This document shows, piece by piece, positions 1 through 64,000 of a stretch of DNA of 64,000 nt (positions within the stretch are counted from its first letter, which is position 1; the number at the start of each line of letters is the position of its first letter). The notes under the pieces are model-generated. The model was not told the DNA's origin. It saw only the letters and a list, made by a program, of their open reading frames with translations, and made no database searches. A program made the position numbers and the translations under genes. The DNA comes from Lingula anatina (lineage: Eukaryota > Animalia > Brachiopoda): the NCBI GenBank assembly GCA_051362555.1, contig JBPQGU010000016.1, positions 1,488,001-1,552,000 of the forward strand, in the 5' to 3' direction.

Positions 1-3000
1 TCGGGGCTGATGGGAATCTTGGTGATATGTAGACCAGGTGACTGTCATTTACCGTTTATCTGTGCTTCTGTTTTTTTCTCTTGTATTAGAGGTATTGTAG
101 ATGGGGGTTTCGTGCCAGATCCCTTTTTTTTGTCTCGAGAGAGAAGCAGTTTTTGTCTGTTCTTAAATCATTATCGATGTTTTGTACGGTTGCAGATGAT
201 ATATAACTTGGTACCTAAAGAGTTGTGGTCTATTTAGACCTCCACGTCTTCCAGTTATTTCGGAAGGAAATATGTATTACTTTTGAGGGATTTTATCACT
301 TTTAAGTGCGAAATCGTGAGAAACAAGTAGCAATGCAGAGCATGTAGAGAAATATGCTTGTGGGATACTTCCGTAGTATACTATATGTAATGTTAGTAAG
401 TGACAGCGTGCAGCGAATAAGAGCGGGGAGTGTTTAGTAGAGTAACTTAAGTTGATTGACATGCTCTTATGGTATTTATACAACTGCGCTTAGTGTAAAC
501 AGGGAGAAGGCCGCTAGAGATTGCATGAGGTAGGAATAGAAATGAAGGAAGCGGCGCGGGTAATAACTGGACAGTAGTCTAATAAATAATAAGAAAGATA
601 ATATCTGAGTTGTATTTGCTACCTCGCGTAACATGACGAAGACAAGCCAATAGTTTCGTCACATATATATAATTCTAATCCACAGTGACTACATTAGATA
701 TTCTAGGCATGCTGCTGATAAATTGAACTGTTGACAACTTTCTCAATACGAATTTGTATTATTTTTATGAGTACAGATTTTGCTTTCTGTCAAATACTTG
801 GTAATATTCTTCATGTTTTTATTTTATTGTTATTTTTTGCCATAATATATTTGTATTTGTTACACATTTAGGCACCTTGGACGATGATAACGAACGGCGT
901 GACGTGGACAAAGAGTACATATTGCTATCACACATCATAGACGAGTCAGCGAGCTGGTATTTCCAGGAGAATGTGGCAAGGCAAGTACTTTACCACCTGA
1001 AAATGTGTGTAAAAACTGTTTGAAATCACTTAGGACCTTTCGGAATCGAGCGGTACACTTATAAACCGGACCAGTGTAACGAAACCGGATCCGTGTTACA
1101 GAAGGTTTGCCCTCCATTTAGTTATAACGGTTAGGGTTAGCCTGCCCTAAGTGGCCAAAATCTAAGGCTAGTCTTACCTGTACAAATCGATGGGAAGCGA
1201 ACCTTCTGTCTAGGGGGACTCTCTGTCACGTTTAACGATTACACCGGCCCATTCTGAGAAACTTACAAGCCAATCGCCAGGCTACTGCGTAAGAGAGTCA
1301 CCTCCTGGAGCCTCGTTTTCGACACGGTCTAAACATCAAGAAGCGAACTTGTGTTGTTTTTTTTTTTTGGTCTTGGGAAAATAACTCCCTGTTTTGCAAC
1401 GCATGTTTGGTTCACAAAAAGTTAACGGTCCAGAGAAGATATATCTCGGCGTTACAAGAGTTCATGTAATAATAGTAATAGGAATGATATCTTTTTGAGC
1501 ATTAAACGCGTTACGAAAATTATGGAATGAGGTAGCCTTTTTTCTACCTAGTCCCAAAACTTTCTCAAAAAAGAAGGCTCCCACACGTGCCACATAATGA
1601 TGAGGAATCTTCTGCTGTCTTGTCCACTTCTGCCACACATTTAACAGTATTCTAAACCATCTGCAGGTTCGCACCACAAGCAGACCAGAATTCTCCATCG
1701 TTCGCCACCAAGTTCCACACTATCAACGGCTACATCTACGGGAACGTCCCTGGCTTGGAGGCTTGCTCTGGTGACAGAGTGGCGTGGTACATGATAGGAC
1801 TGGGCAACGAAGACGATCTTCACTCCCTGACTATCAACGGTCATGTATTGGAGTATAATCATCACAGGTGAGGGGGGGGGGGGGGGGTAGGGGGTAGGTG
1901 GGGGTTGGAATATCAAGGGGGTGAGTACTCTAATGATTCCCAACATTTGGAAATTATTGCGTTGACCAGACCTGGTGACTGTTGTAAATCGTCACAGGTG
2001 ACAGTTGCTGGAGCCTCGTGGCCATGACGGGATAGGGGTGGAGGGTGGGGGTCGGGAATGACTTTATTTTCTTAGCATAACTCAAATCAACCCTTGTTAA
2101 ATTGTTGAGTCAAAATTATATAATCGTATTTATAGATTTTTCATTCAAATTAATTGTTTGTTTTTTATTTGTTTCATTACTTAAATTATAACTTGTCGTG
2201 GGCTCGTATCACCCGTTTTATGTCCCTTCACAATTCTTCCAGAATGTATTATACAGGTTATACACCTATAGCAATGTATGGACTGTACATGTCTTCACCA
2301 GTATAACTCTATGCATATCTCTCTTATACTGCTTGAATTGTTTAACATGCTATTTGCTGCACCAGTATAACTGTACAGCTGAGACACTAAGACCCCATTC
2401 CCAGAAATTAGATCGATCTACTTTAGATCGACCTAACTCCCTCGATGTTCACGCTAAATAGCTGTCAGCCGAGCGGGCACGAAAGTTAATTACCCTCTTA
2501 CAGCTTGTAGTAGGCGGGACGGACATTTAAGCCGGATTATCTGACAGTAATCTAGTGAGACTCCCCGCGGGGATAGATCGATCTAAAAGCTCTGGGAATA
2601 CGCCCTTAAGGTCATATCCTTTGTAACAAATTCGCTTGTACCACAACACAATATCAATATCATTATGAAAGTTATTCATTATTTTCAGAACTGATGTTAT
2701 CGCGCTGTTCGCCGCCAAGTTCTCAGCAGCGTACATGACGGCGGGAGATGTGGGAAAGTGGATTATCAAATGTCAAACGGCTGATCATCATCTTGGTAAA
2801 CAATCACAGAAACACACCATGTATATAAAGGCACATGCTTCGTATCTTAATATTGTTAATACTAGAAGGGGATAAGCACTCTTTTTATATCCATACCAGA
2901 GTGTCACAGAACGTACAAAAACATTGTGCTGGTACGTTTTGCTAAATAAAACCGTTATTTTATTATCAATGTGTGACACCCCGAAGGCGCTCCATCATGC

Positions 3001-4349
3001 TATGACACTTCGATTCTCATATTGAATAATGGCTATCCCTTCATCCACTTACTGTATACATCACGTTGGTCATTTCAGAGGGAGAGCAGGCGTTCCTTCA
3101 CGTGAGCCCCTCGTGCGGCAAACCCCCTCCTTACGGCTTTCTGGGTGGCCATACCCGGACTTATTACATCGCAGCGGTGGAGAAGCGATGGAGTTACGAC
3201 GGGGGTTCCGGATTGAACGGATACGAACGTGGATTAGCTTTCCTCAAAGACCCAAGCCAGTAAGTGGTCTTATGGTGTTGCCCAAAATCGTCTCAAACCG
3301 TTTCCATAATTGCAAGTGCAATTTATGTTGAAAGATTTTGTAATAAAAAAATGAATAATGTATAAGAACATCATTTGGTATGAATATTTCTCTAATTACA
3401 GAGAGTCCAGCAAATACTTTACAAAAAATTCAAACCGCATAGGCGGTACGTACTGGAAGATCTTATATGAAGAGCATACAGACGACACATTTACGACGGT
3501 AAAACGAAGACCACTGTCCAAATACCATTATGGTCTTCTTGGCCCCGAGATTGCTGCCCAGACAGGAGACACTATTAAGGTATGGTATTTAGTCCTGCAA
3601 GGCCTGCTTCATAAAACGTCTGGAGTCCTTTTATTGGGTTATCAGGACCTTGACGACTGCGAGGTGTTTCAAAAATGATCTTAAAGGCAGCTCACCTCTT
3701 TTTAGTCGGGCTTTGAGCAGCTAGGGGGCAATTAACATCAATAAACACGACAGTTAAATACACCCCAGCTGCTCGAGGGAGCGTGACAGACAATTAAACC
3801 GATTTCACATATTGCACTTAGCGTGAATGCCCCCAAAGTTGGGTCGATCAATGTAGTCCGATGGATTGTATGGGAATTGGGTCTTCGTAGTTACAGTAAT
3901 CCACGTGGTTGTGTCTAATACATTGTTTGTGGGTCAGTCATTTTGGAGATCTCGTAGACGATACTGTAATGTCGACATTGCATAGTTTAGAACACCAGAA
4001 CTTAAGATTATTTGCGAAACAGATACAGGGTAATTTTCTAACTTTGGTCTCTCTGGATGTAGCCTAATATGACGGTGACCTACTTATAACTGTGATCAAA
4101 TCTACAGTTTCAGCATTTTCAAAATCTGATATCCAGAGAAATTGATGGCGAGAAATAAATAAATAAATAAATAAATAAATAAAATAAACACAGAAGCTAG
4201 ATTGTCACAGCCTTTCTGCTTTCTGTTTACAGGTTGTTTTCAAAAACCTTGCGCCCAGCTCGGGAAGACGATTTTCCATTCATCCTCGTGGAGTGAAGTA
4301 CGACAAACAAAACGAGGGAGAGGATTACAATGACGGCACACCAGGTGCG

Positions 4350-4380
<31 letters not shown>

Positions 4381-7094
4381 GGTCAATGTTTTTGAATACT
4401 ATTTGGACTACGCTATTAAAATAGCGAATTTTGCCTATGTCACATTCCCTCAAAATCTCAATGGGCCTTACAAATTAAAAGCGAAAAACTACCAATTGTT
4501 TATTAAAAGTCTATAATGACGGAACACCAGGTGGGTCAAGTTAATTATAATAGTTTTTTCAATGGCGCATTCCATTAAAATCTCAATGCGCCTTACGAGC
4601 CAAGAGAGAAAAATTACACATTGCATATCTTTAGTCTAAATTCTACGAATCACTATTTATAATGAATATATATTTATAGGAAGAAATATTTAATATAATT
4701 AAACTTTTTTTATCAATTACTATATATTTAAACTTAAGTATAAGGTCTACTAAAATTTTACAAGACATTTGCAGTTCTTACATCAGTAGGTAAAGTACTT
4801 CGTAACTTTGTTGCGTACATTATATAATTCCATTCACCAAAAATTTGTATTTGCCCTTCACCCACAGTAAGCACTGATCACCAAATGACGCAGAAATTAT
4901 TTGGCACAACCAAGCTCCTTCTCATAGAAGTTAGAGCAAAAACAATTAAAGAAAACGCCTTTGCAAAATCTAAAACCCACTAAATATATGCAAGTTTGAT
5001 TTATAATTCCTTATAGCTTTACCATTTTGTTTCCTGGTTTCACTCATTTGTTACTGTGCATTTTAATCTGACCACTTATTTTAAATAAGAGAAATAGACT
5101 TGCCATATCTTTTTCTACAGGAATTATCGATCAACTCTATCAAGGGAAAGAGAAAACTCAATTATTATTTGAATGGTGAAGGTGTTATTTTTTATTATCA
5201 TTCTAGACGGTGGAGTGGGCTATCAACAGACCCGTACCTACACGTGGACCGTGCCTGAGTCCTACGCACCTGAGCGCGCAGATTCAAAATGTATCACATA
5301 TATGTATCACTCCGCCATTGACCCAGTTAGAGATGTGTTCTCAGGTCTGATTGGTCCGTTGGTTGTTTGCAGACGAGGAGAATTGGCAAGGGTAAGCGTT
5401 CTGACAGCAGAGGCGGTTTTTGTACTAGTAGTTATTAACCGTGTGATCACTGTTTTTGGTACAAATAAGATGTACTCTTAAGACACATTTTTAATTCTAT
5501 ATTCACATTATTTTGAGGGAAAAAAGCATATGTCACGATGCCTGTTCAGATTTTTGCAGTCTTCGCATATTTAATACGTTCATTTTTTTGTTTTACTGAT
5601 GCGTAATATATAAAAAGGGTTTATAAAAAAGCAAATATCATCAACTCTACTTTATATGAACACTTCTAAATTACCTTTCAGCGAGGCATGGAGTTCACTC
5701 TGCTCTTCGCCAATTTCAACGAAAACCTGTCATGGTTACTGGAGAAGAACATCTTGGAGTTTGCCTCCTCCTCTGCATCGAGCTCGCCCGGATTTGAGGA
5801 ATCAAATATCATGAGCAGTGAGTGTTTTTTCTGACTAACTTCTTTATTTGATTCATTATAACATATGAATATACAATAATTGGCTTTGATTATGTTCACC
5901 TCGGGGATATACAGGTGCTGGAACCGAAGACGGTATAATTGAACAACGCCGACGAAATTTTGTCCTAAAGAAAACGCATATCAGTCTATGTAATATAATC
6001 ATTTTAGTTCTTATTCTCTTATACCATTTAATATTCTATTGTCTTACCATTTTATGGACTCTACTGGGTAGGTGAATCTACAATCTTTTGATTTTAATTT
6101 TGAATTATTATCCTTATAATTACTATTATTTAGGCATCAACGGATATTCGTATGGCAACCTGCCTAAACCAACAATGTGTTTAGGAGATCAAGTGACATG
6201 GCGTCTGCTTGCCATAGGAAACGTCATTGACATGCATATCCCTACCTTCAGTGGCAACACGTTCACGAGATTTGACGGGAATACGCGAGACGCCGTGTCC
6301 CTGTTTCCCGGTACAACAGAGACAATCTCTATGAAAACTGTAAATAAAGGTAGACGCCAATGTTACTTGTCAATGTCAAACAGCGAGAATTTTCAATGTT
6401 TCAGACCGATTTGTCTATTTAAGTTGGTAAAAAAGAAAATCATTTAAATAATATTTAAGATACGCAGGACACGGTTGTTAGAGATGACGTTTGAAATTGT
6501 TGCTGTCAAAAATAAAAAAAGCATACTATATATGCGACACACTGGTGACAAACTATGCATTTTCTTGGAATCCACTTAGCCGAGATTCCAAAAAGCATCT
6601 TGCCTAGATATATACCCAATCTGCCCCACTTTGTCTTTCACTGTGATATATTTATCTATACCTTGCTATCTGTAGGAATATGGAGTCTGATAGACGCTAG
6701 CGATGACAACAATGTGGCCGGAATGGTGGCGCTCTACAAAGTGGATCAGTGTCATTTCTTCCTTAAGCATCCTCTTGCACACTCGGAGAAAGGTATGTAA
6801 AATGCGTGTTTATATTAAAAGTTTTTTGTTTTATAACTACATTTGTAAATGTCAATATTAACGCGATATATGGCTTGAACTCCTGTCTCGCTGAAAGTCG
6901 AGCTGGACTTGCATATATCGCTTGGGTGTCAGTATATTATCTCATATTAATCTCTCATACCCGACATATGTTCTCTGTGTCATAGGCATCACTCGTACGT
7001 ACTATATAGCCGTGGTGGAGAGAATGTGGGAGTATGCGCCATGGAGATTTGACCTGATTCTCGGAAAAAGTATCACAGACCCTTCCAGGTACCT

Positions 7095-7146
<52 letters not shown>

Positions 7147-10100
7147 TTTAACGTCAAGAATGATCATAATGATTATCATGTTCTTGAAAAAATAATAACA
7201 ATAATAACGGCGAAATTTCTGGTAAATCTTATCTCAATATAAACATTTTCAGTAATAAAAAAATATGTATATGGAATCTAAAATAAGAGCAAAATGACTG
7301 AATGTCCGCTCTGAATCAAAATTTGATCCATATGATCCAGGTACTGTGGCATTCCTTATGTTTGACCGACTAAATAGAGGGCTGAATACATCTACTTTTT
7401 CTTAAAAAAAAAAAAAGATAAAATAATTACTCCTGTTTCTACTGCTATATCTTGGATTCAAGCAAATCTAACTTTTGAGTGGCTGGATTCCCATAACTAG
7501 ATCGATCAAACAGGATCGGTCCATCTCCAAGGGGTTTCTCGCTAAATTGCTTTCAGCTTAAGCGGCTCAATGTCTGGTACGCCTACTAAAGCGGCTAAAC
7601 GATAGTTATTTACCCCCTATCAGCCATTTAAGCCGCTTAAGTTAGTTGCAATTTAGCGACAATCCCCTAGGAGATAGATCTACCCAAAGTTAGTACGATA
7701 GGGTCTGGAAATGGTCTCTTATTTCCAGTACGATGTACGTGTTTGCTCGTACTGATTGGCCATTCCTTGGTACCCGGTATAAAAAAGCTTTGTACAGAGA
7801 GTACACGGACGCCACCTTCACCGTGGAAAAGACTCGAAGTCCCGAGGAAGAACACCTTGCTATCATGGGGCCTTTCATAAAAGCAGAGGTCACAGATACC
7901 ATCAAGGTTTGTTTTTTTTTTTTTTTTACTATTGTTTCACGCTTTTTTGTTTCTTTTTTCTTTACCTCAAACAAACTTTACTATAATAACTCTATGTAGG
8001 AGGTCTATATTTCACAATAAAAACATTGTGAAATATAATATATTCTGTTTTACGACAAAAACAGCAGTTATAGCTATTTTTCTGATATATTTGAGCTTGT
8101 CTTCAGACCACGTGACCTCCATTGATGGCTATATTCTGTTATAATCTCTTAAGAGATTTTAGCAAAAAAACAAACTTTTTAGAAATAAGACAGGGACTAA
8201 CTTTGAATGTACAAATGGATTCATTACCCATTGGTAAGTATGGGAAAATTGTTGTTTACTCCAGGAAAATTCATTTTTTGGCCAAAACGAAGAGTTATTA
8301 TCCCTTTAAGGAAACACGAAGTACCTTGAAAGTGCACTATCACACCTGTTTTTAAAACTGTTCTTTTACTAAACCAAAAGTAATCCATAATCATGGGTAG
8401 GTTCTTTGCAGACAGTATATAGTACGATAAAGCAATGTTTATTTTGTTAACATTTGATATGAGGTAAACATACACTCTGTCGTCTCTAAAAACATTTATG
8501 CTGAAAACGCTGTCCTATTCGCATGCCAGCGTTCTTCATATGTCTTTTCTTTTCTGCTGTCTGTTTTCAGGTCGTATTTAAAAACATGGCATCGCGCCCG
8601 TACTCAATTCACCCCAACCTTGTGATGTATTCCAAGGAAGACGAAGGCCACGCCTACAAAGATGGGGTCAATGTAACAGCGGGAGTGCCCCCTGGTGGCA
8701 TAAAAACTTACACGTAAGCTTCCTAGTCTTAACAGATCTCGGCCCAGAGAGTATAGATAGTAAAATGAATGAATGATTATCTGTTTTATTGTAAAATATG
8801 GAGCAGTATGTAATGGCAAAACTGAATAGATATTAGTATCCAAGTACAGTGTATATACCGGGCACTCCATACAAGATGACACTACACTACAATATGATTA
8901 TATAATACTAATATATAACCATATAATTAACCAAGATGAGCAGCCTATGTTCATGTAACATTTTTCTTGAATAAGAGAAATAGCAATTAAAATTTTAAGG
9001 CAAGTAAGAAAAGAAAGCTTGCCCAGAGGAAAATAACATAAATAAATACTACCTTTTTTAGATGGGAAGTACCGAAATCCTCTGGTCCTGGCAAAAACGA
9101 CCCAAACTGTATCAGCTCTGCCTACCGTTCTGCTGTTAACTTGGAGAAAGACTTGGCATCCGGTATGGTTGGACCTATGGCTCTTTGCAGGAAAGGTAAA
9201 TGCATGAATTAAATTAATTAATTTATTAGTTAATAAACTACGGGTAATTAATGCCCGCCTTAAAAATGAAAGTCTTAAAAAAGAACATATGTACAGTAGT
9301 TATCGTTACCCTTCACAATTAAAATTAGTGCTTGGGCAACAACCACAATATCGGCAGTCATATAATTTAAAACATTTCATCAGTTTTATTGAATGAACGG
9401 TGTAAATACATTTGAAAGCCACAAGTCAAGTTAAGGAAGTAAATATGTAATGTGATTATTCGTGTGCAATGAGAACGACTGTCATTTCGCACTGCGAAAA
9501 CAGAAAACCGCATCCATTGGAATGCTTTTAATGACGAGCATGTTGTGTTTTAAAAATAAAATCAAACTTTAGTTTAGATTTTTACGAATTTAAATCAACT
9601 GACATTGCTCCAGGTACACTCTCCGAAAACAAGCGTCGCGATGTGGAGAAAGAAATCGCTACATTATGGACCATATTCGATGAGAACGATAGTTGGTATC
9701 TTGACGAAAATATCATGAGTCATCCACAGTATCCCGGTTTTTTGCCAGACAAGACTGACGCAGAATTCCTAGAAAGCAACAGATTCCATCGTATGTAACT
9801 TATTTTTTCCTTGTTTTTTATTTTATTCATTTCATTTGTTTATGTGACCCGAATACCTTAGGAATTCTACGTATAACGTGATAATAGACAATTTATTTAC
9901 CTTTCTTTCTTCTTCGCTTCCTTTGTTTACACGGTAGATTTGTCCCTACGGGACTTTCCTATAGAACCTTGCGGGACTCCGCAAGAAACCTTCAGGTCTA
10001 TATAGGAATTAAATCAGTCCATGGGACGTTCTATAGGTTCCCTATGTAAAAATGTCTTATAGGGTCCTATATGATTTTGGACCAATTTTCTTTGAATTGG

Positions 10101-11028
10101 GGTTTTACAGGGCGCTATAGAAAATGTCCGTAAGAGTGTGTAAATGTTTCTGTTTATGTTTGGCTCCTGAGCGATGATGTTGATTATTTAAAAATGTATC
10201 TGAATAATTTGTTGTTGTCTTTTCCATGATGAAGCTATCAACGGGCTTATCACGGCCAGAGACCCAGGGTTTAATATGAAGGAATGCGACCTCGTGGCCT
10301 GGTATTTCATTAGCTTCGGGGGTCGCGTGGATATCCACACGGTGCACTTTCACGCGAACTCGTACATCTGGAACACGGAGAGCGCACACAGAGGAGATAC
10401 GCTTGAGGTAATATTTTAGTGTTTGTTTGCATACATTTTCCAGTTTAACAAGAATCAAAGCCCGCTTAGAACCGCAGTCCGTTTCTATATTATTCATCAC
10501 AAGTGACGTTAGTCTGATTTGTCCCATACTGACTCAGACACTTCTCTCTAACCATATCCTGTGCTAATGCATTATGGGATCTTGGACTTCCTTTACTTAA
10601 GACTACCATTCCTGCGAAACCGTAAGCAAGCAAGGTATTTGGCCATTCTCCAAAGATAAAAGCGGGTAATTGCCTTTGCTCAATATTCCTTGAAAAAATT
10701 GTTTGATGCTGATCTACAAATCACATAAAACATTCTTGTAAACCGTTGTTCCAAGGCGCAGTTCTTTCCAGAAAGAATTCCTCTCCTATATTTTTTTATT
10801 TATGATTTTAAAATAGTGAATTCCACATTGCATGCTCTGTTACTCCTAAATTATTCAGTAGTGAGAGTAGAAACGTTTATTAATACTGTGAACATTTGTT
10901 CACCACGTGTTTTATTGTGGGGACTTAATATTTTACGCAACAACTACTGTCTTCGCAAAGCTGTGCATTTTCGACTGTCAGATGTATAGATCGATATTCG
11001 GTACATTTGTGTACGCGTACACACACAA

Positions 11029-11068
<40 letters not shown>

Positions 11069-11088
11069 AGGGACATATAGAAGGATGA

Positions 11089-11127
<39 letters not shown>

Positions 11128-11416
11128 TTTTCCAAGGCATTGACGTTCAGTATTTGGTGTGGCAGCACCAGGAGAATGAAATCTACTGCCTTTGCTATTC
11201 CGTCTTACAAACCATTGTTTTAAGAAGGAACTCAAGACTGATCTTTTAAAGACGTTTTATAAATGTTTTTTTTTTAATATTTTCTAAATATTTTATTCAA
11301 AAGCCCCCCTCAAGTGTAATATTTTAAATATTCTGTATAAGAATTTTAGATTTATAATATAATTTATCTCCAAAAAAATAATGTATTATTCTGTAAATTG
11401 CAGACATGAAAGTTTA

Positions 11417-11447
<31 letters not shown>

Positions 11448-11643
11448 CCAAGGCACTCTCCCATTTTTACAGGTATTTCCCGGTATATTTGAAGTTGCCA
11501 CAATGTTGGCAGACGACCCAGGCTCATGGTTGATGCACTGTCACGTGGACGACCACGTGGGTGCTGGCATGATTACCCAGTATTTAGTCGAGAAATCAGA
11601 AGATCCTGTGCAATGCTCCAGTGTGGATGATGAGGATGCATAA
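1..11643 (+). CDS. Ceruloplasmin/hephaestin-like multicopper ferroxidase, copy A (5' part outside window; end of domain 1 through domain 6)
   Basis: Manually spliced exons: <1-37, 872-980, 1667-1867, 2689-2795, 3079-3259, 3402-3579, 4233-4344, 5207-5391, 5682-5817, 6134-6349, 6676-6792, 6986-7088, 7729-7906, 8571-8713, 9062-9195, 9614-9790, 10235-10407, 11473-11643 (TAA). Phases are consistent and every complete exon length equals its copy B counterpart. Motifs: [36 protein letters not shown]. Ends ...[10 protein letters not shown] with no transmembrane segment. Confidence 0.95.
2390..2607. mobile_element. MITE family 1 (~220 bp, PIF/Harbinger-like termini), copy
   Basis: Ends GACCCCATTCCCAGA..TAGATCGATCTA / TAGATCGATCTA..TCTGGGAAT, with TAA/TTA-type flanks. 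The same element occurs inverted at ~26848-27073. Confidence 0.75.
7096..7145. repeat. (AAT)n microsatellite
   Basis: Seen directly. Others at ~20270-20330, 22098-22148, 25680-25716, 40834-40878. Confidence 0.95.
7483..7718. mobile_element. MITE family 1 related subfamily, copy
   Basis: Palindromic core CGCTAAATTGC..GCTTAAGCGGCT / AGCCGCTTAAG..GCAATTTAGCG. An inverted copy lies at ~37779-38022, with partial copies at ~18408-18500 and ~3700-3885. Confidence 0.7.
11020..11127. repeat. Compound (CA)n/(GA)n microsatellite
   Basis: Seen directly. Similar tracts at ~13395-13428, 41024-41205, 60433-60512. Confidence 0.95.
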
Positions 11644-13390
11644 CCAGAGACCATTACAGCAACGAGGGCCTTTTTAACAAAAACACTCGTCCGAAAATTT
11701 GTGGAAGCTTTCAGATGAAAAACAATGATAGAATTCGGTTCAAGATTAGTTCATAGTAATTTAAGGGAATAAAGCAAATGTAACCATGCTGTATTAGTAC
11801 ATTTAAATTAAAATTGGACTGATCTGATTTAACGTGGAATACAGTAGAATTAAATGAACAAACCATTAACGACCTAGTTTCTTTGTGAAACAGGCAATTC
11901 ATCCTTTCTCGAGGGGTCCGGAGGCCAGAGGGACAGTTCCCTATCCACACCCCCTCAATCAAAATGGAGAAGTAATATCTGATACAGCTGGGCATGCGCA
12001 TGAAGTGGTATCAATAACGTTTTCTTGCTTGAGGTCAGAAACTAAGAATATGCATGCACATATATTTATATAACATAATAATATGGTTAATTATCACAAA
12101 AATGTCTACTCCGTGTTTATCAATTGAAATGAAGGTAGTTTATTTAGTTGACATGGGCTTTACAGCTCTGAATACAATACGTGGATTGGAACCGCGCGTA
12201 CCTAATTATAATTTATAAATAAAACGATTAAATCCTTGCAACAGGCTAAATTTGTTTATATACTGAAAGGTTCGAACTTACAATATTTTATAAAAGTTAA
12301 GAGGCATTTTTTCACAGATATACAACTTAGAACCCATTGTTAAAATAATGGAGGATATTAAGGTGAAAAGTAACACCAGTCAATAGTGTACCACAGTAGA
12401 TAAACTTAAAAATGTACCTTATCACCGCAAAATCACCGCAAGTGGTGTATTTGTCAACAATAAAGTTTCGTCTTCAAATTTTGTTTTCACTTTTTAGTTC
12501 CTTTAAACTTAAAAAATTGGTTGGTTTAGCAGATCTAAATGTAAGTACTTTTCAGGTACTAGTATACCAGAAATAACAGATGAAGTTGCCTTGTTGGAAG
12601 TATATGACACTCCTCGGCGTGGTCTCTTTTTTTGTGCCTATATAAGCAGAGACATGAAATTGACATCGTGACAAGCTTAGGACTAAAAAACCAAGCAATA
12701 TTCATGGATGGCAATTAAGTATGAACATAAAGTGCAACAGTAGAAGATTGAATAAATCGATATAAATGCGTAGAATACTTCTGTCGAATGCATAAAGATC
12801 TAATCGTAAAACATATCAACCCTTAAAATACTACTGTCAAATGGTGTGAATTACAAAAAGAAAATTTACTGGAAGCTCAGCCCTCTGTTAAAATAATTAT
12901 CTCTCCATTTTCACCATGTAAATTATTTTGAAAGAAACCAGTAGTGTGTGGCTAAAGAGGAGTACATGTGGGTTTACAAGTCCAACGTGATAATTGTTCA
13001 AGTGTGCCTTACGCTAGGACATTGTATGACCCCACGTAATGTGTCGCTGAGATGTTATTTAATTTCTATGGGTTGTTTAGAATGTATTAATTGTGAAATA
13101 TGGCTATCATACAAACATTTGGTATCCCTTTAACTTCTAATGCACCTAAAACATTGACTTTATAACGCGAAAGACTACAGAGTTGAATTTCAAATCTGAA
13201 ATTAGTCCACTGAGGAGAAATAACCTAAACTAAATTCCTAATACCATATAACAGTAACCCGTTTACTTAATAATATAATTCTATGACTGATAAAAATGAA
13301 ACGGGACCGGTTTATCTTCTATATCCAAACGATCAGTTATGCCAACGTCCTACGACGGGTGACGATTCTGGAAGGAAAGACGTCCCCTTT

Positions 13391-13429
<39 letters not shown>

Positions 13430-13521
13430 CACTACGACACAGAAACGGACCGGATAATGAACTTTTGAAATCAGTGGAAAGACAAAAAAAAAATGCATGG
13501 CATAAAAGAACCATCGAGCAA

Positions 13522-13683
13522 CAGGGGCGGCTCCAGAGGTGTTTTTGACAGTTTTCCAAATTTTTTGGTCAATCCTTAATTTTTTGACCGTCTTCCGACA
13601 GAAAAATTACATACCTGTCAATATAAACTTGAAAATCTGACGGTCTTCCAGAAGACCCAGAAGACGGCTTCAATCCGTCCCTG
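13522..13683. mobile_element. Short non-autonomous DNA transposon, CAGGGGCGG termini
   Basis: AGCAA|CAGGGGCGGCT ... AATCCGTCCCTG|AGTAA (near-perfect 5-bp TSD). Confidence 0.6.
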
Positions 13684-16600
13684 AGTAAGGCGACTTATTC
13701 CGGCTACCCTCTCAGGTTTGCCTGGTAGGAGTTGGGTGAACTGGACACCCAAACAGAAAAAAAAAAAAAAAACTGGATCTGCTAAGGATCTGTGGATCAT
13801 TCCAGAGCATTGTATAATGACATGTAATAAGTTGAGAATTGTATAAATGTTATAAGTGAAAGGTGGTAAAAGCCATTTACTTTTTGGCTATAATTATAAT
13901 TGAATACATATATATGGAAAAATATATCTTATAATGAGTCTTCTATATAAAATATGAAATTAGATGCATTAACTACCATTTAAACTGAGTTATTATCATG
14001 ATAATGAGTATTATTCCTTTGTTGTTGTTGTGAATGTATCTCACCAGAATATGATAAAGTTTTAATTCTCATGAAAATATAAAATTTATACTGACTTCAT
14101 AATAATTCCGCCGGGTATAAGGGACTCCAATCCGACTACAGAAACTTCTAGATCCGGTTCAGGATTCCGGGCTTGGGTTTTAGCCTGGTGAGAAAATCAA
14201 CTCGACATCACAGTTTAGTTAAAAAAAATCAAAACTCTTTTTAATTCCCAGGACGTTGCCTGTTTTTATACAAGACATCGGCGTGACAGCCCTGTGATTG
14301 TACAGTATCTAAGTTAGACAATTAAGTCTAGATAAAATTAGTTAAGTGCAATAACTGCACAGACGTTAAATAAAACCAATTAAAGTTAGATAAGAGCAAT
14401 TACCATGCTAATACGAGCCGCGTGCCCATGCCCGCGACTTCATTAAAATCAGTAAACATGTCTGGGAAATATTTTGTGGTCTGCACAATGTGCATAATGT
14501 CTGGGGAGTTGAAGGAATTGAGAAATGAAACTCGGGGGTGAATCTGAGGGGAAGAAGACATGAAGGCAACGGCGGAAAGAAACCAGCATTGCTTAATCAC
14601 GGTGCTCATATATCCCATTATTTGAAGTCCATATGTCCGTAGTAAAAATTCTCCAGTGCAGAGAGAAAAATCGGTGTAAGTAATGACTGTACATCGACGC
14701 ACCGTTGCAGACCATAAACCCCGTCATCTATTACACCAAATAAATTTTAATTAAATTAATGACAAGTCAGGACCAATGAAAATACCCAGATAGTCCGCCA
14801 CAGTTTTTCCCTTTAGTTCGTGGTTGATACACGCCAGTATTGTTTTTGTCTTCGGGGAGAACTGAATGGAGCGAACCGTAAAGAAGCACCCCACTAAAAT
14901 GTAAGTGAATTAACAATCTTGGTTTTTTTATAACATCATTCAAAGGATTATCCATAAACGCGGGTGCTGATTAAATAGTTGATAATTTTTCTTCAGTGCA
15001 CAATGTCGACTTTGTCGTCTTCTTTTATTCAAAGCAGAGGATCATTTTCTACCATTAATTATTGAAAGGTTTTTCCTCGATCATTGCAAAATGATTATTT
15101 CGTGCCTTTGCCTTTAGTAGTCTTTAAATGTGATTCGAGTCTCGAATTTTTAAACTGTTTATTGATGAAAAGTTAAGCAAAGAAATACGTAACAAGACTG
15201 GCTTGTTTCGAAACTTCAGTATCCGAGCATGTGCACACGTGTGTGTGCAAATATGCGTGTGTGCGTGTGTGTGTGTGTGTGTGGGGGGGGGGGGGAGCGT
15301 TGTGTGCCTGTGAGCAGAATATTCAGGTTTCCCAATGTTCACATGTTCACAACAGTTTTGAAATCGTCAATGCTGTCGCAGTATAGAACTCCAAAATAAT
15401 AATATGAAAAAATGGAGTTTCATCTCATGGGGAAAAGTTTTAAAGTCGAACAAAAATGAATCAGAAAAAATTGAGGTATTTGTGCTTGAAAGAGAGAAAA
15501 AAACTTTTCCGTTTTAAAATAAAATCTACTGGAGTTTTATCTTAAGTAAAACATGGGCATTCGATGAACAGTCAAATCCTGCTGTTTTCTCGAAAGAACT
15601 TGTTTTAAGTGGCTACATTACTTTTTTTATCAACTTATTATTATTATTATTATTATTCAAGCCCTTATTTTTTGTGTTTTTAATCAATATGATGCTGTGC
15701 ACGACTTCACATTCCTGGCAAAACGACTTTGCTGTCAACTGTAACACTATAATGTACCCCACCAAAGGTTGATGCTGATACTTATTCCATTATTCATACC
15801 AATTGCAATTACTAGTCCGCAGAGCCCCAAATCACACCATGTGCGCATGCGAGCATTATTTTATAAACAAGTTTACTTAAGTGTAAGAACGTATACTTTA
15901 AATAAAATTAATCCTTAACGTATAAGAAAATACTTTAATGAATATTCATTTTAAGCATTATTCTTTGGTTGCCCTGAGTAATTTAATTTTTATAGTCGTG
16001 AAATATATGTCGTATATCGCTGTCAATACAATAAGGGGCATCATCAGCGGTGTTGTGTAGTGAGGATATGTCACTGCTTTTCTTCAATTAATATATCTGA
16101 AGGTGAATGAATAAAACTACTGTAACTGCTATAATCTTTGTAATTTCCTTTTTACACCAGATGTTCTGCACAAAACATTTACATAGCTGTCAAATTCCAT
16201 GAAGCGTTAACGTTGGAGAGTTAAACGTGAGGTGGCTCATGTAGCTACATCTCAACCTTAACCGGTGGGACACATTATAAGCATGTAATTAATAGACTAA
16301 GACACCGTTAACTGCCGGTAAAAGGCGTTTATGGACCGTGATACATAAAATACAACTTATTTTTACTACAACCGCAATACCAATGTGAACTTTGCCCAGC
16401 GTTGAAACATTTGATGTGAAGTGGGCCTAAATTGGCCAATTAGTTCAAATGTATGAACCATGCTTGTTTAATTTTGTCATAGTTACTGTGGGAGACTCTC
16501 GCATAACTTGAGGACAGGACTGCATGTCACCTGGTAGGGCCAGAACAAAATTTTATTGAAATTGTTAAAATATGCGTGGGGTCAGATTAACGCAAGAAAT

Positions 16601-17545
16601 TTCACCAGGGTCGAAGTTTTTGTCCTTAGGGCCATTAGACAAGAGAACCCATGACCTAAAGCTGGCTTTAAAACTTTTATATCAAATCATTTTGTCTTCA
16701 TTTATCAAAGATAGGAGGTGATAGTTGCTCATTTATATTGACATTGAGCCTTTAAAAAGTAAAGTGATGACTGACGTTTTTCATGGGTTTAAATTATTTT
16801 GTATTGAAATGAAGAACAATTTTCGGCGGAAGTGTCTCTGTTAAATGAATTGAATCCTTGCACGCACGTATTACAAAAACAAATTAATAGAGAGTTCATT
16901 TTTAGCACTTTTCCTTGTTGGCCTTGAGAAATTAATTTTTTCCAATCTTGACAAATGATCAACATAGAGCCTGGATATATTTTAAGCAAACTGCTCAAAC
17001 TGGTTGTTTGAAAGCAAAGAAACGCGCCAACTGTTTAAGGGAATTAAGGTGGTATGCCTCGTTGTCCTCCTAAGAATGGGTTACTTATACTAGTATTGGG
17101 GAAGACATATCATTCGTTGTCAAGGCAACATGAAGAAGCATAGGGCTCGTCTCTACCCCAGGTCAGCTGAGGATGACGTCATTTCATGGAAAAAAAAACA
17201 GTCCAGAAAGGTGAACAGCCAGTGGATGACCAGAGGAATTTTTATGGATTTGTTCTGGAGTGTAGCATGTGACTATTTGTTATGATGATTTTGAAAATCT
17301 TATGTGGATTCGATACATCCCTTTATTACAATGAATGACGCATCTAACGCGTTTTATAAGTTTTTAACAAGCATCCTTCAAAGCTTTTACTTTAGCAAGG
17401 AGCACTGGCGTATCCGTCTTGGTTGACTATCACAAGCCGACAGCAAGATTAAACTAGTCCTTGACATTCTTGTGCATAAACGTGACCGCTCTCGTATAAT
17501 TAGTTCAATCAGGGAAACGTCCATATCCCAGACATACAGCACTCA

Positions 17546-17793
17546 GGGCCCAGTTTCACCAACACTGGATAGCATTATCCTATGGATAACACTATCCACT
17601 GGATAGAATTGTTATCCTCTACAAAGTTATCATGAGGATAGCAGCCATTTTTCACCACCGGGTAGTTATGTCAGAGACAAAAATAAGTATTTAGTGTTTA
17701 GAAAACATTACTTAACCCACCGGATAACAATTCCATCTAATAGATAATGTTATACGGAGGACAGCGCTGTCCACTGTTGATGAAACTGGGCCC
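17546..17793. mobile_element. PIF/Harbinger-type MITE
   Basis: TIR GGGCCCAGTTTCACCAACA / TGTTGATGAAACTGGGCCC, flanked by TCA/TGA (TNA target). Internally palindromic. Confidence 0.8.
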
Positions 17794-17939
17794 TGACTGT
17801 TTGATTTGTTATGATACAAATATTTTCAAGACAAATATATTAGAAACCATGCAAAACACATCTATCTATCTATCTATCTAGCTATCTATCTAGCTATCTT
17901 TTTGATTATTTTCTCAAATGTTTCAGGAATTTAGTGGGA

Positions 17940-20267
17940 ATGGTAATGGCAGTGGCATTAATTAGCGAAGTTGCACATGCAAATATTTATAACCAGCAAC
18001 CGTGGTCTCCAAACGTAGCGGGGAACTCGGGCAATTTCTTCTTCAATGCGGGAGCAGCGCAGGCCCCCAACTTCTTGTCACCGTGTGTTAGTGGAAGCAG
18101 TTCCTCGTGCAGCAACCCCGGTCCTAACACTGGTGGCTTGCCCTCCTGGATATTTGCCTCACCCAACTCCCCCACGACCTCGGCCCCACGGTCAGGGCAG
18201 GCACCGCCATCTAGTGGAGCATGTGGGATATTCCCTTGGTTATGTCATGGTACCAATCCGCCGCCATCCTCAGGACCAAACGTGGCACCGCCGCCGTCTA
18301 CAGTAGCGCCTCCGCCGCCGCCAAGTTTTTGCCAGCAAAACCCGTGGGTGTGTCGTGGCCAAACTGCTGCCCCTCCACCAACAACCATAGGTAGGAAAAA
18401 CATTTAAGGGACGATTCCCAGACCCTATCGTGCTAACTGTGGATCGTTCTATCTCCGAGGGGATTCTCGCTAAATTGCAATCACCTTTAGCTGTAAATAT
18501 GGCTGTCCTCTTATCCATTATAATCCTCGCCGATTCTTAGGCTAGTTCGCTTGTTCCTCTTGATTACGTCTCATACGTAGGCCTACTGCACTTGTTTTTA
18601 AATCCTCATTTGTACATGCACATGATTAGTCAATATAGACGCGCTAAAATCGGTGCTCAAACACCTTTTCATATTATTCCTAGTATCGTTAACAAATTTG
18701 CTGGACGTAATGGATAATAAGATGAAGACTATATGCTCTGCCCAGGAACACTATTAACAAATATCATTATGCAAAACACTGTTGAAGTGATGTGTTTCCA
18801 GTGTAGATGATTTTCATTACAGCAATTGCTCCATCGACAACGGAGCCACCTGCAGTGAATTCGCTGTGTGCTATAATTCCATGGACGTGTCCGTCACAGA
18901 CGCAGTCTCCCCAGTCTACAACAACTACACCTCCACCCCAAGGTATGCATGAGCCTGAACATAACACACACGCGCACGCACGCACACGTATGCATTCCTA
19001 CACGTCATGCATGAACACTTCTGACATGTCACTTTCAGAGTTTTTAACTTACTGAAAGTTTCCATTTTAAAATGGACCTTTCTATTTCAAATAATATTGA
19101 ACCCAATAATCGATTTGAAACTTTACATCCACTATACAAATTTACCTTTTTGTAACAGGTAGGTATCTGATAGGATATATTAAATTAAACACATCGGTAT
19201 ATTGATTGAGCCGTTCTACCTCATCCATTTTTGCTTTAGTAATACTTTTTTTTCCAAGTCAGTATCTTTCAAAGGATGGGGTATTACAATAATGTCATCT
19301 TCGGATACATGGCATTGTTAACTTACATTGGTTCCGGAGAAAGCACTGACATTGATATATTCCACTTTCAGCTCCGGGTGGTGCCGCATGGAATCCATGG
19401 TGCTGGTTGTCCCCAGGGCTGTGCTCAACACTCGGTGCCACGCCCCCTCCAACAACTGCCGCCCCGCCCCCAACAACAGCAGGTGATACCCATACCTCAT
19501 GCTTACTTTGGCACCGTGTCATAATTATACGAATGTACTTCATAAAAATAAAAGCAAACTAATTTTCATTGGAATACAAACAGGCAATAGTACATTATCG
19601 TCAGGTACCTTCTTAAGCCACACAGACAAAAATGTATGACAAATGGAGGAGTGGTTTGCTTGATCACAGTATGTGAAATTGAAATGTTTGCAAATGGTAA
19701 TAGGTTTGAATAGAAAGAAAGACTACGTTTCAGTTATGTAATTTATTTTCAATTGGCAATAGGCAATAGTGTGTATACTGGAATCGCGATCAAAACCCGT
19801 AACCTACATAACCGCATCCCGCCCACGTTTGTCGTTTGAAATGCAAAAGTATAGCAGTCCAGAAGTCCGCTTCACGTACAAAATATTTGATCGCCATTTT
19901 TTCCAGGTGATAATCCCCTGTGTGCGTTTTCGCCAATGTTCTGTCCGCAAGGGAACCCTCCTTCCGCTGCGGCTCCTAACACCGGTACACCGAAGCTCGA
20001 TTTCTTAAGTTTCAGTTTTTACAAATAAAACTTAATTAAAGTGAGGTATTGACAAGAAACGCAGTTTGTAATTATAAAATAACTATATATTTCAATTTAT
20101 TATCAAATACTACTTTGATCACAGCTTAATTATTTATTAATGTTAGCGATGTAAGGATGTTGTGCGTATTTTGAAATCTGTCAATCGTTTTCAGGAGCAG
20201 CCTTTCCATCTGGTGTACAAGCCAGCGGTTAGTATGTTTGTATGAAGACACTTGTTCATTTTGATCT

Positions 20268-20322
<55 letters not shown>

Positions 20323-22095
20323 GTAATAATAAAACATAGCATATTTGTAATTGTCTGATGCGTATGCTGTCTGTTTTAATGAGTTTTTGTAATAAAAAAC
20401 ACGTGAACAATTATCAGGACAATGACAATATTTATATCTTATACATTGATTATTGTTATTATTATTATTATTATTATTATTGCAACTTTTTTTACCTGTG
20501 TGTGTGCCCTAATTAGTAAGCAGTACGACTATTAAAAACGAAGAAGATAACTACTTGTACAGTCCTGTTGTGACAGGAATGATAGCCCTAGGAGTCCGGG
20601 CCCAAATGATTAGTACAGATGAGGGTTTGTCGGATCATTGAGGTAGTCGGACGAGTGCCACCTCTACAAAGTAATGAGGAACGGTCAACGGTTCCGAGCT
20701 GACTACAATTCCTGTAACATCGGTTCACTTCTGCACACAGAATTTTTGATTGCGTTTGCAAAACTTTTCAGTGGGTTTTCTATGTCGAGTTTTGACAATC
20801 GAGCTTTTTAAATATCTTTTATTAACTAAAAATAAGGAAAACATAAGTGATTGACAGACCATGTATGTGTTGGGAAGAAATGGAAACTTGGGCCCTGGAC
20901 TAATCATTCAATAGCTTTGGATGATGCTAACGTCTTTTTATGTTTTAGGCCAATAATTTTCGTCAAACGTTCTTACGAAAACCAAACGTTTATACTAGGT
21001 GAACTTAAAGTTATTGGGAGAAAGCCACACCCACATTTATTTGAAAACTTAAAATTATGTCTGTCATGCATTTTGCAGCTGCCCATGTCCGCCATTACTA
21101 TGTAGCAGTCAAGGAGATAGACTGGGACTACGCCCCGCTGGGAAATCAAGTACACAGTCGTCTAGACAGGTATAGGGCCTTTGGACTTCCAACCCTGGTC
21201 GTTGACTGCTAAGTTTTGACCTAAGTTTGAAATGATACGATTTTGATTATCTAAAGGTTGGATTTTAAAGTTACGTAGATATATAGGTTTAATTTTTATT
21301 ACACGCATTATTAGCACGCATGGCTGATAAATGGTGAATCTAAATTTACTTGTGTATAACTCTTATTATTAAGTCGTCAATTCAATAATAACTGTTTTGT
21401 CATCTTGTCATCTTGTCTAGAATTCAAGAAAAAAAACTTTATCACGCTTAACAGGGATTGACGCAATATGTAACAACTATTCATTGTGCCATATGACTTC
21501 ACGCACACGTGTTTTCAGTTTTGCCGCCAAGTACCTTGATACTTCTGATCCAAACAGTTTTGGGAAGGTGTTCAAGAAAGCTGTATACAGGGAATTCACG
21601 GACGATACCTTCACACAGGAGAAGCCGCAGCCGAGCCATCTCGGTACGTTTACTATGTTGTGCATCGTATGCAAAGCAGAGGGTGGAGGGATGGTGGAGG
21701 AATTAGGGGATATTATACCAGGGGCGGATCCAGGATTATCTGAAGGGGAGGTCCGGAACGACAGGCATCGCCCCCTTGGTGTGGAGTTCGGGGCCTGCTC
21801 AAGGGCTCCGAATTTTTTTGTGTTTTGGAGAGCAAACTATGCCCTTTAGTACGGTTTAGCTTCTATGAATTAGCTAGTCAAATTTCTGATTTCAAAGAGG
21901 GGAATGTTGGTGTGATATGTTTTTCAGAAAACGAAGGGGGGGGGGGGGGAGTCAGGACCCCCTTGAACCCCCCCCCCCTCTAAATCCGCCACTGTCTTAC
22001 AGTAGTAGTTGAGAAAGTTGTGATTATGGTTCATAATTAAACTAAGACGAAATAGTTTTACATATATTTAACAAAATTGTCACAACGACCCTGTA

Positions 22096-22150
<55 letters not shown>

Positions 22151-25100
22151 ACACGCTGTAATTTTTAAATATTTTTTTTAATTTAATCTTATTTTTTGAC
22201 GTTTAAGGTCTACTGGGTCCTACTATTCGTGGAAATGTCGGCGAGGTCATGCGGATCAAATTTAGAAATATGGCCACTCGGCCCTACACCGTCCATCCCC
22301 ACGGCGCCGCCTATGTGAAAAAACACGAAGGTATGCACATGTTTAAAGCCGCATTCAGATCAATGGACTAAACAATTTGAGGGTCAAAAATGGTGACCAT
22401 TTATATATATGCTTGCCGGTTAATTCGCTAATAGGCATTAAAAAGATTCCCCGTGTAGTGGGGACGTATACAAGAGGGTCGGCCATAATTGACCCTCGGA
22501 TTAGTTATTACAGTGTTCTGAATGCAGCTTAAAACCGAAAAAGAGCTTCATCTTGTATAAATCCTTAGAATGCCCTTTTCTCGATGACAAAAAGAGACCA
22601 TGAAGAAGCAATAACAGTTAGAACGCTAAATAATTACACCATAACTTTCTCTTGCCGCAAAACACCAGTCGTACGTTATATGGCAAGCCAGCAATTATCA
22701 GAATTTAACCTATTGTACAATTTATGGTATATGATTTGTAAATTATATATATCCGTAACACTTGTATTCCATTTTAACAGAACATTTGAGGCTTCTTAAT
22801 GTTCATAGTTAATTTTTAATTTTGATGTGAACTTACATACTTTTACAACTTGAACCTTTGGGTACCAATGATTTTGATAAAAGTTATTACTGCATTATTA
22901 TTTAAACATTATTATTACCACTAGGGGCGCTGTATACGGACGGTACGTCAGGAGATGACAAACTGGACGACATGGTCAATCCAGGACAAACCATCACTCT
23001 GGACTGGCTGCTGTCTAAGGAGCATAGGGGCGCTCCTGCCACGGGGGATCCCAACTGTCTTCCCTGGACCTATCACGGTCACTTGAACCCCATTGCCGAC
23101 GTGCAGTCGGGCCTCATGGGAATCTTGTTGATATGTAAAGAAGGTAACTGTCATTTGCCGGTAATCTGTACTTCTTATTTCACTTGTTCATAAAATGTAC
23201 TTCTGTTTTGTATGGGGTTTTTGAGAGAGAGACAAAAAAACAAATTTTTAAAAAAATCTGATGGCGTTTTTATTCATTTATCAATTTACTTTCATTCAAA
23301 TATTTGTGAATGTTTGTCATGATTATTATGTAATGTCATATATTTTGGGAAATCATTTAAGGCACCTTGGACGAGGATAACGTACGGCGTGACGTGGACA
23401 AGGAGTTCATATTGCTATCACACATCATAGACGAGTCGATGAGCTGGTATTTCCAGGAGAATGTGGCCAGGCAAGTAAACAGCAATAAAACATCTGTATG
23501 AAAACTGTTAAAACTCACTTAGGGCCTTTACTTTTAAATTTCTGTATGTAGTTTGGCACAGTGCAGTGTGCAAGCTGATACTCGGTGTGTACACGTCTCT
23601 AATTGACGTCATATATGACGTCACTTGTTATCACCTTCACATTATTTTTTTGTTCTTGTGTTTTATTTGCTACCTGTACATGGTTCCAACCTTTCTCAAA
23701 CAGGGATGCCCGCGTTGCATGCCACGCGATGTGAAAACCTACACTTGTTATATTCACTTTAGCCACATAGTTCTCAGTATTCTTACTCATTTGCAGATTC
23801 GCACCTCATGCGGACCAGAATTCTCCATCGTTCGCCACCAAGTTCCACACCATCAACGGCTACATCTACGGGAACGTCCCTGGCTTGGAGGCTTGCTCTG
23901 GTGACAGAGTGGCGTGGCATATGATAGGACTGGGCAACGAAGACGATCTTCACCCCCTGACTATCAACGGTCAGGTACTGGAGTATAACCATCACAGGTA
24001 AGGAAGGGGGGTAGGGAATAGGTTGGGGGGGAGGGGGGGTGGGAGTAGTTTTTGCGGGTTCTCAAGATTCGAAACATCTGGGGGTGTTCTCTTGATTTCA
24101 AACGTCTGAAATCATAAGAAACCCCCACCCCAAATCCACAATCTTAATGTCAGGTGGAAATCGTCACTGGAGACAGTCTTCGAAGCCTCGTGGCCCTGAC
24201 GATGGTGGTGGTGGTTGGGGGGGGGGGGGGGCTTATTGTCTCAACACAACGCAAATCGATCTTTGTTACCTTTACGAGTAAAACATATATAGCTGTATCG
24301 GTAGATTTCTCATTTATTTTAATTATTTGCTTATCCTTATCCTCTGTTTCATTTACTTAAAATTTCACCTGCCGTACGTGTGTTCGTTTCGTCCGTTTTT
24401 ATCGCACTATTCTTTCAAACTGTTGTATACAGGTCATGCACCTATACCATTGTATGAACTATAGTATGTATACACTTTATAAAGATGTAAGTTTTCGTTA
24501 TTTTCAGAACCGATGTAATTGCGCTGTTTGCCGCCAAATTCTCTGCAGCGTATATGACGGCGGGAGATGTTGGAAAGTGGATTATCAAATGTCAAACGGC
24601 TGATCATCATTTTGGTAATCACGGCAACACACCATGTACATGCATATAAAAGTCGCTCTGGCATGCGTTTCGTATCTTATTATTGTCCAAATTAGCAACG
24701 GAAAAACCCCTTTTTTCATATCCACTTGACTGTGTTACACAAGGTACAGAACCATTGTACGAGTATGCCTTGCAAAATAGAACCTTCAATCAGCCTACTA
24801 AGACTCTCTATCGTGCCGTAGAACGTCGATTACCAAGTTGAATTTTGGCTGAATACATCACGTTGGTCATTTCAGAGGGAGAGCAGGCCTTCCTTCACGT
24901 GAACCCCTCGTGCGGCAAAACCCCTCCTTACCATTCCCTGAATGGCCAGACCCGGACTTATTACATCGCAGCGGTGGAGAAGCGATGGAGTTACGACGGG
25001 GGTTCCGGGCTGAACGGATACGAACGTGGATTGGCTTTCCTGAATGATCCAAGCCAGTAAGGGAACGGTGCTCTGTATGCGTTATGATACACAATGGACA

Positions 25101-25676
25101 ATAGAAGTGTCACCCCTACTGAACCAATACTTTAGAGGAGATAAATGACTGTGGAATGATATGCTCCTAGTATCATTTTATTAACATCAAACTTAACAAA
25201 AAAATGTAGACAAGGCATTATAACTACTCAAGATCTGTCTAATTTATTTAATGATTACTAGATATTTATTTGATTAACCTGATTCAGAGGGTGAAAATTC
25301 TATTGTCCATTGTGTGTAGAACAGATAGGGAAGCACATTCAGCCATTCTCTAGCAAATTCATCATTTTTAAAATAAATATCACCGTAAATGAGTCAAATA
25401 TACAGTATATCAAGTAGAAGGATGAAAATGTCCATTTTTTCTTCGAAATAACAATATATAGCTCTTATTCTAACCTGTAAATCTTTATTAAACGACTTAA
25501 AAGTAACATTACCTAAGCACTGGATCTGTTAAAACAATATCCCCTCACAGTTGTGTTACGTTAACGAGATGGGTTCACTGAAACCATGGAGAGGTCAACC
25601 TTAAAAAACCCACTTACGCTGGCGTTGATCAACTTTTATCACATTTTTATGAATTTTTGAATTTTATTTCGTGTTA

Positions 25677-25717
<41 letters not shown>

Positions 25718-28700
25718 GGACCAAAAGCGACAGAAAGTCAGGGCAACAACTACTTGTACTATGTATAATACAAACATTAAGTTTAAATATGTTTGCAATT
25801 ACAGAGAGTCCAGCAAATACTTTACAAAAAATGCACACCGCACAGGCGGTACTTACTGGAAGATCTTATATGAAGAACATACAGACAGCACATTTACGAC
25901 CGTAAAACCAAGACCACTGTCCAAACACCATTATGGTCTTCTTGGCCCCGAGATTGCTGCCCAGATAGGAGACACCATTAAGGTATGGACTTTAGTACCG
26001 ATGTTTGTTTGATAAAAAAAAATCAGTAGTAGGCTGCTAGCAACGAGTCGACTGAGGCACGTACGTTTCGCAAAGTATCTTTAAGTCTGCTTATCTCTTT
26101 TTCTTCGGGCTTATTGTTAAGTCTTTAGATCAAACTGTGTTGGTTGTGACAAAGAGTTTTACTCTTAGTAATGACAGTAAACCATTTTGTTGGGTCCAAT
26201 ACATTTACAGTCCTTCTGAAGAGCTCGAAGACTGTATAGCAGTGTACATTGTGTTCTTAAGCCCCAAACCAAAAATTGTTTGTGAAACAGGTGCAAGGTA
26301 TATTTATACCTTTGATCTCTCTGGATATGTGCATAAACATTTAAACTGTGATCAAGACTAGTGTCAGTATTTTCAAATCGTAATATCCAGATTAATTACC
26401 GGCAAAAATAAATAAAGAAATAAATAAACACAAAAAATCACATTAATTCTCACCTTTCCTGCCGTGTATGCAGGTAGTTTTCAGAAACCTTGCCCCCAGC
26501 TCGGGAAGACGATTTTCCATTCATCCACGTGGAGTGAAGTACGACAAACAAAACGAGGGAGAGGATTACAATGATGGAACAGCAGGTGCGTTGTTGTTGT
26601 TGTTGTTGTTTTTGAGTACTACATGTATTTGGACTACGCTATTAAAATAGTGAATTTTGCCTATGTCACATTTCAGCAAAATCCCAATGGGCCTTACAAA
26701 TCAAAAGCGAAAAACTACCGATTGTTTATTTTTAAAAAAGTCTAAAGTCTGAATCTAAGGCACACTGACTACATGTATAATCAATGTTTATTTAAAGGAT
26801 AACTTTATCAATTACTAACGGTATTTGCCGTTTAAAATTGTAATTCTAAGACCCCATTCCGATAGATATTAGATCGATTTATCCCTGTGGAGAGTCTCAC
26901 TAGATTACTGTCAGCTTAACCGGCTTAAGCGTCTGTCCCGCCTACTAAAAGCTGTAAGTGGGTAATTAACTATGGTGCTCGCTTGGCGGACTGCAATTTA
27001 GCGTGAACCCCCAAGGAGTTAGTCGATCTAAATCTTAATCTCTGGATCGATCTAAATCTCTGGGAATGCACCCTAAAATAATCTCAATTTCTTTATATGT
27101 TACTTGCAATTTTTTTTATCAGTAGGCAATATATTCCATAATTTTGGGATATTTTTAAAAGTCCCTTAGAATGTGCGTTTGCCCTTTACCCACAATGCTT
27201 GCTGATCTCTTGATGGTGTAGAAATTGTTCCTATGATAGTAAAGATCAAGGTCACAAGAGAGTAGGTGTCAACTCACCCCACTGACAGGGAAAAAAACTT
27301 CCAGTCTAAATATGAAGTTAACGGACCCAAAAATAATTTCTTTGGGACATTTGGGGTATTTATCTCTCCAAATATTTACACTCTCAAATATGGAATAGCA
27401 TGTTCAATTCTAAGCAAATTTTCCAACCAGGCCTTATGGACTAGAAAGAGATACTTGGATTTCTGTTTGAATGGTGAGTTTTTTTTCTTAATTTTCATTC
27501 TAGACGGTGGAGTGGGCTATCAACAAACCCGCACCTACACGTGGACCGTGCCTAATTCCTACGCACCTGAGCGTGCAGATTCAAAATGTATTACATATAT
27601 GTATCACTCCGCCATTGACCCAGTTAGAGATGTGTTCTCAGGTCTGATTGGTCCTTTGGTTGTTTGCAGACAAGGAGAACTGGCAAGGGTAAGTGTTCCG
27701 ACAGCAGAGGCCGTTTTTGTACAAACGGCAAGATCCACGAAAGATGCAGATAAGATACGTTCGTACCTAATATTATGTTCACGTAATTTAGAGACAAAGA
27801 ACGGAGCATATATGAGCATATGTCAAAATGCCTGTGCAGATTTTCTAATATTTGTATATCGATTTCAGTTAATGATATGTTTTACCACTGCGCGCTAACA
27901 AACATGCATTTTATAAAGAAAAAAAAAAAAACTTTTGAATTACCATTCAGCGAGGCAATGAATTCACTCTGCTCTTCGCCAATTTCAACGAAAACCTGTC
28001 ATGGCTACTAGACAAGAACGTCTTGGAGTTTGCCTCCCCTGCGGCTCCGAGCTCGCCCGGATTTGAAGAGTCAAATATCATGAGCAGTGAGTGTTTTCCA
28101 CTACTGTTAAAACTAAGGTCTTATTATAAATCACATTTCATATGAATACAGCCCGGAAAATTCGTTATAATGGTAGTTACATTCTATCAATAAATTTAAC
28201 AGGGTATGTAATGGTCTGTGTGCAGGTGATGTGGTTAAGCAACTTACTTAAAAGATTATCCATTTTATCGATGATTTATTCATTAATACATCCACTTATC
28301 TTAAGAATCAGCCATCCACTTTATGTGCTTACCTTGAATATACGACAAACCTTGAGGACTTCCTCTCCAACTTTTTGGTTATAATTTTGATAAATAAAAA
28401 GGAACCAAAAATCCTTTTTTTCTTATCTAGGCATCAACGGATACTCGTATGGCAACCTACCTAAACCAACTATGTGTTTAGGAGATGAAGTAACATGGCG
28501 TCTGCTTGCAATAGGAAACGTCATTGACATGCATATCCCTACCTTCAGTGGCAACACGTTCACGAGATTTGACGGGAATACGCGAGACTCCGTGTCCCTG
28601 TTTCCCGGAACTACAGAGACACTCACTATGACAACCGTAAATAAAGGTAAATTGAAATGTTACTTGTAATTTAAAGTTCATTGTTTCAGACCTATTTTTA

Positions 28701-28939
28701 TTAAAGTTTTAGTTAAGTTTTTTTTAAAATAAAATTCATTAAAAACAATGAATAAGTTATTCAGGATGTAATTGTTGGGGTTAATGTTTGATATTGTTGC
28801 TGTCAAGGTACGAAAACAGCATACTATATATTCGACCCTTCAGTGTCAATTTACTTTTTATCCACTTAGACGAGATTCCAATGAGCATTTTGTTTATTAG
28901 TAGGTAGATTCCCAATATGCCCCAGTTTTTCATTAACTG

Positions 28940-28998
<59 letters not shown>

Positions 28999-29031
28999 GT
29001 AAATATGCCGGATTCATATGGAATATATGCC

Positions 29032-29088
<57 letters not shown>

Positions 29089-32000
29089 GGTATATATTAC
29101 CCTTGGTTTATGTAGGCACATGGAGTCTAATGGACGCAAGCGACGACAACAATGTGGCCGGAATGGTGGCGCTCTACAAGGTGGATCAGTGCAATTTTTT
29201 CTTTACTCCTCCTCTTGATAGCTCAGGGTCAGGTATGTTAAAGGCGTGTTTGGTATTATAGATTTAATATTTTACCAACTTCCGACTATAATTTCAATTC
29301 TAACACAGTCATTTTTTTAACAAAACTCGATATATGTCTTGAACACCTGTCTCGCTGAAAGTCGAAGTGTTTTGGCATATATCGCTTGGGTGACAGTGTA
29401 TTATCTCATAGGCCCTACTTATCTCTCATATCTGGCATATTTACATTGTGTTCCAGGCATCACTCATACGTACTATATAGCCGCGGTGGAGAGAATGTGG
29501 GAGTTTGCGCCTTGGAAATTTGACCTGATTGTCGGAGGAAGTATTACAGACCCTTCCAAGTAAGTTGTTTGTCATAATAATGATGATCATAGTACTGGTA
29601 ATAGCAGTGATGGTAATGACAATTTAATTGTGGTAAGAATGATGATGACTTGATATCACTGTTGATGTGGACGATAGTGGCAATAATATTTATAATGGTA
29701 ATGTTTATAATGTTTTAACATAATTAAAATTACGTCAGTAATGATAATGGTAATTATGATCTTGAGGAAAATAATATCAAAATAATAGCGATATATTTTG
29801 TTCAGTCTTATCTTCATATGAACAGTGTCAGTTGATGATAAATAATAGATTTAACCTTTTTCGAAAGAATATACGCCCGTTCTAAATTAAACTCGACAAG
29901 GCCGATTTTTTCTGTTGCTTTAACTGAAATTAAAAGGAGAAAAACTGAACTCTGAGTTGTTCAAATATTTAGTATGATGTACACGTTCGCTCGACCTGAC
30001 TGGCCGTTCCTTGGTACCCGCTTTAAAAAAGCTCTCTACAGAGAGTTCACGGATGCCACCTTCACCGTGGAAAAGATTCGAAGTCCCGAGGAAGAACACC
30101 TGGGTATCATGGGGCCTTTCATAAAAGCAGAGGTCACAGATACCATCAAGGTTCGTTTCTTCACAATTTTCTGTTGTTTCAATCTTTTGTACCTCATGAA
30201 ATATATTTACTTTAAAAATACGAGGGACCTTGGAAACGCACTTTCACGGGAGTTTGTAATATTGTTCCTGTATTAAATCAGTAACTATATATATGTACAG
30301 GTATTTTGCAAACGTTAAGGCAAAAGCAGAATGTTTTTAACATTTGATAAGTAATATGAGGTTTACATGCAATTCATTAATTCTGTCTTCACTTCAGACA
30401 TTGACGCTAAAAATACATACAAATGTTAGCCTAAGGATTTTCTTTTCTTCTTCCTGTTTTAGGTCGTATTTAAAAACATGGCGTCGCGCCCGTACTCAAT
30501 TCACCCTAACCTTGTGATGTATTCCAAGACAGATGAAGGCCACGCCTACAAAGATGGCGTCAATGAGGCAGCGGGGGTGCCACCTGGTGGAATAAAAACT
30601 TACACGTAAGCTTCATCACCCTGGTTTAACAAAAAGTAATGTCAATTCCCTGGCTTAATTGATCAGGATTTCCATACGAGTGCTGCAGCACTGTTCCTGA
30701 TAGGTTAAGGCGCGTGCAATTGACTGTGTAACGTTGGTAACTAAGTTCGTAATCAGGGAAGCTGACTTATGTTTTTTTTTCTCTGAAACGGTGGCCTGGT
30801 CTTAATCACACACACACACACACACACACAGTATACAAAGTACTAGTAATTGCCAATGTTCTTTTAGATGGGAAGTACCGAAATCCTCTGGTCCTGGCAA
30901 AAACGACCCAAACTGCATCAGTTCTGCCTACCGTTCTGCCGTTAACTTGGAGAAAGACTTTGCTTCTGGTTTGGTTGGACCTATGGCTATTTGTAAGAAA
31001 GGTAATTGCTTAAATGTTATTTATTTATTTACTTATTTATTTATTTATTTATATGTTACCACCTCAGGGATGAAACACGTAAAAATACAAATGAATCAGT
31101 GCTCGGGCAACAGGCACACACTTGGCTGTCATATAATTTCAACCAGTCCATCGGACTGATCTTATTAAACGGTATACCGGGGTACATTTATTTAAATGCA
31201 ATAAGTCAAATTAAGGAAGGAAATAAGTGACTGAACATGCAACTGTGGAACTTCCGGATAACACATTAACCGACCTTATTTGTGTGTCATAACAACAAGT
31301 AGAGAAGACAGTATCCAATGGCCGGTGGAATGCTTTTTAATGGCGAGACTGTTGTGCTAAATCAAATGAAGATTTTGTTTTAATTTTATGTCTCTAAATA
31401 AATTAACATTGCTACAGGTACACTTTCTGGCAACAAGCGTCGCGATGTGGAGAAAGAAATCGCTACATTATGGACCATATTCGATGAGAATGATAGTTGG
31501 TATCTTGACGAAAATATCATGAGTCATCCACAGTATCCCGGTTATTTACCAGACAAGACTGATGCAGAATTTCAAGAAAGCAACAGATTCCACGGTATGT
31601 AATTATATATTTGTTTTTTTTCTTTCTGTGTTCCCCCTTAATTTGAATTTAATTAAAATCACTTCGTTTGTTAATTTGACTCAAATGCTTTCGAGAATTC
31701 TACAAATTCCATGGTAATATAAAATCTGTTTATGGCATAAGTGCTACAAGAACCTGAAGGATTTTGGAACAATTTTCTATTTAGCCGTGTAGGATAATGT
31801 ATTCCATGAAGGAATTTTTTATTTATGACTAGTTAGTTCCTGGGAGATGGTGTTGATTTTGTAGCACAGCTTTCTGATTCAACGTTGTCTTTACCTCATT
31901 GTAGTTATCAACGGACACATTACCGCCAAAGACTCAGGGTTTAACATGAAGGAATGCGACCTCGTGGCCTGGTATTTCATTAGCTTCGGGGGTCGCGCAG

Positions 32001-32895
32001 ACATCCACACGGTGCACTTTCACGCGCAGTCGTACATCTGGAACACGGAGAGCGCGCACAGAGGGGATACCCTTGAGGTAATACTTCGTATTCGTCTGCA
32101 AAAACAAAACAAAACAAAAAAAAAAAGACCAGTGCGACAAAGATGGTAGTCCGCCTATTCGATCTGTGGTCCGTTTGTTACTAGATATTTTAGATATTCG
32201 CCCTTTTAGGCTCACCCAGATGCTGCCAGATTTTAATCCTAGAATTAACCTTTGCATGACCGGAAATAGCAGTGCACATGCATATCTAGACCAGAATGCA
32301 ACACGCATAACGTGGTGCATGCTCATCGTTATCTGTGGAAAAGTGCGTGTGCTTATGCTTTATATGGGATCTCAGACGATCTTTCACAGGACTACCATTC
32401 ACGTCACACCGTTTAAATTTCAAGTAAACGTAAAGAGGCCAGGTTTGAATTTACTTTCTTTTGGTCATTATCTTAAGGTATACGCCTTGGCTCAAAATTC
32501 CTTGAATAAAAGGTTCAGTACTTTTCTTTCAATCCTCATCTACAATATCACATAATGCATTGTACCAAGACGCGTCCATTTTCCAACTGAATTCATTTGG
32601 TACCGAGAAAAATGTAATGCTCGGTTATTACTAAAATCAAACAGTGAGATAAGAAATTATTAAAATTATTATTATTATTAGTAGTAGTATTAATCATAAT
32701 TAAGGTGTTCTCCCATTTTTACAGGTATTCCCCGGTATATTTGAAGTTGCCACAATGTTGGCAGACGACCCGGGCTTATGGTTGATGCACTGTCACGTGG
32801 ACGACCATGTGGGCGCTGGCATGATTACTCAATTTTTTGTCGAGAAGTCAGCAGTTCCTGTGCAATGCTCAAGGGTGCATAACGCGAATAAATAA
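17940..32895 (+). CDS. Ceruloplasmin/hephaestin-like six-domain multicopper ferroxidase, copy B, ~1323 aa, secreted, with Pro/Thr/Cys/Trp-rich N-terminal extension
   Basis: 26 exons: 17940-18390, 18823-18942, 19372-19482, 19907-19984, 20195-20227, 21079-21169, 21519-21643, 22208-22330, 22925-23143, 23362-23470, 23797-23997, 24508-24614, 24876-25056, 25805-25982, 26474-26585, 27504-27688, 27951-28086, 28431-28646, 29116-29232, 29457-29559, 29973-30150, 30463-30605, 30868-31001, 31418-31594, 31905-32077, 32725-32895. They sum to 3972 nt in one frame. Trinuclear-cluster motifs HPHG, YHGH, HTVHFH and [12 protein letters not shown] are present. Signal-like [14 protein letters not shown]. The exact start is uncertain because an acceptor at 17926 implies an upstream exon. 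Joining the first five exons to the oxidase rests on phase compatibility (all phase 1). Confidence 0.92.
21719..21994. mobile_element. Non-autonomous DNA transposon, CAGGGGCGGAT termini
   Basis: CAGGGGCGGATCCAG ... TAAATCCGCCACTG with subterminal G-run/C-run. No clear TSD. Confidence 0.7.
26848..27073. mobile_element. MITE family 1, copy in opposite orientation
   Basis: Internal sequence is the reverse complement of 2390-2607 (e.g. GAGTCTCACTAGATTACTGTCAG, GTCCCGCCTACTA). Confidence 0.75.
28943..29087. repeat. Interrupted (TA)n microsatellite
   Basis: Two (TA)n runs separated by a ~35-nt spacer containing ATATGCCGG twice. Another long (TA)n lies at ~35580-35650. Confidence 0.95.
30618..30797. 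mobile_element. Dispersed MITE-like repeat (second copy at ~39301-39516)
   Basis: Shared core CACTGTTCCTGATAGG ... TAACGTTGGTAA[C/T]TAAGTT ... TGAAAC in introns of two unrelated genes. Confidence 0.6.
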
Positions 32896-33674
32896 CAAGA
32901 GGTCAATAGGCTTGGGCTCTGAGTTTTAGCTTGGGAAATTTGTGTAAGATTTTAGATTAAAAGTTGATTGAATTCAGTAAAGATAATTCCATAGATATCA
33001 AATGAGAGTAGTGGGTAGCTATGAAATATTTTAACAAGACTGTATAATACAACCGCTTGTGAGCAGAAACGAAGTGGCTGAAGAAGTGATTTTTTGTAAA
33101 TAATAATCATATTTTTTACTTACTAAAATGTCTATCAATAAAATACTCATTTGGTTCACGGCCCTGAAGAAAATAGGCAGAGGCCAGCATATCTCTTTAT
33201 AATTTAGGAACGAAACGATGGAATACTTGTATCCGTCTTTGTATGTTTATTTAAAGATTTAAAGGTTTGGATAAGCAATATTATATAAGACGTTGGAGGA
33301 TAAACGAGAAGTCTACTGGAAAAATTGTCAAACATCAAGATGGCAAGAAATAGCAGTCTGTTGTATAGATATACCTGTAAACATACCTCACCTCAGCCTT
33401 AGTGGCGTGTTTGAAAACAACGAAGCTTCGTCTTTTACACTTTTTGTTTTCATTTTAATTTCTAAATGATCGGTTTAGCAGATCAAATACTCTCAGGTAT
33501 ACCAGGAATATCAGATGAAGCTGTCTCGGTGGATGCATTTTGCCCTCGGCGAAGTCTCATTTTGGTACATATGTTAGCCGATACAGGAAACCGATATCGA
33601 GACTTATATTGATACCGAAAATTAAATATCCAAGACTTAGCAAACTGATATTATAACTGAGATTATAACTTAGA

Positions 33675-33868
33675 ACATGTTGTTCCGCGGACTAACAGAT
33701 CCGTGAATCAAATATGACCGACCCACCTGAAAGCGTGCTGCATAGTCTCCTGAGTGACCCTGAATAGATGTCTCGCTGGGACAAGTAGGCGAGTTTTCGA
33801 GAGTGTCGGCCATATTTGATCTCAGATCTGTTAGTCAGCGGATCAACTTCTGTTGTGAATGCAGCCTA
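33675..33868. mobile_element. Palindromic MITE-like insertion downstream of ferroxidase copy B
   Basis: GTTGTTCCGCGGACTAACAGATC..TCAAATATGACCGAC / GTCGGCCATATTTGA..GATCTGTTAGTCAGCGGATCAAC. Absent from the homologous flank of copy A (~12670-12710). Confidence 0.6.
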
Positions 33869-35577
33869 AGAAGTTCTTTAAGACTCAAACAAATGGATGG
33901 CAAATATGAACATGATGTGCAACAGTCAGAGATGGTCTCAGCGGAGGTTTAATTGGCTACGAATTTCAAGAAGTATAGTTTTTTCATATTGTTTGTTTTG
34001 TAGGAATACCTCTATTAAATGCAAATAAATATTTATCGGTTAAAAAACAAAGAGAAGAAATATATTCTTGGGGATACATGGATTAGAAATGTTATTGGCA
34101 ACTTATTTATTGGTCTCAGTTTATGATAGTGATTTCTTATCCGGCTTCATACATGTAGAACAAAGGTGAATCACCCTTCCTATCTGAATAATCTTAAAGT
34201 ATTAACCTGTTGCTTGTTTGGGGTTAGATTGATTTATTCTTCCACGCATATCCCACCCGTAGGATATGCGCATATCTCAACAAAACGGAGAGAACATATG
34301 TTACATATTTGCATTGCATTTTTATTGAAATTGCCAAGAAGTTTCGAGATACATGACGTGTGTCTTGGTAAGCTGCCATTTCATACCTGACCTTCAGGTC
34401 ACGAATAAAAAAAAAACCGCCGTTATGTGACCTATAATGTCGACTCAATTGAGCGAGTCCATTATTTCAGTTGTTAACGACATGTTGTGCTATAGAGCGT
34501 TAGACCTTTGTAGCAAAATCCAATATACCTGGAAATTTTAACGCATTTCCTTTCGTTATAAAGGTATCAAAACCGTTGACAAATTATGAGTTATAAATTG
34601 GAGTTTTTAACATTTTTCCTAGTGTTGTGGCGTTTTCGAAACCGAGGCCTTAGAAGTCACTTGAGAGTGGCTATGCCGGTTCTGGAATTTCGTATTTTGC
34701 CTTTGGGACCTGAAACCTGTATAATTATGTTTTATTCAGCGTGGGTTGCTGAAACGTCAAAACTGCCAACGATGATGCCACGTGATCAAGAGTCCGCTTG
34801 GTTTTGGGATGGTACTTAAATCTACTGGTTGGTGACAGCTCACTTATTCGCACTTTGTCGTGAGTCCGGTACTCATTGAGAAGGGTAGAGAGGGCAAATA
34901 AGACAGAACGCAGAAAAGACAGGCTCATCAACGTATAGCCAGAAGTTTTGACGAAAGAATTACTTTTTCGGTAAGTGTCCATTTTATAAAATTGGTACAT
35001 GGTTTCACGGTTTTCTACAAATTGTGCTCAGTCGGAAGGTTTGCATGTAAATTATGGGTTATTTGTTAGCAAAATTCAAGTTTTATCCATAAATATCATA
35101 ATTTTATTTGTCTAAGTGTATTTTCTTTTAGTTCATATATGGATTGGTTATGTGTAGTGTATACAATGCTTGGACCATTATTTTTTGTATGCGTATGTGG
35201 ATATTTCTAATAACACATATGTAATAAATCTCTATTAAGACGCATTTTGCAGAGTATACGGGATGCTCTGTCGTGTGGTATATGCCATAGAATGATCTAA
35301 CGTGCGATGCATACCTTCGAAATATTTCAAAAGTAACACTGATAGAGAAACAGTTATTTTGGAGTCCGTTGACACCCTAAACACAAAAAAGCAATATAAT
35401 AACTAAAGAGTACTGCAAGCATCAAAGCCTAGTGTATGTCGGTCTACCCCGTTTTCCACTATGGCTATAGGCTTGCAAAGGAAAAGTTTGGTGATAATGA
35501 TCGTGTGTAGTTATTCGTTTGTTTCTTCCACAAAGCTTCCGTCTGTATAGCTGGGCACTGACTTGATTTTTAAACCA

Positions 35578-35654
<77 letters not shown>

Positions 35655-37778
35655 ATTTCTAAACATTTTTTCATGTATACTTCTTATTGTAAATTTTTTG
35701 TTTGTTGAAATTAGTTGAGGAAATTGTGAGCTAATGTCAGTAATGTTAACAAATGTAAAATTCATTTATGTGGTAGGAGTGTATAGCCATGTATTTGCGT
35801 GTATGAAGTTCAAGTTAAATCTTTTTTTTATTATTTCTTTTCGCAATTTTTTACTAACCACAGCACTTTTATTTTTTCTTCACATTTTATGTTATTAATA
35901 TTTTACGACATATAAACATAAAGACGAAGGCCTATAATAAGGCTTAAATTATATTTATTAGGGTTCTTGTATTTCAAAACTACATTATGTAAGTTCGTTT
36001 TAATTAAATGTTATCACATGGTATAACTATAGATAAATATGTCATGAAATTGTTGCCACTGTTGTAAAATTATTTACAAAAAATAAATAAATAAATAAAA
36101 TAAAATAAAATAAAAAAGAAAACAACATTGGCGTTAAAAGTGCACTTTTGGTATTATTTTCAGACTCAAAAGTTTGAATAACAAACGCAGAGTTGTTGAA
36201 ATCCATTAATTGGAATACGTACTGCCTCCAACGTGTTTTACTCATTTTTAAGAGGTGTCAATCGATAAAAACTTTTATTGTTTCAACGTACTTTTATAAT
36301 ATTTTGATTCGGAATACATTTACAATTTTATTGCTTTATATTCCCGGGAACAGCTAGGTTAACATATTTTAACGTTTTAATTTCTTAATTGAAATGGAAT
36401 AATTTAACCTCAGAATTTCTCCATCGCTGAAATACTAATGTTGTGTTTATCTATGTCGTCATCCTAGTATGCCTGTAGCTGCAAACTCCTCTTTTTGCCC
36501 AATTATACAATCCACGTATTGCTGGGCAGTGATACGAAGACGCGTTACTCGGGCGTTGTTAAGACGATCATTTTTTTTTGTCTTAGTGCAACGGGCGTGA
36601 ACTGGGAGAGTAAACCTGGCGCACGGACGCCAGGCGTTGCGGTTTACGACAGTCGTATCCCAGCAAATTTACGCCCCGTTGATGCAACCGGGTCCAGGAT
36701 CTTGGCTATCAAGGACACACGACAATGAAATGATTTAGAGATTATAGCAAATATCTGTTACAAAGGATCGTAATCTTTACTCTTGTCAATTACTACACAA
36801 ATTTATCTGCAGCGATTACGGATTTATCCCCCCAACCGGTTGCCATCTACACCAAATTAGTTTTATAAGAACAGAGTAAATCTAAAATATTTTTATAAGC
36901 AGGTGTTTTCTGAGGGAATGTTTGATGCACTTGAAATCAATCTTCTCTAAATTACAGGGTCAGAATTTAATCCAATGGATATTGCTCCTATGCTTTTGTG
37001 AGTGAGATTTTGAGAATTCTTGTTACTTTCTGTTAGACAGAAAGGCATATAGAAGGCAAGCCAAAGCCCAATAAATATACAGCCTCCTTCCATCGAGCTA
37101 GTGATATCCCACTTGATTCATTGGGGAAATAAATTTATCAACTTTCACAAGTTTGAGGAGCACCTATCATACTGCCTTGTTACCTGATAAAGCTCTGATT
37201 TAAAATTCCAGTTTATGTGCATTCTGTGAAAAAAAAAATACTGCGTCTTTTACCTCCCCAAGCTTAAAGTAACTGCAGGTTTTCTTCCGTTTTGGTGTTA
37301 GATTTGGTCAGGAGGATTTGGTGCTTCAATTCTTACATTTGCGTCGCTGGGTGTTGGCATTTTTCCTCTCCCGTGGGTGGCATCCAGATGTTGTTCTGTA
37401 TACAGATTTGTTCTCTTCATTTTTACATATTTTAGCATGTGTCAATGCTGCTTGAAGACATTATACATTCTCACTGCGCAAATGCTGGTGTCAGATTGCA
37501 AATGGTATCACGCCATGCTTATTGATACGTATAGAATATTTAACCTCTTTGTTTTAAGGTGACAAGGTTACAGATGTCAAGGGCATACCGATAGCTAAAA
37601 ACAGGGTATATGTTCCTTCATAATACTCTTTTTTTCTGGGTATATTTTATAAATTCAGATTGTTTTGAAGTTATGCATACTCTAATACGGATCTTATTAT
37701 TGATAGGTTAATTGAAGTGATATCTTACTATTCTAGTTTTGCTTTATTCTATTGACTTGATAAAACAATTGACTATAT

Positions 37779-38022
37779 GAGACCATTACCAGAGACTATC
37801 GTACCAACTGTGGATCGAACTTTCTCCAAGGGGATTCTCAATTAATTGCAATTAACTTAAGCGGCTTAGGTGTTTGTCACACCTATACTGAAGTTAATAG
37901 GGGGTAATTAACTATCGTTTTGCAGCTTAAGTAGGCGTCCCAGACATCCAGGCCACTTAAACCGGAAGCAATTTTGCAAGAAGTTGGACCGATCCTGTTA
38001 GATCGATCTAGGGTTGGGAACC
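37779..38022. mobile_element. MITE family 1 related subfamily, inverted copy
   Basis: GAGACCATTACCAGAGACTATCGTACCAAC... is a reverse-complement match to the right end of the 7483-7718 element. Confidence 0.7.
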
Positions 38023-38534
38023 TTTAAATATATACTTTGGAGGTGTTCAGCCCACTCCAGATCTGGTGCTTAAGTTCCACCCAGCAGTTAGGACTTTGTG
38101 ATCTCTCGACCGGTTGAACTGAGCCGAGATTTAATGACTGTGTCCCTGCAGGGTCGACGCGTGTGAGAGGCGTGTGAGAGGCGGAGAGACCATAACAGGA
38201 TTAAGCGGTCTTCCTTTCATGTAGGTCCTCCATTTTTCGGTCGTGGCCTAGCTAGCACTCGGCTCTTCTCATTCTGAATGGTCTCTAAGAGATTTCACCC
38301 ATGACGGTACAAATGTAAAATTTGGAACTAAAAATATTTTTACAGAGCCTGGTTTTCTCAAAGCTTGTGGATAGTGTATACGCATGCACAAGGGATACAC
38401 CTGAGTGATATAAAATGATATTTTAGATAACCAGGAATTTTTTCTTCGTTGATTTCTTAACACAATGCTTTAAATATAAATGTAAAATCATTGGTTACTG
38501 TCACTTTTGTGTTATAGGTTTGATTTGATCAACG

Positions 38535-40832
38535 ATGTGGTCACTGCAATTCTATGCTGGAATAGTCATGTTGCTCCTGCTGGACACACAGGTGGAAGGT
38601 ATGTATACTTACAGAATATATGAACAGAATATATACCTTGATCTCGCAAATAATAAATATGTCTTTGCCATCAGAAATTAGCGAGAGGTCCCGGGTTCGA
38701 TCATCATAGGCAAGGTGTTTTCATAAAAAATACAAAACATTTATATTCGCCGTTTGGGAGGTAAATATTACCTGATATTGACCTATCTTTGACCGCTGTC
38801 GACCGGTCGGTTGAGCATCAAAATTCGTTATCATGTAAAAGAATGCGCTTATTATTTCAGGGGACCATTTCAAATTCGCCACAATCAGTTGTAGGCCTCA
38901 TCCAGCTGATGCACTTCAGGTTAGTTGTTGCACGTAACCTTGTTTTCATGGATTAGTCAGTTGTAACAAACACAGATTGTAACTTCATTAATGGTGAATA
39001 AGTTTCAAACCCCATATCTATCTATCTATCTATCTATCTATCTGTATGTATGTCACAAGCAAGATTGAAATCAGCCAGGCAGATTTTCAATCTGCCTAGG
39101 TAATATTTATAATTTTTCTCCATTGTTCCCGTTTATCCAGGTAGTCTGCACGTGGCGGTCTGCATGGGCCCTAAACAGTGGGCCATGTTATTACCCCTGC
39201 ACGCAGGATAAGATTGGTCTACTTTCCGATGGAGTTTATGGCCAGTGGGAGTGTTCTTTTGGTAAGTACAATACCTCGCATGCTCACAGATTAGCTAACT
39301 CAGACCCAAGTTTAAAAAGTCAGGTACCTGTCTTAGTTGACTAGGATCACCATGAGAGCGTTGTAACACTGTTCCTGATAGGGTATGATTTGCGCATGTG
39401 ACCATATAACGTTGGTAATTAAGTTTTTAGGGGATCTGCCTTATTATTTATTTATTTATTATTATTTTATTTATTTATTTATTTATTTATTTATTCTTTT
39501 TGTGAAACCGGACCCGGATGGTTTCAGCACGTCCAATGTTTCAATGAAGTTTGGTGAAAGCCGAGTGCTAGGAGGCGGCGTCAAAATATAATACTTTTCC
39601 CCTTTATCTTCCACTATAGGCTGCGGATCCACAATAAACATTGCACCTCATCAATACTACCTTACAGCCATAGATAGTATTGAAGATTACCAACAAGGCT
39701 GGAATGATTTCTCTTACACTTTGCCAAGTCCTGGTGTGTTTCACTTTGGGTAAGTCTGTTTTTAGTCTTTGTCCAACCCATTACACCCATTAAACATCTT
39801 TCATTGATCTAGTTACTAGGATCATAGTATGCTATTATTCTTAGAGTCCCATTGAGACGTATAGAATGTCCTATAGGGGTTTTTCGTAAGGGGCATTTAT
39901 TTAGTATCATTTACATTAATTAAGTGTGCTTTGTAAAATGTGTGATATTAAGTTGGACAAATCGCAGGCAGCATTGAAATCCAAACCAAATGTTTATATA
40001 TTAATAGGATATTCAAAGTGCAAATAATTTGGTTAGCGTATTATGTAGGAAATGTTAGGGGCCCGTTTCACAAAATCACTTTTAGCCTGAAGGCGAGTCA
40101 TTCAGTTAAGCAAATTGTACATATCACAGCTCCCGCAGAGCTGAGTTGATCCACTGACACCTATGGTGTCTACGGGGCCTTACTGGGAAATGGGATCTTA
40201 AACAAAAATAACACGAAGAAATAATAGTACCTTCGTTTATTACAAACGGACGGCGCATTCGGTATAGTACTGACGTATTTTTTAGTCAATCGAACGACAT
40301 GTGTTTTTGTTTATTGGATTAAGTAAGTACTTATATTTACGCGACGCGTGATTTGCATCTTGGCACCTCAGATTTTCAGGTTGCTGCTGGGCAACATTGG
40401 TCAATGGAGGGGACAGCTGGAATATCTATACCCAATACAATGCCGGTGTTAGAAGCGACACGGGAAAAGCAAATGCTAGTCCTGTTACGGCAACAGTTCC
40501 AATCACTGAGTAAGTGTTCTGTAAATGCGCATGTGGGTTTAAACGGATATTGGTGTTGCTGTACTTGTACATGTACTACAATATATGTCCCCACATGTGA
40601 AATTGCTCTGCAACGTTTTTTACGCTAGTTACTACTGTAAATCCCATACAGCAATCGCTTTGAATAACAGTTTCCAATGTGTCTTGTATTAAAAATCCGA
40701 GCTATTGTAACAAAACAGTTATAGACTCGCCAGTTATAGACTAGGTACGCTTCCAGGCTATTGTGTAGAAAATGAGCAGTTTTAACTTTCATCATTATGA
40801 GTAACACTTATACACAGATTAACTTTCATCAG

Positions 40833-40878
<46 letters not shown>

Positions 40879-41019
40879 GCATGGTTGTTTCCTGTGGATA
40901 TCGGTTTGACATCCCGTATGCCGACCCAGACGGGGATACCGTAAGATGCCGCTGGGCAACAGGCGACGAGTGTGGAGGGATCTGTGGGCCACTGCCTGGG
41001 TCAACTTTATATCCAGTAA

Positions 41020-41068
<49 letters not shown>

Positions 41069-41156
41069 ACACAATACTCACACACACACATGCAAGCACA
41101 GCCAATACCGGTGCTACTTTATTACAGCACGAAAGCTCTCTCTCCTCGCACGCTCA

Positions 41157-41195
<39 letters not shown>

Positions 41196-44100
41196 AGAGA
41201 GAGAAAGAGAAAGAAGTGACCACATGTAAATATATTTACCTTTACTGCTGCCTACTAATAAAGCTTGCTGGGAATTTTTACAAGCCGCCAAGTCGCGGAA
41301 AAAGTGAACAAGCTTCTCAGCAGCATGATATGCCGTTCTCTGCTCGAACAGGGCACACAGTATATACAAACATGGACAGGATGACTTGCTGGGTAAACCT
41401 TTGCTTCATTTCAGAACTGCACTCTTATCATCCCAGCCTCTGCCCGCCCTCTTTATACTAATGGGCTATACGGCATAGCAGTAACCATTGAAGATTTCCC
41501 GGCAGGAAGTATAACACAGGGTGGAGTCCAGAAAGACGAAACAACTCCATTGTCAAAGGTCCCATTGCAGGTAAGGTTATTAAGCGATGGATATATATAT
41601 ATAAACAGAAACGAAAATATATATTTAGGGTCAGGAATATTTGAAAGACGCATGAAGACCTTTTCTACTTTTATTTTTTGAATATTCAAGTGATATCAGT
41701 ACTTATAGTATATCGTTAAAACTGGTGGTGATTATGCTGTTAAGCTTTATGCAAAAAGTGCATCAAGCATTTTGTACGCTGCCATCGTTATTCACCTATC
41801 GGGGAATTCATTGTGTGAAATTGGTCCCTTTTGGGCCTGAAGTCACTGCATTGTCTTTTTGGCAGAGTTGCATATAGTGCATATCCTGTAATACTAATTC
41901 AGTGTTGACTTTCCATCAAAGTTCACAATTTATGACCTACTTTGTGCATTATTTTATTTTTTGTCTGTGCATGACAGTTTTGCTGCCTTGTTTTTGGAAT
42001 TACAGGTACAGATGCATGCATATTTTTTGCGATATTCTCATTTTAAACAAATTTGCATTTTCAGCGGGTGAGGTTGAATTCCCATGGGCCTTAAACCCTG
42101 CGCTAAAAAAACACTCATCGGATAATCACCAAATTTTTTTATTTCCTTTTTTCAGCGCAGCAAATGTGCAAATGTATATGGTACCATAAAAAATTAACAT
42201 TTCAGTATCTAGCCAAAATAATGGATGGCTGCGATTGTGACAACTTGCCAGCCTTCCAAGATCCACCAGTGACAGTTACCTTCCTTCTAGGAACGACTTA
42301 CAAGAAAGGCATTGTGGCAACTTCTTCGTATGGGTATGTAAGCATTTGGTGTCCTTCATTATACCACAGCATGCACCTATTTTATCATGCAATATATATC
42401 TTATATTCCTTTCATAAAATGGGTATTACATAACCATGTCATATGATTTCGGTTGACGGCAAAACCTTTAAAATATCGATATTAAATATTCATAATCCAC
42501 ACCTATGTTTACTGGCCAAAAAAAAGTAAGCTATTGTATTGACCACAGTGCTTCAAAACGCCCAAAAATGCACATGTTATAAAAGTCACTGAGTGCAGTT
42601 ACAGAGCACCGTCTCAGTCCTGCAGTAGAGTACTGATAAGCTTGACTATGGCTATCTAAAGCCGTTGTCAAGCGAACGTGGAGTTACAACCGACATAGAG
42701 TTAAGAGCTGCACTAATGGGAAAATACCATAGGATGCATCATAGAACCATAGACAAAACAAACATTGTGTTTCCTTTCTTTTGGCTAAAATATTCTTTTT
42801 ACCAATGTAGGGTGAGTGCAATCAACGTGGTTCCTCCTACCGGTGCTATTGTGGGTACAATGGTCAAGGTAAATAGAAGCACTGTCTCGGTGGGCATTAG
42901 CTGGACCCCGACCAGTGCACAGCTGGGAGAGACGTTGCTTTGTTACCAAGCCATTGGCGGTGACGGGTAAGTAGAGGCTTTTGTTATCAGGGGCAAAACT
43001 TTTCATCCTGAGGAAATTGGATTTTTGTTTCAAGTAATACAATCGCATGGTGTACTTAGATACGTTCTTGATACCGCACTGCATATAAACTCGTAAATTC
43101 GTGATTTACAAATATTGGTATACACTATAGTCTATATAAAATCTAAGAATAGGAAAAGTTTACTATATAGTTATATATTATATGTACATTTTTTACAGTT
43201 GTCCTGGCCCTTACCAATGTGATACAATTCAAGTAGGAGGTAAGATATTTGTTTTGATTTTCATTGTAATTTGAAGACATCTCAAGAAATTTGAAGCCAG
43301 TACGCACAGCATTATTCCCAAATCAATAATAACTCGTGAAAAGGGTCCAGCAATCGTTCTTATAACTTACATACTATTAAGCACCCATGCCTTTTACAAA
43401 ACGTATGCTTTTCAAAACTGATTATCTCTGTTAATATAAAATCTACATGTATATTTTTTGCATTGCACTCCCTTTTTTTTTCTAATGTTGCCACTAGAAT
43501 GTATACGAATAGAAAAATGAAGTTCATGGGAATTATGAAGGCTTATTACATTTGAAGATTTATTCCATTCTGTCTTCCCACGTCATCGCTCCCACTGTCT
43601 CTACCAGTATACTAGAAAAAAGCCATTGCCAACTTCCATATTAATAACGTATTTTCATTACATTAAAACCCTTCCGTTTGCTTCCAAATGTGCACTATCA
43701 GTTGGACATTTTTTATGAAGGTGACTCGCTGAAAACAAAATTACAAAAAAATGCGTTAATTCTTTCTTTTTGCATCTGAATATTCAATATTTTGTCGTTC
43801 ACAAATGTATTACTTTACCTCCAGCCAATGGCGGCTGGTGTCCATATGGAAAGTGGGGTGATTGCTCAGTTACTTGTGAGACCGGTAAACAGGCCAGAAC
43901 TAGGATGTGCAAATGTCCCGAACCCTCCTATGGTGGCGTCGACTGCGAAGGTTCGGATACTGAGACTGGAACTTGCACCGGCCCTTGTTGCCCAGGTAAG
44001 GCAATCTCTCATTCTCTCTCTCTCCTGTAGAGCAAAGCAAAATGCTTATTGGCCTAAACCAATCCCAGGGAACACTCCTAGAGTGCACACCCTTCCCTCG

Positions 44101-47100
44101 TTAAAAGAAATAGATTAACAATAAGATTAACAATTAGATTCGGTTAAATCATTTTTGCTTCTTTTCCTGATGAGTACATGTAACTGACGGTCCTAAATTA
44201 TCAAACTGTATCAGTTCATTTTTTTCATATATCTTGTCCTCTAACATAAGGACCTGCCACTGCCGATGGAAACATAACCTTATTTGGCGGCGGTAATGGC
44301 TTTTTAATGCGTACGTTTCAGTTGACGGTTATCTGAGTGATTGGTCACCGTGGTCTCCTTGTTCTGCTACCTGTGGACTGCCAGGTACGGTGATTCGGTG
44401 GCGCACCAAGGAGTGTATATACCCCGACCCAAAATGCCCTGGTGATGACTGTGGCGAGCTTCCGGTTGAATATGAAAACTGCACCCAACAGCCATGCTGT
44501 CTAAAGATGAACGAAACGGAAAGTTCGTCTTCATTTCAATACGACAGTGGTAAATATTCTAAGTCATTACAGTGAAGCGCACATTTTAAGTATCTTTTGT
44601 TCGATGGTTCTATAATAAAATTACTGTTGGTTTCTTTTCATACTCGAGGGTACATGTATATACATTATATGTTCATTTTATGTGGAATAAACCAAGCCTG
44701 CTTCTATGTTTTAACGTGTATTGTGTGGCTTTAAGCAATATTGAGATGTAATATCACTATTGAATCGTTAGCGCACATCCGTTTGCCTATAAGAAAAATA
44801 TTGAAATCTAATGCCACTAGACTTTTCTTTCAAATTTATGAGTATATGAAACACAAGAAATTAAGGCTTCCCCTTTTGTAAACTATTCTGCATTTATAAG
44901 TTGCTTTATGTTGTTATTTTTTAGGAAATAGGCTTCATGATGTTAAGGTCGTTTTTAATGGAGCTAACACATATGAGAAGTATGTCACCTTTAAATGCGG
45001 AATTGTTCTGATTGAAAGTATCCAAAACTACGGTAAGATGATATCAATTGGGTCTTCTTCAGTTTTTTAAATATATATTTTTTTCTGTTTTTTATATTGT
45101 TTTTTTTTCGCTCACTAGAAGCAACAATTTAACATTGTTTTACTATTTATGTTAAAACACTGAATAGTTTGTTTGAGTTCATTTTGTAAGCATAAGATCA
45201 AGGGCGTTTTGTATGCAAAGTATATATCTTTAGTAATTATAAACAAAAATTAAAAAAAAAAAAAAAAAAGGCGTAGTGTGTAAATATTGCTTTAATTGTA
45301 AAACTAAAGTATATACAGCATTGGTCAAAAAGGTTGTCCCACCCCCATTTCCATGTACTTTTATTTACAAATGATCACCTCACAGCTGTGAACTGTTAGA
45401 AATAGTGCTTTTTATCACGGATACCGTGTCTAACATGATTAAAGGTTAAAAAAATACAAAATAGTGGTGAAAATATACATATTTTATACCATTTAGTAAA
45501 ATTTATAAGAGGTACCCCCCTCAAATCGACTGTTTCACTGTTACTTCTACAGATGTAAAGAAATGTCTATAAAATTGAAAAGGTGCCATCAAATGTCACC
45601 AAATTCACACACAATTAGCATTAGGGTGTGCTCGTTAAAGATCACGTGCCTAACAGCGTGTGCGTCTACCGCGTACTGCAATTATCTCCTGTAGACGGCG
45701 CGACAAGCCTTCAACATGGGTAACAATTCTGTTATGTGGGATATTGTCCCATTCATCCTAAAGAGCGTGGCGGAATTGGTCAAGATTATTTAGGAATTGG
45801 TTCTCCCCTGCAATGCACATTCCAATTTATGCCACAGGTGCTCAGTAGGATTAATATAAGGACTCAAAGACGGTTGTCCCATCCTCAGAGCCCTGTGTTT
45901 CTGCAACAAATCGTTTGCCAGACGAGAGCTGTGAGCAAGTGCGTCGTCACAATGAAGCCAGTAGTATCCCTGAAGTCACCTCTTGCAAATGGAGTGAGAT
46001 TTCTGTTGAGAATGTTACATCAAAATGCCCCTGTTACGTTTTGTTCCAAAAGGAACAATGTACTAATACCATGGGCTTGGAATGTTCTCCAAATGCGGAT
46101 TGATCTAACACCTCAGGCGATATCATCCTGCACACACCCTTCCAAGAGGCATTTTTTAACATGTCTATGGACCCTCTTTGACCATCGATGGGATACAAGA
46201 AATAATTTGATTCTGCATCAAAATCAACTTCCTTCGAGTGATGGACGGCCAGGTTCAGGTGCCTGTGGGATCACTGAACGTAGCATTCTCAGCTGATATC
46301 TCATTCCATCTTCAAGAACTGACTTTGGGGTTAACTTCAGGCTTTATCATGACTGCACACTTGCTCACACCTCTCGCCTGGCAACTGTTTGTTGAAGAAA
46401 CATAATGGTCTAAGGATGGAACTACCATCTTTGAGCCCTGATATCAAACTTACTAATCAACTGTGACATGTATTGGAGTGTGCAATGCAAAGTAGAACCA
46501 ACCCCATAAAAAAGTGGACCAACTCCCCCAACTTGTTTAAGAAGAATGGGACAATATCCCACAAAACAGAATTGTAACCCGTGTTGAAGGCTTGTCGCCC
46601 CGTCTACAGGAAATAATTGCAGTACGCGGTAGACGCACACGCTGTTAGGCACGTGATCTTTAATGAGCACACCCTAATGCTAATTGTGTGTGAATTTGGT
46701 GACATTTGATGGCGTCTTTTTAATTTTAGTCATTTTATAGTCATTTCTTTACATCTTTAGAAGTAACAGTGAAACAGTCGATTTGAGGGGGTACCTCTTA
46801 TAAATTTTACTAAATGGTATAAAATATGTATATTTTCACCACTATTTTGTATTTTTTAAACCATTAATCATGTAAGACACGGTATACGTAATAAAAAAAC
46901 ACTATTTCTAACAATTAACAGCTGTTAGGTTATCATTTGTAAATAAAAGTACATGGAAATGGGGGTGGGACAACCTTTTTGACCAATGCTGTATTGTCTG
47001 GACCTAAGTTTTTTTTCTGTCTTTTAAAAAGTAATACAAATCCAGGCGTGGAATCAGCATATATATTTTATTAATTTTATGTTGTATAATATTCCAGATG

Positions 47101-47246
47101 AAACCTATGTTGCTGCAGTGCAGGCTGCTGTGACAGAAGAATGTGTCGACTATTTGTCTCCAGTCTGTCACGTGACAATCCCTGCTCCTTATGGCTGCCC
47201 TTGCGTCGTGATGATAAACTACACGTGTTGCGATGTCTTGTACTAA
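38535..47246 (+). CDS. Secreted modular protein, ~594 aa: signal peptide + Sib/'integrin beta-like'-type N-terminal region + 2 thrombospondin type-1 repeats + Cys-rich (possibly SUEL-lectin-like) C-terminal domain
   Basis: 14 exons: 38535-38598, 38861-38919, 39141-39261, 39620-39749, 40372-40509, 40880-41015, 41415-41570, 42206-42333, 42811-42966, 43199-43239, 43825-43995, 44322-44549, 44925-45032, 47098-47246. They sum to 1785 nt in frame, all GT-AG. Signal MWSLQFYAGIVMLLLLDTQVEG. Motifs HFKFATISC, GCCW, RSDTGKANASPVT, IPYADPDGDTVRCRWA..ECGGIC, YGIAVTIEDF..PLSKVPLQ. TSP1 motifs WGDCSVTC..RTRMC and WSPWSPCSATCG. Confidence 0.85.
45316..46991. mobile_element. Non-autonomous Tc1/mariner-derived fold-back element with ~700-bp inverted arms
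   Basis: TA|CAGCATTGGTCAAAAAGGTTGTCCCACCCCC ... GGGGGTGGGACAACCTTTTTGACCAATGCTG|TA, with a TA target-site duplication. Decayed transposase C-terminal motif on both arms: QPSLSPYINPTEHLW (minus, ~45830-45880) and LPSLSPDIKLTNQL* (plus, ~46420-46470). Confidence 0.9.
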
Positions 47247-48504
47247 GTGGTGAGTGTTAAAAGTAAAAGAGGTTTATTCTTAGCGGAAAGCTGTTAATGG
47301 AACAAATAGTAATAATGTTTAAATTAGTTTTTCATTGAATCTTGAAATCACGTGAATGCACGTCATGATTTTCTTTTAAAAAGAAGTTTTTTTTGTCTTT
47401 TGGTATCCTGAAGGATATATTCCTTTAAGAACACTTCATTTCATTTTTTTTTAATTTCACCATTTTTATACAATACATATATATGTGTTTTCTTTATTTT
47501 TCAGCAAAAGCGGAGGAACGCCAAGGCTATGATAATGTTGACAGTGTGAAAAACGGACATTGACAATCATCCTTTGCTTGTGCTTTCCATTGAACATTTA
47601 CTATTTTCACTGGGTGGTAGTTACTGACGCGATTAAAAACTACATGAAATCATAAAACACTGGGAAAAAACTGTCGCAGCTTTGCTTGAATAATATTTTA
47701 ATACAATATACTTCACCTTAGTTTTCCTCTCAACTTGACACAGATCTGACATATGTCTTGGTTGTTTTAAGCTATATTATGTACCTACTCCAATTGTCTT
47801 TATTTATTCATTGTTTAAATACTTAATCAGAGTGTATTCTTATTATAATATTTAGATGTCCTTTTTGGTGGGCAACTCCAAATGGAATAGTTATCTTCCA
47901 TCTACTAAAGTGATGTGATGTTTTAATTTATATGATAAAAGTATTTTGGTTATAATTAAAAGTAGTCTGGTTTAGTGATTTTATGATAAGTAGTCTGGAT
48001 GGTTTCAGGTGGTGGTTCTTGACGTTTCACTTATATTTTTAAAGTTCATATTAAGTGTGTTTTTGCTTATAGTATAAATTATTAGGAATAAATCGTTCGC
48101 ATTTCCTTAATTTCATTATCTTGTGAGATTTCACTTGTTCAGTGTTTTGGTTAACTGGGTATCTTTCCTAATGCAAATAAAACTGTCGCAAACTGTCGCA
48201 AACTGTAGAGTTAAATTGGGAATTTCTGCAAAAAAAAAAGTGCCGATTTTCAGTTAGGGTCATCTTTCATCTTCGTGAGCTTGGGGTCAATCTGTGCATT
48301 ATCAAGGGAGAAGCAGCCGAAACTGAAAATTCTCACTCTAATTTTGGAACCGTGAATACTAGAGACATGTTGTTTATTGCATTTTGTAGAGCTTCCAAGT
48401 GCAATACTGGGGGTGCTGTCCTTTTTTTTTCATACGATTTACGAGCTGCATTATATATAAAAATACAACGTGGCAGTATTCAGGGGTGAAAATAAAATGT
48501 GAAA

Positions 48505-49630
48505 TACTTGAAAATTAGCAGAGGTACGCCCCTAGCTACTATTGAACCTGAATAGGAAGTAGTATGCCGGCAATCTAGCTGTGACCTTGAAATTGACCTT
48601 TAACCTATTTTTCACCAATAACAGCACATGCAAATCTTTTGGCTCTTCCATCTCCAAAATGGACAGAGGTACGCCCATAGTTACTATAGAACTTGCATAA
48701 AAAGTCATGTACTGGTAATCTAACTGACCTTGAAATTGACCTTTTACCTATTTTTCACCATGAACTGCACTTAGCAAATTTCCCAGCCTAGCATTTCCAA
48801 AACTGGCAATGATAGGCCCATAATTACTATTGAACTTGAATAGGAAGTCATATACTGGCAATCCAACTGTGACCTTTGAATTGACATTTGGCCAATTTTT
48901 CACCATAAACTGCACTTTGCAAATCTTTTCGGCCCTTTCATCTCCAAAACTGGCAGAGATACGCACATAGTTACTATTGGACTTGAATAGGAAGCTATAC
49001 ACTGGTAAATTGACCTATGCTCTACTTTTCATAATGAACTGCATTTTGCAAATTTTCCTAGCCCTATATCTCCAAAACTTGCACCCATAGTTGCTGTGAA
49101 CTACAATGGGAAGTCATGCACCGGCAATCTAATGGTGACCTTGAAATTGACCTTGGGCCCATTTTTCACCATGAACTGCACTTCGAAAAGTTTCCAGCCC
49201 TTGTATTTCCATAACTGCCAGAGATGGGCCCATAAATTCTCTTTTTTTTATTTGAATAGGAAGTCATATACTGGCAATACTGTGACCTTGAAATTGAGCT
49301 TTGACCAATATATATATATTTTTTTTACCATAAACTGCAATTTGCAAATATTTCGACCCTTTTAGCTCCAAATCTGGCAGAGATGCGCCCATAGTTACTG
49401 CTTAACTTGAATACGAAGTCATGCACTGGCGAATTGACCTTTGACCCACATTTTCATGATGAACTGCATTTTGCAAATGTTCCAATCCTTGTGTTACAAA
49501 AACTGGCAGAGATACGTCCAAAGTTACTATTGAACTTGAATAGAAAGTCATATACTGGGAATCTTGCAATGACCTTGAATTTGACCTATGACCTACTTTT
49601 CACCACGAACCACACTTTGCAACTTTCCAA
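48505..49630. repeat. Diverged tandem array, ~8 units of ~130-160 bp
   Basis: Recurring AAACTGGCAGAGATACGCCCATAGTTACTATTGAACTTGAATAGGAAGTCATATACTGGCAATC..GTGACCTTGAAATTGACCTT..TTTTCACCATGAACTGCAC. Confidence 0.9.
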
Positions 49631-49888
49631 ACTCTCATTAAACAGATTGAATCTCGGCTCCGAGGTTTGATTGCTAGACCCCTGTAGCGACGGCGCGTGT
49701 GGTGGCGTGTTTTCATAAAAATACGGACTTTAGGCATGACTTGGGATTGGGTGTCTTTTTTTGTTCATATTACACGCTTGCTTAGATGTTGTTCAATACA
49801 ATAACAGTATATCAATGCAGTGACTGTACTTAGTAAATTAGCAATATTATACCAGCTCTTAAGTTTCACCATTCTTATTTCTTGAACT

Positions 49889-49925
49889 AAAAGGGATAAT
49901 ATCTTCATATGAGATCTATATTTTA

Positions 49926-49961
<36 letters not shown>

Positions 49962-50250
49962 GGAACAACTCATATATATATAATATATTCTGTTGTATCA
50001 ACAGAGACGGCAGTTATAGTTATTATTCTGATATCTGAGCTTGTCTTAAGACCACGTGACCTCCATTGATGGCTGTACTCTCTTATGATCTTAACTGATT
50101 ATAACAAAATAACAAACTTTTAAGAAAAAAAAAACAGGGACTAACTTTGAATGTAAAAACAGATTCATTATCCATTGGTTAGTATGGGGAAATTGTTTAC
50201 TCCAGGAAATTTCATTTTTTGGCCAAAACGAAGAGTTATTATCCCTTTAA
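49889..50250. mobile_element. Kolobok-like non-autonomous element (partial copy at ~8060-8310)
   Basis: Termini AAAGGGATAAT / ATTATCCCTTTAA. About 250 bp (GACCACGTGACCTCCATTGATGGCT ... GGCCAAAACGAAGAGTTATTATCCCTTTAA) is shared with an intron of ferroxidase copy A. The superfamily call rests only on the TTAA end. Confidence 0.55.
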
Positions 50251-51943
50251 TTTAAAAATTGCAAGTGAAATATTGAAGTATATTTAACGGTATTGTCAGC
50301 CTTCTCTCAAAACTTAGTAGTTAATAAATAAATCCTTAGTGTCCAATGATTAAATTAATTAATATTTACACATATGCGATTTAAAGGGTGACGTCATAAT
50401 TGCGATTTTGGGGTGAAACCTGAAAAATCGGTTTCTCAAATTTTTCCTTTAGCTGTGAACCCATGATCATATTTTTATCGCCGATTTAATGACACCAAAT
50501 AGTACTCCAAAACCCTGCCGCCGATTTTTCTTTTTAGTCTTAGTTCAGATTTTATGGTTGATAAATTAAAATAAGGCCTTTTGTTTAATGAAAATCTGTA
50601 ATTAGGGATTTGGATTGTAGCGTATAAACTAGTGGTCAACTCTGCCAATTTTCGTGATAAAATCTTGTTCAGGGATGAAGTTACGCCAATACCGATTGCT
50701 ATCTTACTTCAAAATACAGTAGAAAGGTGTTAAATTGACAATTAAAGCTTCGAGTTGCCTGTGCTAATACATTGCAAAAATAAATAAAAACGCCGATTTT
50801 TTATATTTTCTAGTTTTTTTATTGTTTTGAATCAGCACAAAGACAGGTGCATTATTTAATAATTTGCTGCAGGTAAAATCTAATTTTCGGTATATCGATG
50901 ATAATAAAGGGTCACAATATCCTTAAGCTCGTATTTTTCACGCGAGTTACACAGCTGAAATGTGCACTAATCACATTATGTGTTCCACTTCCCCTACCTT
51001 AATGTTCCTTGCTAAACCCATTCGGGGCTCTAAATTGTTTTCGACAACTGTCAAAGCAGAATGGAGAAAAATTAACATAGCTACAGTCTAACAAGAGAGT
51101 AAATTTTATTGTCTCAGAAGTGCGTTTTTATGACTAATATTATACAAATATCTAAGAGTTATTTTTTTGCCAAGTTGTAACCGCGATAATTTACATAATA
51201 TGACTTCACATATGCCGAACTGCAGCAAACTGTCAATATAATTATAACTCACAAACTCTTTTTTGTGCACTTATTTATTTATCTATATCTGACATATGTG
51301 GGCTTACATGATAAATGTACAGTGGTAAATCTCAGAAAGGTCGACTGGCTTAATCGTTCAAGAAAAAAAAAAAAATTAACCTAGCAAGTTAATAACCAAG
51401 AGCCTAAATGAAAATATCTTGTGACATGATTATTTTTTCTGTGGCCCTGGTAGGGGTAAAATAGGTGAGTGTCTGCTAAGATTTAACTGTGCATGCGTGT
51501 TGGGACATTAATAATACGATGAACATGCCTTAGAGACCTAAAAATGTGCAGACCACATGTTAGTAATTCTTGGTGTACATAGCCTGCCGTATAAAATATT
51601 TTATAATGAAAACACATGCATTATATTGAATACCCCTTATGCCCATTCCGTACCAACTTCTCAAAAGAAAACGTGAGCATTTTTTCGTGGTTATTAGGGG
51701 CTTTAATCTTTCTAACTTTCTCTTCGCTTTTGGTTTTAAAAACGAAAATTATTTCATTTGTTGGATTTTTTCGTGTCTGTTGTGAGCTGCTGGTGTGCAA
51801 TAATTGAATTTGGGACGATTTATTTTCTAAGAATAGCAGCTGAATTTGGTAGAAACACAAGGTATCAAATCGTACATGAAATACGATATAAAGGAAGTCA
51901 GACAGACACAGATGCTTTCATCGGCTCTCCCTAAATACATTAT

Positions 51944-51965
51944 CAGCAGACCATAGCGCATAAAC
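51944..51965 (+). promoter_or_regulatory. Conserved proximal motif upstream of lipocalins 1-3 (probable core promoter)
   Basis: CAGCAGACCATAGCGCATAAAC here. On the minus strand: CAGCCGACCATAGCAAATAAAC (57975-57954) and CAGCAGACCAAAACACATAAAC (62239-62218). All end ~50 nt upstream of the ATG. Confidence 0.6.
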
Positions 51966-52013
51966 TCAAAATTAAGAACATCACTGACTTTAAGGAAAGT
52001 CAGGACAGTTAGT

Positions 52014-52301
52014 ATGGCTGCCTTAGTACTAGTAATTTTCTTTGCTATGACAGTCTCCGTCGTAGACGGGATAGTTGGATACCCAAAATCAGACCAACCG
52101 GGGGAGTTCATCCCAGGTACGACCGCCTTAATTTGGAGGTGGGACAGGCGACGAGGATGGTACTGGTATCCCACAATGCCTATATCATCAAACCTGAATG
52201 AAACCAAGGTAGGTAAATGCCGTTAAAGATGTTCATACATGTAAATACCTAGAGTACTTTATACGCTAAAATGCATTTTTCAGATATAGATCTGCGTGTT
52301 A

Positions 52302-52333
<32 letters not shown>

Positions 52334-54465
52334 GCTATGATTATATTTTTTATCATTTATCAACTTGGTTGCCAAAAATGGCACTTGAAATCAGTACGAT
52401 TGTGCTTGGAGAGACATCGTTGCACATAGTTGATTCTTAATTCTTTTTACAATGTCATTTCTCCTAACGCCTTCTAGACCATTAGAGTGAGGGAATTCAG
52501 ACTTTGGCGATGGAGAAACCTGTCAACACAAAGGGTACATGGGCACTTCAGAATTAAGAGCATTTTAGGGTTGGGCTGTCTCTGGGGCGGATGATTCTAA
52601 GACAACAACTCTAAAGAATGAAAATGGGATTTACTGAATTTTATAATACTAACATGCTTGAAGTATAAGGAAAAGCTTAACAGCTTGTTTTTGTCGTCAA
52701 TGTAGGTATCTGGAAAATGGTATCAAATCATGTCAAAGGAGGTGCCACCTTTCTCTAATGATTCCTTTATGGACGACTTTGTGCTGAATATACAGAAGAA
52801 AGATGGCGGAGGTTTGTCCATCGATATGCAAGGAAGACGGTAAGTTTGACAATTTAAAGACTATGATTAAATATGTGGAATATGAAATGCTATATAAGGG
52901 ATAGAGTAGAAAGAATAATTACTGTAAGTTTCCGCATAAAAAAATGATCATATTTAGCGTTGAAAATAAACATCAGGGCCGTAGCCTCCGGGGATTTGAG
53001 GTGCAAAAAAATAAATAAATAAATAAATAATCGCAAAGGTAAATAATAATTAATAAAATAATAATTAATAAAAAAATAATTGCAAAGTTGGTATCAATTC
53101 TGTGAGAAAATGCACTCATGGCCACTAGACAATCATTCAACAATCTGTTAACAAAGATGTACTGTTTTTAGCCAACTCAGTTCATGCCAAAAAGCTCACC
53201 CTCCCTTAGGGAGCTATCCTTAGGGGAGCTATACTTATGGCAAAATGAACCCACAATTTCTGACATCTGATTGAGCAATAAAACAGTTAAAATGCACCAG
53301 AATGCAGTATTATACATACAGTTTTTAAAAATTTTCCACACCGTGGGAGGGGGACACCCCCTCCCCCCTCGGGGGCTTCGACCCCTCATGTCCGCTATTG
53401 CCCCCCTGGCATTTTGCTCAGGCTACGGCCCTGAACATACACTTTCAGGGCAGTGTTTTGGTCATTTTATACGTCACGTTCTTTTTTCATTTACGCCTTC
53501 CCTTTTTATAACACACTGAATGAAAAATACATTTTATCGTTTGGCAAACATAGTGATGCATTACCCAGCATTAAAGTGGTGCACGTTCCAAAAGACAGAA
53601 TTAACATGTATTTAATACAGTCATTGAAGTGCACATTTAAGTATTCAATGTCTCTTTATTACTGTAGACAACGAGGCGATAACCAAAAATGTTTGAAAAC
53701 TGGCCGTTTACACTTGGTCCCCACTCAGATGAACGGGAGGTATACAATGGATATAGGTACGTCCCCTTTCACTGAGTTTTCTAATCAAACTCAATACTGT
53801 TTCAACTTGACTTGCATTTCCGTAAAGATTGATATAACGGCCATTTTTATTATAAAAAAGATGCAAAAGTCTTATATTTCCTAGGTCCTGCAAACGACAT
53901 CCTGGAAAACCACTTCACCACTGCTTTCGACAAGTCAGAGGAAAATGAGTACATTATAGCCGACACCGATTACGCCCACTTTTTGGTTACCAAATACTGC
54001 CTTGGGAAGAGGAAAGACGGGACGTGTTCCAAATTGGAGGGTGTGGCAATATCCAGTCGGAATCCTGTTTTGGAGGCCGTCCACCTGTACAATGCCATGC
54101 AGGTGGTTGCCAAGGTGCTGTGTAGAAGTCTTGTGGGGTTCCTGAATCACGAGCAATCCAATGGTATGGACATTACTTGAGTTTTACCGGCACTCATCGT
54201 TTGATATCTAAACCTAATTTGTCTTACAATCCAAGTGTGTGTTCATTATCAAATGCAATTTTTTTACGTGTACTACCTATAACACGTTTTAACGAAAGGG
54301 TTCAGCATCTAATAAACATAGACTGCTTTATTTTTAATTGAACTGCTAACCCAAGTATTTAAACTAGTATAATGTTCTATATATCATTATAATCCAAAAT
54401 AAGGAAGGCAAAAAGCCTAGTAATTCATTTTCAAAATATATATTTTGGTTCCAGCCTGTTTGTGA
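52014..54465 (+). CDS. Lipocalin-family secreted protein 1 (~235 aa) with Trp/Arg-rich N-terminal extension
   Basis: Exons 52014-52208, 52706-52839, 53668-53756, 53885 (or 53939)-54163, 54455-54465 (TGA). Signal peptide, SCR1 'VSGKWY', SCR2 'DTDY', SCR3 'ISSR', and a C-terminal Cys in a tiny last exon. Confidence 0.85.
52974..53433. mobile_element. Non-autonomous DNA transposon, CAGGG termini, 5-bp TSD
   Basis: AACAT|CAGGGCCGTAGCCT ... AGGCTACGGCCCTG|AACAT. Confidence 0.8.
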
Positions 54466-55373
54466 AAGACAATGTACATGTGCGCATTGTGAGCCGGATA
54501 CCAAAACTTGTTTGACTGTGGCTAGAGAAACGAACATGTGGACAGCTAGGGCCACCAAGACCGAGAACGACAGCGTCTGTACACTTAACAATAACGATAT
54601 TATTTATACTGTAATTGCTATATAATATGAACGACCTTGAAGAACAGCCCACTTTCTCTATAGAAAGAGACACTTGTTTTTCTTTTGGTCTTCCTCTCTT
54701 TCGTTATACATGTATCTCTACTAGATATCCAATTTTTAAATAAAAACGTGCTTTATGAAATTGCTGATGACTGATGACGGCCAGCTCGTTATTAGACATA
54801 TATTTAAACAGAATGTGAACTTAAATATACCTCCATGTTTCAGTTGCAACATAAACTCAATAGAGCAAATTTGAAAGGTAGTGCGGTGTGATCTTTGGAT
54901 ATAAAATTTGCAAGAATTTTTCTTGGGTCCATGTTTATTCTGTTTTGATAAAGATGTCGCCAATGTGCAGGGATTTATAATGCATGCTTAAGTGCCACTT
55001 ATACAAAAACAAAATTTATAAGCACCTAGATTATATATAAAAAATGAGATTTCGTCTTTGAAATCCTGAATAAAGCAAACATTCCGCATTTGCTGTAAGG
55101 TGAGTTTATTTTAAATCTGAATTGGAATCTAATACATTATCATAATTGTTACTGACCGTTCATGGATCTTAGTTCACATCTATTGAGTTTATTAATTAGG
55201 CTTTACCGTGTGCAGCAGATAGAACAATGTGTTGAACTCAGAAATACATGCTCGATTTTTGTGAAAAAAATTAATATTAATAATACTAATGATAATGATT
55301 CATACTCGAATTTGCGTCGCCTTGGCAAAAACGTGGGTCATCACATGGAACTGACATTGAGGCTCAATGCGGA

Positions 55374-57902
55374 TTATTTCTTGGTTTCCTGTTCTCGAAG
55401 GTGACAGGCTGAAATAGGATTCCAATTTACAATGCTTTTAACATGTGTATATTTCTTGGAACGTTTATAAGCCTATGTGAATGCAACTTATACAATTTAG
55501 AGTAATATTGAAGTATCAATGCCTGTTCAAGCACCCTTCGAACTCATGTATTTTGATCAAGTCCAAGAAGTCGGGTATGACTTTCACTTAATTCAAAGAG
55601 CAATCCATGTAGCACATAATGTTAAATGAGGAATTTTCCAACGAGTCAAAATTGACTAACCAAAAAGTCATTAAATAAATGAATAAACAATTAGGAAAAA
55701 GGAAAATTAGCATACAAACACACACATACACACACACACACACATATTCATGTATACCCTGATACTTTTGATGTGACAAAGTATTGATAAAGTCATACTG
55801 TGGAAGTACAGGTTTCTGAAAGCTTATTTTTTAATTGTTTTCACCTATAATCAATAACCTGAACAAATCTGACAAATATACTTCTGTTTTTGTTTAAAAG
55901 GAAAGATATTTACCGAACTCGTGTTCCGTAAAACGGAACCCTTCAAAACTTCTACCCAATCTTTCCGCAATTGTCTTCATTCCGGAGTAGACATAAATAG
56001 GCTCAAGATCAACACGACGGCTCCAAAGTTCAACGCCTTCGTTCTGACACCTTCCTGTTACATCTCCTCTACGACAGATAACGATCACCATGTAGTTCGT
56101 GTAGTCCGTTTCAACAATCTCAAATTTGTTGTTGCCTGCAAAGAAAGGAGAAACAGGGTGTTCGTCACAGAGAAGTAAGGGGGGTGATTTTCTAAATACA
56201 CCATAAGTAAGATCATTACCTGTGATATATTTAAAGGAAGCCAGGTGGTGTTCAAGAGAGTAATTGCTAGACCCGTCTTTGTGTTCAACGTACAACATAT
56301 TTTCAGCTTGGTGGTTCATCCCATTGACAATAGTATTTCTTGCAGACATGTGCCTGTCTACGTGTAAGTAAGATTTGATGCGCGCGCGGGCGTGTGTGTG
56401 TTACTTAGACAGAGAAAAGGATCTCCTCTGGTAATTTTAAGTGTACCGGGCTATCCTAACCCTTAAAATTGTTGAGCTCTTAAGATGTGTTAACAAGAAA
56501 TGTGAAAAGGATAAATGTTAACTAGATGAGAAACAATCTTAGTTGAAGAAGGGAAGAACGCTCACTCTCTGATGGGCCAAACGAGAATTCCCCTGGCATC
56601 CGTGTAGGACGAAGTCTGGAAAACTCATCGAGCTCTATGCAGTCTCGAGCGCCTTTCCTAAAAATTTGATCAAATCATATACAGTACAACAAGAAGTGGT
56701 TACTGCTCTTAACAGGTATCTGAAGCCCCACTTTGATGTCACTCTAAATACGTACACGTGTTTTGCTTTAATGTTTTTAACAGGTCCTTACAGTGGTATC
56801 CAGATTGGAACACATATGTACTAGTACTATGATAACATAATATACACTTAATAACAATTCACTAGGGACTCTCTTTATGATGTCCAAGCTGTTGTTTTAC
56901 TATATGCTGTGTTGTAAGTTCCAGGAATGTGCTATGTCTTCCTTTCCATTCCATTGATTTTTACATACGGCAATGCTTTGATGAGGAAGGCCAATGACCC
57001 GTTTTCACCTATGGTCACGTGGGCGGAGTATTCCGTTAAAACATCCTCGTCCTTTATCATGGGATACTGTCGCCAAAGATATCCGTACCAGATACCTTGA
57101 AGCTAGAAATTAAATATAAATGACATGCGTATACAGCATATAGGTGTGCAGAAGGTCCTTATCTCTGTCGATTCTAATTTTAAATTACGTTTTATGAATC
57201 CTGTCTCATCATCTCATGTACATATTAAAGTTACAGTCACTATATATACAGATATTGAAACTGTCTCATGTTGAGACAAAATTCCAATGAAGACGCAAAA
57301 AGGTGAATTTGACTCTATATTGTAAAAAGTACACAAAATCTGGAAAAAATGTAACATAACTCCAATATGGAAAATATTAAGCTTGAGATATACGGACAGG
57401 CTGTCTTCAATTGCAAGGAAGGGAATTATTTTTGGACATACAACTTATATCGTGAGCAATCCATCTATATACATGTATAACTCAAGTAGCTCTTGCATTC
57501 CCCGCGGATAAAAAATAAATAACGACGAACATGTATAGTAATACCAGAAATCGTTTGCTTCTTTTCCTTGACAACCCTGGTTTTTATTAACAGATGCTTG
57601 TGTCGCTTTATTTTACTTATAACCTCAAATACGGGGAGGCCCCCGTTTCAGGCAGACACAGAGAATGGCAATATGTATCTCTCCATATAAAGACATGCAC
57701 TTGCCTTAGTTACATCAAAGCTCCGTAATGCAGGTGTTCTGGGTTGCCAATACCACCATTCTGCCAGCTTATTCCATCTCCAAAGCAAGGGAACTGTATC
57801 TGGGTGTAACATACCAAGTCTGCCTAAGCTAGAGTAACCCAATCCCCCGTCTACAGCAGCGATTTTCAATGCAAAGAAAATAACGTATACCAAGACAGCC
57901 AT
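55374..57902 (-). CDS. Lipocalin-family secreted protein 2 (~226 aa) with Trp-rich N-terminal extension
   Basis: Exons (minus): 57902-57705, 57102-56969, 56657-56566, 56135-55914, 55408-55374 (TAA), 681 nt in frame. Motifs LQGIWY, ETDY, LWSR. Intron phases match lipocalin 1. The first intron has a GC donor. Confidence 0.87.
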
Positions 57903-59347
57903 TCTTGGACTTGTGACTCCGCCTAAGAAGAGAGAGCGTCGGTATAAAAATGCGTTTATTTGCTATGGTCGGCTGGGCATTGAACCTGAGGCCAGGCAAT
58001 AAAATTGTACGTGTAGATCCGACTCCATGTATCTTTAAGTTCTCAGGTTTTTATAATTTACTAGAAATATCTGTTGTGTACAGGTTAAGTTATACATAGG
58101 AAAAAAAACAATAAAACAGCATTAGCTTTTTTTTTTTTTTCAAATAAAACCCGAAGCAATAAAGAAACTGTATGAGCTTAAGTGAACCAAAAAGGAAAAA
58201 TACTAATAAAATAAAATAAAATAAAATAAAGAGATAGTTCAACACCTCTCTAAGGCCAGGAGGCCCACTTTTTTCTTTTTAAAAAATAATTCGAGGTATT
58301 GACAGGACTGTTGAGGGTATACTTAAGAGTCATTTGATTTGATAAACACAGGCTTTTGTTTCGTATTATTAAATTAACCAGGCAGTCTGTCGTTCACGAT
58401 TTTAACATACGGCCTAAAAATTACAAGGCTTGATAACTACAATACTAGTACTGCAACGAGCATGCGCAATCAGATGCCGGAAGTCTGTGGTTATTATCAC
58501 TTGCGTTTATCGAACTTTAAGTCACAAGTCTGTGAAAGACGCTGTTCTGCATGATGACTTCAAATACACTTTTGGTTTGAAGGTATCGTTTCTTACTGCT
58601 TCATTTCTTGTATGAAGTCCATGAAAATTTAGTTTTGATATGTCTGTACATGCATTGGATGCTTTTGTTTCACTTATATAAAAATAAGCTAAAAAACAGC
58701 TATACTTAAAAGCTTGAGGGCCCTTTTTTACCACTTTAAATGTAAGCAAAACATTCGGGGTTTGAAATAAGCTGTTTATTAAAAAGTGAAAAGGGAATTC
58801 CAAACATAAGATCAACATTGACATCGGCCAGTAATTGTGGTACACACTTTGACTAAAAAATAGTACATCAGAGAGGACAAACTATTGAATTATTAAGACA
58901 AAAATGATCAATTCAAAGTGCAAATAAATTAAGATCAATAAATAAATAAATTAAAATTCAGTTTTGATTTATTGGCAGTTTCATATGCTTGTTAAGATTT
59001 TTCTAATATACGCTTTTTGCCACAACCATCTTACAAATATCTTGACTATTTTCTTATCCCTAAAGATGATAATTAAAATTAGAAAATTGCAATAAGATGT
59101 GTTTATTTCAAAGCCGAAATGATATTCCAAATAAATAATCAAATTTGACAAACGTTTTCCAATGGTTTTGGTTTATTAAAGGAATTATATACACTGCCAC
59201 ACATTAAACAGAGATTGAATATATAAAGATGTAGGAAAAGACCAACCGATACAATATCCACAAAATAAGTTGCGTACATGCGGTTTTGCCTCGCTTTAGA
59301 GTCACAATGGAAAATAATATGCTACTGGCTTTGAGACTCAATGCGGG

Positions 59348-60472
59348 TTATTTCTTGGTGTCCTGTTCTCGAAGGTGGCACGCTGAAATAGGATGCAAAT
59401 AAAGATTTAGTAAAGAGTATATACATATTAGATGAAAGACAAGTGCAGCTGTGAGTCAAATTGATAAGAGCTTAGTCTACGTACACAGAAGCTTTCAAAA
59501 ATTATCATTGAAACACCAATATATGTACGAGTACCCTCAGCAAACACTTTGTTTTATTACTTCCGAGGAGAAGGCGAGTATGGTTTTCATTCCAAAGACT
59601 CATCATGTAATTGAGTGCCATTTCATGAAAACATAATTAGATCATTCCATTTCACATTATTTCATATTTGAGGCTTTTCGAATTTATGAAAGCTTTTCCT
59701 TATGTCCTTCGGGCTTTAAACTTAAATTTTATTACTCTGACGTTAAATATTCATGAACCCTTATGGCGGCAACATACAAGATTCTTTCATATGCCCAAAG
59801 GGAAAGATATTTACCGTATTCGTGTTCCGAGAAACGGAACCCTTCAAAAGTCTTACACAGGCGTTGGTCAATCGTCTTCATTGTGGAGTACACGTAAGTA
59901 GGCTCAAGGTACACACGGCGACTCCAAAGTTGGATCGTTTCTGTCTGACAACTCCCAGTAGTATCCTCACCTTGGCAGATGACGACCAGCAAATAGTTAG
60001 TGTAGTCCGTGTCAATTATCTGTCAAGTTGTTGTTACCTGTAAAGGTATGAGAAAAAGGGGTTTGTGCCTTAGCAGATATAATGTGGAAGATGGGTCTGA
60101 GTTAAGTTTGAATAATTAGCGGCCAATCAACGTGCTTCACAATTTTTTAAAAGGCCACCTATTTCATCTCCCCTCTTCCCTTTGAATGAAATTGAACAGT
60201 TTAGACAATGTACTAATTGTTTAGGTAATTATAAGCACTTTTTTTAGTTTTAATCGAAGTCCAACTCGGGATGCTAATCACAATTTTTAGCGAGACGTCC
60301 CAGTATCAATTTCTCACAGGCGGTATCTTGCATCTATCCCATTAAATGCGACTTACCCATGCAAGCCTACCATTTATGTTTATGTAGATCTGTGAACCAA
60401 AACTAAGGTATCTACGTTGAATGATGCTATGGTGTGTGTGTGTGTGTGTATGTGTGTGTGTGTGTGTGTGTG

Positions 60473-60515
<43 letters not shown>

Positions 60516-61719
60516 ATGGCAATGTACCTAGTGTAAACTTTAAAGGTATGGCACGTTTTTAATGAGTAATATATAAATGATAGAAAGTTTTTTGGATAAA
60601 TAATGAAAAAGAGCTCACTCTCCGATGAGCCAAACGAGAATATCCCCTGTTGCCTTGTAGGTTCCAGTCTAGATAGATCATATAGCTCTACGCATCCTTG
60701 GGCTCCTATTCTAAAATGAGGAAATCATTATGGTATTAGTATACCGCATACGCATTTCTATGCATTTTTAAACTGCAGTTGCTTCAAACTACAAAACATG
60801 CAGATACACCTTTGATCGTATTTGTTAGCATAATAAACTCTTAACAAAATGAAATAGAACATATGTCTTTTGATTGCATATAACTAAATGACCATAAATT
60901 AATTTTATTATCTACAAAAAAGCTTTATTAACTAAAGTTATTATGACAGTTAAAATACTATACACGTTTTGCGGTGATATAAGCATTTGTTTGTTGAGGT
61001 GTTCTGTTGAAAACAAATGCACAACTTAATAAAATATGCTTTAATAACAACGTGCACATTCCTTATTATGCCCGAGCTCTAGTTATAAAATCCATAGTTT
61101 TGTTGCATTTTTTACCTGAAAGTATTATGTTTTGCTATATTTTTTACAGGAAAAAAAAACTGTCAGCTTACGTATATTATGCTAGTATTAAGAGAGGATT
61201 TGGTGTAGATAAGCAAATTCGTTTGAAGTCTGTAATGTGATGTTGTTGTCGTATCATTATCGTATCACATCATTAATGTCAGTTCATTATTACTATTGTA
61301 ATATGTGTGCTCTTTTTACAGTGTACGGTTGAAGGAACATGTGTGTGTGTCACAGTGTGTGTCAATGTGTGTGTGTGTGTGTGCGTGTGTGTGTGTTTAG
61401 AAGCGTGTGTGTGTTATCATACTGAAATACTATACGTACGGCAAGCCTTTGATAGGGAAGGCCCATGTCCCGTTTTCACCAATGGTCACGTAGGCAGCGT
61501 ATTCCGTTAAAACATCCTCGTCCTTAACCATGGGGATCTGTCGCCAAAGATAACAATACCAGATACCTTGAAGCTAGAAATATAATGTTAATGATATGCA
61601 AGTACCTGGTATAAGATTTCAGGGGTCCATTATTATAATCATCTATTAGATAATTTTGTGCAGTTATATATAAATTAACATTGTATATACACCGGCATAG
61701 TAATTTTAGTTACTCAAAA

Positions 61720-61755
<36 letters not shown>

Positions 61756-62164
61756 TTGAATACAGTTTTCACTGAAGATGATTAAACTTCAGTAAATTTT
61801 AGACAACAGCCCTACAATAGAATAAACGGGTATTAACTGAATTATTCAATACTGATTACAAACGTGCGTGAAGTATAGGAAAAGCTACTTTTATAGAAAG
61901 AATGGTTATTTATCTAGGATGATATCACATGAACTTTCAATTCATCTCAAAATAGGTCCTGCGTACTTTAGCTGCATTCAGGTGTTGCAGTACAGGTGTT
62001 CTGGTATTCTTATACCCCCATCCTATCAGTCGGCTCCATCACCACGGCACGGACGCTGCACCTGGAATAAATCTTCCAGGTCTGCCTAATCCAGGGTATC
62101 CCAATCCCCCATCTACGGCAAGGATTTTCATCGCGAAGAAAACGGCGTATATCAAGACAGCCAT
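59348..62164 (-). pseudogene. Lipocalin 3, disabled tandem duplicate of lipocalin 2
   Basis: Exons (minus): 62164-61967, 61573-61440, 60710-60619, 60037-59815, 59382-59348. In-frame TGA at 62041-62039 (W*W, versus WRW in the paralogs). Exon 4 has a +1 nt frameshift at its start (27 nt before the TDY codons versus 26 nt in lipocalin 2). Confidence 0.85.
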
Positions 62165-63023
62165 GGTAGGAGTTGTGGCTTGACCAAACAGAGCGAAGTA
62201 GGCCTACTAGATACTTCGTTTATGTGTTTTGGTCTGCTGGCTTTGATTTGAGGTCAACACATGGAAATATATGCATTTATCCCAATCCATTTGGAATATT
62301 TTTTGATTTCTCATTTAATTGCTTTGTCGTATAAATGTATACAAGATATGTTTGTTACACGTGTACATTGAAAAAATAGGCACCATTTACTAATTTTGTC
62401 TATGATAAAAAGAACCGTGTTTGCTAAATTAAAACATAAATAGCTTTATGCCTCACACTACCCCACGGAATTCCTATTTGTATTTCATCATTAGAAAAAA
62501 AAATAATGAAGAGAAAACCTTAACTATTATCTGTTTAATGAGCATGCTTTTTTATTATTTTGTGAGGATCAAGTAACTCACGCTTTAGGGACACATGCCT
62601 CTCACGTTTTATTGGCACCCAACAGTTTGTGAACCACAGTAGTAGTACTGTAACGCGCACGAGCTCTTATGTCCGAGAAGTTTGGCGGCTATGACTTCGG
62701 TTAAAACAAGGCATTACACGTACATTTGAAGAAATTTTAAGTTTCATGTTTAAGTGTGTTAGAGAGGCAATTCAGCAATTATGGCTTCACAAGATATCAG
62801 GTACACTCGTGATTCAAAAGCGTAAATACTATGAAACATGTGGAAACTTAATGTCCATTCTTTAATAATTCTGCTATGACAGTGAATTGTCGGAGAAAAA
62901 ACCCTTGATATGCCGGGTATATATACCTGGCTGACATCTGACTTAGGGATGGCAATTTCCCCCTCTAAACCCCTCTCTTCTCTGCAGCCCACTACGATGT
63001 CATTCAGCCTTTATGTTTGTTAA

Positions 63024-63243
63024 GGCCCCTTTACATTGGACGGCGTCCTTTCTGCGTCCACGTAGTGCGGCCCCGTTTGAGAATAAGAAATAAGAATACT
63101 TTACGTGCCGACAACTGGCTGATCATTGAGGATTCACTTAGCATCCAAAGCGATGCTTGTGCCTCCTTTTGACGACCACAGGGATGCCAATTTCATGGTA
63201 GCACAAAGGACGCAGAACGGACGCCGTCCAGTGTAAAGGGGGT
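63024..63243. mobile_element. PIF/Harbinger-type MITE between divergent lipocalin genes
   Basis: TIR GGCCCCTTTACATTGGACGGCGTCC..TCTGCGTCC / GGACGCAGAACGGACGCCGTCCAGTGTAAAGGGGGT, with TAA/TTA flanks. Confidence 0.8.
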
Positions 63244-63659
63244 TTAAAGAGTTGACATTAGACGACAGGTCTTTAGTGAAATGATATACTATGTAAGGTC
63301 AGCAGTGATAAAACTTGCTGTATGTTGTCCCAAATCTGGTCTTGAACTGTTGACGTGTAACGTACCTTGATGTGCTTGTGATGTGTCATTTATATAGCCT
63401 TATATCTAGTAGACTTTCATCCATTAATTTATTGCTTATTACGGCTGAACGCAACACAAGTTTATGACACATTAAAGCCTTCTGCACTTTTTTTTTTCAC
63501 CAGGACATCAAACACTAAACCGCACTGTACTTCGCTGAATGCAGGCTGTTGTCGGTTGGTGTGTTTTACGTACTTGTACTTCACCACAGCGTTCCTGATA
63601 CCACACAGAAGAGTAACGTACAGTTAACAAACAAGTTACGGTATAGTTAATGATTGAAT

Positions 63660-63818
63660 ATGAGTAACTGGACGCGCGCTGTTTTCTTTGCTGTCCTTCT
63701 GGGTCACGTTGGAGGAGGGTTTTGGCCGATATGTCCATATGGAATCTTCCCCTGGCTTTGGAAACCCCCAGAAAGATGCGCAGAACCCAGGGGGATGAGG
63801 AACCTGGACATAGCCAAG
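63660..63818 (+). CDS. First coding exon of a probable fourth lipocalin-type gene (rest outside window)
   Basis: MSNWTRAVFFAVLLGHVGGGFWPICPYGIFPWLWKPPERCAEPRGMRNLDIAK|GTGAGC. Signal peptide, then an exon ending in 'NLDIAK' at phase 0, like NLNETK|, SFDVTK| and HLNAAK| in the neighbouring lipocalins. The diagnostic GxW exon is not in the window. Confidence 0.65.
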
Positions 63819-64000
63819 GTGAGCCTTCTTTTAGAGCAAAAATACACTGTACATAGGGGTATGCGCCAAGGCTGTTTCAATATTAATGAAATATTGTAGA
63901 TGGGCCTTACGTACGTGTAAACAGCCCGCATGTACTAGTACGTACTGGTACCCTGTGATTCAGAGGGTATTGTCGTTAAGGGGGCACCTGTCTCTACAGC

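Follow-up and report, generated by a model that had tools for sequence, protein, structure and literature searches.

A young hephaestin-like oxidase duplicate in Lingula anatina with a predicted proline-rich N-terminal extension carrying five two-cysteine motifs

Copy B, the downstream member of two tandem hephaestin-like oxidase genes in a 64,000-nucleotide stretch of Lingula anatina DNA (contig JBPQGU010000016.1; hereafter the window), is predicted with good confidence to be spliced to five upstream exons that encode a proline-rich extension with five cysteine-bracketed motifs (Table 1). For the product of this gene we propose, with a probability of roughly 0.4, a soluble ferroxidase that is fixed to an organic scaffold by a flexible, multivalent tether.

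Table 1. Positions of the features discussed, counted from the first nucleotide of the window.
Feature	Position	Strand	Remarks
Copy A (tandem paralogue), 3' part	1..11643	+	17 full exons from 872
Domain-2 axial Glu region, copy A	2689-3259		
Candidate upstream exon (1 of 15)	17130..17161	+	in frame to 17927; would give the signal peptide a basic n-region
Extension exon 1	17927..18390	+	acceptor 17927, ATG 17940, extra Cys pair, motifs 1 and 2, phase-1 donor
Motif 1, CGIFPWLC	18222-18245	+	residues 95-102
Motif 2, CQQNPWVC	18330-18353	+	residues 131-138
Extension exon, 120 nt	18823..18942	+	phase 1-1, AG/GT-bounded
Motif 3, CAIIPWTC	18867-18890	+	on the 120-nt exon
Extension exon, 111 nt	19372..19482	+	phase 1-1, AG/GT-bounded
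Motif 4, CWLSPGLC	19401-19424	+	on the 111-nt exon
Extension exon, 78 nt	19907..19984	+	phase 1-1, AG/GT-bounded
Motif 5, CAFSPMFC	19921-19944	+	on the 78-nt exon
Linker exon, 33 nt	20195..20227	+	phase 1-1, AG/GT-bounded; read-through past the donor leads to TAG 20230-20232
Copy B oxidase core	21079..32895	+	21 exons, six cupredoxin domains, no transmembrane segment
Domain-2 axial Glu region, copy B	24508-25056		
Lipocalin-like gene	52014-54180	+	one of four related genes
Lipocalin-like gene	~57850-55900	-	one of four related genes
Lipocalin-like gene	62164-59750	-	one of four related genes
Lipocalin-like gene	63660-end	+	one of four related genes

When modelled from AG/GT boundaries, the reading frame of copy B runs stop-free from ATG 17940 to TAA 32893-32895 through 26 exons and encodes 1323 aa. 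The model needs one GC-AG intron, at 23471, and copy A has the same at 981; a gene finder that accepts only GT donors would split the gene at such an intron. The phase-1 exons of 120, 111 and 78 nt and the 33-nt linker exon, as described in the initial annotation, are all present, and the frame stays open from them into the oxidase. The five extension exons have a GC content of 53-67% as compared with 27-39% for their introns. Scored with matrices trained on 36 donors and 37 acceptors from homology-confirmed exons, the extension splice sites rank in the top 0.3-12% among all GT/AG of the window, and their scores (donors 3.6-10.5 bits, acceptors 5.3-11.0 bits) lie inside the training range. A signal peptide of about 14 aa is predicted from extension exon 1. 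Since the acceptor at 17927, 13 nt upstream of ATG 17940, is strong (98th percentile), position 17940 is probably not in the first exon of the transcript. There are 15 candidate upstream coding exons within 11700-17900, and a non-coding first exon upstream of 17927 is as possible as the coding candidate listed in Table 1. Neighbouring genes in the window likewise show acceptors shortly upstream of their ATG. A short inverted-repeat element occupies 17540-17799, upstream of extension exon 1.

All four internal extension exons are multiples of three, and the last donor fits the phase-1 acceptor of the exon that encodes domain 1. This donor, at 20227, scores 6.3 bits, which puts it in the 96th percentile and on a par with the training donors. 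No convincing signal-peptide exon was found in 20228-21078, nor any remnant of the copy A signal exon in 11650-21078. As copy B is intact and evolves under purifying selection, it needs a first exon, and extension exon 1 is the available one. One could also read the proline-rich exons as a gene in their own right, whose product, a small secreted repeat protein, would comprise about 265 aa and end at TAG 20230-20232, in which case copy B would start from another first exon or be a truncated duplicate. The stop codon lies one codon past the 20227 donor and is followed by AATAAA at 20328 and 20391, but this hexamer is expected anyway in an intron of 32% GC, and the best alternative for a signal-like exon there, at 20422, is an (ATT)n microsatellite. 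In line with an independent gene, the modules seem older than the split between copies A and B, a fusion of this kind occurs in none of the best 120 of 574 homologues, and no RNA so far connects the extension exons with the oxidase. Four of nine RNA runs under the species label, of unspecified tissue and with 9.5-12.4 million records read in each, were mapped to 15700-20260, a stretch without a positive control: the extension exons received no reads, and the coverage there is confined to two intronic repeats. Against the separate gene stand the quality and correct phase of the 20227 donor and the intactness of copy B under selection, and we regard it as unlikely. A dispersed intronic element at 18405-18505, which is also found at 7621 and 37781, attracts RNA reads from other loci.

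The part of copy A inside the window is identical to the RefSeq protein XP_013383741.1 (hephaestin-like, Lingula anatina) in 867 of 872 residues (99.4%), which identifies that entry as copy A. A query with the domain-1 exon gave a single relative among 37 candidates, again XP_013383741.1. As seen from this entry, the signal peptide of copy A is directly followed by domain 1, and the extension is absent. Copy B agrees with copy A in the length of each of the 16 internal exons that were compared, in the copper ligands and in having no transmembrane segment. The two proteins share 88% identity across 1062 aligned residues, the introns align as well (~75%), and in a tree of 23 sequences the copies are sisters with a support of 1.0, the deeper nodes being weak. 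Over 868 codons we obtained a dS of 0.236, a dN of 0.051 and a dN/dS of 0.22 (bootstrap 0.16-0.29). By these measures copies A and B arose by a young duplication and have evolved under purifying selection. That they represent alleles was rejected, as they are 10-12% apart at the amino acid level versus 0.6% for the copy A of the window and its RefSeq counterpart. Copy B is absent as an entry of its own among the best 120 of 574 homologues; it may be unannotated, or it may be the third member of the XP_013383741.1 cluster, of which two of three members were read. A second copy of the extension was not found 3' of copy B within the window.

The core of copy B is that of a ceruloplasmin/hephaestin-type oxidase, as the initial annotation had recognised: an alignment with 14 homologues shows the catalytic set of domain 6 intact. 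Full-length alignment to XP_013383741.1 and three-fold ceruloplasmin matches resolve six cupredoxin domains in three pairs, and Pfam reports Cu-oxidase_3 and Cu-oxidase_2. Both copies keep the eight His residues of the trinuclear cluster in domains 1 and 6, with the four HxH pairs aligned to those of the 14 homologues, as well as the His/Cys/His/Met ligands of the domain-6 type-1 copper. Taking the ligand list given in the accessible portion of PMC3738974 as a reference, we also found the equivalents of ceruloplasmin E272, E935, H940 and D1025, which belong to the domain-6 iron site, kept in both. The copper site of domain 4 is lost in both copies (Cys>Asp, His>Asn), and two of the four iron ligands of that domain are gone (His>Ser, Glu>Arg). 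The type-1 copper site of domain 2 retains His/Cys/His and has an axial Glu in both copies, a residue found there in none of the 13 other homologues. Since the domain-6 and trinuclear ligands are kept and the domain-4 site is lost, copy B is predicted to be a working oxidase with a single iron site, at domain 6. It thus has in common with vertebrate ceruloplasmin (PDB 1KCW, 2J5W) the six cupredoxin domains, solubility, the trinuclear cluster and the domain-6 copper and iron ligands, but differs from it in the missing type-1 copper and iron site of domain 4, the axial Glu of domain 2 and the presence of the extension.

The initial annotation had considered the extension to be a multivalent anchor that replaces the transmembrane segment of hephaestin. 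A tethering role is plausible, but the replacement of a membrane anchor is not borne out: copy A has neither the transmembrane segment nor the extension, and the anchorless state therefore predates the duplication. Both copies end in an aligned hydrophilic tail of 15 residues, and in copy B the maximum 19-residue hydropathy in the protein is 1.28, which argues against a C-terminal transmembrane helix. Vertebrate hephaestin and HEPHL1 (zyklopen) share the core, with 41-43% identity to copy A, and are likewise immobilised ferroxidases, but they are anchored by a C-terminal transmembrane helix that neither Lingula copy has. A hydrophobic tail is present in 44 of the 121 sequences examined, and all nine named mollusc homologues are devoid of it. 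Judging from these comparisons, and because the sister copy A is already soluble without it, the extension accompanies an enzyme that was soluble beforehand and is not a substitute for the transmembrane segment.

The five cysteine-bracketed motifs of eight residues were all found where the initial annotation had placed them, on the plus strand. Their common form is C-x3-P-x2-C; the P-W pair that had been emphasised is restricted to three of the five. A sixth pair of cysteines, at residues 49 and 57, brings the total in the extension to 12. When the extension was shuffled 100,000 times, four or more motifs never occurred, as compared with the five observed. The 264 codons upstream of the domain-1 exon comprise 20% Pro, 13% Ala, 12% Ser and 9% Thr (Pro, Ser and Thr together 41%), and with no Lys and two Arg the extension is almost uncharged. 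Hydrophobic residues are concentrated in the motifs, where W/F/I/L/M/V make up 15 of the 30 inner residues versus 2-4 residues per linker. From one motif start to the next there are 36, 35, 35 and 32 residues, even though the internal motif exons comprise 40, 37 and 26 codons and the position of the motif shifts within the exon. This regularity despite unequal exons, together with the hydrophobic and aromatic interior of the motifs, suggests selection on both the spacing and a binding face, the spacing being read from four intervals only. AlphaFold models of the extension are mostly disordered and of low confidence (mean pLDDT 50.5 and 60.0; disulfides not reported); the helices they contain are short, two of them at motif 1 (pLDDT 71) and one at motif 2 (block pLDDT ~82). 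The binding to mineral that had been suggested for the extension is weakened by the occurrence of only two acidic residues in the 251 of the mature extension and by the absence of any S-x-E site. For the same scarcity of acidic residues an acidic mineral-binding domain was rejected, and a furin-type propeptide was rejected because of the lack of Lys and the two Arg.

The motif proved to be unlike described domains, as initially supposed, in pattern, profile and family searches. Outside the oxidase core it is absent from all of the best 120 of 574 homologues of XP_013383741.1; 119 of these 120 have at most 82 residues upstream of domain 1, and the exception, a sea urchin model with 203 residues, is not Pro-rich in this region. 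Six pieces of the extension matched no Pfam family at an E value of 10, CBM14 and Mucin2_WxxW included. Against the PDB sequences the motif profile and two extension exons gave no match, and extension exon 1 gave three compositional ones (E 0.078-5.5). The extension was found in none of 2596 candidate proteins of 264-2000 aa in a search of a set of 5.8 billion. A 32-position profile, short and thus of little power, had no match among 1.84 billion representatives, and the ESM Atlas gave no usable match for the extension; for so short and biased a motif all these searches are weak. None of three ORFs had an exact match in databases, and the literature searched contained no paper on the motif patterns or on an N-terminal Pro-rich extension of such oxidases. 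Apparently, the extension module has not been described before, and as judged from these searches it is so far restricted to a single young paralogue of one species. The C1-C2 segment of the extension bears some likeness to the first two Cys of fibrillin-type EGF domains. A calcium-binding EGF domain was rejected, as each module has two Cys and not six, the mature extension holds two acidic residues where an acidic calcium-binding start would be expected, and neither Pfam nor PDB gave a match at E 10; a minicollagen-type cysteine-rich domain was rejected on the same ratio of two Cys to six and the lack of a sequence match.

At the DNA level the modules resemble each other slightly more than codon shuffles do (z 0.7-4.2 for the ten pairs among motifs 1-5). 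A recent duplication of the module exons is therefore less credible than it had appeared, as the modules are barely alike while copies A and B differ by a dS of only 0.24. Since the modules are far more diverged than the two copies, the motif array probably predates the A/B duplication, although quick divergence of low-complexity sequence could imitate such an age. Its origin probably lies in an older repeat protein, from which it came by exon shuffling or gene fusion, or else it was ancestral and was lost from copy A.

In the scenario that we favour, copy B, a tandem duplicate of the soluble Lingula hephaestin-like oxidase, would have the five upstream exons spliced onto it across the predicted 20227>21079 junction. 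The uncharged Pro/Thr/Ser chain of some 250 residues would serve as the tether, and the five two-Cys motifs would close through intramolecular disulfides into small hydrophobic loops. These loops may bind a scaffold of chitin and protein, in the shell or in another cuticle, by aromatic stacking, and weak binding sites would add up across the repeat of about 35 residues. With Fe(II) presumably oxidised at domain 6 and O2 reduced at the trinuclear cluster, the bound enzyme would oxidise iron on the spot, so that it is trapped there, or would act on catechols instead. Against this tether speak, among other things, the lack of a match between the motif and any chitin-binding family (Pfam, E 10), the absence of Trp from the P-W position in two of the five motifs, the low confidence of the structure models, and the RNA, homologue and shell-proteome results given above and below.

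The oxidase family is known from the Lingula shell. Two shell-matrix hephaestin models appear in the accessible part of the 2015 report by Luo (PMC4595640): 24135, which has 421 aa, is enriched in the mantle and is acid-insoluble, and 24136, which has 648 aa. The first 421 residues of copy A (46.9 kDa, pI 6.0) and its last 648 (72.9 kDa, pI 5.36) match these models in mass, pI and composition as far as that text gives them, and copy B fits less well. From this comparison it follows that the shell-matrix hephaestin of 2015 is most likely copy A, the copy without the extension, and not copy B. The portion of the 2026 Lingula shell proteome at hand (PMC13425148) contains no hephaestin and none of three test peptides.

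If the fusion is real, the Cys pairs might instead form intermolecular disulfides by which the enzyme is built covalently into a polymer, by analogy with nematocyst walls. The presence of 12 Cys in a Pro-rich chain that is otherwise disordered would agree with this, as would the regular spacing, and cross-linking through polyproline and Cys-rich domains has been shown for Hydra CPP-1 and minicollagens, according to the sections available of PMC6910907. Moreover, model 24135 was found acid-insoluble without the extension, so that, on the available text, the oxidase family does end up in the insoluble matrix. The cnidarian proteins, which are secreted and structural, resemble the extension in having short Cys modules on polyproline, but these modules are terminal, have six Cys each as opposed to two, are joined to no enzyme and do not match the extension in sequence. 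In addition, the fixed six-residue, Pro-centred hydrophobic loop would rather suggest a closed loop with a binding face, and we therefore consider the covalent route improbable.

Again presupposing the fusion, the extension could be a tag that sorts or retains the enzyme, e.g. in a secretory granule, in mucus or in an egg coat, and would then not be an anchor to the matrix. Its content of Pro, Ser and Thr and its near lack of charge are reminiscent of mucin-like stalks, copy B has left no trace in the consulted parts of the shell proteomes, and the four lipocalin-like genes of the window each have, behind the signal peptide, an insert rich in Trp, Pro and Gly. In one of them (63660-end) the core of motif 1 recurs as GIFPWL, with codons that differ at third positions, but a six-residue match of this kind may be due to chance (0.016 expected). 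To the tag we assign an even lower probability than to the covalent cross-link. For one exon of the lipocalin-like genes Pfam gave a match to Lipocalin at an E value of 0.0025, which is below the cut-off.

The tether reading has a precedent in the chiton radula, where, in the part of PMC6351634 available, a hephaestin-like protein with a predicted chitin-binding domain is proposed to oxidise iron while chitin-bound. The idea of a matrix-bound ferroxidase is hence already in print, whereas the C-x3-P-x2-C module is not, within the literature searched. The chiton protein is also a secreted ferroxidase, for which chitin binding through an aromatic-rich module has been proposed, but by its description it is set apart from copy B: it has one predicted beta-sheet type-3 chitin-binding domain instead of two-Cys motifs repeated along a Pro-rich chain. 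According to the available text of PMC7533068 and PMC8476170, hephaestin-like proteins also occur in coral skeletons and in the chitinous tube of a worm, and metal trapping is guessed to be their function. Accessory modules have been added to other invertebrate hephaestin-like proteins too, but these are C-terminal and unrelated in sequence to the extension. Cnidarian members (P0006, P0030) bear ShK-type Cys domains (PF01549) at the C-terminus, P0094 has a similar tail, and a Gigantopelta protein (P0080) ends in a Ser/Thr-rich tail of 281 residues.

As far as the consulted parts of these sources go (PMC7533068, PMC8476170, PMC6351634, PMC4595640), the role of hephaestin-like oxidases in the skeletons of corals, the brachiopod shell, the tubes of tubeworms and the teeth of chitons has been a matter of guesswork. 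A pair of enzymes with 88% identity, one tethered and one not, would be a natural experiment on the placing of a soluble ferroxidase in a biomineral matrix, and would also inform on how new matrix proteins originate through exon shuffling. If loops of eight residues indeed bind chitin or a matrix protein, they would constitute a very small binding module. A bolder and, in our estimation, doubtful extrapolation is that the C-x3-P-x2-C loops, 35 residues apart on their Pro/Thr chain, are an undescribed minimal brachiopod matrix-binding module. Shuffling of phase-1 exons would have spread it, and several secreted proteins would use it as an address tag, among them the lipocalin-like protein of the window that has the GIFPWL hexapeptide; its capture by the young ferroxidase duplicate would have made a scaffold-bound isoenzyme, with a valency tuned by exon skipping.

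Elsewhere in the window, a gene for a secreted protein with two thrombospondin type-1 exons (43725-44572) and an N-terminal portion assigned to no family spans 38535-~47250 on the plus strand. A pair of 0.7-kb inverted repeats at 45313-46994 encloses a putative transposase remnant. A tandem array with a period of ~147 bp extends over 48511-49626.
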